Positions 1-53,704 of a stretch of DNA of 53,704 nucleotides are shown here, piece after piece (positions within the stretch are counted from its first letter, which is position 1; every line of letters begins with the position of its first letter). A program made the translations under genes and the position numbers. Below the pieces are notes generated by a model. That model was not told the DNA's origin. It searched no databases and saw nothing but the letters and a program-made list of their open reading frames with translations. Location: positions 1 to 53,704 of IMG/VR virus record IMGVR_UViG_3300023184_000166, one strand, 5' to 3'. The stretch comes from a virus (Duplodnaviria; Caudoviricetes).

Positions 1-212
1 TAGAAATAGGCGTAAGTGTAATCAAAGTCGGAATAGAAATAGGCGTAAGTGTAATCAAAGTCGGAATAGAAATAGGCGTAAGTGTAATCAAAGTCGGAAT
101 AGAAATAGGCGTAAGTGTAATTATAGTCGGAATAGAAATAGGCGTAAGTGTAATCAAAGTCGGAATAGAAATAGGCGTAAGTGTAATTATAGTCGGAATA
201 GAAATAGGCGTA
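1..212. repeat. 33-bp coding tandem repeat (11 aa TPISIPTLITL), about 6.4 copies visible
   Basis: Unit tagaaataggcgtaagtgtaatcaaagtcggaa starts at 1, 34, 67, 100, 133, 166, 199 with two variants (atcaaa/attata). Confidence 0.95.
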
Positions 213-1294
213 ATACTAATTGTAGGAAAAGAAATAACAGGTACTATTACGCTAATTTGAGTGGGTATTGAAACAGGCGTAATGCTAATTGTAGGAAAAG
301 AAATAACAGGTATACTGACTGTAATTGTAGAAGGCAAAGAAACTGGTGTAATCGATATAAAAGAAGGAATGCAAATTGGTGGAATAATACTTATGACGGA
401 TGGAATATTTATTGGCCCAATAGGACCAATATCTAAACAAGGAAATACAATTGGAGGAATTTGTGGTATTAGTGTTGGTACAGGGATGCTTGGTATGTTA
501 ATTACAGGAAGATTTGGAATCTGTGGTAAAGGAATTTCATATGTTGTCGAAGTAGGCGTATTGGGTTCTGTAACTGATTCTCTTGCAATTGGAGTCTGTA
601 CTATTTGACACTTATTATTAGATAAAGTTACAACTGGATCAATTGATGAATTGGGAGCATAGCGGTGAGTGCCTGTTGTAGCCGTGGTTATGTATTCACC
701 ATCACCAAAATCAAGCCTAAAGCTAGTAAAGGTTCCAGTAATTGTAATTGCATATTGAGCTAATATGCCTGTTACTGGGTTGTTTTCTAAGACAACAAAA
801 TCAAAAACAACATCTGGACATGCAAAATCATCAAAAATAATTTCTAAATTTTGAAGATTTCTAATTCTCCAATCAAGTGTATTTTGATCTGTATCAAAAT
901 TTATTCCAATGTGGTTTTCAGTTTTTATAATACAATCTACAAGTTGATTGTGGTGTTCGGCAATTACAAATCCACGAACTTCAGCACCGGCTAAGTTTTT
1001 ATGTGTTTGCGTTCCGCCAATATTTCGGCAACAACGCTTTAATTTATTGACCTTGCCATAGGCATTCTTTTCAACAGCATCATAATAAAAAAGCTCACCA
1101 TCTATATTTGCAAATCCATTATCTGCCCAAATTTCAGGGTCGTTTGCACCTACGGGTCTTATTTGAATTTCTTCAGACCAAGCCTGATTTTCAGCGGTTG
1201 TGACAGTTTCAGCAGTATTATACACCAAGTACAGCGTACTATCATCATCGTAGCCGTTGGGATAGACAGGTAATGGTGGAAAAAAATTCGGCAC
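1..1294 (-). CDS. Virion structural protein (3' end outside window): shared N-terminal domain, PKD-like domain, Pro/Ile/Thr-rich repeat stalk
   Basis: Absent from ORF track because it runs off the window. Read manually from GTG at 1294: MPNFFPPLPVYPNGYDDDSTLYLVYN...AEHHNQLVDCII...LDFGDG..., open to the window edge; paralogous to the two upstream ORFs. Confidence 0.85.
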   Translation of the reverse strand, partial: MPNFFPPLPVYPNGYDDDSTLYLVYNTAETVTTAENQAWSEEIQIRPVGANDPEIWADNGFANIDGELFYYDAVEKNAYGKVNKLKRCCRNIGGTQTHKNLAGAEVRGFVIAEHHNQLVDCIIKTENHIGINFDTDQNTLDWRIRNLQNLEIIFDDFACPDVVFDFVVLENNPVTGILAQYAITITGTFTSFRLDFGDGEYITTATTGTHRYAPNSSIDPVVTLSNNKCQIVQTPIARESVTEPNTPTSTTYEIPLPQIPNLPVINIPSIPVPTLIPQIPPIVFPCLDIGPIGPINIPSVISIIPPICIPSFISITPVSLPSTITVSIPVISFPTISITPVSIPTQISVIVPVISFPTISITPISIPTIITLTPISIPTLITLTPISIPTIITLTPISIPTLITLTPISIPTLITLTPISIPTLITLTPIS

Positions 1295-1341
1295 TGCTAG
1301 TTTAAATCCTTATTTTGTTTCTGAAGTATGTATCTAAGCAA

Positions 1342-3630
1342 TTAAAAAATCGCCATATTCCATTGTTTTCCAGATGGTCGATTTGTTACGCTGCTGAAAG
1401 TGGTATCTGTTTCATTGAATCTAATAAATGATTTATTACTATAGTCAAAACTAATATAAGCTATTTTGTCATTATCAGAAGCTGCCAACAAAGTTTGTGA
1501 CGCACTATCGAATCCAAGAACACTTGTATCTTGCAAGTTTCTAAAAGCTGGTGAATTAACACCGGGACCGCCAGTACTCCATAATCCAGTAGTTGGGCTA
1601 TATGCTGCAACTGCTCCTGAATTACTAAAGAAATAAACTCCTTGACTCAAAGAAACTAATTGACCTTCAATACGAGCAGATCCAGCCATGTCTGTTAGTT
1701 TTCTAATGTCAACAAAAGGTTCTGCCGTATTTCCGCTTGTTTTATAAAAACTTTTGATTCTAAAAAAGTTTCCAGTTCCTTCGTTGCGCATGAAATAGCC
1801 AGAATCTCCATGCCATGTTGATCTATAAACGCTCATTTGGCCCATGACAATATTGCCAACACCATCAAATGTTGCATTCTTTTGAAGTTCTACAGCACCA
1901 TTTTTATAATTGGTAGGTCCTAAAACCTCAACAGGGCTTGTAATATTTAAAGTTGATAATGCTACTTGATCTTTGTTTTGATTAGTTGGAGAAGTTCCTG
2001 CAGGTATTGCTGTTGATACAGTTCCAAGAATGAAATAAATTTTAGAACTACTTGCCATTGAAACCCAGTTCCAAGGTCTATAAATATCAGAAAACCCATT
2101 AGAAAAAATCTGAGTAAATGCATTATATTGAGTGCTTCTGATCACTTCTAAAGCAGGCGAGTCAATAGCAGCACGACCGCTAGCCCAATACATAAGACAG
2201 GTTCCAGAATTTCCTGATGAAGTAGCTGTTCTGGGAGTAAATCCAACATTTCTATGAAACTCTCTTTTTTGTTGAGCTTCATTTGTTTCCCCCGTCAAAA
2301 ATTCATCATTTTTATTTAAGGAAACCATAGGTCCAACTGATTTAAATGTTTCTGAAATCAGTCCAAATTCACAAGCTCCTACTTCAGTTTCAGCAGTGTT
2401 GTACATCCATAACCAAAGATTGTATTTTTCTACAACATCAATTGAATTTTCGTAAGTTGTTATACGATAAGATCCATATTGAGTGTCGCATCGTAAAATT
2501 AAATCATAAATTCCGCCTACGCTATAAACTGCTCTGGCTGCACTAGAATTATTGTGAGGAATATCATCACCCAAAGACCATGTAAAATAGTTAATGGGAT
2601 CAATGGCGTTTCCTAATCCATTTAATGTTTCTCCTCCATAACTTACTCCGGGAGTATTTGGATTTTCAATTGGAGCTCCATTTATGTCAGTAGGAATTGC
2701 TATGTCAATAATGGTGTTAATAGGACTGCGAATAACAGGAATGGTAGTGTACGGCCCACCACTTGGAATGCCTACTTGTGTAATTTTTTGTGTCGGATGA
2801 ACATTAAAGGCTATGCAAGCAAAACTTGGGGAAGGAAAACGAGCAGAAATCATATCGTTGAATTCTACTGTATCTGAACCAAAATCATTTATTACTGTTA
2901 ATTTTACAGTATAAATACCCGGATTTGTATATGTTTTTATAATTGTGCCGCCATCTACATCTTCGACAATAACATTAGAAATATTAGATGGCACAATACT
3001 ACTCACAGAAATTGTTGGAACAACAGACATTGTGTTATCTCCAAAATCCCAAATATGAGAAATATTTTGCGAGGTTCCATCAGTACCCAGTCTAAAGCTT
3101 TGATCGGTAAATGTAACCGTTAAAGGAGCAAGACCTACAGTTTTATTTGCTTTGAACCATGCTTTTGGCTCAAGAACTTTGTTGCGCAAATAGTTAATTC
3201 TTTGTTCCATAGTGCCTATAAGAGGTCTTGTTCCTATTTGGCCTTTACGACCACAAAAACCCTGAATGGCAATGAGAGCATCTTTTAGATTATTGTGATG
3301 GGCCGCCATCACATTTTGTGTCACATTTGTGATATTTTTAAGTTTTACATTATCTGTAAAACCTGATAAAAGTGTTAGTCCTTCAAATGTTGTTGTTGTT
3401 CGATTAGAATAAGAAAATGACAATGCTCTCAATTCAGCATCGCTACATTGTTCTGTTAGGGTAATAATTCCACTATTTGGAAATAAACCCATCATTTCGT
3501 CGTCTTGATAAACAGTAATAATAGTATCGCCGGGATTGTAATCTTCGGCTAAAACTACTCGCAAACCATCTACTGCACGGTAGAGGTTTGCATTATTGTC
3601 ATAAGAATTAGGAAAATTGCTTGTTGTCAT
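1342..3630 (-). CDS. PKD-domain virion/tail-associated protein
   Basis: 762 aa; PKD signatures APLTVTFTDQS, WDFGD, YTNPGIYTVKLTV; AAHHNNLKDALI motif. Confidence 0.8.
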   Translation of the reverse strand: MTTSNFPNSYDNNANLYRAVDGLRVVLAEDYNPGDTIITVYQDDEMMGLFPNSGIITLTEQCSDAELRALSFSYSNRTTTTFEGLTLLSGFTDNVKLKNITNVTQNVMAAHHNNLKDALIAIQGFCGRKGQIGTRPLIGTMEQRINYLRNKVLEPKAWFKANKTVGLAPLTVTFTDQSFRLGTDGTSQNISHIWDFGDNTMSVVPTISVSSIVPSNISNVIVEDVDGGTIIKTYTNPGIYTVKLTVINDFGSDTVEFNDMISARFPSPSFACIAFNVHPTQKITQVGIPSGGPYTTIPVIRSPINTIIDIAIPTDINGAPIENPNTPGVSYGGETLNGLGNAIDPINYFTWSLGDDIPHNNSSAARAVYSVGGIYDLILRCDTQYGSYRITTYENSIDVVEKYNLWLWMYNTAETEVGACEFGLISETFKSVGPMVSLNKNDEFLTGETNEAQQKREFHRNVGFTPRTATSSGNSGTCLMYWASGRAAIDSPALEVIRSTQYNAFTQIFSNGFSDIYRPWNWVSMASSSKIYFILGTVSTAIPAGTSPTNQNKDQVALSTLNITSPVEVLGPTNYKNGAVELQKNATFDGVGNIVMGQMSVYRSTWHGDSGYFMRNEGTGNFFRIKSFYKTSGNTAEPFVDIRKLTDMAGSARIEGQLVSLSQGVYFFSNSGAVAAYSPTTGLWSTGGPGVNSPAFRNLQDTSVLGFDSASQTLLAASDNDKIAYISFDYSNKSFIRFNETDTTFSSVTNRPSGKQWNMAIF

Positions 3631-4691
3631 TATTCCACCGTGATGCTATCTCTCAAGAATGCTCTTTTTAAATTTTGATTCTCAAATAAAATGAGCAAAG
3701 ATGGTTGATAAACACCCGGTAAATCATACACATACGATGTATAATGAATGTTTGGATCAAATTCAGCTATGCTTTCATTATCAACAGAGACTCCATTATG
3801 AGTTCCGGGACCATCAAAAACCCAATATCTTTGAACAATATTGCCATCTGTTTGATCAACAAAGTTAAATGTTGTCGCTAAATTAGGATCTCCGTATTCC
3901 ACAGTAGCAGTTTGCAATGATATCCCATTAACTGGCGACACATAATAAAATGGTATTATTTCTGTTTCTGAAATTGTTATGTAATTTGTTTTTGTTGAAA
4001 TTCCCTGAGCACCTAAACTACTGATAATGTTTAATTTTACTGTATACACACCTTCTTTTTGATAAGTGTGTAATGGACTACGATCAACGCTAGTTGTACC
4101 ATCACCAAAATCCCACAAGTAACGAACTAAGGGGCCTGTACTAAAATTATGAAATCGTACTTTTGTACCGGGAACTCCTTTGTTTGGATAAGCTCTAAAT
4201 ATAGCTCTTGGTGCTAAATAACGACTTTCTTGAGCCTTGAGAATTCCATTTAAGGAAGATGATGTTGGTCGATTCTGCAAGCCGACATTGTTCTCAATAT
4301 TTATGATTGCATCTTTTATTGAATTATGATGTTCTGAGAAAACTCCTTGGCTAACCACGCTGCCCATAGGCCAAGGATTTTGTCTAGAGCCAGCAAATCC
4401 ACGAATTAAATCTTTAAAAACACCGCTTACTTTGGTGTCATAGTATACTAATTCAGTAGCACCATTTTCTCCGGGAGGAGCTCCAATTCTAAGAATGCCG
4501 CTGGATGGAAAAGAATCATTATTTTCAACAACAATGTATTTTGCCGCATAAGTCAAAGACTGTTTTAGTGTCGTTTGGGCATTGTTGGAAGCGGTATATA
4601 ACTGGTATGGAGTATCCATGGCGGTTGGATACAAAGATAAATCTCCAGTATTATATCCAACATCTTGAGTAGTGGTACGACTAACGGCCAT
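3630..4691 (-). CDS. PKD-domain virion/tail-associated protein
   Basis: 353 aa; YLWDFGDGTTS..PLHTYQKEGVYTVKL; SEHHNSIKDAII motif; coupled to neighbours by 1-bp overlaps. Confidence 0.8.
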   Translation of the reverse strand: MAVSRTTTQDVGYNTGDLSLYPTAMDTPYQLYTASNNAQTTLKQSLTYAAKYIVVENNDSFPSSGILRIGAPPGENGATELVYYDTKVSGVFKDLIRGFAGSRQNPWPMGSVVSQGVFSEHHNSIKDAIINIENNVGLQNRPTSSSLNGILKAQESRYLAPRAIFRAYPNKGVPGTKVRFHNFSTGPLVRYLWDFGDGTTSVDRSPLHTYQKEGVYTVKLNIISSLGAQGISTKTNYITISETEIIPFYYVSPVNGISLQTATVEYGDPNLATTFNFVDQTDGNIVQRYWVFDGPGTHNGVSVDNESIAEFDPNIHYTSYVYDLPGVYQPSLLILFENQNLKRAFLRDSITVE

Positions 4692-5395
4692 TAGGTCTCC
4701 TTATTTTCCTTCTGAATTTCAAGCTTCCTAGCCGTTTCGTTCAATTGATGAATAATTTCTTGTTGTTTTAGAGCAAGCGTATTGATCGTTTGTTTTTTTA
4801 TTTCCATATCATCAGGCAAAGCCATGATTGTTTCTATGATATCTGTTTCAACGATCTGTTTAGTCAACATTTTTAAGTTTACTTTTTGTGATAATCGTGC
4901 CGACCAATATTCTTTTTGAGCCTGCAGATCATCGAAAGGTTTAAGGGGTTCAATATCCTTTAGACTTTTAAAAGACTCCACAAAAAATTTGCACTCTTCC
5001 AAAATCCACTTTTCTCGTTGTTCTAGATCAGTAAGAGATTGTCTTAAAGCTTTCTCTTGACGAACAAGACCACGAAGTTCGACTTCACCCTCTCTTATAT
5101 CCAACACATTACTGTCTGGAATTCTACGAAAGGTTGCAATTTGAGCTTCAATTCTAGCGCTCTTTATATCTAGTAGCTCCAACTTATCTTTTAGGTCTTC
5201 TCGTTCAAGCTTAATACTCTTTAAACTCTCCCATCTAGTTTTCAATTCCCTTAAACATTGCCACATTTTAGCTTGATTGGTTGGTTCTTTGCCTATGAGG
5301 AAAAATTTAAGTTGAAAATAGCTATGTCGCTGTGCCACTTCATTGGTTAATACATTTTCAATTTCTTTAAAAAGAGAGTTATTTTCATTATCCAC
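4691..5395 (-). CDS. Hypothetical coiled-coil protein
   Basis: 234 aa, E/K/L-rich heptads, AGGAG RBS upstream of GTG. Confidence 0.7.
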   Translation of the reverse strand: MDNENNSLFKEIENVLTNEVAQRHSYFQLKFFLIGKEPTNQAKMWQCLRELKTRWESLKSIKLEREDLKDKLELLDIKSARIEAQIATFRRIPDSNVLDIREGEVELRGLVRQEKALRQSLTDLEQREKWILEECKFFVESFKSLKDIEPLKPFDDLQAQKEYWSARLSQKVNLKMLTKQIVETDIIETIMALPDDMEIKKQTINTLALKQQEIIHQLNETARKLEIQKENKET

Positions 5396-5448
5396 AGTAC
5401 ATTCTCCTTGTGTTTTTTATATTATAAGGGAGTGCCACAAATCTAGTT

Positions 5449-6018
5449 TCAGCATAATTTAGCACCAATAATTGCTTTAAATCGACAACCATTACCTATG
5501 GCTTTATCAGCCCAAAGTAATTTAATATGCTCTAATTCTCCATCATCATCAAAATCACCTACCTGTTTGAAAAATTGACGGTTTATAAATAAACCATTCA
5601 AGGTTCCATCAACAAAATTCATCTTGCGATTAGCGATTGGGAAAAGAATATCTTTTTCACTTGAGACAAAAAAAGAAAATTTTTTGTCAATATTGTCTTT
5701 AACAGTTGTTCCAGCAAAAACAGTAAAAGCCCAATCTGCACTTGAATGTCGCATTCCAACATTCAAAAGCGATGAAATTGTTGACTTGCCCTTGTATACA
5801 GGACATATTTTTTTTATTTCACCAAGATCATCAGTCGTAGCCAATGAATCAGTAACAGCAATAAAAGGAACTTCTGAATGAAATTCTTTTAATGAATTGA
5901 CCGTTGTTTTTAGAAGACTGTGTGAATAATTAGGACAAAGTATGATAAAACTATACTTAAGTTGTTTTGGCGTGTAGAGATTCATAAGAATGAGAATTCC
6001 TGATTTGCTCCACAGCAA
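5449..6018 (-). CDS. GT-A (GT2-like) glycosyltransferase-fold protein; start probably near 5985
   Basis: YSFIILCPN..LLKTTVNSL..LLNVGMRHSSADWAFTVFAG follows the GT2 N-terminal pattern; DxD not evident. Confidence 0.5.
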   Translation of the reverse strand: MLWSKSGILILMNLYTPKQLKYSFIILCPNYSHSLLKTTVNSLKEFHSEVPFIAVTDSLATTDDLGEIKKICPVYKGKSTISSLLNVGMRHSSADWAFTVFAGTTVKDNIDKKFSFFVSSEKDILFPIANRKMNFVDGTLNGLFINRQFFKQVGDFDDDGELEHIKLLWADKAIGNGCRFKAIIGAKLC

Positions 6019-6469
6019 GGTTGTGCTGGAAGCTGGCCTTCATTTTTTGCAGGACTTCCAGAGGCACTCTGTGAGTATTATATTGAACAAGTTTGTCAAT
6101 ATCCCACATCCATGGCGTGTTAGGCATCTTAATCTCAATCTCATATCCATACTGATCAGCCAGATTGACATAAGGTTTCATTTGCCAAGCCTCTATATTA
6201 GTGTTATCCACCACTATAACAGGTTCTTTTGATTGCATTGCTTCTTCTGTTCGTTTTCGATTTAAACCGTGATAAAGCCCAATTTTGCTTCCATCAAAGC
6301 AATATTCGCCGTTTACCATGAAAAAATCGTCAGTAGAGAAGATTAAGCCACCAAGTTTTTTAGCCAATGTACTTTTTCCACTGCCGGGCAGTCCTCGCAT
6401 AATATAAAGAGTGCCAACTGGCTCAAAATTCATAAAATGGCCCTTAAATAAGCGTCGTATCGAAATCAA
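5957..6469 (-). CDS. P-loop kinase, AAA_33/N4BP2-like polynucleotide kinase; start probably 6433 (MNFEP)
   Basis: LYIMRGLPGSGKSTLA Walker A, STDDFF, IVVDNTN, HRVP motifs. Confidence 0.8.
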   Translation of the reverse strand: MISIRRLFKGHFMNFEPVGTLYIMRGLPGSGKSTLAKKLGGLIFSTDDFFMVNGEYCFDGSKIGLYHGLNRKRTEEAMQSKEPVIVVDNTNIEAWQMKPYVNLADQYGYEIEIKMPNTPWMWDIDKLVQYNTHRVPLEVLQKMKASFQHNLAVEQIRNSHSYESLHAKTT

Positions 6470-7283
6470 TTATAATAACATCTGTAGAATCAATAGCAAC
6501 ATCCAAGGCAAATGTACCACCAGTGTAGTCTGGGGTAAACATATTTGCCGTGTAAGAAGTATGGTCGTAATTTGGAACCATAACTGGGGAAATGCTGTTG
6601 AGACGCACTCCATTGATGTAAACTCTTAAACTTCCCTCAATAAATGCAGTGGAAAGAGGGGTAGTTAGATAATTTTGGTAATCTACGGTAACTGGAACTA
6701 TCTCGTAATAATGATGATGTGCAAATTCAAGAGAATACTTTAGATCAGCCTTAATTACATTTGGAGATTCAAAAGACCATGAAATGGTTGTTGATTCGGC
6801 TAGGTTTAAAAGAGGCAAGCTTCCATCGCCAAAAGTAATAGTTCCATCACCAATTGTTTCAACATCAATCGTTAAATTTGTCGCTTGATCTTGAATATCA
6901 GCTAATTTATAACGCTCTGTTGCAAGCATTCTTACGAATTCAACTGGATTAGTTAATGAAGGAAATCCCAAAGATTGATAATTTGTTAATTCTGAAGGAT
7001 TAACAGTTCTATTGCCGTCAGCGTGATAAGCTATGTTGTGATCAGCTTGGTCTATAGCAGTAGACTTTAAATTGCCATCTTCGTCTATGCTTTGATTAAG
7101 TCGATTAGCCAAAGTTCCTTGTGTGCCAGCAGTATTTTCAAGAATCCCAGCATGAATATCGACTGTGCTGTTTATAACTTCATCACGATGTGCTAAAGTT
7201 TTTAAAGGCAAATTATCATATTCGTAATGATAAGGCTGCCCCGGTTGATATTTCGGTACTTCAAATTGTCCTAAATCTGGCAT
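6444..7283 (-). CDS. Putative virion structural protein
   Basis: 279 aa in tail operon; C-terminal GSLRVYINGVRL beta motif typical of phage tail proteins. Confidence 0.6.
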   Translation of the reverse strand: MPDLGQFEVPKYQPGQPYHYEYDNLPLKTLAHRDEVINSTVDIHAGILENTAGTQGTLANRLNQSIDEDGNLKSTAIDQADHNIAYHADGNRTVNPSELTNYQSLGFPSLTNPVEFVRMLATERYKLADIQDQATNLTIDVETIGDGTITFGDGSLPLLNLAESTTISWSFESPNVIKADLKYSLEFAHHHYYEIVPVTVDYQNYLTTPLSTAFIEGSLRVYINGVRLNSISPVMVPNYDHTSYTANMFTPDYTGGTFALDVAIDSTDVIIIDFDTTLI

Positions 7284-7316
7284 GGTACTCCTTCAAATAA
7301 CAATACTTTCAATAAA

Positions 7317-7799
7317 TTAAATAAAACTTAAGCGCCAATTAAACACAATCTGCATAGTTGGTGTCTTTGTCAGGTTTGGAAATGTAACCATACTGTAAAG
7401 ATCCCCAGTTGCCATTTGCAAAGCCATTTCATTAAGCACTTGATTATTGGTTGCCACATCATTTGCTGGCAAAACAGATGTAAAAACAACTTGAGATGGA
7501 ACATTAGGATCTACTGCAGATATAACTGATTTGCTTACCAGTTGGCTATACAAACCATTTCTATTGGGAGAAACAACTTTCTTGTTTCCACCACCATCAG
7601 TGCCACCAATGCCAAAAAGCATGCGGTTAATATAAAACTCATAAGTTTGGTTAAAACTATTGGCTAAAGACGATGCTAAAGCATTACGCCCTGTAACGAG
7701 AATGGTGTTCGGAAATTCAATGACTTCTTCTTTGCCATCATCGTGTTTAATGATCATCTGTACATCACCACGGACTTTAATTTCGGTTCCAAATTCCAT
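7317..7799 (-). CDS. Putative baseplate/tail-fibre attachment protein
   Basis: 160 aa; NTILVTGRNALA..LNEMAL..FPNLTK..FNWRLSF pattern; operon context. Confidence 0.55.
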   Translation of the reverse strand: MEFGTEIKVRGDVQMIIKHDDGKEEVIEFPNTILVTGRNALASSLANSFNQTYEFYINRMLFGIGGTDGGGNKKVVSPNRNGLYSQLVSKSVISAVDPNVPSQVVFTSVLPANDVATNNQVLNEMALQMATGDLYSMVTFPNLTKTPTMQIVFNWRLSFI

Positions 7800-10700
7800 T
7801 ACAGTTCTCCTTCTTCAATCGAACCATCAAGATATTCGATTTTGTATGAAACAGCTTCTTTTTGTTTGATATCTTCACTAAAACTATCATCAGGAGCAGC
7901 TAAGGAAACTACAACATTATTATCTACTGATCCAGTAATTACTGATCGTCCAGAACGATCTAAAGTTTCAAATGTATGTTCTGGTTGATCGAATTGCTGC
8001 CCCATAATTGTTGCCCCCAAAGTGCTGAACTGATATATACTAATTGTTACTGAAGTTCCACCATTACCTAAGGTTCGCCAATACTGACCATCCCCCGATA
8101 ATCTCATAGTAGTGCTGCCAGCAGGACTATTTCCGTTGATATTTGTCATCCAGTAATATTCTGAATCAACTTTTACAATAAAGTTTTCCATAAACCCATT
8201 GTTTTGAATCGCTTCAGGCCCAACTATAACCTCATTTGTTCCATTTTGAATCCCAAGGCTTGTTTCGTAATCAACGCCTGTAATTTGCAAATTTAGGCCT
8301 CTATAGCTCAGATATCCAATCTGAGTGCCAACAACTAATTTCCTTATAGTCAAAGTAACACCGCCTAAATCCAAGCCATCATAATCACTAATGTAAAATT
8401 GATCAGTCGTATTTGGAACCAAACCAGTTATTGGATATTCAACAAAAGATAAAATTTGATAATATCCATTTGAGCGAATCATGCTGCTTATTGGCAGCAC
8501 ATTTGGATTAAGAGCAGTTACCTTGGCTCGTTTTGTAACATTCAAATAACCATTAGTACTTATTATTACTGCAGTCATACCATTGTAAATGGTATAAGTC
8601 TTCCCTGTAACAGAACTTGTAGGAAGAGTGCTGTCATATTCCAAAAGCAAATTGCCATTTGAATCTACATTCAAAATTGTATAAGTACCACCATAATCAG
8701 GAATATCAATGGTATATGCAGCCACAGCTGTTCCTTGATCAACATCAAATTGGCTTTGAATGTTTATTTTTTCAAAATCGACTGTGTCGTCTCCTAAGAC
8801 GATTATGTTATCTCTTTCCACATTACAAAGTGATGCGTAATTGATATTGTCAATAACGGGATTTGAAATTTTGAATGGAAAAGCACAACTGTTCAATTGG
8901 CCAAGATTATCAAATATATTGTTGCAATCGTCAATTGGTTCAGTTGGCGTAGTGCTTATTACAACGGAATTTCCAGATGCATCAAGAATGTTGTATTCAC
9001 CAGCATAAATTCCATCAAGAATTTCAAGAATACTAGTGTCATCGTTTTTTATGCCTAAATTTTCTAGCATTTTTGTTGGGCAGTAGAGCACGATGTCTGT
9101 GTTATATGCCACTGCTACTACAGAATTTACAACTTGTGCAGATGTTGCCAATGCATCACGCATAATGGTTTGTGAACTTGGCAAATTATTTAAATTGCTA
9201 AGTTTCATCGCTCGATTAAAATACATCTGAGCATCACCAGCAATTACACTTTCTTCATGCTTAACATTAACTAAAATTTCTATTTCTTCAACAGGAGAAG
9301 CTATAAATTCGTTTAAACCACCAGCAAAGTTCAAGGTATTTAAAACTGCATGAAAAGGTGTATTTTCTGTGAGTGTTTCAAGAGCCTCTTTTATTCTATC
9401 ATCACTCAATTCCCCCACTTCAATTTCAATATTGTAACTACTACTAATGCATGATCTGCAAGGATCGATAAAATTCTTGTCAATGTCACATGGCACTTTT
9501 GAATTTCTAATACTACCATTGTATTCATCCATGTTGTAGATGTTTTCTGAATAAGGAAATTCTGTGCGAATTTGTCCATATACAAGAAATTCATGATAAG
9601 GATGACGAGATGGAATCAAAGAATTGAACAAAACATCGTCTTCCTCAATTCCACGAACATTCCAGTTTTTCTTTGGGTACAATTGTAAGACTTCATCTCT
9701 TTGATCTAATAAAGACAAGGTGCGTAAATAGTCTTCGTATCCTTGCTCAGTAAGATTTGGAATTGTATTGTATTGATATAAAACTCTAACTATATCATTT
9801 TCGTGTAGCGTGATAGGATCAACTGACAATGTGTCGCCAACCCATGTCATAGTTGTAACGCCATCTACAGTAGAAAAAGACACATAATCTGATGTTAATT
9901 GTGTATAAGAATCGTTGTAGGCATTTGGATTTTCGTCATTGAAAAATCGAACATAAATTTCAAAGTTATTTGTATCAAGTGGTTCAATTAAAACTTTTTC
10001 AAGCATAAAATCAAGATTTGCAGCACCATAAACAAATGATTCTTGCCATGTATATTTTGAAACAACTTGCCACAATTGTTTTAGACTAATCATTTTCATT
10101 CCAGCTAAATCAAAAGCATGTTGCAATGCAATTCTAGTTCCTTTGCTTTTAAATTGTGGAATTGCTCGAATTATCTGTCCACGCCATCTTGTGGGATCAT
10201 TAGTTTTAAGTTTAAGATTAAAAAAGTTAGACAAATAAGGCAATAATGATTCGTGAAGCGTATTGGCATCTTGCAAATCTACAATCTGATTTGCTAGATT
10301 TTCAAGAGTTTCAAAACCAAGAGATATTGCTCCATTAAATTTATCAATTACTTGTGGTGTAACATCATTAGTAGCAAGATACAATTTGAACATTTCTGGA
10401 GTATATCGCTCAAGAAGTGTAGGATATTTTGTTGGATCAGTAAAGTGTGTTGGAATACTTGTTGTGACTTGAGTATTTCCAACAAGACTAAATTTAATAT
10501 GCGAAGAAATGGAGTCGCCAGCAATAAGAGGCGTCCATGTCCAACAAATAAAATAGTCGCCTTCTCTTGCACCAACAGGTTCCCATAAATATTCAAATGT
10601 AGCAGGAACAGTTTTTCCACCAATTACAACAGGCACAAGAGCATTATTGACATCGTCTTGTGCAGTAAACCAAATACCCGTTGTGCCAGCAGTAGCTCCA

Positions 10701-11251
10701 TTAAGATTGTATTCAATTGAAAATGTATCGGGAGATAAAACCGTTACATTGTACTCGCCATCAATAGCAGGAACGCTATTGGTCAAATAGATGAAAACCT
10801 TATCACCAGTAGCAAGGCCGTGTCCTGTTGATGTGACCACGGCAGGATTACTAGCAGAAACTCCAGTAATTTCATTGCCAGTAAGCCATGCTGGATTAAC
10901 TGCTGTTCCTATAATTTTTATCGGGATAGAATCATTGAAATAAAAAGGACTTGTTACAGCACTACTTTCGGCAATCGCACGAAGTCTTTTTGCATCATAA
11001 ATATTTATTTCAGTTGGATTAACGCATGCAATTGCCTCAGCAGCCAAAGCAGCGTTTAGTTTGGATGGTTCATAAGTTTTATCGTCATATTCTTTTAAAT
11101 TGCCAGAGCTAAAATCTCTTTCTACAAAATAAATAATGACCTTATCTACTTTGTAAGGAGAATTAAGACAACCATTGAAATCTGGGGTTTCGAGCAGAAA
11201 GCGAACAGTGTCTGTTATCGAAGGATTTTTATTGTAAGCTACTACAGCCAC
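7799..11251 (-). CDS. Baseplate wedge protein (P2 gpI / T4 gp7-like)
   Basis: 1150 aa; LLPYLSNFF..WRGQIIRAIPQFKSKGT resembles Tail_P2_I; follows gp6. Confidence 0.65.
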   Translation of the reverse strand: MAVVAYNKNPSITDTVRFLLETPDFNGCLNSPYKVDKVIIYFVERDFSSGNLKEYDDKTYEPSKLNAALAAEAIACVNPTEINIYDAKRLRAIAESSAVTSPFYFNDSIPIKIIGTAVNPAWLTGNEITGVSASNPAVVTSTGHGLATGDKVFIYLTNSVPAIDGEYNVTVLSPDTFSIEYNLNGATAGTTGIWFTAQDDVNNALVPVVIGGKTVPATFEYLWEPVGAREGDYFICWTWTPLIAGDSISSHIKFSLVGNTQVTTSIPTHFTDPTKYPTLLERYTPEMFKLYLATNDVTPQVIDKFNGAISLGFETLENLANQIVDLQDANTLHESLLPYLSNFFNLKLKTNDPTRWRGQIIRAIPQFKSKGTRIALQHAFDLAGMKMISLKQLWQVVSKYTWQESFVYGAANLDFMLEKVLIEPLDTNNFEIYVRFFNDENPNAYNDSYTQLTSDYVSFSTVDGVTTMTWVGDTLSVDPITLHENDIVRVLYQYNTIPNLTEQGYEDYLRTLSLLDQRDEVLQLYPKKNWNVRGIEEDDVLFNSLIPSRHPYHEFLVYGQIRTEFPYSENIYNMDEYNGSIRNSKVPCDIDKNFIDPCRSCISSSYNIEIEVGELSDDRIKEALETLTENTPFHAVLNTLNFAGGLNEFIASPVEEIEILVNVKHEESVIAGDAQMYFNRAMKLSNLNNLPSSQTIMRDALATSAQVVNSVVAVAYNTDIVLYCPTKMLENLGIKNDDTSILEILDGIYAGEYNILDASGNSVVISTTPTEPIDDCNNIFDNLGQLNSCAFPFKISNPVIDNINYASLCNVERDNIIVLGDDTVDFEKINIQSQFDVDQGTAVAAYTIDIPDYGGTYTILNVDSNGNLLLEYDSTLPTSSVTGKTYTIYNGMTAVIISTNGYLNVTKRAKVTALNPNVLPISSMIRSNGYYQILSFVEYPITGLVPNTTDQFYISDYDGLDLGGVTLTIRKLVVGTQIGYLSYRGLNLQITGVDYETSLGIQNGTNEVIVGPEAIQNNGFMENFIVKVDSEYYWMTNINGNSPAGSTTMRLSGDGQYWRTLGNGGTSVTISIYQFSTLGATIMGQQFDQPEHTFETLDRSGRSVITGSVDNNVVVSLAAPDDSFSEDIKQKEAVSYKIEYLDGSIEEGEL

Positions 11252-11260
11252 CTAAGCTCC

Positions 11261-12820
11261 TTATTCGTAAGTAAACCCGATGGTTGTTACATCTGGTCTT
11301 ATTATTTCATTGAATTTGGTTGTTACAATGTGGCCACCATTGTTCGTGTTATTAGTTGTAAATTCTACATCAATTCTAACAATTTCTTTTAAATCAGCCA
11401 AAGCTTTAGATATGTCTGAATCTCTTAAAGATTCTCCATATTCCCAATTAGACAAAGCAAAAAATGCATCTAGACGACGCTGAATTTTAACTCTAAATTC
11501 ATCTTCAAACTTTCGATACAAACGATCCATTACAATATCGATAGTAATATCTACGCTTACAACTTGACCATCACGAATACAGACAAAATCTGTTAGCATT
11601 TTTACACCTTGCATATAAAGCTCTAAACTATGCTTTAAATCTGCTGAAGCCTGCGTAAGACCTGCTAATCCTTCACGAGCCAAAATATATAAATCTATGA
11701 TGTTACCAGAACATCCATAGTTTCTTAAAACAGCAGTAGATTTACCAATTTGACCCTGATAAGGAGTGGTAAATTGATCAGTTAAAGTTTTATAATCTAG
11801 TCCAGTCACTGCACGATTTTGAGCCCTAGACCATGCAGGCAGCTTGAGCCTAATATCTTCGATGGTATCGCCATCATATCCAAATTCTCCACGAGTATAG
11901 TTTCTCAAAGATACTGGAACACCGTAGGGAATAGCTGAATTATTGATGATAATTTGTTTATCAATCGTTCCACTTACTACATTTCCGATAACACCGCCAC
12001 CTTGACGATAAACAATTTGAACTTTACTGCCTGCACTAGGAATTAAGCCTGTTCTATTATTGCCAAAAATTACAAAAGCTTGATAATTTGAATCGTATTC
12101 AACACGATATTCACGACGAGGTTGAGAATCAGTAAAAAATTCAACATTAGTCCATTGAACACCATCAACATAAACACGAATACTTTCAAAAATTACTGGA
12201 GTTTGATTCAAAGCTACAGTTTGACCCACCGCTCCAGTGCCTTCAACTTCTAGACTTCTAGTTTGTCCTTCTAATCCTATGATACTTGCATTTACTGTGC
12301 TGTTTGCAGGAATTATGATGTCTTCGTCAAGTGAAGGATTGTTTTCTGCATCAGCAGGGAAAAGTTCAATAGTTAAAGACTGCCCTCCAGCACTGACAGA
12401 TATTGCCAAAGGAGTTTGAATCACTAAATCAGAATTTACTGGGTTATTCAGTGTGGCTGTCCAAAGTGAACGAGCGGCAATTGGAGGTTGAGGTTGAAAT
12501 CCTACTAATTTTGCCAAGCGAAAAGCATTTTCTTTTTCTGTAACCGTGTCAATAAAGATTTCATTTGCTATCTGATCCATTTTAAAACTGAGAGTATCAG
12601 CCAAAAAAGCCCAGTTTTCAATAAGCATAATAGCCAACGAAGATTCAACAAAATCACTGAAATCTGTGGAAAATTTTTGACGAATGAACTCAACTAGACG
12701 AGTTTTCATGCTCCAAAAATCTTGATTTGTATAATTTAAATTAAAGATGTTGGGGGTTGTGACAATCTGCGACTGCGTATAAGGAGTTATATCAAAGGGG
12801 CAATGATTGTTTGTAGCCAT
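11261..12820 (-). CDS. gp6: Baseplate wedge subunit (T4 gp6 / baseplate J-like)
   Basis: NYTNQDF, DFSDFVESSLAIMLIE, FGNN..G.IP, AQNRAVTGLDY motifs. Confidence 0.9.
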   Translation of the reverse strand: MATNNHCPFDITPYTQSQIVTTPNIFNLNYTNQDFWSMKTRLVEFIRQKFSTDFSDFVESSLAIMLIENWAFLADTLSFKMDQIANEIFIDTVTEKENAFRLAKLVGFQPQPPIAARSLWTATLNNPVNSDLVIQTPLAISVSAGGQSLTIELFPADAENNPSLDEDIIIPANSTVNASIIGLEGQTRSLEVEGTGAVGQTVALNQTPVIFESIRVYVDGVQWTNVEFFTDSQPRREYRVEYDSNYQAFVIFGNNRTGLIPSAGSKVQIVYRQGGGVIGNVVSGTIDKQIIINNSAIPYGVPVSLRNYTRGEFGYDGDTIEDIRLKLPAWSRAQNRAVTGLDYKTLTDQFTTPYQGQIGKSTAVLRNYGCSGNIIDLYILAREGLAGLTQASADLKHSLELYMQGVKMLTDFVCIRDGQVVSVDITIDIVMDRLYRKFEDEFRVKIQRRLDAFFALSNWEYGESLRDSDISKALADLKEIVRIDVEFTTNNTNNGGHIVTTKFNEIIRPDVTTIGFTYE

Positions 12821-12830
12821 TATTTTCTCC

Positions 12831-13256
12831 TTAGGACGACGATAGAGGCACTTGCAAAGTTAATTGTTGAACATTTTTAATATCTTGAGGATCTACAAAG
12901 ATAATCCTGATAAACAGAATATGCTCCGTTTCCGTCTTATCGTCGTATTTATTTAAGGAAGTTAGGTCTATATTTGTACTTACTTCAATATTTTGTACGG
13001 CGATTCTAGGTTCCCATCTCTTAAGCGAGTTAATAATCATCAATCTTGCTTGCTCAACAAGAACTGAATCGTTTGGTTCAAATAAAAGCTTCCTTAAAGG
13101 AGTGCCATATTCTGGAAGCATAACTCGCTCCCCCGGATTTGTAAGCAACAAAGCAAGCATGTCTGACTTAATAGTGTCAATTCCACTTTGAGAATACCAA
13201 TATCCACGAGGATCTTTGATAGTTGGATAAGGAACTCCAAGAAATGTTCTCATCAA
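12831..13256 (-). CDS. gp25: Baseplate wedge / sheath initiator (GPW/gp25 family)
   Basis: LLLTNPGERVMLPEYGTPLRKLLFEP..WEPRI signature. Confidence 0.92.
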   Translation of the reverse strand: MMRTFLGVPYPTIKDPRGYWYSQSGIDTIKSDMLALLLTNPGERVMLPEYGTPLRKLLFEPNDSVLVEQARLMIINSLKRWEPRIAVQNIEVSTNIDLTSLNKYDDKTETEHILFIRIIFVDPQDIKNVQQLTLQVPLSSS

Positions 13257-13269
13257 TACCTCTTTAAAT

Positions 13270-15723
13270 TTATTTACAATTTTTATTGAATGGAAGAAGT
13301 TGAAAAATACTTACTGCTGGTGCTGCACTTGATGTACTTGCTATAACTCGATCACTGATTCGAATACATCCACTACAAGGATCGTAAACTAAAACTGGTG
13401 CTGGAATTGGCCCAATATAATCAAGGTCTGCACAAGTATCTTTACCTGCCAGAAGCATGATGTTGTTGTCGGCAACAAAAACATGCGAGTCGTTTGTCAC
13501 ATTTACATAAGTCTTTTTTGTATAAACAACATTTATTCTAGATACTACTTCAATAAGATCGGCTGGTTTTTCTTCAGATCCAACAATAGTAACATGATTG
13601 TCAACGGTATAGCAAATATAGTCTCCACCAACTCTTAAAAACACATATCCCGGACCTGATGGTGACTCTTGCATTCTAAAAATATGAGGGCCATACTCTG
13701 CATTTGTCCTCATGGGAGAAAACAATTGAATGTATTGTTGCTGCGTCTCTTCTTGACTTGATTCATCTTTCATCATCATTTCCAAACCATACCCAGTACG
13801 AATTCGCACATAAGCTTTTTTTGCTTTTGGAATAGGTTGGCCGCCTTCTATTCGACACGGAGCACATTGTTCGTTGCCTTCATCAACCATGTCAATTGTA
13901 TGATTGCTTGTGCTTTGCAAATGTATTCCACGATTTTCTCCAGCAACATTTGGAGGACATCCGGGGCAATTAGGTTTGGAAACAGTGTGATCGTTTAATT
14001 CAATTTTGTTTCCACCCGCCGACACAACACGAATATAATTAAATTGACCTCGCAAATTAGCCCCATCATCTCCTTGGGGGCTTTCAACATCACTCATTTC
14101 TATGCTGTGACCTGTTGCTGACTTCCAATAAGTGCGTCCCACATAGTGGTTGTTACAGCCAAAATCAAATTCTCTTTCCCAAGTTGGAGCTCCACTTGGC
14201 TCTTCAACAGAATCATCCATTACCAATGTATGTCCAGAAATAGACATAATTTGAACACCACTTTGAGGCAAATCACATTGGTTGTTTTGTGGTGTATAAG
14301 AACCTCTATAAGGTCTGCATTCTTGTCTGTGTTTAAAAAATGGATTTGATCCAACTTGAGATTTATAATATTTTGTTATTGATTTACCAGTGCTAGGATG
14401 ACCACCAATAATTTTTTTATTACTTATTTTATCTTCGCAGTTAACTTTTTCAATGTACTCTACTTTTAATTCTTTTTCTGGTTCTTCTTGTTGTGGTTGA
14501 TTTGGATCTTCAACTTCTTTCATTACAGGCTTCCAACCTCCCATATATTCTGGGTAATTTTCATGATCATCTATATAATTTATGTTTTCACTAAGAAGTC
14601 TTTCATCTATAAGATCATAATCAACTTTAAAAGATACATCATCTAATTTTTTTGCATCATAATGTCCATCAAAACCTAATAGTGGGGAATCACATATTTG
14701 TATTTTACGAGTCTGATCAATTTCCCATTGACCCAGAGAATTGTAACTCTTAAGAGGCCGAGGAGTCTCTATTATTGTGTATCCAGTATTACTATCATTA
14801 GTTCCAGCACTATAAAATGTTTGCGATTTTGACGAAAGACAAGTTTTTTTTCTTTCTATATCTTTATTTGCATTATTTTTTTCTGTTTCGGTATATGTGG
14901 CGCAGCTTGTATCTCCGGGAGTTACAACACCACCGCAATCAGGATGTGCCCACTGACCAGCATAATGAAGATGATCATCTTTTAGCATAATCCAATTACC
15001 ACATGATGACATAATTTCGAAACGCTTCCATTTACGGTCGCATTTGGGATCTCCATCAACCATTTTTATCATGTGTTTTTCAGGAGTTTTAAATCCATAA
15101 ATATTAGGATAAGTCAAACGACGCTGTGCTTCTGGATTGGATGCATAATCAACAATTGAAGTTAGATCGTAACCATTATAATTTTCTGTATTCCATGGAG
15201 GAAATACTTGGCTTCCATCATCTGGACCAACAAGATATCCGTTTCTTCTTCCTTCCCAAATTTGATAATATTCATCGATGGGATAGCCCCAGTTGTGAGC
15301 ACCAGTTCCACGATTTCTATGCCAAGTAGTGCCGATATAAAACGGAGAAGAACGCATGCCATTTTCGAAAAGAAGACAGACGGTAGAGCCAGCAGGAGGT
15401 ACCCATGTTACTCCAGAATCATCAAATCCTCCAAATGAACTCACGGCATGTGCCCATGGAAGTTCTGAAACTCTCATGTCTACTTTATGAAAAAGTGGAG
15501 AAAACCATCTAATTCTATTTTGCTTCCAAACATCCTTAGTGTCTACACAAAGACCTGTATAAAGGCCAAATTGCATTTGTGCCTGTTCAACAACATGAGA
15601 TGCATCTACAAGCTCTCCACGGACTACAGCTTTCATTTCTGAGCCGATTGATCCCATTTGATTTTCGATGGCTTTTAATCTTCGTGTTATTTCATTGATT
15701 TGATTTTGATGAACTATTGGCAT
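13270..15723 (-). CDS. gp5: Baseplate central spike (gp5/VgrG-like, OB-fold plus beta-repeats)
   Basis: DVWKQNRIRW..LPWA..WVPPAGSTVCLLFENG..PFYIG OB-fold; repeated SGHTLVMDD / TGHSIEMSD / GNKIELND units. Confidence 0.8.
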   Translation of the reverse strand: MPIVHQNQINEITRRLKAIENQMGSIGSEMKAVVRGELVDASHVVEQAQMQFGLYTGLCVDTKDVWKQNRIRWFSPLFHKVDMRVSELPWAHAVSSFGGFDDSGVTWVPPAGSTVCLLFENGMRSSPFYIGTTWHRNRGTGAHNWGYPIDEYYQIWEGRRNGYLVGPDDGSQVFPPWNTENYNGYDLTSIVDYASNPEAQRRLTYPNIYGFKTPEKHMIKMVDGDPKCDRKWKRFEIMSSCGNWIMLKDDHLHYAGQWAHPDCGGVVTPGDTSCATYTETEKNNANKDIERKKTCLSSKSQTFYSAGTNDSNTGYTIIETPRPLKSYNSLGQWEIDQTRKIQICDSPLLGFDGHYDAKKLDDVSFKVDYDLIDERLLSENINYIDDHENYPEYMGGWKPVMKEVEDPNQPQQEEPEKELKVEYIEKVNCEDKISNKKIIGGHPSTGKSITKYYKSQVGSNPFFKHRQECRPYRGSYTPQNNQCDLPQSGVQIMSISGHTLVMDDSVEEPSGAPTWEREFDFGCNNHYVGRTYWKSATGHSIEMSDVESPQGDDGANLRGQFNYIRVVSAGGNKIELNDHTVSKPNCPGCPPNVAGENRGIHLQSTSNHTIDMVDEGNEQCAPCRIEGGQPIPKAKKAYVRIRTGYGLEMMMKDESSQEETQQQYIQLFSPMRTNAEYGPHIFRMQESPSGPGYVFLRVGGDYICYTVDNHVTIVGSEEKPADLIEVVSRINVVYTKKTYVNVTNDSHVFVADNNIMLLAGKDTCADLDYIGPIPAPVLVYDPCSGCIRISDRVIASTSSAAPAVSIFQLLPFNKNCK

Positions 15724-15732
15724 GAATTTTCC

Positions 15733-17247
15733 TTATTGTGTATTTGCTACTGCGTCTATTGATTGTCCCATTCCATCTTCAGCAGATGTAAATGTTTCTG
15801 TGCCACCTGCACCACCAAGTGGTTGGTCAAAGTCAATGTCAACATTTGAACCTTGTAAAAACAAGCTAAATGTTGTGGTATATGATCCACTTTGAATTTG
15901 ATGATTTACACCTTTAATCATATAATTTTTATTACTTAATATTGAGTTACAAGTTGATGTTTGCAGCCATGTGCAACCATCTTCGCCAGCTATATAAAAT
16001 GGGTTGATAAAAATAATTGATAAATTTCTTTTAAGAACTAATTCTAAGGGATCTGACCAACGAGGATTTCCACGGATTTTTAATTCTGCTTCAAAAGGTT
16101 GTCTCAAAACACCTTCTCCTGCATTTTGAGCAGCTTCCATATGGGCGGCTTGTCCTTTTACAGCAGCAACAGCATGCTCTTCTGGACTTCTAAATTGCCA
16201 TTCATGTTGTTGAATGGCTGGAGCAGTTTGAGTTCCAGCATTTTCTATTTTTCTACCGCTATCTGTTGGATCTATTTTTTCTTTGCTATCACCTGATGAA
16301 GCTCCTCCAGCAGTACCACCACCACTTGGCGTCATACCTTTTATAAAAGTTACACTGGGAGTGAAACTAATAACAGGAGAACAATTTCCACCGTTGACAA
16401 CATAAGTGGCGATTGAAGTATTGCACGGAGTCTGAGACTTATCGGTTGGATCTTCATGAATAATCATTCTTACATTATCTGCATCATAAATAAGTAGAAC
16501 ACCTTTATCATTAACCGTAACAATAGATTGAAGCCAAGCTCTGACTGCAGAAAAAGTATTTTGTTGATCAAGAGGCCAAGTTGATTTTGGACCTTCAGGA
16601 TTTCCATCTTCACTTTTAAAAGCAAAATTGTCGCTACCATCTGCTGCTTTAAAATCAACACCTCTATATTTTGGTTCATATTGTGTAAAAACTTTTCTGA
16701 TAGCTTGTTTTAAAGTTATTTTTTGATCTTCAGATGCCATACTTCCAGTGTGTCTAGTTTCATGTTGTCTTACTTGTGGAGCTCTAATTTTAACTTTCAT
16801 TTTTATTAAAGCTCCTTCAAATGAAGCATCAACTTCATTTATAAACCCATAAATTTTTTTCCCAGTTTCTGTGGAAGATGATTGCTTTCTAGTTGTTCCA
16901 TTACAGTCTGTTATTATCCAGCCAAAATCTACGGATATGTTGCCAATTTCTTCAGATATATTTTTTATTGTTTTATTTAAAGCTTTTATAAATTTTCTAT
17001 ATAAAGTTCCTCCAACATCAACAAATTCTAAATCACATCCATAACCCGCTCCATTAGGAGTAAATCCAAAAGACATGGAAGTAACTGAGGTAAGATTGAT
17101 ATTTGGTGCGGATTTATTTCCTATCGTAATAATTTGACCACCAGAAAATTGAACTTCAACAAATGGAGTATAAATAGCACCATCTTCAGGCACAGGAAAG
17201 TTTCCGCACCCATACTGCAAACAGTCATCTCCTATTTTACATGCCAT
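15733..17247 (-). CDS. Baseplate hub protein (gp27-like)
   Basis: C-terminal AELKIRGNP..YMIKGVNHQIQSGSYTTTFSL; lies between gp53 and gp5. Confidence 0.6.
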   Translation of the reverse strand: MACKIGDDCLQYGCGNFPVPEDGAIYTPFVEVQFSGGQIITIGNKSAPNINLTSVTSMSFGFTPNGAGYGCDLEFVDVGGTLYRKFIKALNKTIKNISEEIGNISVDFGWIITDCNGTTRKQSSSTETGKKIYGFINEVDASFEGALIKMKVKIRAPQVRQHETRHTGSMASEDQKITLKQAIRKVFTQYEPKYRGVDFKAADGSDNFAFKSEDGNPEGPKSTWPLDQQNTFSAVRAWLQSIVTVNDKGVLLIYDADNVRMIIHEDPTDKSQTPCNTSIATYVVNGGNCSPVISFTPSVTFIKGMTPSGGGTAGGASSGDSKEKIDPTDSGRKIENAGTQTAPAIQQHEWQFRSPEEHAVAAVKGQAAHMEAAQNAGEGVLRQPFEAELKIRGNPRWSDPLELVLKRNLSIIFINPFYIAGEDGCTWLQTSTCNSILSNKNYMIKGVNHQIQSGSYTTTFSLFLQGSNVDIDFDQPLGGAGGTETFTSAEDGMGQSIDAVANTQ

Positions 17248-17249
17248 GT

Positions 17250-17576
17250 TTATCCCATTAAATTATCTGGTAATCTTATATTTAAACCTGCTTTGAATTT
17301 ATAAATATCTTTTATGTTATTGGCTTCCATTACCTTCCACCATAAATCTACAGTTCCATAAGCTGCAAGAGAAACAAGATCAGGTCTATATTCCGTATAA
17401 GAAGTTACTACTGTGTATTTGTCTTGATCTGTTCTTGGAATCTCATTTTTTTTATAAGTTCCAAATGTCAACAATTTATTTTCGGTGTAATAATAAACTT
17501 CAGAATCGCTATATCTGCTGGTGAAATTAACGAAACGCTTTGGAGTGATATTTGTTTTTTCAATATAATTTGCCAT
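17250..17576 (-). CDS. gp53: Baseplate wedge protein gp53 / LysM-like
   Basis: RPDLVSLAAYGTVDLWWKVMEANNI..GLNIRLP. Confidence 0.85.
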   Translation of the reverse strand: MANYIEKTNITPKRFVNFTSRYSDSEVYYYTENKLLTFGTYKKNEIPRTDQDKYTVVTSYTEYRPDLVSLAAYGTVDLWWKVMEANNIKDIYKFKAGLNIRLPDNLMG

Positions 17577-17589
17577 AATATTTCTGCCC

Positions 17590-18120
17590 TTACATAGTTA
17601 AAATAGTTTCCGCACCGGGCAAACTTGTTTGGTTGTAAATTACATCAAAAGTCATATCTATATCAAACTTATAAGGTAAGTAAGTCCGCTCATCCCAAGG
17701 CACTCCCGCATCATATTTAATACTATAACTTTTTAAAACGGCACATAGTTCTCCCTCTCTCTGAAGGAGTTGTCCACAGCGAATTTTTGCAACTGGTGGT
17801 GGGGCAAAGGGTGCTGAACCACCTTTATCCATCGGATAAACAGCTGCTTGAATAGTTCGAATATAATCTAAAAAACGATCAAAATCAGAATCTTTAGTAG
17901 CAATAAAAGTCGCAGTCCAACTTATTGAACGATTCTCGGAGTATTGATAAGTTTTCCATGGTTGTGTGCGTCCAATGCCATTTTCATCAGAATAACTTGC
18001 TCCTTTTTGATCGGAAATTTGCGGTAAAATTTCCATGTAAATTTTTGCACCTAAATTAGGAAAATTTACATAACAGTCATCCAAAGGAGTTAACCGTCCA
18101 TCAGCAAATGTTGCTTTCAT
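17590..18120 (-). CDS. Tail tube initiator (gp48/gp54-like)
   Basis: GIGRTQPWKTYQYSENRSISW..PPPVAKIRCG; immediately downstream of tape measure. Confidence 0.6.
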   Translation of the reverse strand: MKATFADGRLTPLDDCYVNFPNLGAKIYMEILPQISDQKGASYSDENGIGRTQPWKTYQYSENRSISWTATFIATKDSDFDRFLDYIRTIQAAVYPMDKGGSAPFAPPPVAKIRCGQLLQREGELCAVLKSYSIKYDAGVPWDERTYLPYKFDIDMTFDVIYNQTSLPGAETILTM

Positions 18121-18132
18121 TTATAACCTTTC

Positions 18133-21100
18133 TTATGCCATTTTAGGTGGGCCTAGGTTAGTGATTGCTTTGGCTGATCCTTGAGCAACGCTACCCGTTG
18201 TTGTCTTGAAGTAATTTGCTGGTCTTCCGGGCACAGTATTTGAGGCAGTATCTGTTGTTGATCCTTGTCCAGCCGTTGTAGGTATATTTTTAGGTTGCAA
18301 TGCATCTAAAACCTTGCTAAATAAATCAACCAATTGTTTTTGTAGAAGTACTTGCGTTTCGTTTGTACCTGCAATTTCAGTGAGGTCTTCAGAGGAAACC
18401 TTACTCTTGCTTGGTTCTGTTGAAACCTTATGCATTTGTATCTTCGATTGAATCGAAGCATTGTCTGCAGTAGCAGTTTGAGCCGTAACAGGCTCAGGAG
18501 CTTGAGCAGTTATATTGCCAATATCACCAATCGGCTGAACCAAAATACCATCGCCACGAAGTGCATTATTAACGAGTTCGTCAATGTTTTTGCTAGTTCG
18601 CATCTGTGATTCATTTTGCTGGCCTTCAATTCTCTTTTCTATGGCCATATCACTTGGTGCTTTTCCAATATTTGATGCACCACCACCAGCAGCACCAGCA
18701 ACAGTAGGTTTTCCACCACCAAGCAGAGCAGAACAAAACATTCCAATCTTATCAAATGGAATTCCACCCAATGCAGAAAGATCCATGCCAGCCATGGTAA
18801 TACTTGCAATTACTGAAGCCATTGTTTCAACAACATCTTGAACTTTAGAAAGAACTTTTACAGTGGAATCTAATTGAGCAACTACAGCTTCTAGTTCTGT
18901 AACAGATGGCAAGCTTTCTGTAAGAGGCCCAATCAACCCAGTTTTTAGTCCATCAGCTAATGCTAAAAAATCCTTTGACATGGATTCAAAATTAAATAGT
19001 TTTCCAAAACCTCGGAAAATCACAAGATTGCTTGCTGCTGTAACAATTCCACCCATCAAATTTTGCAAACTATCAAACATGCCAACAATCGCATCTAGTT
19101 TGCCTTGACTTGCTTGAACTTCTTCAACAGGAAATACTGTTGTTGCTGTATCAATAAAGCTTTGAAGAGGCTTGGCAAGAATCTTTAATGTTTTACCTGC
19201 CATATACATAAGAGGCGTGGCAAAAAATGCTGCAACAACTCCCGCACCAATTACAGCCATTTTTGTTCCCATGATAACAAGAGCGTCTCCAATAGAAGCA
19301 GCAGAATCAATTACAGAAATTATTTGATCAGATATCGATTCCATTTCATTAGGGTCAAATACAGATGTTATAGCTTGACCAATTAACGCTGCAGCATTTA
19401 TAAATGAGATCAATGGGTTGGCCAAACTAAGAATTGTACCGGTAGCAAAATAAAGAATTGGAGTTGCCAATAGAGCAATTCCAAAACCCACTCCAATAAT
19501 TGCAAGTTTAGCAGACATAGCCATCATAGAAATTGCAATATTATAAGCCGCATTAAATGCAGAATTTAGATTTTCAACAAGTTCTTCCGCAACATCTTTT
19601 GGCATTACATCGCCTATAATTTTTGCTGCGTTTTTTGCAGATGCAACAAAATATAAAATTGGCGAACTAAGTTTGCTAATTGATAATCCGATTCCGTAAA
19701 TTAAGGGTATTGAAAACATAGCCATAAACATGCCTGAACCAATAACAGTTAACTTTGCTGAAATGCCCATAATAGTCAAACTAATCTTATATGCAGCATC
19801 AAAAGTATCAGATAAATTTTCAGAAAGTTCATCGCCTAAATCTTTAGACATAACAGAACCAATTAAATCCGCAGCCTTCCTAGCAGTAATTGCAAATAGA
19901 TATAAAGGAACAGATAATGCCGCAATCGCAATTGTTGCTCCAGTAACTAAGGGCAACGCTAAAATTGCTATACCAAGTCCAAGTGCAATAATTGGCATTT
20001 GTGCAGCAATATCCATAAATGTAGTGCTTATCTTATATGCCGCATCAAAAGTATCACGCAACATTTCAGAAAGTTCATCGCCTAAATCTTTAGACATAAC
20101 AGAACCAATTAAATCTGCTGCTTCTCTAGCAGTAATTGCAAACAGATATAAAGGAACAGATAATGCTGCAATTGCAATTGTTGATCCAACAATTAAAGGT
20201 GATGCTAATGCTGCTATGCCAAGTCCAAGTGCAATAATTGGCATTTGTGCAGCAATGCCCATAAATGTAGTGCTAATCTTATTTGCAGCATCAAAACAAT
20301 CACGCAACATTTCAGATAGTTCATCGCCTAAGTCTTTAGACATAACAGAACCAATTAAATCCGCAGCCTTCCTAGCAGTAATTGCAAAGAGATACAAAGG
20401 AATTGATAATGCTGCAATTGCAATTGTCGCTCCAGTAACTAAAGGCAATGCTAAAATTGCTATGCCAAGTCCAAGTGCAATAATTGGCATTTGTGTAGCA
20501 ATCCCTATGAACACAGTGCTGATCTTATATGCAGCATCAAATGTGTTAGATAAATTTTCAGAAAGTTCATCGCCTAAGTCTTTAGACATAACAGAACCAA
20601 TTAAATCCGCAGCCTTCCTAGCAGTAATTGCAAATAGATATAAAGGAACAGATAATGCCGCAATCGCAATTGTTGCTCCAGTAACTAAGGGCAACGCTAA
20701 GAGTGCTATGCCAAGTCCAAGTGCAATAATTGGCATTTGTGCAGCAATATCCATAAATGTAGTGCTTATCTTATATGCAGCATCAAATGTGTCACGCAAC
20801 ATTTCAGATAATTCATTGCCTAAGTCTTTAGACATAACAGAACCAATTAAATCCGCTGCCTTTCTAGCAGTAATTGCAAAGAGATACAAAGGAATTGATA
20901 ATGCTGCAATCGCAATTGTTGCACCAGTAACTAAAGGCAATGCTAAAATTGCTATGCCAAGTCCAAGTGCAATAATTGGCATTTGTGTAGCAATTTTCAT
21001 GAATGCACTACCAATCAAAAGAGCAGCATCAAATGTGTTAGATAAATTTTCAGAAAGTTCATCGCCTAAATCTTTAGACATAACAGAACCAATTAAATCC

Positions 21101-24100
21101 GCTGCCTTTCTAGCAGTAATTGCAAAGAGATACAAAGGAACTGATAATGCTGCAATTGCAATTGTTGCACCAGTAACTAAAGGCAATGCTAAAATTGCTA
21201 TGCCAAGTCCAAGTGCAATAATTGGCATTTGTGTAGCAATCCCTATGAACACAGTGCTGATCTTATATGCAGCATCAAATGTGTTAGATAAATTTTCAGA
21301 TAATTCATCACCTAAGTCTTTAGACATAACAGAACCAATTAAATCCGCTGCCTTTCTAGCAGTAATTGCAAAGAGATACAAAGGAACTGATAATGCTGCA
21401 ATTGCAATTGTTGCACCAGTAACTAAAGGCAATGCTAATGCTGCTATTCCGAGTCCAAGTGCAATAATTGGCATTTGTGTAGCAACCCCTATGAACACAG
21501 TGCTGATCTTATATGCAGCATCAAATGTGTTAGATAAATTTTCAGAAAGTTCTTCGCCTAAATCTTTAGACATAACAGAACCAATTAGATCTGCTGCTTC
21601 TTTAGTAGCAATTGCAAAAAGATATAAAGGAACTGATAATGCTGCAATTGCAAGGGTTGATCCAACAATTAAAGGTGATGCTAATGCTGCTATTCCGAGT
21701 CCAAGTGCAATAATTGGCATTTGTGCAGCAATACCCATAAATGCAGTGCTAATCTTATGTGCAGCATCAAATGTGTCATATAACATTTCAGAAAGTTCAT
21801 TGCCCAAGTCTTTAGACATAACAGAACCAATTAAATCCGCTGCCTTTCTAGCAGTAATTGCAAAAAGATATAAAGGAACTGATAATGCTGCAATTGCAAG
21901 GGTTGATCCAGTAATTAAAGGTGATGCTAATGCTGCTATTCCGAGTCCAAGTGCAATAATTGGCATTTTTGCAGCAATGCCCATAAACGCATTACTAATC
22001 AAAAGTGCAGCATCAAATGTGTCACGCAACATTTCAGATAATTCATTGCCTAAGTCTTTAGACATAACAGAACCAATTAGATCTGCTGCATCTTTAGTGG
22101 CAATTGCAAAAAGATACAAAGGAATTGATAATGCTGCAATTGCAAGGGTTGATCCAACAATTAAAGGTGATGCTAATGCTGCTATTCCGAGTCCAAGTGC
22201 AATAATTGGCATTTTTGCAGCAATGCCCATAAATGCATTACTAATCAAAAGTGCAGCATCAAATGTGTCATACAACATTTCAGAAAGTTCATTGCCTAAG
22301 TCTTTAGACATAACAGAACCAATTAGATCTGCTGCATCTTTAGTGGCAATTGCAAAAAGATACAAAGGAATTGATAATGCTGCAATTGCAAGAGTTGCAC
22401 CAATAATTAAAGGCGATGCTAAGAGTGCTATACCAAGTCCAAGTGCAATAATTGGCATTTTTGCAGCAATACCCATAAATGTAGTGCTAATCAAAAACGC
22501 CGCATCAAAACAATCACGCAACATCCCAGAAAGTTCTTCGCCTAATTCTTTAGACATAATGCTGCCAAGTAATTTGGAAGTTTCTCTAGCAGTTACCATG
22601 TATAGCATGAGAGGAGGCGTAAGTAACGCAAGCGATAAAGCAGCAGCCAGAATAGTTGGAATTGCTGCTGTAGCAAAAGCTAGTCCTAAACTAATAATTG
22701 GCATTTTAGCGGCTATTGCCATCATGCTTAAACTAATTGTGTAGGCGGCATTAAAGCAATCGTTGAGTAAATTTGATAAAGTTTCACCTAATTCTTTTGA
22801 TATAATATTGCCAAGCAAATCTGCCGTGTCTCTTGCTGTGGTTACATATGTTTCCAAAGGAGCAGCAAGAAGTTTAAGTGCAATAGCTGCTCCATAAATT
22901 GTTGGTATAGCAAATAAAGACATGGCTAACCCAGCTGCAATTATTGGCATCATTGCAGCCATCTTTATGATTGTTGCTGAAATTTCAGCAGCTGTGTTGA
23001 ATGCAAGATTTAATCCAGAAATTAGACTAGAAGATAATTCTTCATCAATTGTGTCACTCAAAGTTTGCGAAACATCAACAACTGCGTCAAGATATGTTTT
23101 CATGGCATAGCCAAAAACTCTAAGAGAGGCAGCACCAAAAAGTATAATTGGCACTGACATCAAAGAAATTGTTGATGCAATGCCAGTAATTCCTAAAATG
23201 GTTGTAATTCCAATTATCTTGCTACAAATATCCCAAACTGCGTTATAAGTTTTGTCTAAATTATCGACAATTTCTTGAGCTAATGAAGGTTCAATTGTAT
23301 CTGCTACAGATTGACCCACGGCAAACATAGACAAAATAACATCTTTTAGAGGCTCGCTAAATGCCCACATAGCGCCAGCAGCAAAATACATGAGAGGCAC
23401 AGATGCTAGTGCAGCAACCATTCCAACGCTCATCGCAGCCATCAACCCAGCCATCCATAATATCTTGCCTGTAATTGCGGTAAGGGTGTTAACTAACAAA
23501 TCAAGCTTACTTGTAATTTCGTCAGCTAATTCTTGATTGATAGATTCAGAAAATACTTTGCCTAAACCAATCATAGATTCGGCCAAAGATTTCATTGGAA
23601 TTGCAAGAAGATTAAAGCCTATAGCAACAGTTCCCATAAGACCTATGGCAACAGAAGAGGCAAGAAGTTCTGCAGCTAACTTACCTAAAGCAACAGTGTT
23701 CCAAAAAACAGCTTTAGCAATACCTATAGCAACTGCAATTAAATTATCAATTTTAGTTGTAAATTCAGGAATCATATCTTTGGTAACATTGACATTTTCA
23801 AGAGCACTTGCAATTCCCATAACGCCCGTAGCAAGTATTGCCATTCCACCAGCAATAAGAACTAATCCTGCACCTCCAGCAACTAATCCCGCAGCAAGCA
23901 CTGGTGCTCCTATCGCAAAAGCAGCTATTCCTGCTATGGTTAGTGCGTTGCTTGAAATTGTCCAAACAATAGATCCAACACCACTAATGAATCCAGATAA
24001 TTGTTCATTAAGAGCTTGAATTTCTGAAGGATTCCAATTTAAAAGTGATTTTTGTAATCCCCAAACTGCTAATGCCATTGCTGCTATAGCTATTGCAAAT

Positions 24101-27100
24101 GCTCCAAGAGCAATTGCACCAGCCGCCATAGCTGGAATGCTTATAGCCATTCCAATAGCAAGGAATGCTAATGTTGCAGCTAATTTAATTCCTTGCCAAG
24201 AAAGTGTTCCAAGCGTGGATCGAACGCCAACCATAAAAGCTGCTATGTTTTCACCAAGAGCAGTCATGTCCTCAGCAGTCCATGAACTTGTGGCCTTGTA
24301 AACAGTCCAAATTCCCACAGACAATGCTGCTAATGCAACAGCACATGCTCCGAGAGCAATTCCTCCCGCAACCATGGCTGGAATTCCAATAACAAGAGCA
24401 GCAGCCATGGCCACTAGGGCGACAGCAATTTTTACGGCTCCCCATGCAATTGTCCACGCAATTGAAGTAACGCCAGTCATGAATGCAGCAAGATCATTGG
24501 ATGCTTGAATCAATCCGGGACCATCAAGTCCTAAAGCTCCTCCAATCCAAAGCAATCCTTTAACAAGACCTCCAATTGCCATGCCCAAAACAATTAAACC
24601 AGCGGCTAGTCCTGCAAGAACTAAAGCTCCGATACCTATTAGTGGCAATGCGGAAATAATTGCAGGAGCGGCTGCTCCAAGAGCGAATAATGCAACTGCA
24701 ACTAAACCTCCACCAACTGCAATCGTTAAAATGGCAGCAGATAAAGCAGCAAAAACTGCTGCAACCTCTAATGCAGTCTTAGCATCAATTCCCAAGAATC
24801 CTAAAACTGTTTTAGCCAACCAAACTAATACTCCACCAATAATAATGATGGCAGCACCTATGCCAAGAATAGCAATTGATCCCTTTGCAACTTTAGCCAA
24901 TATCTTACCGGGGTTGTTCATAGCTTGGCTAAAGCCCTTGGATTCCCCCATTTTGTCCATTGCTTCAACAAACTCGCCAACACCAAGTGCCACTGCTCCA
25001 GCAACGCCAGCAACAGCAACAAGAACGGCTGCAGTTTCAGCAACTTTGGTCAAATCCATTCCTAACATGCTGAATAATTTTGATGCCAACCAAACCATAG
25101 CCGTGCCGATCAATACAATGGCAGGACCAATAATTGTGATTGCAGCCACTGCCTTAAGACATGTTTTAACCATATCTCCAGAGATATTGCCCATCTCTGA
25201 AGCTTTACCTTCACTCAACTCTTTATAAGCTGCAACAGAGGCAACTGCCACAGCAGCACCTACGGCAGCAATTGCTCCAATAGCAGCGGCTACTTCTATA
25301 ATTTTGGAAACATCAAGTCCTAAAGCTTTCAATACCTTATCACCAAGATAAACCAGTGCCGTACCCAGAAGCAAAGCACCAGCACCAAGAACGGCTGCAC
25401 CAGCAGCAGTTTTTGCAAAATCACCACCTAATGCCTTCATGCTTTCGGGATCAGTAGATGGTCCAACTTCGCCTTCAATTGCAGGCCCCTTCTTAATGGC
25501 TTCTGCTTTTTTTCCAGCTTTCTTTGAAGCATCAATATTTTTTGCTTCGTTCGTAATATTTCTTTTTTGACCTTTTATAATTTTTTCTTCGTCTTTACCT
25601 CGACGAGTCTCACTTGTTATTTGTTTCTTTTCTTTAGAAGATAAAATTGCATCTTCTTTGTCTTTTTTCTCTTGTTGTTTTCTTTGAGCACGCATCATTG
25701 CTTGATCCATGCCAGCACTTTCAGCCCTAGCTTTAGCGTCTGCCTTAGCTTGTGCAACTTGTTCAGCAGTCCATTTTTGTTTTCCAGCTTGTTTGCCAGC
25801 AGTTTCAACTGCTTCTTGAGGGCGTTCAGGTGTGATAACGCCACGCAATTCACGAATTTTTTCTTTCTTTTGAGCCTTGCTTAAACTTTCATCAGCTTCA
25901 ATTTTCTTTTCTTGTAATTTTCTTTCTGTACGAATTTCTGCTTGGGTCTTACCAGTAGCTTCAACCTTTGCTGCAGCTTTGGCTTTAGCTTCTGCAACTT
26001 GTTCTGGTGAAACTTTTTGTTTTTCAGCTTCTTTACCGGCAGCTTTTGTAGCTTCGCCAGTTTTTGTTGAAGTGGGTTTTACTTCTGCTTCTTTAAGACC
26101 TTCTTCAGGCTTCTTTTTTTCTATACCTAAATACCTTTTAATGTTTTCAACTATGCCCCCTTCTTTCTTTTCTCCGCCATATGCTAAAGTTTCAATAGCA
26201 GCTTTGATGGAGAGCAAAGTCATTGTCATTTTGATTGCGCCTGCTGCAATGCCACCTAATGCTGCAGCCATAAACACAAACTTTGCAAAAGAACTGTCAA
26301 AGAAACTAGACAATAATTTGTTGCTAGCTCCCGAAAGATAGTCATTAAGTTTTTTCAACTCAAGATTGGTTTGATCTTGAGGTGTAAGATTAGCTTTTTG
26401 TTGTGTGGCAACTACTTGCATGCCTTCATTGATGATAGACATGGCATCTTGGAATTTCTTCGGATCTGCTGCTGCTTCTGCTATCTGTTCTGGAGTTAAT
26501 TTCATTTGATCTTTGCCCATTGCCTTCAGCTGGGCATTTACTGATTCCATTTGTTTGGTCAAAACAGTTTGAGACATTTCTTTTTCAGATAGCTTACCAA
26601 CATCTCCTGTGCCTCCGACAGCTTTATAAGCATCTTCAAGAGCTTTTTTGCTATCTTTATTCATTTTTCCGTATGCGTCGGACATATCTTGTGCGCCCTT
26701 AGCTGCTTCGCTGACTTTTGTCAGTGCAGACATTGCTGCTCCACTTTGAATTGCAGCTTTCTTTTCCAATAAAGACGATTTTTCTTGTGTTGTAAGATTT
26801 TTTTCAAGTTGTTTGTCAATGTCTTTGAGCTTATCGGTATAATCTTTGCCAGATTCTTTTAAAGCTTCTAATGTGCTTAAAGCTTGGCCAGCGTCCATTT
26901 GGAACATGGCTTGCATTCTAAAGCTAATATCTCTTTTTGCTTCATCTGAAAGACTTTCAAATTGTTCTCTACTCTCAATTCCCATGCTTTTAAGTGTCTT
27001 TTCCATGCCAGCACTTAAATCTTTAATTCCTTGTTTAGTTTTAAGCATGGCTCCAGATGAAGCTTTATCAAACTGACCAACAGCACCAGCTGACATAATA

Positions 27101-28371
27101 ATAAGGTTTTGCATTCCCTTACTAGTTTCATTAAACAAAGCATGACTACTTGACAAACCTTTGGCCAGTGCATTGATTTCATCAGCTACATCAAGTTTTT
27201 GACCATTTGCAGCTAATTCCAACATGTTTGTTGCTGCTTCAGCAGTTAGTTGTCCTGAACCACGCATTGCTTTTTGAAGGCCCTTAGCACTATTCATAGC
27301 ACTAGTTAAAGCTTCGCCAGTTAAACCTGTGTTTCTAGCAACCTCCTGCATTCCACGACCCATTTGAGCTAATTGGGCATTATTGAACTTGCCTGCTACA
27401 GCAAATTCTTGGAATGTTTGTTGAAGTGATCCAGCTTCTAAACCTAATTGTTCTTCAGTGTGTAGAGATTGAGTGGCAAGCTGTGCGGCTAATTTACGAT
27501 CTTTGACACCTGTTTTTAATGCTTTTAAATAACTCTTTTCGAATTTTTCACGCTCGACACCAGTTTTGTGTACTGTAAGACCTAAGTCTTCGTAGGATCT
27601 ATTTAGTTCGTGATGGCCAGCAAGCAGTCCATCTGTTTCATAGGCAGCACGACGGACATCACGAATGAAGTCCATTTGACCTTTGCCAATATTTCCAAAC
27701 AAAGTTCCCATGACATCAAGGCCAAGAGCATGGGGGATATATTCTAGTCCACTACGCAGAGTGTAAAATTGATCGCTAAGTTTACCTGTAACATCGCCAT
27801 ATTTTCTGTAAACTGATGCTTGTTTTGTAAGACTTTCAAGTGAAGATCTTACTTCAGCACCTTTTTCCTTGTCCAAGGCTAGCTGAGCAACCTGTTCTTT
27901 TGTAATTCTATTTTGCTGTGCATATGTTCGTACAGCATCCAACAAGTCAGTTTGATGATATTTTTGTCTATCTTTGTAAAGATTGTCAGTTAGTTTTTTT
28001 AGAACTGACATTTCTTCTGCGTCCATTTCAGGAGCTTTTCTATTGTCAGCACCTTTAGATTTTTCTTTTTTATCTTTTCCCTTTTTAGATTTATCTTCTC
28101 TTTTTCCCTTAACATCCTTCATTGCAGAAACAGTTTTGTTCATGAACTCTTTTTGTTCTTTAAGACCATTTTGAAAATTGGTCGTAAATTGAGTCATGGC
28201 TTCGGTAAGTTGTTTAATTGCTTCTTCTTGAGAGGCACTAGGCGGATTAACGGCTTTAGGAGCACCAGTTTTAGCGCTAGCAATTAAGCTTTGAATCTCT
28301 GCTGTATTGAGATTCAATGCATCAACTGTTCTACCCAGTGCGTCAATTATTTGTTGATTTGGTTCTGCCAT
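18133..28371 (-). CDS. Tape measure protein, 3412 aa
   Basis: Very long Ala/Gly/Leu-rich helical protein with hydrophobic segments, directly upstream of tube initiator and baseplate genes. Confidence 0.88.
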   Translation of the reverse strand: MAEPNQQIIDALGRTVDALNLNTAEIQSLIASAKTGAPKAVNPPSASQEEAIKQLTEAMTQFTTNFQNGLKEQKEFMNKTVSAMKDVKGKREDKSKKGKDKKEKSKGADNRKAPEMDAEEMSVLKKLTDNLYKDRQKYHQTDLLDAVRTYAQQNRITKEQVAQLALDKEKGAEVRSSLESLTKQASVYRKYGDVTGKLSDQFYTLRSGLEYIPHALGLDVMGTLFGNIGKGQMDFIRDVRRAAYETDGLLAGHHELNRSYEDLGLTVHKTGVEREKFEKSYLKALKTGVKDRKLAAQLATQSLHTEEQLGLEAGSLQQTFQEFAVAGKFNNAQLAQMGRGMQEVARNTGLTGEALTSAMNSAKGLQKAMRGSGQLTAEAATNMLELAANGQKLDVADEINALAKGLSSSHALFNETSKGMQNLIIMSAGAVGQFDKASSGAMLKTKQGIKDLSAGMEKTLKSMGIESREQFESLSDEAKRDISFRMQAMFQMDAGQALSTLEALKESGKDYTDKLKDIDKQLEKNLTTQEKSSLLEKKAAIQSGAAMSALTKVSEAAKGAQDMSDAYGKMNKDSKKALEDAYKAVGGTGDVGKLSEKEMSQTVLTKQMESVNAQLKAMGKDQMKLTPEQIAEAAADPKKFQDAMSIINEGMQVVATQQKANLTPQDQTNLELKKLNDYLSGASNKLLSSFFDSSFAKFVFMAAALGGIAAGAIKMTMTLLSIKAAIETLAYGGEKKEGGIVENIKRYLGIEKKKPEEGLKEAEVKPTSTKTGEATKAAGKEAEKQKVSPEQVAEAKAKAAAKVEATGKTQAEIRTERKLQEKKIEADESLSKAQKKEKIRELRGVITPERPQEAVETAGKQAGKQKWTAEQVAQAKADAKARAESAGMDQAMMRAQRKQQEKKDKEDAILSSKEKKQITSETRRGKDEEKIIKGQKRNITNEAKNIDASKKAGKKAEAIKKGPAIEGEVGPSTDPESMKALGGDFAKTAAGAAVLGAGALLLGTALVYLGDKVLKALGLDVSKIIEVAAAIGAIAAVGAAVAVASVAAYKELSEGKASEMGNISGDMVKTCLKAVAAITIIGPAIVLIGTAMVWLASKLFSMLGMDLTKVAETAAVLVAVAGVAGAVALGVGEFVEAMDKMGESKGFSQAMNNPGKILAKVAKGSIAILGIGAAIIIIGGVLVWLAKTVLGFLGIDAKTALEVAAVFAALSAAILTIAVGGGLVAVALFALGAAAPAIISALPLIGIGALVLAGLAAGLIVLGMAIGGLVKGLLWIGGALGLDGPGLIQASNDLAAFMTGVTSIAWTIAWGAVKIAVALVAMAAALVIGIPAMVAGGIALGACAVALAALSVGIWTVYKATSSWTAEDMTALGENIAAFMVGVRSTLGTLSWQGIKLAATLAFLAIGMAISIPAMAAGAIALGAFAIAIAAMALAVWGLQKSLLNWNPSEIQALNEQLSGFISGVGSIVWTISSNALTIAGIAAFAIGAPVLAAGLVAGGAGLVLIAGGMAILATGVMGIASALENVNVTKDMIPEFTTKIDNLIAVAIGIAKAVFWNTVALGKLAAELLASSVAIGLMGTVAIGFNLLAIPMKSLAESMIGLGKVFSESINQELADEITSKLDLLVNTLTAITGKILWMAGLMAAMSVGMVAALASVPLMYFAAGAMWAFSEPLKDVILSMFAVGQSVADTIEPSLAQEIVDNLDKTYNAVWDICSKIIGITTILGITGIASTISLMSVPIILFGAASLRVFGYAMKTYLDAVVDVSQTLSDTIDEELSSSLISGLNLAFNTAAEISATIIKMAAMMPIIAAGLAMSLFAIPTIYGAAIALKLLAAPLETYVTTARDTADLLGNIISKELGETLSNLLNDCFNAAYTISLSMMAIAAKMPIISLGLAFATAAIPTILAAALSLALLTPPLMLYMVTARETSKLLGSIMSKELGEELSGMLRDCFDAAFLISTTFMGIAAKMPIIALGLGIALLASPLIIGATLAIAALSIPLYLFAIATKDAADLIGSVMSKDLGNELSEMLYDTFDAALLISNAFMGIAAKMPIIALGLGIAALASPLIVGSTLAIAALSIPLYLFAIATKDAADLIGSVMSKDLGNELSEMLRDTFDAALLISNAFMGIAAKMPIIALGLGIAALASPLITGSTLAIAALSVPLYLFAITARKAADLIGSVMSKDLGNELSEMLYDTFDAAHKISTAFMGIAAQMPIIALGLGIAALASPLIVGSTLAIAALSVPLYLFAIATKEAADLIGSVMSKDLGEELSENLSNTFDAAYKISTVFIGVATQMPIIALGLGIAALALPLVTGATIAIAALSVPLYLFAITARKAADLIGSVMSKDLGDELSENLSNTFDAAYKISTVFIGIATQMPIIALGLGIAILALPLVTGATIAIAALSVPLYLFAITARKAADLIGSVMSKDLGDELSENLSNTFDAALLIGSAFMKIATQMPIIALGLGIAILALPLVTGATIAIAALSIPLYLFAITARKAADLIGSVMSKDLGNELSEMLRDTFDAAYKISTTFMDIAAQMPIIALGLGIALLALPLVTGATIAIAALSVPLYLFAITARKAADLIGSVMSKDLGDELSENLSNTFDAAYKISTVFIGIATQMPIIALGLGIAILALPLVTGATIAIAALSIPLYLFAITARKAADLIGSVMSKDLGDELSEMLRDCFDAANKISTTFMGIAAQMPIIALGLGIAALASPLIVGSTIAIAALSVPLYLFAITAREAADLIGSVMSKDLGDELSEMLRDTFDAAYKISTTFMDIAAQMPIIALGLGIAILALPLVTGATIAIAALSVPLYLFAITARKAADLIGSVMSKDLGDELSENLSDTFDAAYKISLTIMGISAKLTVIGSGMFMAMFSIPLIYGIGLSISKLSSPILYFVASAKNAAKIIGDVMPKDVAEELVENLNSAFNAAYNIAISMMAMSAKLAIIGVGFGIALLATPILYFATGTILSLANPLISFINAAALIGQAITSVFDPNEMESISDQIISVIDSAASIGDALVIMGTKMAVIGAGVVAAFFATPLMYMAGKTLKILAKPLQSFIDTATTVFPVEEVQASQGKLDAIVGMFDSLQNLMGGIVTAASNLVIFRGFGKLFNFESMSKDFLALADGLKTGLIGPLTESLPSVTELEAVVAQLDSTVKVLSKVQDVVETMASVIASITMAGMDLSALGGIPFDKIGMFCSALLGGGKPTVAGAAGGGASNIGKAPSDMAIEKRIEGQQNESQMRTSKNIDELVNNALRGDGILVQPIGDIGNITAQAPEPVTAQTATADNASIQSKIQMHKVSTEPSKSKVSSEDLTEIAGTNETQVLLQKQLVDLFSKVLDALQPKNIPTTAGQGSTTDTASNTVPGRPANYFKTTTGSVAQGSAKAITNLGPPKMA
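19595..22800. repeat. 246-bp (82-aa) coding tandem repeat; about 11 near-identical units plus degenerate flanks
   Basis: tctttagacataa recurs at 19841, 20087, 20333, 20579, 20825, 21071, 21317, 21563, 21809, 22055, 22301, 22547 (period 246); degenerate in-register copies at 19595 and 22793. Confidence 0.95.
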
Positions 28372-28435
28372 GAATGCCTACAAACGCTTTTAGCCCTTTC
28401 AATATGATTGAGTTATCTATGATTGTTATTTTTGC

Positions 28436-28957
28436 TTATGTTGGATTTGGAATTGAAATTCCGCCTAAATTCATTTCGCCTGAAGGTCCAGCCTGTGGAT
28501 TGGCCATACGACGAATTTGCTCTCGCACAGAACGGCGTATAGCCTCTATCTCGTTAGGGTCAAATGACCGAGATATTGCGAGAGCATTGACAATTTGGGC
28601 ACAATCCAGCTTTCTTAGTCGCTCAATTCCTGTGCGTTTATATTGTCTGAATGCTGAAGATATATAGGCGTTTCCTTTAATATATTGGTAAGTGAATATA
28701 GGATTATCACATATTGATAAACCAGAACCCGGAAACATCAATTTTTTAATGACTGGGAAGGTCAGATAGTGAATATTGATGCCTCTAATATATTGTCCCC
28801 ATACATCAGTAATCAATACCATAGGTGCAGGATCATGTCCGGGTTTGTGAAAAATATAGTTGAAATTAACCAAACTACCCCGACCAATAGCGGTGTTTGT
28901 AACATTTTGACCTAATATACCGGTCGGTAAAACAGCATCAACAAAAGGTACAGCCAT
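28436..28957 (-). CDS. DNA end protector protein (T4 gp2-like)
   Basis: GSLVNFNY..DPAPMVLI..GINIHYL..AFRQYK resembles gp2 motifs. Confidence 0.6.
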   Translation of the reverse strand: MAVPFVDAVLPTGILGQNVTNTAIGRGSLVNFNYIFHKPGHDPAPMVLITDVWGQYIRGINIHYLTFPVIKKLMFPGSGLSICDNPIFTYQYIKGNAYISSAFRQYKRTGIERLRKLDCAQIVNALAISRSFDPNEIEAIRRSVREQIRRMANPQAGPSGEMNLGGISIPNPT

Positions 28958-29050
28958 ACATTATCTAGATTTCCCAATCTTTGTTTACAAAGCCCATTTG
29001 CAGCGGTAAGATCAATCTAAGATTGAACCATAACCATTAAAAGAAAGAGA

Positions 29051-29320
29051 TTGAAAACGATGTTAACTACGACCTGTATCATGTGTGGCGGTAAGGTATC
29101 ATGGAATGCAGTTGCGTGTCCTCATTGTGGCGATCCCGGACAGCAGCTTCGTGCAAAATTGCGTCGAGAAGAACATGAAAGCAATGTGCAAAAAGGTTTC
29201 ATTCCTGAATCTCCTACTTTTGCACAGAATTCAATCAATGGTGTTTTTAATACCATTATAGGCATAATCATTTTGGGTGTTTTTTTTATAGGATTTTATC
29301 TTATGAGTAGGCTTTTTTAA
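29051..29320 (+). CDS. Zinc-ribbon membrane protein
   Basis: CIMCG..CPHCG plus C-terminal TM helix. Confidence 0.7.
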   Translation: MKTMLTTTCIMCGGKVSWNAVACPHCGDPGQQLRAKLRREEHESNVQKGFIPESPTFAQNSINGVFNTIIGIIILGVFFIGFYLMSRLF

Positions 29321-29328
29321 GCTAAAAT

Positions 29329-29358
29329 AAAAAGCCCCGAAATAATTCGGGGCTTTTT
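29329..29358. terminator. Bidirectional intrinsic terminator
   Basis: AAAAAGCCCCGAA-ATAA-TTCGGGGCTTTTT between convergent genes. Confidence 0.85.
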
Positions 29359-29376
29359 AAATGGTTTACCGGCTAA

Positions 29377-29580
29377 TTACTTTTTAAGAATTATATAAAG
29401 TGCGTGAATAATACCCGGAAACCATCCAAATAATGTCAAAAGAAGATTGATCACAAGCTGAATATCTAAACCTCTTTTGAGTAAAACACCTAAAGGTGGT
29501 AAAAAGATTGCTAAAATAAGGCAAAGAACATCTTGAGATTCTTTGTCTATTTCTTTTTTGTTGTCTGAATCCTCATTCAT
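29377..29580 (-). CDS. YqaE/Pmp3 (UPF0057) small membrane protein
   Basis: ILAIFLPPLGVLLKRG..INLLLTLFGWFPGIIHALY. Confidence 0.9.
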   Translation of the reverse strand: MNEDSDNKKEIDKESQDVLCLILAIFLPPLGVLLKRGLDIQLVINLLLTLFGWFPGIIHALYIILKK

Positions 29581-29596
29581 TTTTCTCCTTAATAGA

Positions 29597-30073
29597 TTAT
29601 AATCTATTTAAAACAGTACTACTGTAATCGCTGCCTCCAGTCTTAACAATTAAACCAACGCCATCTTTTTGTCCTGTTCGTAATTCTTCTTCAGCATCAG
29701 CACTTTTGCGAAAGAACTTTTTAATTTCTTCTACAACACTTTTCATGGTCTCTTTTCCCGCTTCTTCTTCAGACATGTTTTCACCCATGTAGTCATTAAA
29801 CATGTCTTCAATGTTTAGTGCATATGCCTTTCCATAAGGCTCAGTCTTTTCAAGCTTTTGAATTCTATAAGCGATTCCATCGCCAATTTGATAAACCCTC
29901 ACGCCTTCAAAGCTTAATTTTTTGTTAGAAGATTTAATAAAAAGATATGGGTCATCATCTTCGAGGTGTGAATAAACATGAAAGCCGCCATCTCGTAAAA
30001 CTTTTTCCACGAGCTTTAACTGCTTTTTACCTTCACGCTGTTTGTGATCTACAAATTCAAAAAAAGTCTTCAT
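29597..30073 (-). CDS. Hypothetical protein (start reassigned to MKTFFEF)
   Basis: AAGGAG RBS precedes ATG at 30073. Confidence 0.7.
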   Translation of the reverse strand: MKTFFEFVDHKQREGKKQLKLVEKVLRDGGFHVYSHLEDDDPYLFIKSSNKKLSFEGVRVYQIGDGIAYRIQKLEKTEPYGKAYALNIEDMFNDYMGENMSEEEAGKETMKSVVEEIKKFFRKSADAEEELRTGQKDGVGLIVKTGGSDYSSTVLNRL

Positions 30074-30081
30074 TATTCTCC

Positions 30082-31419
30082 TTAGCAAGACCTCATGAGA
30101 ATTTCCTGAGCGGAAGGTATGCATCGCATCAATACCTTCAAATCACTAGGATTGCCATCATAAGGAGTTTCCTTCAATACAATGCCACTAAACGAAGAAG
30201 CTGCTTCTTTCAGAATGTTGAACTGGGCGGTTAAAAACAACATGCCATCAATACGCTCCATAAAATCGTGCTCTTCTTTTGCAGGATTTCCATCATCATC
30301 TACACCACCGGGAGCATCTTTCACATATCTGATTTTGATATCAACATAAGGCACAATTGCTCCGTCATCATCAATCATAGCTTCAGAATTGTCGCTTTGA
30401 ATTGCCCTGACAACTAATTTGCCACTTGTGTAAGCATTACGCAGACTGCCTGCCAAATCCCATCCAAGTGTATAAATTGTTCCATCTTGACCAACAACAC
30501 TAATAATGAAAGCACGCTTTTTAAATGTTTCGGCTATTGCTTCCATTACTACACGACGACGAAGAACATCTCGCTCTTCTGGAGCTCCTTCTTCCATGCG
30601 TTTTTGTTCTGGTTCGGTCAAATAACGCTCAGGGTCATCTTCACGAAGACTCCATTTGCCGAGATCAACCTTGCCCCATTTATCATTAAAACGAGTTGAA
30701 ATGCGAATTGAATATTCTCGATCATTATAAATAATATCTTCATTATTGCCACCGCTTCCAACTTGCACAGCACCAAGCAATGACGCCAAATATTTTCGAT
30801 GTAAATCGCCTTTCATGCCCAAAAGACCTTTGAGCTTGATAAAGACATTGTTTAATTCTGGAGTAGTCTGAAGAGCCGAAAACAAATGATTAACAACACT
30901 TACAGAAGGATTGTTCTGGTCAAGGTTTTGCTTAATGTTCTGTCTAATGTTTTTAGAAGCTTTATCAATATTTGCATTCTGACGCAAGAAAAGAATTTGC
31001 AAGTTATCTTCAACGAATTTACGAGGATAAGCTTCTAATTCAGCATCACGAACTCCTTGGATAAGTTCCATGAGTTTATTCACATCGCCTTTAATTGACT
31101 CTTTGAAATACTTGTTTTTCCATTGTTCAAAGTCCTGATCATTTACCTTTTCAGGCATATCTGGAGCTTGGGGATCATTACTTACATCGGGCATTTGCCC
31201 TGCTTCAGGACTGTTTTGTTGAGTTGCTGCAGCAGGCGGACTCATGTCGTTAGCTTTGTTTGCCACATTTGGATCTCCCGGAGGCATACCAGCGGCATTT
31301 GGATCACCGGGAGGACCAGATTGTGGTGGAGAATCAGGAGTTTGCATTGGAGATTGTCCAGCAGCAACATCTCCACTAGCTTCACTAGCTAACCATTCTT
31401 GAAGGGCATGAATACTCAT
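30082..31419 (-). CDS. Hypothetical protein with Pro-rich N-terminus
   Basis: 445-aa ORF overlapping the upstream gene by ATGA. Confidence 0.7.
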   Translation of the reverse strand: MSIHALQEWLASEASGDVAAGQSPMQTPDSPPQSGPPGDPNAAGMPPGDPNVANKANDMSPPAAATQQNSPEAGQMPDVSNDPQAPDMPEKVNDQDFEQWKNKYFKESIKGDVNKLMELIQGVRDAELEAYPRKFVEDNLQILFLRQNANIDKASKNIRQNIKQNLDQNNPSVSVVNHLFSALQTTPELNNVFIKLKGLLGMKGDLHRKYLASLLGAVQVGSGGNNEDIIYNDREYSIRISTRFNDKWGKVDLGKWSLREDDPERYLTEPEQKRMEEGAPEERDVLRRRVVMEAIAETFKKRAFIISVVGQDGTIYTLGWDLAGSLRNAYTSGKLVVRAIQSDNSEAMIDDDGAIVPYVDIKIRYVKDAPGGVDDDGNPAKEEHDFMERIDGMLFLTAQFNILKEAASSFSGIVLKETPYDGNPSDLKVLMRCIPSAQEILMRSC

Positions 31420-31985
31420 TTGTTATCCTTTTTCTTTTTCGCATGATTGATTGCACGAATTATTTCTTTGCGGTCAAAATTAGCATCAGCACCAATATTA
31501 AAGTTATTTTGTTGCATAGCATTGAGATGAGGCCCTGAATAGGCATAAGTATTTTTTAATTTTAGGCGAGTCATTAAATCTGCTGCCTTCAACATCTTGT
31601 CCTGCAAATCTACTTTTACTTTAATTAAGTTAATGAGAGCTTCCTTGCTCGAAGTCGTTGCATCACCATCATTGATGACTAAATCAGCGAATTTATCTAT
31701 GTAACTACTTACATCGCTGCGATCATCACGAATATTATCGATGATTTCATTTAAAACACAGAGATATTGATCATCAGAAATTAAAGATACATCCTTCGCT
31801 TTGTCAGGAACGCTGACATTCATGCTTGGAACAATAGATTCAACTTCTTCAGTTGCAATAACTTCTTCGGTTGCAACAACTTCTTCAGTTGCAATAACTT
31901 CTTCAGTTGCAATAACTTGTTCTATGGGCTCTTCCACGACAAGAACCGCAGGATTTTCGATAGTTTTTTGTGTCTTATCCATCAT
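31416..31985 (-). CDS. Hypothetical protein, possibly terminase small subunit-like; 18-bp VIATEE repeats
   Basis: Helical core plus C-terminal QQNNFNIG reminiscent of T4 gp16 C-terminus; weak. Confidence 0.35.
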   Translation of the reverse strand: MMDKTQKTIENPAVLVVEEPIEQVIATEEVIATEEVVATEEVIATEEVESIVPSMNVSVPDKAKDVSLISDDQYLCVLNEIIDNIRDDRSDVSSYIDKFADLVINDGDATTSSKEALINLIKVKVDLQDKMLKAADLMTRLKLKNTYAYSGPHLNAMQQNNFNIGADANFDRKEIIRAINHAKKKKDNK

Positions 31986-32022
31986 CTAATATATAGAGTA
32001 GCCTTTATAGAAATGGAAAATT

Positions 32023-32349
32023 ATGTCTTCACAAGAGCTTCCAGACAATCATGAAATAGATGTCTTACATCGACTTCGTGATATTGCATCCAGAAATGAT
32101 GAAAGAATAAAATTACTTATTGAAAGAAATGAAGAATTAAGCACTGATTACGATAAAGTTAAAAATGATTTAACCGATATTCAAAACACAATTATTGAAA
32201 TTCATCAGGAAATTAAAAGTGTTAAAACCAGACTTGATAAAATAGATGGCATATGGGACAAAATTTTTGACTCAGCATGGAAAATAATACTCATGATAAT
32301 TGGAGGCGCAATTCTTTATTATTTAGGACTTCAGTCTCCTCCAACTTAA
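32023..32349 (+). CDS. Coiled-coil protein with C-terminal TM (holin/XhlA-like architecture)
   Basis: Heptad repeats then IILMIIGGAILYYLG. Confidence 0.5.
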   Translation: MSSQELPDNHEIDVLHRLRDIASRNDERIKLLIERNEELSTDYDKVKNDLTDIQNTIIEIHQEIKSVKTRLDKIDGIWDKIFDSAWKIILMIIGGAILYYLGLQSPPT

Positions 32350-32374
32350 ATGTCGATCTAAATTAAGGCTTTGA

Positions 32375-33880
32375 TTGGTAAATATAATAGTACTTTTTTG
32401 TATGGAACGCATTATGAACAAATTTAGTCAATTTTTTGAATTTCGTGAAGAGCAAAACGAAAAGCCTATTCAAGGCGTTACTGCTCGTATTAAACTAGAA
32501 AAGAAATCTGGCAGTAGAGAATTTACGCCATTTATTATCGACAAGTCTCACCATTCAAATTTGGCTAAGATTGTTCGAGCATTTCTCAACAGTGACAAAG
32601 TTACTGTTGGCTATACAACCATTGAAAAAGATAAAGGTGAAATTGAACCATCTCTTAAAAAGAAGTCTTTATATTTAACGGGTGGTGCAGTTCGTGATCA
32701 TCTTATGGGCAAGACCCCAGATAATTATGATCTTGTTACTGATGCCACTCCTAGCGAAATTCGTATGATACTTTCACAAAATGGTTTTATTGAAGTTCAA
32801 CCAAAAAGTGGCAATAGCATAAAATATCGCAATCTTCCAATAGCAGGAAAGAAAAGTTCAATATTTTATGCAAGTCGATGGGACAAAAATCATCGTGAAA
32901 TGGAAGTTACCGCTGAAGTAAATGGCCAACCTTATACCATTTCAACTCTTAGTAAATCTCCAAAAAGTAAAAACTTTACCCCCGATGAAGTTATCGCTGC
33001 ATCCAATATTGAAGATGACGCAGCAAATCGTGACTTTACCATCAATGCCATGTATATTCCCCTTAAAAATGATGAAGGTCCTAACAATGAACTAATTGAT
33101 CCTTTTGGAGGAGCAAATCATTTAAAAAGTGGAGAACTAAAATCAATTGGTAATAAACTTCCTGATCGTCTGGGTGAAGATCCAATGACTGCAATGCGCT
33201 TTGTAAATCAATTTAATCGTTTTGGCAAAGGCGATCTTCCTGATTCGATGACAAAAGCAATTGTGTCGCACAAAGATTTCTCTGGGGCTGAACCTGAATC
33301 TATGAAGAATCAATTCTGTAAAGGGATTGAACATCCAGATGTTGATGCCCGTCAATTCATGCTCTCTATGCACAAAACAGGCTTATTATCCAAGATATTT
33401 CCCGGCATTGAATTCAATCCTGAAGATATGCCCGAAGGATTTAAAGGCGACCGTTGGATGAGTGCCGCTTGGGTTTTGCGCAACAATAATCCAAATGATG
33501 TGCGTGAACTTTTGATGACCGGTGGCTGGACTCGCCAAGAAGCAAACGACATTGCTTACCTTGTGAAAATCTACCAATGGGCTGGTAATAACTTTGATCC
33601 TGATCAATTTTACGATATAATCCAAAGCCACACTGGACTCACACGAGGTAAAATCAAAGAATGGATGGTTATGGCAAAGACCTACAGTGCCAATGTAGAC
33701 AACTTTTTAAATTTTGATGGCAACGACCTAAATCCTTACAAAAGTGATGATGGCGGAATGAAAAAAATCAGTCCTATTTATGTTCAGGTTTTAGGACGCA
33801 ATCCCATCGGTGGTGAATTTGACAGTATTAAAAAAATGCTTTTTACTAATCGCTGGAAAGATATTAACAGCAAAATTTAA
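32375..33880 (+). CDS. cca: Class II tRNA nucleotidyltransferase/poly(A) polymerase family protein with atypical motifs; start probably 32414
   Basis: LYLTGGAVRDHLMG, RDFTINAMY, LIDPFGG, EDPMTAMR. Confidence 0.8.
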   Translation: MVNIIVLFCMERIMNKFSQFFEFREEQNEKPIQGVTARIKLEKKSGSREFTPFIIDKSHHSNLAKIVRAFLNSDKVTVGYTTIEKDKGEIEPSLKKKSLYLTGGAVRDHLMGKTPDNYDLVTDATPSEIRMILSQNGFIEVQPKSGNSIKYRNLPIAGKKSSIFYASRWDKNHREMEVTAEVNGQPYTISTLSKSPKSKNFTPDEVIAASNIEDDAANRDFTINAMYIPLKNDEGPNNELIDPFGGANHLKSGELKSIGNKLPDRLGEDPMTAMRFVNQFNRFGKGDLPDSMTKAIVSHKDFSGAEPESMKNQFCKGIEHPDVDARQFMLSMHKTGLLSKIFPGIEFNPEDMPEGFKGDRWMSAAWVLRNNNPNDVRELLMTGGWTRQEANDIAYLVKIYQWAGNNFDPDQFYDIIQSHTGLTRGKIKEWMVMAKTYSANVDNFLNFDGNDLNPYKSDDGGMKKISPIYVQVLGRNPIGGEFDSIKKMLFTNRWKDINSKI

Positions 33881-33913
33881 TCATATCATTATAAAATGTG
33901 ATATCATTACACC

Positions 33914-34453
33914 ATGATAAACCGCATGGTGATTTATGATTTTGATGGCACTCTTTTTCGCTCTCCTGAAAAAGAAAAAGGGATGCAGCGATATGCAGAA
34001 GAAATTGGCAAACCATATCCTCACAAAGGTTGGTGGGGTCGCATTGAATCTTTAATGCCTCCTGTGGTTCCACATGTACCAGATTTATCTTGGTATGTTT
34101 CAAAAACAATTAAACAATATCATATAGATCAGGCGTGCCCCAAAACTAATATTATACTCATGACTGGAAGAACCAATAAATTCCGTTCCAGAATTATCAG
34201 CTTATTGGAAAATCAAAATATTAGGTTTTCTCAGATGTATTTTTGCAACGACCACGACTCATCAGGAGCGAATACTTTTGAAGTAAAAGCCAATCGTATT
34301 AAAAAATTGCTTAATCCAAATATAGAAACTCTTGAAATTTGGGAAGATAGACCTGATCAAATTCATCAATTTAACATTTTAACTCAAGAATTATACAATA
34401 ATTTGACGCATTTGGTGAAAATATTAGTTCATGATGTTATAGAAAAAGGTTAA
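33914..34453 (+). CDS. HAD phosphatase (Swiss-army-knife RNA-repair-like HAD)
   Basis: IYDFDGTLFRSP, GWW, LMTGR, IWEDR. Confidence 0.75.
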   Translation: MINRMVIYDFDGTLFRSPEKEKGMQRYAEEIGKPYPHKGWWGRIESLMPPVVPHVPDLSWYVSKTIKQYHIDQACPKTNIILMTGRTNKFRSRIISLLENQNIRFSQMYFCNDHDSSGANTFEVKANRIKKLLNPNIETLEIWEDRPDQIHQFNILTQELYNNLTHLVKILVHDVIEKG

Positions 34454-34503
34454 TCAAATTTTGGAAAGTCTTATATATTTACATACACCTTATAAGGGGG
34501 AGC

Positions 34504-34848
34504 ATGAGCTTTAAGGTCTACAGAAAGATTGTGGTCCTTTTGCGAGAGAAATGTCCACCCGCATATTCAGTAAATGTACGACGAATTAAAATGAATGATC
34601 TCGATGGTGAATGCTATTTATATAAGAAAAAATTTTACATTAGAATCAATAGCGAATTGTCGGAAAATTCAGCAATCGATGCTCTACTTCATGAATGGGC
34701 TCATGCACGAGCTTGGAATCATTTGCATGATTCGTTAGACGAAGAAGAATTTGCACAAAGATCCCATGACGCATCGTGGGGCGTTGCTTATAGTGAGGTT
34801 TACAGAACTTACGAAACACATTATCTTATGTGTAAAGATATTTGCTAA
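34504..34848 (+). CDS. HExxH metallopeptidase-like protein
   Basis: DALLHEWAHA..SHDASWG. Confidence 0.65.
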   Translation: MSFKVYRKIVVLLREKCPPAYSVNVRRIKMNDLDGECYLYKKKFYIRINSELSENSAIDALLHEWAHARAWNHLHDSLDEEEFAQRSHDASWGVAYSEVYRTYETHYLMCKDIC

Positions 34849-35735
34849 TATACTCTAATACAAATATGAACTACTTAGTTTCAGCTACAAATTCGCCATA
34901 TACGCAATGGCAACTTGAACTCCTCATAAACAGTGCTAAAGAACTGAATGTTGAGGACAAACTTTTTATTGGAATCAGTCAAGGCGATAGTGCTTCGCAC
35001 AACTATCAATTTACTGAATCTATTGCAAACCATGAAAATAAATTTTATTTTGAAAACATAGGTCAAAAAAGAGGTTACGAAGATTTAAACCAGTTGTATT
35101 TTCTTTCTTGGGCTATGAAAAATAAAAAAGTTGAAGAAAAAATTCTTGTTATGCCAACTCATTCAGTAATCCGTAATAAAACAACTCCAAATGTTGAAGA
35201 CTACAATTATTCTTCGATTTTAATTTCTACTGATCCATTTTTTACTTTTGAATCTGCTTGCCAAGCCGTACCAGAATTTTGGAAATTATGTCAAAAAGAT
35301 AAAGAATATTACGAAGAAAACTGGGTGCCATTTGGTCCTTATTACTTCTTGAACAAAATTCCCAGTGAATTTATAGATCGAATTGCATTGTTCGCAGAAC
35401 GATTGATTCTCCAGCAAATACTTGATGGCAACAGTGTATGGGAAAATACAATTAGACTTGCTTGGGCAGTTCAAATTGCTGAGCAATTAGGCAAAATTTC
35501 TATTACGGGAACATACAACATGACAACAAGCATGATTGAAGATAAAAATTGCCCAATCATAAATTACGAACATGGTATGCCTCCTGTTTTTAACAAGGAA
35601 ATGTACCTTTTCCCGCCTCCATTTAATTTTTCTTTTGGAGATCCAATTGAGAAATTAAAAGAATGCATCAATACTGAAAATGCTCATTACATTTCTAAAA
35701 TAGCTGAAAAAATAATTGCAAAAAGAAAAAAATGA
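34842..35735 (+). CDS. Glycosyltransferase-like protein (plant HPAT/SGT1-like N-terminus)
   Basis: VSATNSPYTQWQLELL and GYEDLNQ resemble HPAT-family motifs. Confidence 0.45.
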   Translation: MLIYSNTNMNYLVSATNSPYTQWQLELLINSAKELNVEDKLFIGISQGDSASHNYQFTESIANHENKFYFENIGQKRGYEDLNQLYFLSWAMKNKKVEEKILVMPTHSVIRNKTTPNVEDYNYSSILISTDPFFTFESACQAVPEFWKLCQKDKEYYEENWVPFGPYYFLNKIPSEFIDRIALFAERLILQQILDGNSVWENTIRLAWAVQIAEQLGKISITGTYNMTTSMIEDKNCPIINYEHGMPPVFNKEMYLFPPPFNFSFGDPIEKLKECINTENAHYISKIAEKIIAKRKK

Positions 35736-36064
35736 TTAACCCAGAAATTTTAGAAAATTGCACAATGGAAGAAAATAATGTTAGCTCTCTTTCAATTACC
35801 GATGATATAAAACAAAGAATAAAAGAACACTATACAGAACTAGAAACCCGATATGGCTCAACAATTGCAAAAATCATCATGGGATCAGCACTTTTAGGTT
35901 GTCTAAGTCCTATTCCCGGTTCTAGTTTTATCGTTGCTTTGCCTTTTGTAGGACTTGGAGAACTTGTACTTTGGCTTAAGCAAAATCCCCAAGCCCATGA
36001 AGAAATTAAAAAAGTACATGATGAAAAAATAAAAAATGTCATCCGAAATATCTTAAAAAATTGA
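35732..36064 (+). CDS. Hypothetical membrane protein
   Basis: 110 aa, hydrophobic hairpin around SPIPGSS. Confidence 0.6.
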   Translation: MINPEILENCTMEENNVSSLSITDDIKQRIKEHYTELETRYGSTIAKIIMGSALLGCLSPIPGSSFIVALPFVGLGELVLWLKQNPQAHEEIKKVHDEKIKNVIRNILKN

Positions 36065-36080
36065 CATCCTACTAAATTCG
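36046..36080 (+). repeat. 35-bp direct repeat, copy 1
   Basis: AAATATCTTAAAAAATTGACATCCTACTAAATTCG; 34/35 identical to 37083-37117. Confidence 0.9.
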
Positions 36081-36086
36081 TTGGTT

Positions 36087-36677
36087 CTATTTTTTAACAA
36101 ACACCAAAAAATAAGAGTGAAATTTTCTCGCATGTTTCTGATTCTTATGGTTGTGACCAACTATTCTATTTTTGGCAACAAGGATGAATAGATCTTTTGT
36201 ATAAAATCCATTTTTTTCAGCTTCGTTCATGATGTGTACATGGCTGAACCATTGTTTGCCACTACTGACAGTATCTTGACATTTCACAATCAAAACACCA
36301 TTAGTTTCTAATACTCTGTAAAATTCTTTAATGCAAAGATCATACCATTCCCATAGATCGTCAATATATTTGAATCCATGGAATCTAGTTCCAATTATTC
36401 CTGTTGGCTTGTCCTTTGTATGACCGACAATAAATGGAGGATCAAACATCAATGATTTTATACTTGAATCATTTAATGGCAGTGTGCTGGCATCAGATTG
36501 AATTGTGTCTAATGTTTGCGGAAATGCATCAAATTTAAATTTGGGTTTGGCGATTGAACTTTTTTCATAAAAGTTGCCTTTAGAATATGTTGGATCACAT
36601 TCTATTCCTTGCGGACAATGTAATGAAATTATATCTTTTATGATATCATGTTGGTTATCGTTAACTGTTTTTATCAT
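36087..36677 (-). CDS. Phage DNA amino-methyltransferase (N6A/N4C)
   Basis: DPTYSKGNFY, MFDPPF catalytic motif, EFYRVL..GVLIVKCQD. Confidence 0.85.
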   Translation of the reverse strand: MIKTVNDNQHDIIKDIISLHCPQGIECDPTYSKGNFYEKSSIAKPKFKFDAFPQTLDTIQSDASTLPLNDSSIKSLMFDPPFIVGHTKDKPTGIIGTRFHGFKYIDDLWEWYDLCIKEFYRVLETNGVLIVKCQDTVSSGKQWFSHVHIMNEAEKNGFYTKDLFILVAKNRIVGHNHKNQKHARKFHSYFLVFVKK

Positions 36678-36949
36678 GATTTATAATTATCCCAATCTAT
36701 ATCATCTTGCATTATGATTGGTGTTCCATCTCCGAGATATGCTCCACGAATATTATATTCAAAAAATTCTTCAGCATCTTCCTGATTCATATCATTCATC
36801 AAATTACTGATAATTTTTTTATAACTATAAACAACTTTAACGCTGTTGAAACAAGTAGACAGACCCATTATGGCATTATCATGACCATCAATAAATAGAA
36901 CATTGTCTAATTCGTGTTCGTCACAATAATTGTTTATCAAATCTTTCAC
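36674..36949 (-). CDS. Conserved phage hypothetical protein
   Basis: DGHDNAIMG..VVYS..DAEEFFEYNIRGAYLGDGTP pattern; AGGAG RBS. Confidence 0.7.
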   Translation of the reverse strand: MKDLINNYCDEHELDNVLFIDGHDNAIMGLSTCFNSVKVVYSYKKIISNLMNDMNQEDAEEFFEYNIRGAYLGDGTPIIMQDDIDWDNYKS

Positions 36950-37082
36950 TTTTCTCTCCTTTGCAAATTAAATGATTGCAAATGATAGCAGAAAAATAAA
37001 TTTACAACAATGCTTTTTACGATTATTTATTTTAAAATTTACAAAACAAAATATGTTGGTAAATTCTTGCTTGAAAATCCAA

Positions 37083-37117
37083 AAATATCTTAAAAAGTTG
37101 ACATCCTACTAAATTCG
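37083..37117 (+). repeat. 35-bp direct repeat, copy 2
   Basis: AAATATCTTAAAAAGTTGACATCCTACTAAATTCG, overlaps speD 3' end. Confidence 0.9.
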
Positions 37118-37476
37118 GGAATGGTAAAGTTACGATCAATAACCAAAAAACCACCCTTGCATTCACCCATCGTATTTTGCAAATACTTAACCACATCTTT
37201 GGGTTCAAAATCTTTACATGAATAAACATCCATGCGTATGTAAGGATTTTCTTCTTTGTGCCAAATATGGATACTTGCATGACTTGTTTCAACAACCACA
37301 GTTCCAGTTACGCCCTCATTTCCATGGGTGTCACAAAATTTAGCAACAGGAGGAATGAGAATTTTCATATCAATAATTTCAATCAATTTTTTAAGCCACT
37401 CTTTACAAGAATTTTCATCTGTAATTGGATTGGAAACTGTTGCATTTAAAACTAAATGTTTATGATTTTTTTCCAT
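37090..37476 (-). CDS. speD: S-adenosylmethionine decarboxylase proenzyme
   Basis: HKHLVL, GVTGTVVVETSHASIHIW, MDVYSCK. Confidence 0.88.
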   Translation of the reverse strand: MEKNHKHLVLNATVSNPITDENSCKEWLKKLIEIIDMKILIPPVAKFCDTHGNEGVTGTVVVETSHASIHIWHKEENPYIRMDVYSCKDFEPKDVVKYLQNTMGECKGGFLVIDRNFTIPEFSRMSTF

Positions 37477-37519
37477 TTCTTTCTCTTTTCCATAAATTGT
37501 TTGGTCTTCAAACTAAATA

Positions 37520-37783
37520 ATGACATCTCCTGAGGAAGCGCCACTCATGACCACCATCAGACACTACAACGGCACCGTGTATTTTCAAGACGGCGATTAC
37601 AAATTCATCATAAGTAATCTAGACGAAATTTCACGACTTTTAAATAAATTTCAAGAAATTTCTTCTCATAGCGAAGATCAACAATCGTTCATGGAAACTC
37701 GTTGTATCATTGACATGATTTCAAACGCAAGAAACCAATTTATCATTCATAGAGAGAAACAATGTATAGGAAACTTATCGTAG
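37520..37783 (+). CDS. Hypothetical protein
   Basis: 87-aa ORF upstream of clpP. Confidence 0.55.
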   Translation: MTSPEEAPLMTTIRHYNGTVYFQDGDYKFIISNLDEISRLLNKFQEISSHSEDQQSFMETRCIIDMISNARNQFIIHREKQCIGNLS

Positions 37784-38367
37784 ATCCTAATATCAGAGCA
37801 AAACACGAAGAACTCATAGAAATGCCAGTTGTTGTGTTTGTTCAAAAATTTTCCGAAGAAGCAGTAAAAGATTTTCATGAAGACATGGAAGAAGCCCATC
37901 ATACAGGACAGCCAATCATCCCGATTGTTATTGATTCTTATGGCGGAAGTGTTTATGGATGCCTTGATATGATTGCTCATGTTAAGAAATCTAAATTACC
38001 TGTACATACCATTTGCACAGGAAAGGCCATGAGTGCTGGAGCTATTCTTTTCGGAATGGGTCAACAAAGATATATGGCAGAAAACGCAACTCTTATGCTT
38101 CATGACGCTTCTTCTATTGCTTCAGGTAAATCTGAAGAAGTAAAAGCTGACGCAAAAGAATTAGACCGACTTAATAAACTAATTTTCAGTCTATTAGCTG
38201 AAAATTGCGGAGTTGAACAAGATTATTACTTAAAACTTCTTCATGAACGAGGTCATGCTGATTATTATCTAAATGCAAAAAAAGCTCGCAAACACAAACT
38301 TGTAACACACATAGGTGTTCCAGAAATTCAAGCTAAAATTCAAGTTTCTTATAGCTTCGGTTTGTGA
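37762..38367 (+). CDS. clpP: ClpP-family serine protease
   Basis: IDSYGGSV, GKAMSAGAIL (Ser), LMLHD (His), DYYLNAKKA. Confidence 0.88.
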   Translation: MYRKLIVDPNIRAKHEELIEMPVVVFVQKFSEEAVKDFHEDMEEAHHTGQPIIPIVIDSYGGSVYGCLDMIAHVKKSKLPVHTICTGKAMSAGAILFGMGQQRYMAENATLMLHDASSIASGKSEEVKADAKELDRLNKLIFSLLAENCGVEQDYYLKLLHERGHADYYLNAKKARKHKLVTHIGVPEIQAKIQVSYSFGL

Positions 38368-38420
38368 CCTTTACACTTTTTTATTTTTTGGTACAGTAAG
38401 ACAAAATAAGTTTTGTTCCG

Positions 38421-38711
38421 ATGAAAGGAATTGTCATGACTCCTCGTAAAAAACTGCTTGAACAAGACAGCAAAGACATCAAAGGCTTTGATAACGAAGT
38501 CATCAAAATCACAGATGCAACAACAGGTAATGTTGTTTGCCACATTGGATTGATTCATGGATTGGAATCAGTTTACTTCATTCGCCCAACATCTCTCGAA
38601 GATTTAGAAGCTATCGTAGAATTGATGAATAAAAAGAAAATGCAAAAACATCTAACGAATGGCGATTTTGATAAAGCCGAAGAATTTGCCAATCGTAAAT
38701 TTCAAAAATAA
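38421..38711 (+). CDS. Hypothetical protein (start probably MTPRKK)
   Basis: AAAGGA RBS before second Met; followed by terminator. Confidence 0.6.
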   Translation: MKGIVMTPRKKLLEQDSKDIKGFDNEVIKITDATTGNVVCHIGLIHGLESVYFIRPTSLEDLEAIVELMNKKKMQKHLTNGDFDKAEEFANRKFQK

Positions 38712-38721
38712 GAATAAAATA

Positions 38722-38753
38722 AAAAAACCCATCTTAACAAAGATGGGTTTTTT
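38722..38753. terminator. Bidirectional intrinsic terminator
   Basis: AAAAAACCCATCTT-AAC-AAGATGGGTTTTTT between convergent genes. Confidence 0.85.
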
Positions 38754-38954
38754 ACTTACTGACCAGTAAGTGTTTTTACACCTTATCTCAGCCCTTTTTC
38801 TTTTTAACTAAAACCTTTTCTCGATTCTTGATCCATTCTACAAAAGGAATTGCCCATTCACAGTGGCTTGCCGCAAGCTGAACAGGACTGTGAAATTGCA
38901 TCTGCAATACTTTTGATGGATACATTCCATTGTTTTCTTTTTTATTTTTCTTTT

Positions 38955-39338
38955 TCATTCTTCTCCTAACCATTTAGAAAATTCACTCGGTGACATTGCA
39001 CCCTTTGTTCTTTTTAAAATTTCGCCATTATTGTCAATGATCATATAATCAGGAATGCTGCTTATTTTATATTTTTTCAACAAACCGTCATCATCGTCGT
39101 CGCAATCAATAATCACATATGGCATCGATTCCATCTTCTTTTTAACATCAACATTCTTAAAAACTCGTTTCATTTCTCTACAGCCGGGACACCACGAAGT
39201 ACCAAAATACAAGAAAACATTCTTGTCTTCTTTTTTCGCAGCTTTTACAGCTTCATCAATTTTTTTGAATTCCACACCATATACAGAACCGCCAAAACAC
39301 AGAACTAAAACAAGCAATAATGCTTTCATTTTTCTCAT
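38955..39338 (-). CDS. Thioredoxin-like protein with signal peptide
   Basis: MRKMKALLLVLVLCFGG signal; FGTSWCPGC active site; IP cis-Pro loop. Confidence 0.85.
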   Translation of the reverse strand: MRKMKALLLVLVLCFGGSVYGVEFKKIDEAVKAAKKEDKNVFLYFGTSWCPGCREMKRVFKNVDVKKKMESMPYVIIDCDDDDDGLLKKYKISSIPDYMIIDNNGEILKRTKGAMSPSEFSKWLGEE

Positions 39339-39799
39339 CCTCCATAAAGAGCTTTAGCCCTAGCTCCTGAAAAATCAGCCAACGCTGGCTTAATCACTTC
39401 ATAATCAGTGTCAAAGAGCTCGGCGTGAACAACCCAATCGTCAGGAACAAGAGTATATCCTTGTTCACTTTCATATTGGCCTCTTGCTGGCAAATACCCC
39501 TTTTTCTGGGCATCCTGTCCAGACACAATTTCTGTATTTCCCGGCCCATGATAAACAAGATAATTCTTCGTGCCGGGAAGTAATGCTATAAATTTAGATC
39601 CTTGATTCAACTGGTTAAAAGGAGCAGGATATGCACCCGGATCTTCAAAACGCATATCAATAGCCTTGATTTCTTTTTCCTTGCATGGCAAACCATGCAT
39701 TACCATTAACTTACAAGGAACTATAAAACCGCCACTATGTAAAATCATAGAAGCCATTTCCTGAAACTTACGCCATTTTTTATAACTACTAAGTGACAT
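39335..39799 (-). CDS. Hypothetical protein (start reassigned to MSLSSYKKW)
   Basis: AGGAG RBS before ATG at 39799. Confidence 0.6.
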   Translation of the reverse strand: MSLSSYKKWRKFQEMASMILHSGGFIVPCKLMVMHGLPCKEKEIKAIDMRFEDPGAYPAPFNQLNQGSKFIALLPGTKNYLVYHGPGNTEIVSGQDAQKKGYLPARGQYESEQGYTLVPDDWVVHAELFDTDYEVIKPALADFSGARAKALYGG

Positions 39800-39806
39800 A
39801 ATTCTC

Positions 39807-40775
39807 CTAAAAACCGTATATCCTCTTACACCACTCTTCCCCAAAATATTCCCGTGCGAAAATTCGCAATTTCTCTGCCTCAGGAGCAGTCCTTACCTTA
39901 TCTACATAATCATCAACATCCTTTAAATCAGTTTGTGAACCTACTTGCAAAGTATGATGAGGACATATGAACTGATTCAATGCCTTCATGGCAATAGATC
40001 CATCAGGCAATACCACCTTATCTCTGTCAGAAGGCATTGATATACGAAATACACGCTCAATATTCCACATCAGAAATTTTCGCAATTCAGTATCGTTGTA
40101 ATTACTTACATCACGCTGAACACACATTGCCATGTAAATGCAATAAACATTGAAATTGTGTGCCTGCAATAGTTCAAAATACCATCCAAATAGATTTAAT
40201 TCTTTCCCCGTCTCCGATCCGTTCGTATATGATACCCATTCATCGACCAAATATAAAGGTCGATCTCCCCAACTATAAGCCTGCTCCACAAGATATAATT
40301 TATAACTTGGTCCTCTTAATACATTTGGAACCAATTTTGCAACATCTTGAATGGTGATATTTGGCTCTCTTAAAACAACAGCACGATCTTGCAGCACATA
40401 AAAACCATTAAATCTCTCTCTGTTTTGCTGAATGCTATTCCGTATGTTCGCATTTATTCCATGAGTCGTTTCATGAGCCCATGTCATTTTGTTTGAATCA
40501 CGATAGTGATGATTTGCAGGCATGTGTGATTCAATGTCGCCAAGAATCACACCAAGAGAAGGATTTTGAATCTCACGAACCCTAGGCCACTTTTTCCAAA
40601 TAGGTTCCACAACTGGAGGAATAGGAACAATAGGCACTTCTGGACCTACAGGCTTAATATCAATGCGAAGCAATTGATCTTCTGTTAAAGGCTCTCCCAC
40701 CTGTGCTTTTTGAGAGGGCATAAAAAAATAAACAAGCAAAATCACAGCCATGAGAATAACGGCTAAATACTTCAT
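39807..40775 (-). CDS. Membrane-anchored HExxH metallopeptidase-like protein
   Basis: N-terminal TM, TWAHETTHG, downstream DEW glutamate. Confidence 0.6.
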   Translation of the reverse strand: MKYLAVILMAVILLVYFFMPSQKAQVGEPLTEDQLLRIDIKPVGPEVPIVPIPPVVEPIWKKWPRVREIQNPSLGVILGDIESHMPANHHYRDSNKMTWAHETTHGINANIRNSIQQNRERFNGFYVLQDRAVVLREPNITIQDVAKLVPNVLRGPSYKLYLVEQAYSWGDRPLYLVDEWVSYTNGSETGKELNLFGWYFELLQAHNFNVYCIYMAMCVQRDVSNYNDTELRKFLMWNIERVFRISMPSDRDKVVLPDGSIAMKALNQFICPHHTLQVGSQTDLKDVDDYVDKVRTAPEAEKLRIFAREYFGEEWCKRIYGF

Positions 40776-40815
40776 AGAACTTCACCCGTATCTTTCTTGA
40801 AAGGCTACCACCTCG

Positions 40816-41205
40816 ATGAAAGTGCTAGGCCCAATTGCACACGAAATTTACAAACAGCATCGAGACATCGTTGTTGTTGTCACGCCCATATGCTACCAAA
40901 GTTTTTATCGCAGCACAGGCATCCATAGTGGCAGACCCGATGTTTGGTTTCCGTTCGATGGACTTTGCTTTTATCCCGGATTTGGACTCTGGTTTGTTAA
41001 AACCAGATTCGTACTACCCGAGCAATACAACACAACCTTATATAGATTTGGAGATAAGGAACTATTACAAATATCTAACCAACTATACGCAATGAATATA
41101 CCACGAAGCACAAATATTAAAACACCAAAAGACATTAACTTGTTTATCAACAACGACTATACTGAAGAGTTTAACAGAATTCTGGAAAAATTTGTTGGTG
41201 AATAA
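40816..41205 (+). CDS. Hypothetical protein
   Basis: 129 aa; FYRSTG..WFPFDG motif. Confidence 0.55.
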   Translation: MKVLGPIAHEIYKQHRDIVVVVTPICYQSFYRSTGIHSGRPDVWFPFDGLCFYPGFGLWFVKTRFVLPEQYNTTLYRFGDKELLQISNQLYAMNIPRSTNIKTPKDINLFINNDYTEEFNRILEKFVGE

Positions 41206-41247
41206 TAACTCGTTTATATTAAATCATCTATTTTATAATGAGGAAAA

Positions 41248-41883
41248 ATGCCTAATATAGCAATAGATTCTAAAGACCTACTTCCTCCCGATATGCAAGG
41301 TTGGAATTATGGAAATAAAATATTCGCCCAACTTGTTGAAAAAATTAGACCATATAGAGTTTTTGAAGTTGGTTCATGGAAAGGTATGTCCACCATAAAC
41401 TTACACCGACAACTAGAAAAACTCAATCAACCATTTGAACTTTATTGTATTGACACTTGGCTTGGTAGCCTAGAACATATGGATGGACAATATGCAGGAG
41501 GTAAATATCCAAAAAAATATGGTTATCCTCAACTCTATATGCAATTTTTATCAAACTTACATTATGCTGGATGTCTAAACAATATCATTCCAATTCCTAA
41601 TACAAGCATCACCGCTGCTCGCCATCTGAAAAGCATGCACATCAATGCAAATCTCATTTACATTGATGCAAGCCATGAAAGTCCTGATGTTTACCATGAT
41701 ATCAAAAATTATTGGGATTTATTGTTAGAAGGCGGCGTCATGTTTGGAGATGATTATGATTTTGGAACCGTTGCAAATGATGTAAAACAATTTTTTAATG
41801 AAAAAGAAATTACCTATAGAATAGTTGACGGAGTCTACTGGGTTTCATCACCAAAAATAATTAAAACCATCAAAGTAAATTGA
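41248..41883 (+). CDS. Class I SAM-dependent methyltransferase (Methyltransf_24-like)
   Basis: FEVGSWKGMST, CIDTWLGS, LIYIDASH, GGVMFGDDY. Confidence 0.88.
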   Translation: MPNIAIDSKDLLPPDMQGWNYGNKIFAQLVEKIRPYRVFEVGSWKGMSTINLHRQLEKLNQPFELYCIDTWLGSLEHMDGQYAGGKYPKKYGYPQLYMQFLSNLHYAGCLNNIIPIPNTSITAARHLKSMHINANLIYIDASHESPDVYHDIKNYWDLLLEGGVMFGDDYDFGTVANDVKQFFNEKEITYRIVDGVYWVSSPKIIKTIKVN

Positions 41884-41894
41884 TATCTTAAAAT

Positions 41895-42512
41895 TTAGTC
41901 AATGTAAATTATTGAATATGGATAAATTTCTAAGCCCCTAAGCCAAAATAATATCCACCTACTACACTCCCTGCCTAATAAATCTCCTTGCCAATTCCAC
42001 GCTTTTTCAAATTCTTCAACAACCAAACCTTCAATTTTACCACTTGCAGGATTGGCAAAATAAATTACATCACGCTCATAACCAGTCACAACCACATAAT
42101 GCCAGTTCCATTCACCAGAACGCACCAAAACAATACAGGGCTTTCCACGAGCCACAAGATTCTTTAACCGATCTATTCCAGCATAATTTAATCGTCCATT
42201 TAATCCATAACTCATCAAAGCATTCTGAATCAATGCTGGAGCCGTCATTCCAAAATCTTTACCATGTGATGTATACCAAACTGTCTTCGTCTTCTTCTTC
42301 ACATCACTTAAAGAAGCCTCAATTCCATAATAACGCAAAATCATAATTGCTGAAGTTGGACCACAAGTAATATTGTCAGGTTGTTCTGCAAGTGTATCAA
42401 AAGAAATTGAATATAACGCAGGATGCGAAAGATCTTTATGCCTTAACAACGCTATGATAAGAACGGCTGATAAGAATAATGCAATATTTCTTAATTCTGA
42501 GGATAAAAACAT
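41895..42512 (-). CDS. Peptidase C39-like protein with N-terminal TM
   Basis: QPDNITCGPTS (Cys), WHYVVVTGY (His), FANP. Confidence 0.85.
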   Translation of the reverse strand: MFLSSELRNIALFLSAVLIIALLRHKDLSHPALYSISFDTLAEQPDNITCGPTSAIMILRYYGIEASLSDVKKKTKTVWYTSHGKDFGMTAPALIQNALMSYGLNGRLNYAGIDRLKNLVARGKPCIVLVRSGEWNWHYVVVTGYERDVIYFANPASGKIEGLVVEEFEKAWNWQGDLLGRECSRWILFWLRGLEIYPYSIIYID

Positions 42513-43134
42513 GCCTTACCTTGTGACAGATCAAAAAGACCAATCATGGCGTGGCGTTCAATGGGGTCTCAATATATCTCACGAAGAAAATAACTCCAAT
42601 TATTATTTTGGAGTTTACGAAACCCTGAACACCGCTCTTTTTATGTACCCATATCACGAAGATATTGATCAACCCAAATTTTGGAGAATTGCCGAACCTT
42701 TTAACTCAAAAAAATATAGAATTGAAATTCCCAAAGTAACTACCTTAGAACCAATCCAAGTAACACTTCCCACCAATAAACAACGCATCAATTTTGCAAT
42801 ACTAGCATGTCTTTTTATAGTTTCTAATAAATCGTTTCGTGAATGGGCTAAAGCTTATCTTCTAGAAGAACCCACAGATGATCCTATTACTGTTGTAAAA
42901 AAAATTCAAATTTCAACACTTCAAGGAGATGTGCCAACACAAGATGATTATATATCTTGCGTTCACCCATGCCTTAATGCCATTATGATGGAAAATCCCA
43001 ATTTTTTTGCTGCAGCAAGTGCTCACCGAGCATTTTACGATAGTCCCGAAAATGATCCCATCAACCTTACTCAAATAGCAGATATATCTCTTTCTATTTC
43101 CAACAAGGAAATTGCACAAACAATTTTAAAATAA
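42511..43134 (+). CDS. Hypothetical protein (start reassigned to MPYLVTD)
   Basis: GAGGA RBS before ATG at 42511; divergent from the C39 gene. Confidence 0.6.
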   Translation: MPYLVTDQKDQSWRGVQWGLNISHEENNSNYYFGVYETLNTALFMYPYHEDIDQPKFWRIAEPFNSKKYRIEIPKVTTLEPIQVTLPTNKQRINFAILACLFIVSNKSFREWAKAYLLEEPTDDPITVVKKIQISTLQGDVPTQDDYISCVHPCLNAIMMENPNFFAAASAHRAFYDSPENDPINLTQIADISLSISNKEIAQTILK

Positions 43135-43178
43135 CAATTATAAATAAAAACATATACTTTTTATTTTTAAGAGATATT

Positions 43179-44609
43179 ATGCAAACATTTTCTGAATTTC
43201 TTGTAAACCGTGATCCCTCCATTCTTGATGAAGGATTTTTGGATTCTTTAAAACAATCTTTTGGTCAGTCTTATACTGCAGCACGAGGAAATTCAGAAGA
43301 TGATCAAAATCTTTCAAAGTATGCAGCACAAGCCATTCCTGCTCTAAAAACAGCAGCAGGAGAAGCAAAGAAATATTCGGAAAAATTAGGTATTCCTTTA
43401 CCTCTTGCAACAGCCGTTATTGCTTCAGGTATTGTCGGTGGTCCAGCCGCAATTCCATTTGCTGCCCTCATGTACTTCGTTCGACAACCAATTAACAAAT
43501 TGGCTGGAAAAGCCTTCGACTACGGAGCTCAAAAATTAGGCCTAATGCCAAAACCAGAACAGCCTACTCCTACTACTGCTGCTGCTGCACCTAAATTTCA
43601 AATGCCTAATATATCATCAGATGGCGTTAGAACACAACTTGCACACACCGATAACCTCACCTTTGGTCAATATCTTACACTAGTTGAAGCTGGCTATATT
43701 GATCTTGATGAAGGTTGGGGCGATTGGGCTGGGAGCATGCTTGGAAAAGCCGCAGGATTTATTGGTGGTAAAGCTGTTAAGTATGGATCAAATGTTGCAA
43801 ATATGTTGAAAAATGCTGCCTCAGCAATCGGCAAATTTGCAAGCGAAAATAAACTTGGTATTGCTAAAGTAGCATTTCTTATGGGTGTAGGAACTCTTGT
43901 TGGTGCAGGCATTGGTGCCGCAGTCAATAAAGCAAGTGCTGCTATTCATGGAGTCCAACAAAGCGGTATCGCACATCCTCAAGATGTACAGGATGTAGCA
44001 AGTAGCGTTGGTGCACAATCCGCAGTTGATGCTAAATCCCAAGTTGCACAATCTGCAGTTGATGCCAAATCTCAAGCTGCACAATCCGCAGTAGATGCCA
44101 AATCTCAAGCTGTTGATGCAGCTTCAACAAAAGCCCAAGCAGCTGATGCTGCTGTAAATGCCAAATCCCAAGCTGCACAATCCGCAGTAGATGCCAAATC
44201 TCAAGCTGTTAACGCAGTTGTTGCTGCAAAACACAGTTTGCCTAGCATTATAGCTATCAAACAAGCAAAAATGGAAATCATTGATAAGATAAAAAGTGGC
44301 GAAGTTACTGATTATGATTCCTTGCAGAATGCAATTAACGCTACTAAACATAAGTTTTATGATTTAGTTAAAGATCCATTTAGCAAAACTGGAGAAATGA
44401 GTTTTCGTGGAAAAGAAATTTTTAATGATAGACTTGATATGCAAATTACAGCATTGGCAGGAAACGGAGCAACAGGAAACGCAGCCCAATTAGCATTTAA
44501 AATCATTAAAAATGCAGGCGGAACTCCAGATGTAGAAAAATTATCTCAACTTTCAAATGCTATTTCTGGAATTTCAGGTGCAAGAAGTGCTCCACTATTG
44601 CCTGACTAA
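43179..44609 (+). CDS. Ala/Gly-rich putative internal virion protein with 11-aa QSAVDAKSQAA repeats
   Basis: 476 aa; MQTFSEFL N-terminus, two LDEG sites, hydrophobic Gly/Ala helices; 33-bp repeats about 44013-44210. Confidence 0.65.
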   Translation: MQTFSEFLVNRDPSILDEGFLDSLKQSFGQSYTAARGNSEDDQNLSKYAAQAIPALKTAAGEAKKYSEKLGIPLPLATAVIASGIVGGPAAIPFAALMYFVRQPINKLAGKAFDYGAQKLGLMPKPEQPTPTTAAAAPKFQMPNISSDGVRTQLAHTDNLTFGQYLTLVEAGYIDLDEGWGDWAGSMLGKAAGFIGGKAVKYGSNVANMLKNAASAIGKFASENKLGIAKVAFLMGVGTLVGAGIGAAVNKASAAIHGVQQSGIAHPQDVQDVASSVGAQSAVDAKSQVAQSAVDAKSQAAQSAVDAKSQAVDAASTKAQAADAAVNAKSQAAQSAVDAKSQAVNAVVAAKHSLPSIIAIKQAKMEIIDKIKSGEVTDYDSLQNAINATKHKFYDLVKDPFSKTGEMSFRGKEIFNDRLDMQITALAGNGATGNAAQLAFKIIKNAGGTPDVEKLSQLSNAISGISGARSAPLLPD

Positions 44610-44860
44610 TAATTCAAATTTATTACCCTTTTCAATAACCCAGCTTCATGCACACGGATGTGCATTTTTGGAACTTTTAAACCTAAAACTTCAAATGAGT
44701 TTTGATATTTTGTGCAAGCCCATCTTGCCTCATCTTCAGTAATGAACTTCACATGATTGGATTCCACACAACAAATACCTAAAAAAACATCTATATCATC
44801 AAGCGTTAAATATCGATCAGACTCAATCAAATATAAACTAAAACTCATAATATTATTCAC
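44606..44860 (-). CDS. Hypothetical protein
   Basis: 84-aa ORF coupled to upstream ORF. Confidence 0.5.
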   Translation of the reverse strand: MNNIMSFSLYLIESDRYLTLDDIDVFLGICCVESNHVKFITEDEARWACTKYQNSFEVLGLKVPKMHIRVHEAGLLKRVINLNY

Positions 44861-45171
44861 AACTTCTTGTCTAAAACCAAGAAAAACTCTTCATTCCTTT
44901 TGCGATCTTCTTCCAAAGAACTAAATAAATATAATTCAAATGAATCATCAGACCTACCAGACCAACCTTTTAATGCAAAGTCAATAAAGCTTTTTCTTTT
45001 TTCAAAAGAATGTCCGCAAAACTTCTTATCCAATACACGCAAACGAATCACATTGCCTATCTCATATGCACTAACATCATTAAAACCTCTCAAGCGCACA
45101 AATAATTCAAGAAGTCGTGTCTTATCAGTTGTTTTTTCTTGCCATATCATGGTGAACTTATATACACACAT
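44857..45171 (-). CDS. Hypothetical protein
   Basis: 104-aa ORF, start uncertain. Confidence 0.5.
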   Translation of the reverse strand: MCVYKFTMIWQEKTTDKTRLLELFVRLRGFNDVSAYEIGNVIRLRVLDKKFCGHSFEKRKSFIDFALKGWSGRSDDSFELYLFSSLEEDRKRNEEFFLVLDKKL

Positions 45172-45359
45172 TCAAGGGCACTTCAATTGCATTCATCTTT
45201 CGGCCCTACCCCTATCAAATTTTTTCGACAAAATGCATAACTATCAAACTCACAATAAAAAACCCTTTACTCTATTAGTGTACATTATGCTTTATAATTA
45301 CCTGCCAGAAATAATGTATACATGGATAAAATCCAAAATACATCAATATTTGATTTAGC

Positions 45360-45389
45360 AAAAAGCCCGACCAAAAGTCGGGCTTTTTT
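45360..45389. terminator. Intrinsic terminator-like hairpin
   Basis: AAAAAGCCCGAC-CAAAA-GTCGGGCTTTTTT. Confidence 0.75.
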
Positions 45390-45414
45390 ATGAAACAACA
45401 AAAGGAGAACCAAT

Positions 45415-45639
45415 ATGAGTGATAACTACGCCTCGCAAGAAACAGTCTTTATGCTCGCATCTCGTGTTGAACAACTTCAAGCTGAAGTCAACAAATTACA
45501 ATACGCCATCAGGGAAAATGCCTGCATTCTTTACGAAGGTAAAAAATTTATGCTCGGATGGGCACGACAAGCATTGGGAGAAGAAATATCCGACTCCACC
45601 ACCTATGAAAATTATCGTAATCGACTCTTTAACGACTAA
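45415..45639 (+). CDS. Hypothetical protein
   Basis: 74 aa, AAAGGAG RBS. Confidence 0.7.
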   Translation: MSDNYASQETVFMLASRVEQLQAEVNKLQYAIRENACILYEGKKFMLGWARQALGEEISDSTTYENYRNRLFND

Positions 45640-45672
45640 ATAACTTGTAACCCCTACCATAAGGAAATTATC

Positions 45673-45930
45673 ATGCTTGATATTAAAACCGATTCATCTG
45701 GACTCATCCAATTCTCCAAAAATTCTATCATCTCCACAATCAATAAACCAGAACCAAATACCCAAACTACTCTCGAAGCAATCATGAAAGTTTACAAAGA
45801 CTTTGAATCCGATCCCCTTACAAGACCAGAACTTGTACAAGTATTCAAAAACCTTGCAGATAAATCAGTTAGCCCTAAAGTATTCAACAATAAAGAATTT
45901 CAAAACGCACTCCAAAAAGCAAGTAACTAA
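45673..45930 (+). CDS. Hypothetical protein
   Basis: 85 aa, AAGGA RBS. Confidence 0.65.
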   Translation: MLDIKTDSSGLIQFSKNSIISTINKPEPNTQTTLEAIMKVYKDFESDPLTRPELVQVFKNLADKSVSPKVFNNKEFQNALQKASN

Positions 45931-45955
45931 TAATTCCTGTTGAAACAATAAGAAA

Positions 45956-45992
45956 CCCATGGTAGGATAAGACTCCTATCGTGGGCCTTTTT
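45956..45992 (+). terminator. Intrinsic terminator
   Basis: CCCATGGTAGGA-TAAGAC-TCCTATCGTGGG (two G-U pairs) followed by CCTTTTT. Confidence 0.55.
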
Positions 45993-46017
45993 ATTGTATA
46001 ACTAAAGGAGTTATTTT

Positions 46018-46521
46018 ATGGATCGAAGACTGTTCATTGAAGCTGTATTAGGCGGAACTATTGGCGGATTTACCAATATCAAAATGTCAAACGAAACACC
46101 AGAAGTTGTACGCATCAACGAAAATCTATATAAAGCCAAAATCCTCAGAGCCGATAAACCAAACGGCAATGCACGCATCTATACCAGATCGCTGATCCAA
46201 AATATGATCTCCTCCCCAATACCCCCTAATGGCATGATCGACTCCGTTGCCTTTGCCTTTGACAAAGTACCACCACAACTTATCTCTCATACCGTATCAA
46301 AACCCAAACTCGAAGGTGATTACCTTACCGTTCTAATAACACCAATCAACACCATCGAAGGCAAAAGACTCCAAAAACTACTCGAAGAAAAGAAAGTTGT
46401 TTTTCGACCCGTTGGTAGCTCTACCATTAAAGAAAATAATAAAGGTATCATTACCCTTAATGATGACTATTTCCTGAAAGCTATCAACGCCTACGAAAAA
46501 GATATTGCCGCAAGTCTTTAA
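46018..46521 (+). CDS. Degenerate T4 gp21-like prohead protease paralog
   Basis: ILRADKPNGNARIYT, ISHTV, NTIEGKRLQKLL, DDYFLKAIN align with peptidase U9 motifs; catalytic GELxHP and SSRG absent. Confidence 0.6.
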   Translation: MDRRLFIEAVLGGTIGGFTNIKMSNETPEVVRINENLYKAKILRADKPNGNARIYTRSLIQNMISSPIPPNGMIDSVAFAFDKVPPQLISHTVSKPKLEGDYLTVLITPINTIEGKRLQKLLEEKKVVFRPVGSSTIKENNKGIITLNDDYFLKAINAYEKDIAASL

Positions 46522-46525
46522 ATCC

Positions 46526-46566
46526 AAGAACTCACGGCAGAAGATCATACCCTGCCGTGAGTTCTT
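46526..46566. terminator. 15-bp stem hairpin between convergent genes
   Basis: AAGAACTCACGGCAG-N11-CTGCCGTGAGTTCTT. Confidence 0.7.
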
Positions 46567-46581
46567 TATATCATCATCTAC

Positions 46582-47217
46582 TTATTTTTTTATATTTGAA
46601 ACAAAAGACTTGAATTCCTTACTGCCAAACTTCTTATGACGCAAACCTTCCTCAATAGCAGAAGCTTTCTCGTGAGCTTTAATATAAGGCATCCCACCTT
46701 TCATCAATAACATCTCATAATACTCATGAGCCAAAATATACCAATATTCTCCCAACTCCTCACGCTCTAACCATATCTCCCCATGTGGTATCCAATTGTA
46801 CACCTGCCCATGTCCACCTTGACTAAAATCCGTTTTGTAATGATCACGAACCGCTTTGCCTGAAACCAGATAAACCTTGATATCATTAAACTTGAAATAA
46901 AGTTTCTTATCTATCAGTTCCTCATGCTTCTTGCGTATTTTCCTCTCATCCTTCTGCTCCTGACTATAAGACATTCCCTTATATCTCTTCACTGCCCCAC
47001 TAAGCAACTCATTCAACTCAGAAGTTTTGATGTTTCTATCAACCCATATCTCATCCTTGCCAATCACATCTGGAAAATCCTCATGAATAGCTATCGTACA
47101 AAACTCTTCATGTGGCAAAGAACTGCCACGAAACTTTTTAGCATCAATATATCGAACCTTATAACCTTCATATTCTGATGGCTTAATAGATTCCCAAAAA
47201 TCAAAGAAATTCTTCAT
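46582..47217 (-). CDS. Hypothetical protein with internally duplicated domain, HExxE in second copy
   Basis: KVRYIDAKKFR..DEIWVD and KVYLVSGKAVR..GEIWLE..LAHEYYE; start reassigned to MKNFFDF. Confidence 0.6.
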   Translation of the reverse strand: MKNFFDFWESIKPSEYEGYKVRYIDAKKFRGSSLPHEEFCTIAIHEDFPDVIGKDEIWVDRNIKTSELNELLSGAVKRYKGMSYSQEQKDERKIRKKHEELIDKKLYFKFNDIKVYLVSGKAVRDHYKTDFSQGGHGQVYNWIPHGEIWLEREELGEYWYILAHEYYEMLLMKGGMPYIKAHEKASAIEEGLRHKKFGSKEFKSFVSNIKK

Positions 47218-47334
47218 AATCATATTTAAGCTTATAAATTTAAAGACCAATTTAAACATGAAAAAATACAATAAAAAACTAAAAAATCACATGGCTAAAA
47301 AGTAACTATATTATTAAATTTGCAAAGGAATATC

Positions 47335-47892
47335 ATGAAATCATTTAAAGAGTTCTTGGAAGAAAAAAATTATAACGAAATGGATGCTGACCTACCTAAA
47401 GATATTCCACAACATATTGCCAACCCAGCACCAAAAGTTCAAACTGCACAAAACAATTTTGGTAGCATGGGATCTTATTTGCCAACAAATTGGAGATATG
47501 CAAACGAAAAAACATCTAAAGCAGGCCCAAATCTTAATATGGAAATGAACAAATATAAAAATGATATAATTTCATTCCTGCAAGAAGCAGGTGCTAAAGA
47601 TAATCAAGCAATTAAAAATATTGCAGAAGATATCGTACAAGATTTAATAGAACAAGACCCAAGCGGAAGATCTTTGGATAAAATACCTTCTCTTAAAGGT
47701 CATCAAGAAGTAAAGTCAAAAGGACTACTTCAATTCGATTCTAATTTTGCTAGCCTTGATAGATCTGTCGAAGCTATAAAAAATTTATATTTAAATAAAT
47801 CAAAGTTACAGAATCTATCAGAAAGAAAAGCTATTTGGAGTCAAATAGAAGGAGATATTATGATTAAATCTCTTCAAGATGCAGGAAAATGA
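47335..47892 (+). CDS. Hypothetical protein, capsid-targeting-like N-terminus
   Basis: AAAGGA RBS then MKSFKEFLEE. Confidence 0.7.
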   Translation: MKSFKEFLEEKNYNEMDADLPKDIPQHIANPAPKVQTAQNNFGSMGSYLPTNWRYANEKTSKAGPNLNMEMNKYKNDIISFLQEAGAKDNQAIKNIAEDIVQDLIEQDPSGRSLDKIPSLKGHQEVKSKGLLQFDSNFASLDRSVEAIKNLYLNKSKLQNLSERKAIWSQIEGDIMIKSLQDAGK

Positions 47893-48014
47893 TTCAAACA
47901 ACTATGATCTTTAAAAAACTATTGTTTTTATTAGTTTCCTTCATCGTTATGTACCTTGCATTAAAATTCCTCTTGGCAGACCTAATACCAAATTGCAACT
48001 GTACCAACCATTGA
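47889..48014 (+). CDS. Possible 41-aa membrane peptide
   Basis: Manual translation MIQTTMIFKKLLFLLVSFIVMYLALKFLLADLIPNCNCTNH; ATGA overlap with upstream gene. Confidence 0.35.
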   Translation: MIQTTMIFKKLLFLLVSFIVMYLALKFLLADLIPNCNCTNH

Positions 48015-48054
48015 AAACATAAATAATTTGCATCACTAACCATTAAATAAAAAC

Positions 48055-48237
48055 ATGAACTTCAAAGAATGGCTATCCCTGCAAGAATTCAACCAACCTA
48101 GAGAAGGTATGAAAAGCCGTTGGTCAATGAAATACAAAAAATCTATCAACTGCAATAACCCCAAAGGCTTCAGCCAAATTAACTACTGCAAACGCCAAAA
48201 ACGAGGCGGTAAATATCAAGAAAATGTAAATGACTGA
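48055..48237 (+). CDS. Small conserved phage protein
   Basis: WSMKYKKSINCNNPKGFSQINYC motif recalled from large myovirus proteins. Confidence 0.7.
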   Translation: MNFKEWLSLQEFNQPREGMKSRWSMKYKKSINCNNPKGFSQINYCKRQKRGGKYQENVND

Positions 48238-48253
48238 AACTTTTTAACTTCCT

Positions 48254-49459
48254 TCACACCCGTTGTGCATATACATATTTTTGAACATAATCCTTGATGT
48301 GGCTCATGTCATTAGACTGGTATGCCTGATAAAGAGCAAGACCAATTTTCTGAGCCTCAGGACTCTTTGGGTTCTTTCTGTAAATCCTCTCAAACACATC
48401 ATGAACAGTGTGCCAATTCAAATCTCCTACCTTGTTCATAATACTCGATAGCGACAATGAAATCGATTGTTGATTCGATTGTTGAGGATTCTGTTGATTT
48501 GATTGTTGAGGATTCTGTTGATTCGATTGTTGAGGATTGTTCAAAAACTTATGCTCCAAAGGTAGAAGTTTCTGGAACTGGTCTAGAACTTGCATCTGTC
48601 CAGCCGACGCTTTGACCTTACCTTCACGATTCGTCAAGTATTCCTGTGCCGCTTTAGCAGCATCTGGATTGATTCTCTGAAGTTGACCCAATGCTCCTTG
48701 AATCAATGACAATGAAGGCGACACTTCTTGGGCCAAACCTACCGCAAACTGATTTCCAGTCAAAGGATTGTTCTTGTGCAAGGCTCTGTTGAAATCCTTG
48801 TTGCTGAATATCTGAGCTAATTCCGATTTTATCTCGTCCGTGATCGGTTCTTTGAAGTACATCGTGATCGGGTCGTGCCTCTCCTGCCACATATCCTCAC
48901 TATCAGGCGTCTTGTAATATGCCAACCTCCGATTAGCGACATAATCATCCAAAACACTTATCAGCTTCTTGTTGGCCAAAGCCGCAAAACTGAGACGACC
49001 CTCTTTCTCATCCATGCCAATACGGAATGATGCCCTAGGATGTTTCGAAAAGCTATAAGGAATACGGTAGAACCAACCTCCTTCTTTATTAACCCGCACC
49101 AATTGATTGGAAACCGATGTCACTGTATCAATGTCATTTTCGTGTGGCACATCATCATAATGCTCGCCTTCCTTACGATTTGGAACTCGTAATGATTTGT
49201 ACAAGTTTTCCAAAATTATCTTATACATCATCTGAGGTTGGTAGAAATTTGGACTCTTACCCAAGGCAAGAATGGTTTGAGGCTTGTATAACTTAGAAAG
49301 GCTTTCGATATAATACTTTTGCAGTTCATTCTGAGGAGGCACAGGCAGTTGATTCATCAAGTCCTGCACCTGTTGATCCTCTACCAAAATATCCATATAG
49401 ATGGACTCAGAAATAATCCCAGACAAATACAACAAATAAATCTTCTTCATGACTGACAC
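48254..49459 (-). CDS. Hypothetical protein with QQSNQQNP linker repeats
   Basis: 401 aa; 24-bp repeat x3 at about 48465-48540. Confidence 0.7.
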   Translation of the reverse strand: MSVMKKIYLLYLSGIISESIYMDILVEDQQVQDLMNQLPVPPQNELQKYYIESLSKLYKPQTILALGKSPNFYQPQMMYKIILENLYKSLRVPNRKEGEHYDDVPHENDIDTVTSVSNQLVRVNKEGGWFYRIPYSFSKHPRASFRIGMDEKEGRLSFAALANKKLISVLDDYVANRRLAYYKTPDSEDMWQERHDPITMYFKEPITDEIKSELAQIFSNKDFNRALHKNNPLTGNQFAVGLAQEVSPSLSLIQGALGQLQRINPDAAKAAQEYLTNREGKVKASAGQMQVLDQFQKLLPLEHKFLNNPQQSNQQNPQQSNQQNPQQSNQQSISLSLSSIMNKVGDLNWHTVHDVFERIYRKNPKSPEAQKIGLALYQAYQSNDMSHIKDYVQKYVYAQRV

Positions 49460-49816
49460 GCCTCATTAAAGTTGGTAACCGTAGCTATTCCCCCCCCGCC
49501 GTATTTTTTAGGCCCAACCCCAAAAACAATTTTTCCGCCCTATTAGAGACAGATGGCAATTTCCGTCACTTAATTTTTGTAAAAACTTATTTTTTATACA
49601 CATTTTTGCCCTCCTAAACACATTTTATGGCACTTTTAGGGCAATAAAGGCATGGCAGAAACAGATGGCAGGGCTTTTCTTCCCACAAAAAAACAAAATG
49701 GCTTCTTTTAAATAAAAAGAGGGGTGATAGCTGTTAGGATGGGGGGGTGGGGGTACACCCATCCCAAGGTTTTTCATTTTAATTTTTGAATTAAAAATTT
49801 TGTAAAAATTTTTTCC
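49460..49816. other. Non-coding region with opposing G-runs and AT-rich tracts; candidate origin or genome terminus
   Basis: C8 run at 49490-49497, G7TG5 at 49741-49753, AT-rich 49760-49814, apparent skew inversion. Confidence 0.4.
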
Positions 49817-49876
49817 TAGGTACAAAAACTCCAAGAGCCAAGCCAAAGCCAGCTGGCAATCAGCTGGCATCCACTC

Positions 49877-50263
49877 CTAATTCCAGCAGACCCCACCAGT
49901 CTCCTGTAGTATTAGTATTGTATGTTCTGATATCTGCTGTGCCTTACAGATCCTAGCTACTGCATCGGGATCGCTAGTTGATCCGCACCAAGGATCAAGT
50001 CCTAGCCCCTGCATCGCATCAATACACTTCACTCGCCCCCATCCGAAGGTGAGGAAGTGATCGAGCCTACCCGCAGTAGGATGGCCATCAACCAAAGCCC
50101 ATGCTGCTTCGCCGTCAAGCTCTGCAGCCTGAACCCGCAATGCCTTCAGTATCTCCATAGTGCCAGCAGGTACATCAGCAAGAGCTTCGAGGGTGGCAGC
50201 AGATTCAGTATTGGGGTAAAGACGGGTGGCCATGGTTATAATCTCCTGTGGCGTAATTGCCAT
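49877..50263 (-). CDS. Cassette 1 ORF, hypothetical, apparently leaderless
   Basis: 128 aa, GC-rich; ATG directly follows CGATGTACTC; hairpin GCCAGCTG-N5-CAGCTGGC at 49848-49868. Confidence 0.75.
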   Translation of the reverse strand: MAITPQEIITMATRLYPNTESAATLEALADVPAGTMEILKALRVQAAELDGEAAWALVDGHPTAGRLDHFLTFGWGRVKCIDAMQGLGLDPWCGSTSDPDAVARICKAQQISEHTILILQETGGVCWN

Positions 50264-50264
50264 G

Positions 50265-50294
50265 AGTACATCGATGAGGTGTTGAGATTAGTCC
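50265..50294 (-). promoter_or_regulatory. Cassette promoter-like motif 1
   Basis: GGACTAA-N14-CGATGTACT on minus strand. Confidence 0.7.
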
Positions 50295-50364
50295 AAGAAA
50301 ATGTTTGGATATTAAAAAGAATGTCACGGTAATGTCCTAGGTACAAAAACAAATGGGAAGTACA

Positions 50365-50390
50365 AATAAAAAAGCCCCCGAAGGGGCTTT
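50365..50390 (-). terminator. Cassette 2 terminator
   Basis: AAAGCCCC-CGAA-GGGGCTTT with U-tract on minus strand. Confidence 0.85.
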
Positions 50391-50415
50391 GGTTTAGCAT
50401 GAGACACTACATTCA

Positions 50416-50790
50416 TTAGTCGTTAATGCTGAAGTGGCTGAGCCATTCATAGAGTCGCTTCTGACGATTGCAAGAAGTCAACCCATCTTCGACCTGCAGC
50501 AACATACTCTTAGCAGCCTTAACTAACTTGTCTCGGTCATCATTGACTGACAACATCGTGCAGTAACTGCCGTCATGTACTGTGCACCATTCATTGCCAC
50601 CATCTTCAGCTACATTACCTAGATCATCGTTGCCATCATTCTTGCGGTATAGAGTATAGCGGAGCAAGGGTTCATCTTCAGAATCTTCTGGGTCGTAGTC
50701 TCCTTGGTATCCCTCACCAATATATTCCAAGACAACCTTTACCAGTCCGTTTTCCGAAACTACTTCGATATCCTTAAATTCATTTTCCAT
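50416..50790 (-). CDS. Cassette 2 ORF, acidic hypothetical protein
   Basis: 124 aa, AAGGAG RBS. Confidence 0.8.
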   Translation of the reverse strand: MENEFKDIEVVSENGLVKVVLEYIGEGYQGDYDPEDSEDEPLLRYTLYRKNDGNDDLGNVAEDGGNEWCTVHDGSYCTMLSVNDDRDKLVKAAKSMLLQVEDGLTSCNRQKRLYEWLSHFSIND

Positions 50791-50820
50791 CTCGTTCTCC
50801 TTTTAAAAAGTTTTAGTTGA

Positions 50821-50856
50821 TTACACCAGTACATCGTACTGATGTTGGGTTTAATC
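50821..50856 (-). promoter_or_regulatory. Cassette promoter-like motif 2
   Basis: GATTAA-N14-CGATGTACTGGTGTAA. Confidence 0.7.
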
Positions 50857-50873
50857 TAGGATTACAAAAAGGT

Positions 50874-51050
50874 TTATGACATTTTTTTCAAAACTTTACG
50901 GGCTTCCTCAAGTGCAAGTTCTCTGGTATCAGCCTCGCCAGTTTTATAAACTTTGTTATCGTCATCTTCAATAGACCAAATAAACTTATTGACATAATAG
51001 GTTTCATCAATTATCTTTTGATCCACAACAATCTTCAATTGCTTAATCAT
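50874..51050 (-). CDS. 58-aa ORF in inter-cassette spacer (MIKQLKIVV...)
   Basis: AAAGGA RBS abuts the 13-mer; start reassigned from 51170. Confidence 0.65.
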   Translation of the reverse strand: MIKQLKIVVDQKIIDETYYVNKFIWSIEDDDNKVYKTGEADTRELALEEARKVLKKMS

Positions 51051-51090
51051 AGTGCGTCCTTTCCTAGGTACAAAAACAAATGAACAATGT

Positions 51091-51116
51091 AATAAAAAAA
51101 AGCCCCCGAAAGGGCT
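51091..51116 (-). terminator. Cassette 3 terminator
   Basis: AGCCC-CCGAAA-GGGCT plus U-tract on minus strand. Confidence 0.75.
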
Positions 51117-51123
51117 GGTTGGC

Positions 51124-51411
51124 TTAGAGTGCAACTGGTTCGCTACGCCAAGAGAAATCTGATTTGTCATAGCTGTGGAAGCGATCAGCCTTGATCATCG
51201 CCCCTGCGGGGATGAGATGTTCAAGAGATGCGTAGACAGCACGGAGTTCAGCTTCCGTTCGCACGGTGGCGAGTACCGTCCAGCAAGACATTTCCGTGCG
51301 GGCGATCAGGTTGAAGCTCTCACCCTGCTCACGATTGATCTTGGGCAAATTCATGCCCCAAGCAGCCAAGACAAGTGCGTTGAATGATGTGTTGATTGTT
51401 GCAGTAGTCAT
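51124..51411 (-). CDS. Cassette 3 ORF, hypothetical
   Basis: 95 aa, GC-rich, AAAGGA RBS. Confidence 0.75.
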   Translation of the reverse strand: MTTATINTSFNALVLAAWGMNLPKINREQGESFNLIARTEMSCWTVLATVRTEAELRAVYASLEHLIPAGAMIKADRFHSYDKSDFSWRSEPVAL

Positions 51412-51443
51412 GGAAAAGTCCTTTCAAAGTGGGTTGTGGTTAA

Positions 51444-51480
51444 TTACACCAGTACATCGTAACGATACCGAGTTTAGTCC
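51444..51480 (-). promoter_or_regulatory. Cassette promoter-like motif 3
   Basis: GGACTAA-N14-CGATGTACTGGTGTAA. Confidence 0.7.
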
Positions 51481-51699
51481 AAGATTTATAAAACATTTTT
51501 GAAAGCCTGAATTTTGATCTTTATGAAGAGTTTATTTCCAAGATGACTATCGGGATGGCCTGCAATGGATTGTGAAGTTTTAGAGCTATTCCATGCTGTT
51601 TGTGGGCAAGCCTTATCTTTGATGGATTGAATATTGGTTTGTATGCAGATGCTTGGTGGTAGAGTTTATACTGTAGGTACAAAAACGGGTTGATGGGGC

Positions 51700-51726
51700 A
51701 ATAAAAAAAGCCCCCGAAGGGGCTTT
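51700..51726 (-). terminator. Cassette 4 terminator
   Basis: AAAGCCCC-CGAA-GGGGCTTT. Confidence 0.85.
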
Positions 51727-51729
51727 GGA

Positions 51730-52074
51730 TCAACTCCACTTGGTAGGTTCTGCAACCTCGTAGTCATAGCAGGTGTAGTCCTCGACCAGCCTGAACCCGC
51801 CATTGGGGCAGAGAGCCTCAGCCTTGGCAAGGCTGGCTTCCGCTGCCTTCAGCGTGTGGTGGGCAGACCACAAAAATTCGCAAGGGGGGTAGTCATACCA
51901 TGAGTTGCCTTCACCATCGTAGTCGAGGCCGTCATCCCATGCGAGGATGGCGAAGGGAACAATTGCCAACCCTTCTGGCAACGGGCGGGGTTCAGGGGCG
52001 TATTGGCAGCGAACGCCTTCAAGGGTGTCTTGGATAGTATCAAATTGATTGGCGGTGGTGTTTTTCATAGTCAT
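51730..52074 (-). CDS. Cassette 4 ORF, hypothetical (start 52068 or 52074)
   Basis: 112-114 aa, GC-rich, AAGGAG RBS. Confidence 0.75.
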   Translation of the reverse strand: MTMKNTTANQFDTIQDTLEGVRCQYAPEPRPLPEGLAIVPFAILAWDDGLDYDGEGNSWYDYPPCEFLWSAHHTLKAAEASLAKAEALCPNGGFRLVEDYTCYDYEVAEPTKWS

Positions 52075-52095
52075 CTCCTTTAGGGGTTAAGTTCG

Positions 52096-52131
52096 TTACA
52101 CCAGTACATCGACCCGATTGCAGGATTAGTC
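52096..52131 (-). promoter_or_regulatory. Cassette promoter-like motif 4
   Basis: GACTAA-N14-CGATGTACTGGTGTAA. Confidence 0.7.
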
Positions 52132-52352
52132 TAAGATTTTTTTGAATATTTTTAATTGCTCAATTTTGGCAATTAAGCAGCTTTATTGCCCTAGATGACA
52201 TTCGGGTCGCTTTGATAGTATTTGTGCGTTATATGAGGTGTTCTATGCGATCTAATGGACTTTAGCTGGCGAAGTTCGTGGTATTTGTCTGGGGTTAGGT
52301 AGTAGTAGGTATGTTTGTATTATAGGTACAAAAACAGGTTGATAGGGCAAAT

Positions 52353-52382
52353 AAAAAAAGACCCACGAATGGGTCTTTTTTT
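52353..52382. terminator. Cassette 5 terminator
   Basis: AAAAAAAGACCCA-CGAA-TGGGTCTTTTTTT. Confidence 0.85.
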
Positions 52383-52398
52383 ATTCCTTGCCTAGGAA

Positions 52399-52569
52399 TT
52401 AAATTTCAGTATACGCCACGCTGGCTTTTTCGCCGTAAATAAATTTTGCGTCTTTCTCGGCTTGGTTGTGGCTCTTGGCCCGAATATAAAGATTCGGTAT
52501 TTCATTCCCTTTTTCATCATAAACGATGAAAACTTTATTGCCTTTTCCGACAAACTTTACATTATTCAT
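52399..52569 (-). CDS. Cassette 5 ORF, 56 aa (below track cutoff)
   Basis: Manual translation MNNVKFVGKGNKVFIVYDEKGNEIPNLYIRAKSHNQAEKDAKFIYGEKASVAYTEI; GGAG RBS. Confidence 0.8.
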   Translation of the reverse strand: MNNVKFVGKGNKVFIVYDEKGNEIPNLYIRAKSHNQAEKDAKFIYGEKASVAYTEI

Positions 52570-52596
52570 CTTAGTATCTCCAGTAAGCCCTATTGC

Positions 52597-52632
52597 TTAC
52601 AAAGGTACATCGACTCGATAGCGGGTTTAGTC
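52597..52632 (-). promoter_or_regulatory. Cassette promoter-like motif 5
   Basis: GACTAA-N14-CGATGTACCTTTGTAA. Confidence 0.7.
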
Positions 52633-52705
52633 TGGAATTTTATAAAATATTTTTTATACTTTTGTGTTTGTATTGTAGGTACAAAAACAGGTTGATAGGG
52701 CAAAT

Positions 52706-52730
52706 AAAAAAGGCCCACGAATGGGCCTTT
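52706..52730 (-). terminator. Cassette 6 terminator
   Basis: AAAGGCCCA-CGAA-TGGGCCTTT. Confidence 0.85.
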
Positions 52731-52732
52731 AA

Positions 52733-52924
52733 TTATTCTTGTTCGTAACCTTCAAACCATGGCCCTCTAATTCGGGTTCGTTCCACGGACTTCTTTTTTG
52801 TTGCAGTTCGACTTGAAGTTTCAGGATTTTTGCAATGAGATTGAGCTTCTTCCAGCGTTAGTCCAGTCTTTAAAGTTTTGTTTCCGCCGTTGAAGTAAAA
52901 TCGAATTATTTTGTAAGTAGTCAT
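52733..52924 (-). CDS. Cassette 6 ORF, small phage protein
   Basis: 63 aa; YKIIRF..TGLTLEEAQSHCKNPETSS..WFEGY; GGAG RBS. Confidence 0.8.
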   Translation of the reverse strand: MTTYKIIRFYFNGGNKTLKTGLTLEEAQSHCKNPETSSRTATKKKSVERTRIRGPWFEGYEQE

Positions 52925-52951
52925 CTTAATCTCTCCAGTAAGCCCTATTGC

Positions 52952-52987
52952 TTACAAAGGTACATCGACCCGATAGCGGGTTTAGTC
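52952..52987 (-). promoter_or_regulatory. Cassette promoter-like motif 6
   Basis: GACTAA-N14-CGATGTACCTTTGTAA. Confidence 0.7.
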
Positions 52988-53048
52988 TAGAATTTTTTGA
53001 ACTTTTTTTGAATAAGTTGCCTAGGTACAAAAACAGATTGATGTGGCA

Positions 53049-53071
53049 ATAAAAAAAGCCCCCGTAGGGGC
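53049..53071 (-). terminator. Cassette 7 terminator
   Basis: GCCCC-CGTA-GGGGC plus U-tract on minus strand. Confidence 0.8.
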
Positions 53072-53078
53072 AGTTGGA

Positions 53079-53255
53079 CTATTTCCTAGGCTTGCTTAAA
53101 TCACACGCAAAGGCCTTGTAGGGATAAACATCTAAGGAATTGTATTCCTTGCAAAATTCTACTACATCTTCATAACTTTCTAACCAAAAAAAAGCACCAT
53201 ATTCAGAATCAAATGGTTCAACCTTCAAAATTGTTGCACAAAATAAATAATCCAT
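53079..53255 (-). CDS. Cassette 7 ORF, 58 aa (below track cutoff)
   Basis: Manual translation MDYLFCATILKVEPFDSEYGAFFWLESYEDVVEFCKEYNSLDVYPYKAFACDLSKPRK; AAAGGAG RBS. Confidence 0.8.
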   Translation of the reverse strand: MDYLFCATILKVEPFDSEYGAFFWLESYEDVVEFCKEYNSLDVYPYKAFACDLSKPRK

Positions 53256-53284
53256 TTTTCAGTCTCCTTTAAGGGTTAAGTTCT

Positions 53285-53320
53285 TTACATCAGTACATCG
53301 ACCCGATAGCGGGTTTAGTC
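53285..53320 (-). promoter_or_regulatory. Cassette promoter-like motif 7
   Basis: GACTAA-N14-CGATGTACTGATGTAA. Confidence 0.7.
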
Positions 53321-53451
53321 TAAGATAAATCAAAAAAATTTTATACTTTTTTTTAAAAGATGCGTTTGTATTGTAGGTACAAAAACAGGTTGATAGGGCA
53401 ATAAAAAGTGTTTCTTTTCTTTACCATAAAGATTAGAAAAAGAATAATTCT

Positions 53452-53481
53452 TAAGGTGTGGAAGATTTTCTCCACACCTTA
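53452..53481 (-). terminator. Cassette 8 hairpin (different stem from other cassettes)
   Basis: TAAGGTGTGGA-N8-TCCACACCTTA. Confidence 0.55.
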
Positions 53482-53525
53482 CATAAACTACACCCATGGT
53501 AAGGTATTACCTTACTAAACTGGCA

Positions 53526-53681
53526 TTAAATCGGATTATATTTGCAAATAAGTTTGCGAATAATTTTTTCAACATTACAACCTCTTACTCCATCCAAAAA
53601 AATCTCAGAATTAGCGCCAAAATTAGATTTATAAATTGTATAAGTTCCATCGTTTTGTTTTCGGGAAAAAAAACTTATCAT
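53526..53681 (-). CDS. Cassette 8 ORF, 51 aa (below track cutoff)
   Basis: Manual translation MISFFSRKQNDGTYTIYKSNFGANSEIFLDGVRGCNVEKIIRKLICKYNPI; same leader and RBS as cassette 7. Confidence 0.75.
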   Translation of the reverse strand: MISFFSRKQNDGTYTIYKSNFGANSEIFLDGVRGCNVEKIIRKLICKYNPI

Positions 53682-53704
53682 TTTCAGTCTCCTTTAAGGG
53701 TTAA

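What the first reader, a model, noticed from the sequence alone, without database searches (positions are those of the whole stretch)
49817..53704. Integron-like array of interchangeable single-gene expression cassettes in a jumbo phage
Seen: at least 8 head-to-tail units with a fixed minus-strand order: AT-rich tract, GACTAA-N14-CGATGTAC motif, leader/RBS, one small ORF (128, 124, 95, ~113, 56, 63, 58, 51 aa, mutually unrelated by eye), hairpin terminator, then invariant GTTTTTGTACCTA. The scaffold is conserved while the cargo is wholly replaced; the array continues past the window edge. Known analogy: PeSL promoter/stem-loop cassettes shuffling ORFans in T4-type phages and SPO1-type host-takeover modules; this one differs by the non-sigma70 motif and strict 13-bp boundary. 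Inference: a gene capture/shuffling platform for early host-takeover or anti-defence genes. No recombinase is visible in the window.
Basis: partly seen in the sequence, partly recalled or inferred. Interest (0 to 1): 0.9.

Follow-up and report, generated by a model that had tools for sequence, protein, structure and literature searches.

The report
Huge-phage array of self-contained gene cassettes
This is one end of a long run of tiny phage genes, each with its own phage-specific promoter and terminator, in an uncultivated giant phage; it resembles the shuffling-prone accessory-gene regions of T4-type phages, not an integron.

Summary
It has 8 exact GTTTTTGTACCTA boxes, 7 GAyTAA-N14-CGATGTAC motifs, at least 6 intrinsic terminators and 9 unrelated small ORFs, all on the minus strand at 49.8-53.7 kb. 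Homology between units stops at the start and stop codons.

The integron reading is not supported:
- Each unit carries its own promoter-like motif and terminator.
- The box is not an attC-like inverted repeat.
- No tyrosine or serine recombinase was found in 5 relatives' records, one rated complete.

The window is a fragment of a huge phage whose relatives span 250-530 kb. Every relative I examined has an equivalent strand-specific array in its own motif dialect around a shared core, TGTAC...GTGTAA. G005 has 60 copies, all within 28 kb of 340 kb. No phage RNA polymerase was detected, but 5 of 9 records encode sigma factors, including a recurring ~180-aa one.

Best reading: a hyperplastic accessory-gene region of insulated single-gene transcription units read by a phage-directed polymerase. 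The repeated scaffolds act as portable homology for duplication and exchange, as PeSLs do in T4-type phages. Four cargo ORFs have foreign GC3 (0.46-0.63 against 0.20-0.29).

Timing, cargo function and the role of the 13-bp box remain unproven. This is a new variant of a known kind, of moderate interest.

The parts
53526..53704 (-). Unit 1, cut by the contig end: leader/RBS (53704-53682) plus a 51-aa ORF (53681-53526). A hairpin without a T-run follows.
   Evidence: The leader repeats the one at 53283-53256, so the assembly broke inside a repeat. GC3 0.17.
53374..53386 (-). 13-bp box GTTTTTGTACCTA, copy 1
   Evidence: exact.
53079..53320 (-). Unit 2: promoter motif 53320-53293, leader, 58-aa ORF 53255-53079
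   Evidence: GC3 0.29.
53022..53071 (-). Terminator hairpin (53071-53058), T-run, then box copy 2 (53034-53022)
52733..52987 (-). Unit 3: promoter motif 52987-52960, leader, 63-aa ORF 52924-52733
   Evidence: The 76-nt promoter+leader is 94.7% identical to unit 4's and the identity ends at the ATG.
52676..52730 (-). Terminator (52730-52709) plus box copy 3 (52688-52676)
52399..52632 (-). Unit 4: promoter motif 52632-52605, leader, 56-aa ORF 52569-52399
52323..52378 (-). Terminator hairpin (GACCCA..TGGGTC plus T-run, read by eye) plus box copy 4 (52335-52323)
   Evidence: Not listed by the terminator scan.
51730..52131 (-). Unit 5: promoter motif 52131-52104, leader, 112/114-aa ORF (52068 or 52074 to 51730). 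A 191-nt spacer separates it from box 4.
   Evidence: GC3 0.63, foreign-like. Homologues at 71-79% identity in 3 metagenome clusters, and a partial one inside another huge phage's array.
51674..51726 (-). Terminator (51726-51707) plus box copy 5 (51686-51674)
51124..51479 (-). Unit 6: promoter motif 51479-51452, leader, 95-aa ORF 51411-51124
   Evidence: GC3 0.56.
51065..51116 (-). Terminator (51116-51101) plus box copy 6 (51077-51065)
50874..51064 (-). Unit 7: box, then GGAAAGGA, then the ATG 14 nt after the box; 58-aa ORF 51050-50874. It has no GACTAA motif and no terminator of its own.
   Evidence: Same layout as the box-type promoters of G005.
50416..50856 (-). Unit 8: promoter motif (GATTAA variant) 50856-50829, leader, 124-aa ORF 50790-50416
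   Evidence: GC3 0.46.
50338..50390 (-). Terminator (50390-50371) plus box copy 7 (50350-50338)
49877..50293 (-). Unit 9: promoter motif 50293-50266, leader, 118-aa ORF (50233-49877; 128 aa if read from 50263)
   Evidence: The family sits in arrays of other huge phages. Model pLDDT 95.5 with no fold neighbour.
49817..49868 (-). Weak terminator (49868-49848) plus box copy 8 (49829-49817); downstream end of the array
   Evidence: No motif copy at lower coordinates except one chance CGATGTAC at 48864.

Best explanation
The stretch is the downstream end of a long, strand-specific array of autonomous small-gene transcription units. It lies in the hyperplastic accessory-gene region of an uncultivated huge myovirus of roughly 450-500 kb.

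Each unit has, in order:
- a phage-specific promoter (-35-like GAC block, 17 nt, then CGATGTAC-N3-TGTAA);
- a 32-40 nt stretch to the ATG that includes a Shine-Dalgarno site;
- one ORF, sometimes more;
- a Rho-independent terminator that insulates it from its neighbour;
- a 13-bp TGTACC box.

The box is homologous to the core of the promoter used by relatives. It is therefore a second promoter-type or regulator-binding element, not a recombination site.

The promoters are most likely read by host RNA polymerase redirected by a phage-encoded sigma factor. Relatives encode several, including a recurring ~180-aa FliA/ECF-like one, and no phage RNA polymerase is detectable.

The near-identical scaffolds work secondarily as portable homology. 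General recombination between them duplicates, deletes and exchanges whole cassettes within and between co-infecting relatives, as PeSLs do in T4-type phages. That would explain the complete cargo turnover at a conserved genome position.

Shown: the anatomy, the strand and region restriction, homology with relatives' promoters, the absence of recombinases, cassette-sized duplication, and foreign composition of some cargo.

Inferred: that the motifs are promoters, which polymerase or sigma reads them, their timing, and recombination as the cause of turnover.

The confidence of 0.65 is for the whole statement. By part: insulated transcription units about 0.85, phage-sigma reading about 0.5, scaffold-mediated recombination as the driver of turnover about 0.55.
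For: Anatomy and statistics.

Motif-to-ATG distance is constant at 32-40 nt, and the motif always points toward the downstream ORF, in 20 of 20 copies across the window, L110, L111 and L112.

Sigma-70-like sites are not enriched: 7 found against 8.6 expected.

Relatives carry the same kind of array:
- The window is syntenic with G001, G002 and G009 over 1-44.6 kb.
- G001 has 26 copies of ...GCCGATATATGGGTGTAAC, each followed by an RBS and ATG, over 98.7-130 kb.
- G002 has CGAT-N6-GTGTA promoters plus TTGTAC boxes.
- G005 has 60 forward TGTACCCT, all within 265,233-293,005 of 340,341 bp, and only 4 reverse.
- L132, L133, L134, L135 and L136 hold 11-17 copies each of a dialect motif in 4-6 kb. 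L132-L135 keep the TGTAC core and L136 has TGTAG in its place.

A metagenome contig with the window's own dialect holds 22 boxes and 12 promoters in 17.95 kb, with entirely different cargo.

Transcription machinery:
- Sigma70_r2 hits occur in 5 of 9 relatives' records, including both rated 98% complete or more.
- One G005 sigma scores 5.8e-30 to the FliA/WhiG model, below that model's cut-off.
- No PF00562 or PF00623 in 5 records (controls rang).
- No PF00940 in 9 records (the T7 control rang at 1e-109).
- Precedent: the phiEco32 phage sigma reads a single-block TAATGTATA promoter (PMC4331800, passages read).

Recombination and turnover:
- Homology blocks end at the start and stop codons.
- A duplicated unit in L111 (159 and 160 aa, 88.6% aa identity) is homologous from the promoter to the box and not beyond.
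- GC3 is 0.46-0.63 in 4 cargo ORFs against 0.20-0.29 in 5 backbone genes.
- The c128 family and a c112 relative sit in arrays of other huge phages with different dialects and GC.
Against: - There are no RNA data. No listed run is RNA, so no transcription start or end is shown and 'promoter' rests on position and conservation only.
- The window itself encodes no sigma factor. Four of 9 relatives' records show none either, though these are fragments rated 31-79% complete.
- The long contiguous motif of G005 and L133 (~25 nt) looks more like a single-subunit polymerase promoter than a two-block sigma promoter. A very divergent phage polymerase would escape the Pfam models.
- The role of the box is unresolved. 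In G002 it occurs as perfect palindromes, which suits a dimeric regulator better than a promoter.
- No cassette gain or loss was seen among population variants. Contigs from 3 other studies bridge scaffolds in the same order at ~99% identity. All joints and loose ends fall in repeats, where short contigs break anyway.
- Scaffold similarity could be kept by selection from the transcription machinery alone.
Confidence: 0.65

Rival explanations
1. Integron-like platform: the 13-bp box is an att-type site at which a site-specific recombinase inserts and excises single-gene cassettes.
For: - The box is invariant at every cassette boundary.
- Cargo is replaced exactly at the boundaries.
- Some cargo has foreign composition.
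- The duplicated cassette in L111 ends at the box.
Against: - No PF00589 or PF00239 in 5 relatives' records, including a complete 532-kb one (controls rang).
- No recombinase family among the 43 window ORFs scanned with Pfam, PHROGs or both.
- The box is not an inverted repeat.
- Every cassette has its own promoter and terminator.
- The box is homologous to the relatives' promoter core, and in G005 it directly precedes leaders and ORFs.
Confidence: 0.04
2. Plain regulon: the scaffolds are promoters and terminators kept alike only by selection from the transcription machinery. They play no part in gene turnover, and cargo differences reflect ordinary slow gain, loss and divergence.
For: - The same order is seen at ~99% identity in contigs from other studies.
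- Relatives use the same promoter class in front of larger genes too, with spacings up to 4.5 kb in G001.
- Some cargo, such as the c128 family, is widely conserved near the array end.
Against: - Identity of 88-100% extends over 36-76 nt, including positions outside the conserved motifs. Leaders and the terminator-to-box spacer are examples. The adjoining ORFs share nothing.
- Cargo GC3 spans 0.17 to 0.63 inside uniform scaffolds.
- A cassette-sized duplicate exists.
- No cargo is shared with syntenic relatives.
Confidence: 0.2
3. The motifs are promoters, and the CTGTTTTT tract before the box a sequence-specific stop signal, for an undetected phage-encoded RNA polymerase rather than for a sigma-directed host enzyme.
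For: - Relatives' motifs are contiguous, ~25 nt long, and have a lineage-specific upstream half and a conserved downstream half followed by G-rich GTGTAA. From recall, this layout resembles T7-type promoters.
- Some boxes are preceded by ATCTGTTTTT. From recall, this resembles the T7 class II termination signal.
Against: - No PF00940 in 9 records, with T7 as a ringing control.
- No beta or beta-prime domains in 5 records.
- 10 of the 22 G005 ORFs of 500 aa or more were scanned, and none is a polymerase of this kind.
- The 3412-aa ORF has no match among PDB sequences.
- Sigma factors are present.
Confidence: 0.12

Closest known systems
PeSL (promoter-early stem-loop) regulatory cassettes in hyperplastic regions of T4-type phages (Arbiol et al. 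2010, PMC2839356; Comeau et al. 2014, PMC4122927)
   Same: - Composite promoter-plus-terminator motifs repeated tens of times.
- An AT-rich tract lies upstream and an SD and start codon at the 3' end.
- They sit in front of ORFans and are concentrated in variable regions.
- The motifs are alike while the genes between them are unrelated.
- They are proposed to act as homology for modular shuffling.
   Different: - The promoter here is not sigma-70 consensus.
- It belongs to a clade-specific family whose upstream half changes between lineages.
- The terminator is a separate canonical hairpin plus T-run, followed by an extra invariant 13-bp box.
- The array is one contiguous, single-strand block of about 28-40 kb with ~60 units, not many scattered regions.
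- Recombination at the motifs and mini-circles are shown for PeSLs but not here.
Mobile and chromosomal integrons (from recall)
   Same: A head-to-tail array of small, unrelated, mostly single-gene cassettes with a short conserved sequence at each boundary.
   Different: There is no integrase, no attC-type imperfect palindrome and no common Pc promoter. Each cassette is a complete transcription unit.
Phage-sigma promoter classes, e.g. phiEco32 / 7-11 (consensus TAATGTATA; PMC4331800, passages read)
   Same: A short non-sigma-70 motif containing TGTA, repeated before one temporal class of genes, in phages that encode their own small sigma factor.
   Different: - The motif here is longer and comes in two forms per unit in the window's lineage.
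- It is linked to a terminator at every gene.
- The cognate sigma is only inferred from relatives.
SPO1 host-takeover module (from recall)
   Same: A dense cluster of small genes in many short transcription units with strong promoters and terminators.
   Different: From recall, SPO1's units use host sigma-A promoters, lie in the terminal redundancy and number about two dozen genes. Neither feature was tested here.

Membership tests
Integron | IntI-type tyrosine recombinase next to the array | tested here: not met
   No recombinase family among the 43 window ORFs scanned. PF00589 found in 0 of 5 relatives' records, one rated complete (control rang in 14 of 14). The missing part of this genome could not be searched.
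Integron | attC sites: imperfect inverted repeats at each cassette boundary | tested here: not met
   The boundary box GTTTTTGTACCTA is not palindromic. The only hairpins are canonical terminators with T-runs.
Integron | Promoterless cassettes expressed from one common promoter | tested here: not met
   7 of 9 units have their own two-block motif 32-40 nt before the ATG, and at least 6 have their own terminator. Promoter activity itself is not shown.
Integron | Excised circular cassettes | tested here: inconclusive
   'Goes back' joints all have 38-59 nt sides lying inside repeated scaffolds, in short contigs, so they cannot be told from repeat artefacts.
PeSL regulatory cassettes | Sigma-70-consensus early promoter | tested here: not met
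   7 sigma-70-like sites against 8.6 expected, none at the conserved motif.
PeSL regulatory cassettes | Stem-loop terminator/attenuator joined to the promoter, AT-rich upstream tract, SD and start at the 3' end | tested here: met
PeSL regulatory cassettes | Concentrated in hypervariable regions, upstream of ORFans | tested here: met
   Synteny ends at 44.6 kb. Cargo has no family hits and no homologue in the syntenic relatives.
PeSL regulatory cassettes | Indels or replacements between close relatives with junctions inside the motif; mini-circles | tested here: inconclusive
   Homology between units ends at the scaffold edges. No polymorphism was seen among ~99%-identical population contigs. 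No close sister genome was available.
Phage-sigma-dependent promoter class | Phage encodes the sigma factor; the motif precedes one gene class | tested here: inconclusive
   Sigma domains in 5 of 9 relatives' records and none in the 53.7-kb window. The motif is restricted to one region and one strand.
Phage-sigma-dependent promoter class | Transcription starts mapped at the motif | not testable with these tools
   No RNA run is listed for this sequence.

The most novel reading that the evidence does not exclude
A widespread clade of uncultivated huge phages (GC 36-63%) keeps a dedicated 30-40 kb 'cassette farm' at a fixed genome position. It holds about 60 or more insulated single-gene units driven by a private promoter family with the core TGTAC...GTGTAA. 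The specificity half of that promoter drifts into lineage dialects together with a phage-encoded sigma. The uniform scaffolds let whole genes pass between co-infecting phages of different composition, which amounts to a recombinase-free, promoter-borne gene-exchange system on a scale not described for PeSLs.
Probability: 0.3. Interest if true: 0.7.

Novelty: new variant of a known kind. Interest (0 to 1): 0.5.

Why it matters
Huge phages are known almost only from metagenomes, and how they schedule transcription and acquire accessory genes is largely unknown.

This array gives a concrete, testable promoter family: a core shared across lineages plus lineage-specific dialects. It also points to a candidate small sigma factor to pair with it.

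The array marks where these phages keep their fastest-changing genes, which is the natural place to look for host-takeover and counter-defence functions.

If scaffold-mediated exchange is confirmed, the PeSL idea would extend from T4-type phages to a distant clade with a different transcription system.

Tried and rejected
- N4-like idea: I first took the 3412-aa ORF for an N4-type virion RNA polymerase with hairpin promoters. I rejected this. PHROGs and Pfam give no polymerase hit, there is no PDB sequence match, it sits where a tape-measure gene sits, and the spacer hairpin is present in only about 6 of 20 promoters.
- Exact-motif scans of viral contigs gave 5 single chance hits and then 0 hits. 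The five closest relatives' records lack the window's exact motifs.
- The 401-aa ORF flanking the array has no homologue in 9 relatives' records.
- blastn of the array against GenBank phages: no match.
- Cargo function: PHROGs and Pfam gave nothing above threshold for the 9 window cargo ORFs. The sister contig's cargo gave only DUFs and a cupin.
- The c128 family gave a confident model (pLDDT 95.5), but no Foldseek match with E below 0.7 in PDB or BFVD and no usable Atlas hit.
- Close-relative protein scans of viral contigs found no relative of c128 or c124.
- Expression: no RNA holder is listed.
- Read laying joints and loose ends all lie in repeated scaffolds and were not used as evidence for rearrangement. 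Uncovered bins are not interpreted.
- Bacteroidetes-type and sigma-28-type promoter readings were considered from recalled consensus sequences. I dropped them because the spacing does not fit and strong SD sites are present.
- Literature: searches found no description of such arrays in huge phages. That is four searches of the held library, not proof of absence. The phage G paper (PMC12484599, passages read) reports only software-predicted promoters.
No supplements were requested.

Full report
**1. What is in the sequence**

On the minus strand between 53704 and 49817 there are nine small ORFs of 51, 58, 63, 56, 112, 95, 58, 124 and 118 aa.

- Seven ORFs are preceded by GAyTAA-N14-CGATGTAC (6 exact, 1 with GATTAA). 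The motif ends 32-40 nt before the ATG, and a GGAG-type ribosome site lies between them.
- Eight exact copies of GTTTTTGTACCTA follow the ORFs (11 matches at up to 2 mismatches against 1.99 expected, 0 of 100 shuffles reaching 11). Seven of the eight sit about 16-20 nt after a G+C-rich hairpin with a T-run. One search lists 12 terminator-like sites against 4.1 expected, six of them on the minus strand at the expected places. A seventh was read by eye.
- Sigma-70-type sites are not enriched: 7 against 8.6.

A self-comparison shows that 36-76-nt blocks of 88-100% identity run from stop+3..8 to stop+57..68, and from ATG-72 to ATG-6..+4. The ORFs between them share nothing.

The observation therefore stands, with small corrections:
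- One unit (58 aa, 51050-50874) has only the box, an RBS and the ATG.
- The '128-aa' ORF almost certainly starts at its second ATG.

The stretch is not an assembly artefact. Twenty DNA runs from 11 studies hold all or part of it, and contigs from other studies cross several scaffolds in the same order. One example is a 1528-nt contig covering 50201-51729 with 8 differences.

**2. What genome this is**

The window is a whole 53.7-kb contig. It encodes a myovirus baseplate module downstream of a 3412-aa ORF. It also encodes RNA-repair-like genes, a Clp protease, methyltransferases and other accessory genes. It encodes no polymerase, sigma factor or recombinase.

- The baseplate J protein has 286 relatives in viral contigs at 60-77% identity. 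Several lie on records of 250-530 kb that CheckV rates 50-100% complete.
- The nearest GenBank phage is an uncultured 595-kb record at 47% identity.

'Jumbo phage' is therefore right, and the window is about a tenth of the genome. Gene order is shared with G001, G002 and G009 over window 1-44.6 kb and then stops.

**3. The same kind of array in every relative, in different dialects**

- G001 carries 26 copies of ...GAAGCAAAGCCGATATATGGGTGTAAC, each followed by an RBS and ATG, on one strand over 98.7-130 kb. It also has CTTGTACTCT boxes.
- G002 has CGAT-N6-GTGTA promoters preceded by one to four AGTCTTGTACTATA boxes, some as perfect palindromes.
- G005 (340 kb) has 60 forward copies of TGTACCCT, all inside 265,233-293,005, and 4 reverse copies. 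Here the box and the GTGTAAC leader form one element, TAGGTC(C/T)A(G/T)TGTACCCTAGTGGGTGTAAC, placed directly before leaders and ORFs and, in 13 cases, just after terminators.
- Loci from five further huge-phage contigs show 11-17 copies each in 4-6 kb:
  - L133: GCTTAGCTGTACCTAGTAGAGTGTAA
  - L134: ATTGAGGTTGTACTAAATCAGGTGTAG
  - L135: AAGGTTGTACTAATTGGGTTGTAGCG
  - L132: GCGATTGTACC..TAAGGTGCCCAAAC
  - L136 (63% GC): GTGACACCGGCTGTAGGGGTGTGAG

The shared core is TGTAC(C)(T)A, a few bases, then GGTGTAA(CGAAC). The bases upstream of it are lineage-specific.

The window's CGATGTAC-N3-TGTAA motif and its 13-bp box both contain this core. The box occupies the place, just after the terminator, where G005 and L133 have their promoter.

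A metagenome scan with the window's own promoter pattern found one 41-kb contig. Of that contig 17.95 kb was delivered (L110, L111). It holds 22 boxes and 12 promoters of the same dialect with wholly different cargo. Contigs of its ORFs co-occur with the window in runs X3, X5, X7 and X12, as loose ends that match ORFs seen. It is therefore probably the continuation of this array or that of a very close relative.

Some of its box-to-box units hold two or three ORFs, so 'single-gene' is the rule but not a law.

**4. How it most likely works**

Position, orientation and fixed distance to the ATG all fit one reading, as do restriction to one strand and one 28-32-kb block and the pairing with terminators. 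Each unit is a self-contained, insulated transcription unit, and the motif is the promoter of one gene class. This is inference. No RNA run is listed.

The reading enzyme is probably host RNA polymerase with a phage sigma:
- Sigma70_r2 domains occur in 5 of 9 relatives' records, including both that are 98-100% complete.
- A ~180-aa form recurs in four records at 179-185 aa. The G005 copy is nearest to the FliA/WhiG and ECF-type models.
- Beta and beta-prime domains were found in 0 of 5 records, with controls ringing.
- A T7-type polymerase was found in 0 of 9 records, with T7 as a ringing control.

A phage sigma reading a single short TGTA-containing block has a precedent in phiEco32, whose consensus is TAATGTATA (PMC4331800, passages).

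If this is right, the class is middle rather than immediate-early. That weakens the 'early host-takeover' label without excluding it.

The box is either a second, minimal promoter or a regulator site. The 58-aa ORF starting 14 nt after a box favours a promoter, as in G005. The palindromic pairs in G002 favour a regulator site. I cannot decide between the two.

**5. Gene turnover**

Evidence for cassette-level exchange:
- Homology ends at ORF boundaries.
- No window cargo is shared with the syntenic relatives or with the sister contig: 0 hits for 13 proteins.
- Cargo GC3 is 0.17-0.40 in five ORFs but 0.46-0.63 in four. Five backbone genes have 0.20-0.29, and the long spacers have 36% GC.
- A 159/160-aa paralogue pair in L111 is homologous from promoter to box and no further. 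Two other units separate the two copies.
- The c128 family (13 homologues) and a c112 relative sit inside arrays of other huge phages with other dialects and 50-63% GC.

Against, or at least neutral: population contigs at ~99% identity keep the same order, and no sister genome close enough to show junctions was available.

The mechanism that fits is general homologous recombination between scaffolds, as shown for PeSLs (PMC2839356, abstract and section 13 read; PMC4122927, abstract read). A site-specific system is unlikely. PF00589 and PF00239 were found in 0 of 5 relatives' records, and the box is neither palindromic nor free of another function.

**6. Comparison and verdict**

The array works like a PeSL-rich hyperplastic region. 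It is not a PeSL in the strict sense, because its promoter is not sigma-70-like, and it is not an integron: three defining features were tested and not met.

What seems new:
- the scale, about 60 units in one block;
- conservation of the array's position across a broad uncultivated clade;
- the promoter family with a fixed core and lineage dialects.

Four literature searches found no description of this. That is limited evidence.

Cargo function is unknown. The conserved 118-aa family folds confidently (pLDDT 95.5) but has no structural neighbour.

Overall this is a real and tidy feature, a new variant of a known kind, of moderate interest.

Noticed in passing
window 18133-28371 (-), repeats 19781-22559: A 3412-aa ORF lies immediately upstream of the baseplate genes. 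It contains 11.3 tandem copies of a 246-bp (82-aa) unit at 89% identity. It is probably a giant tape-measure protein. Relatives match at only 34-36% over 700-780 aa. It has no Pfam hit above cut-off and no PDB sequence match.
   Followed up: partly
L095 (G002) 5700-5810; G001 about 101.7-102.2, 105.2-105.9, 108.5 and 112.4 kb: Clusters of GTAGAATACTC-containing repeats at a ~20-bp period, in both orientations, lie inside or beside the arrays of two relatives. They look like iterons or multi-site regulator arrays. They were not seen in the window.
   Followed up: no
L095 (G002) 7750-7795: The TTGTAC box occurs as a perfect palindrome, TTATAGTACAAGACTTGAAGAATTCTTCAAGTCTTGTACTATA, with extra direct copies between the terminator and the promoter. 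This suggests a dimeric DNA-binding protein.
   Followed up: partly
window 49877-50233 (-); loci L133-L139: The 118-aa cargo family has invariant MATRL and FLTFGWGR motifs. It is conserved in the arrays of several huge phages, within about 2 kb of each array's downstream end in those loci. Its model is confident (pLDDT 95.5) but has no fold match in PDB or BFVD.
   Followed up: yes
window 32375-34453 (+): A nucleotidyltransferase of the poly(A) polymerase / CCA-adding family lies next to a HAD domain of the 'Swiss Army Knife RNA repair' type. This may be an RNA or tRNA repair pair, and it is conserved in G001, G002 and G009.
   Followed up: no
G005 (L113-L130), about 70-124 kb: Many 11-mers typical of tRNA T-arms (GGTTCGAnTCC, 14-16 copies each) suggest a large tRNA gene cluster. 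A class I tRNA synthetase, a PARP-like protein and a Ro60-like protein are encoded elsewhere in the record. ARAGORN was not run on it.
   Followed up: no
window 49.8-53.7 kb; G005 260-290 kb: The array is richer in G+C than its genome in both cases: 0.46 against 0.36 in the window, and 0.53 against about 0.47 in G005.
   Followed up: partly
window 53682-53704: The contig ends inside a leader that repeats the one at 53283-53256, so the assembly broke at a scaffold repeat.
   Followed up: partly
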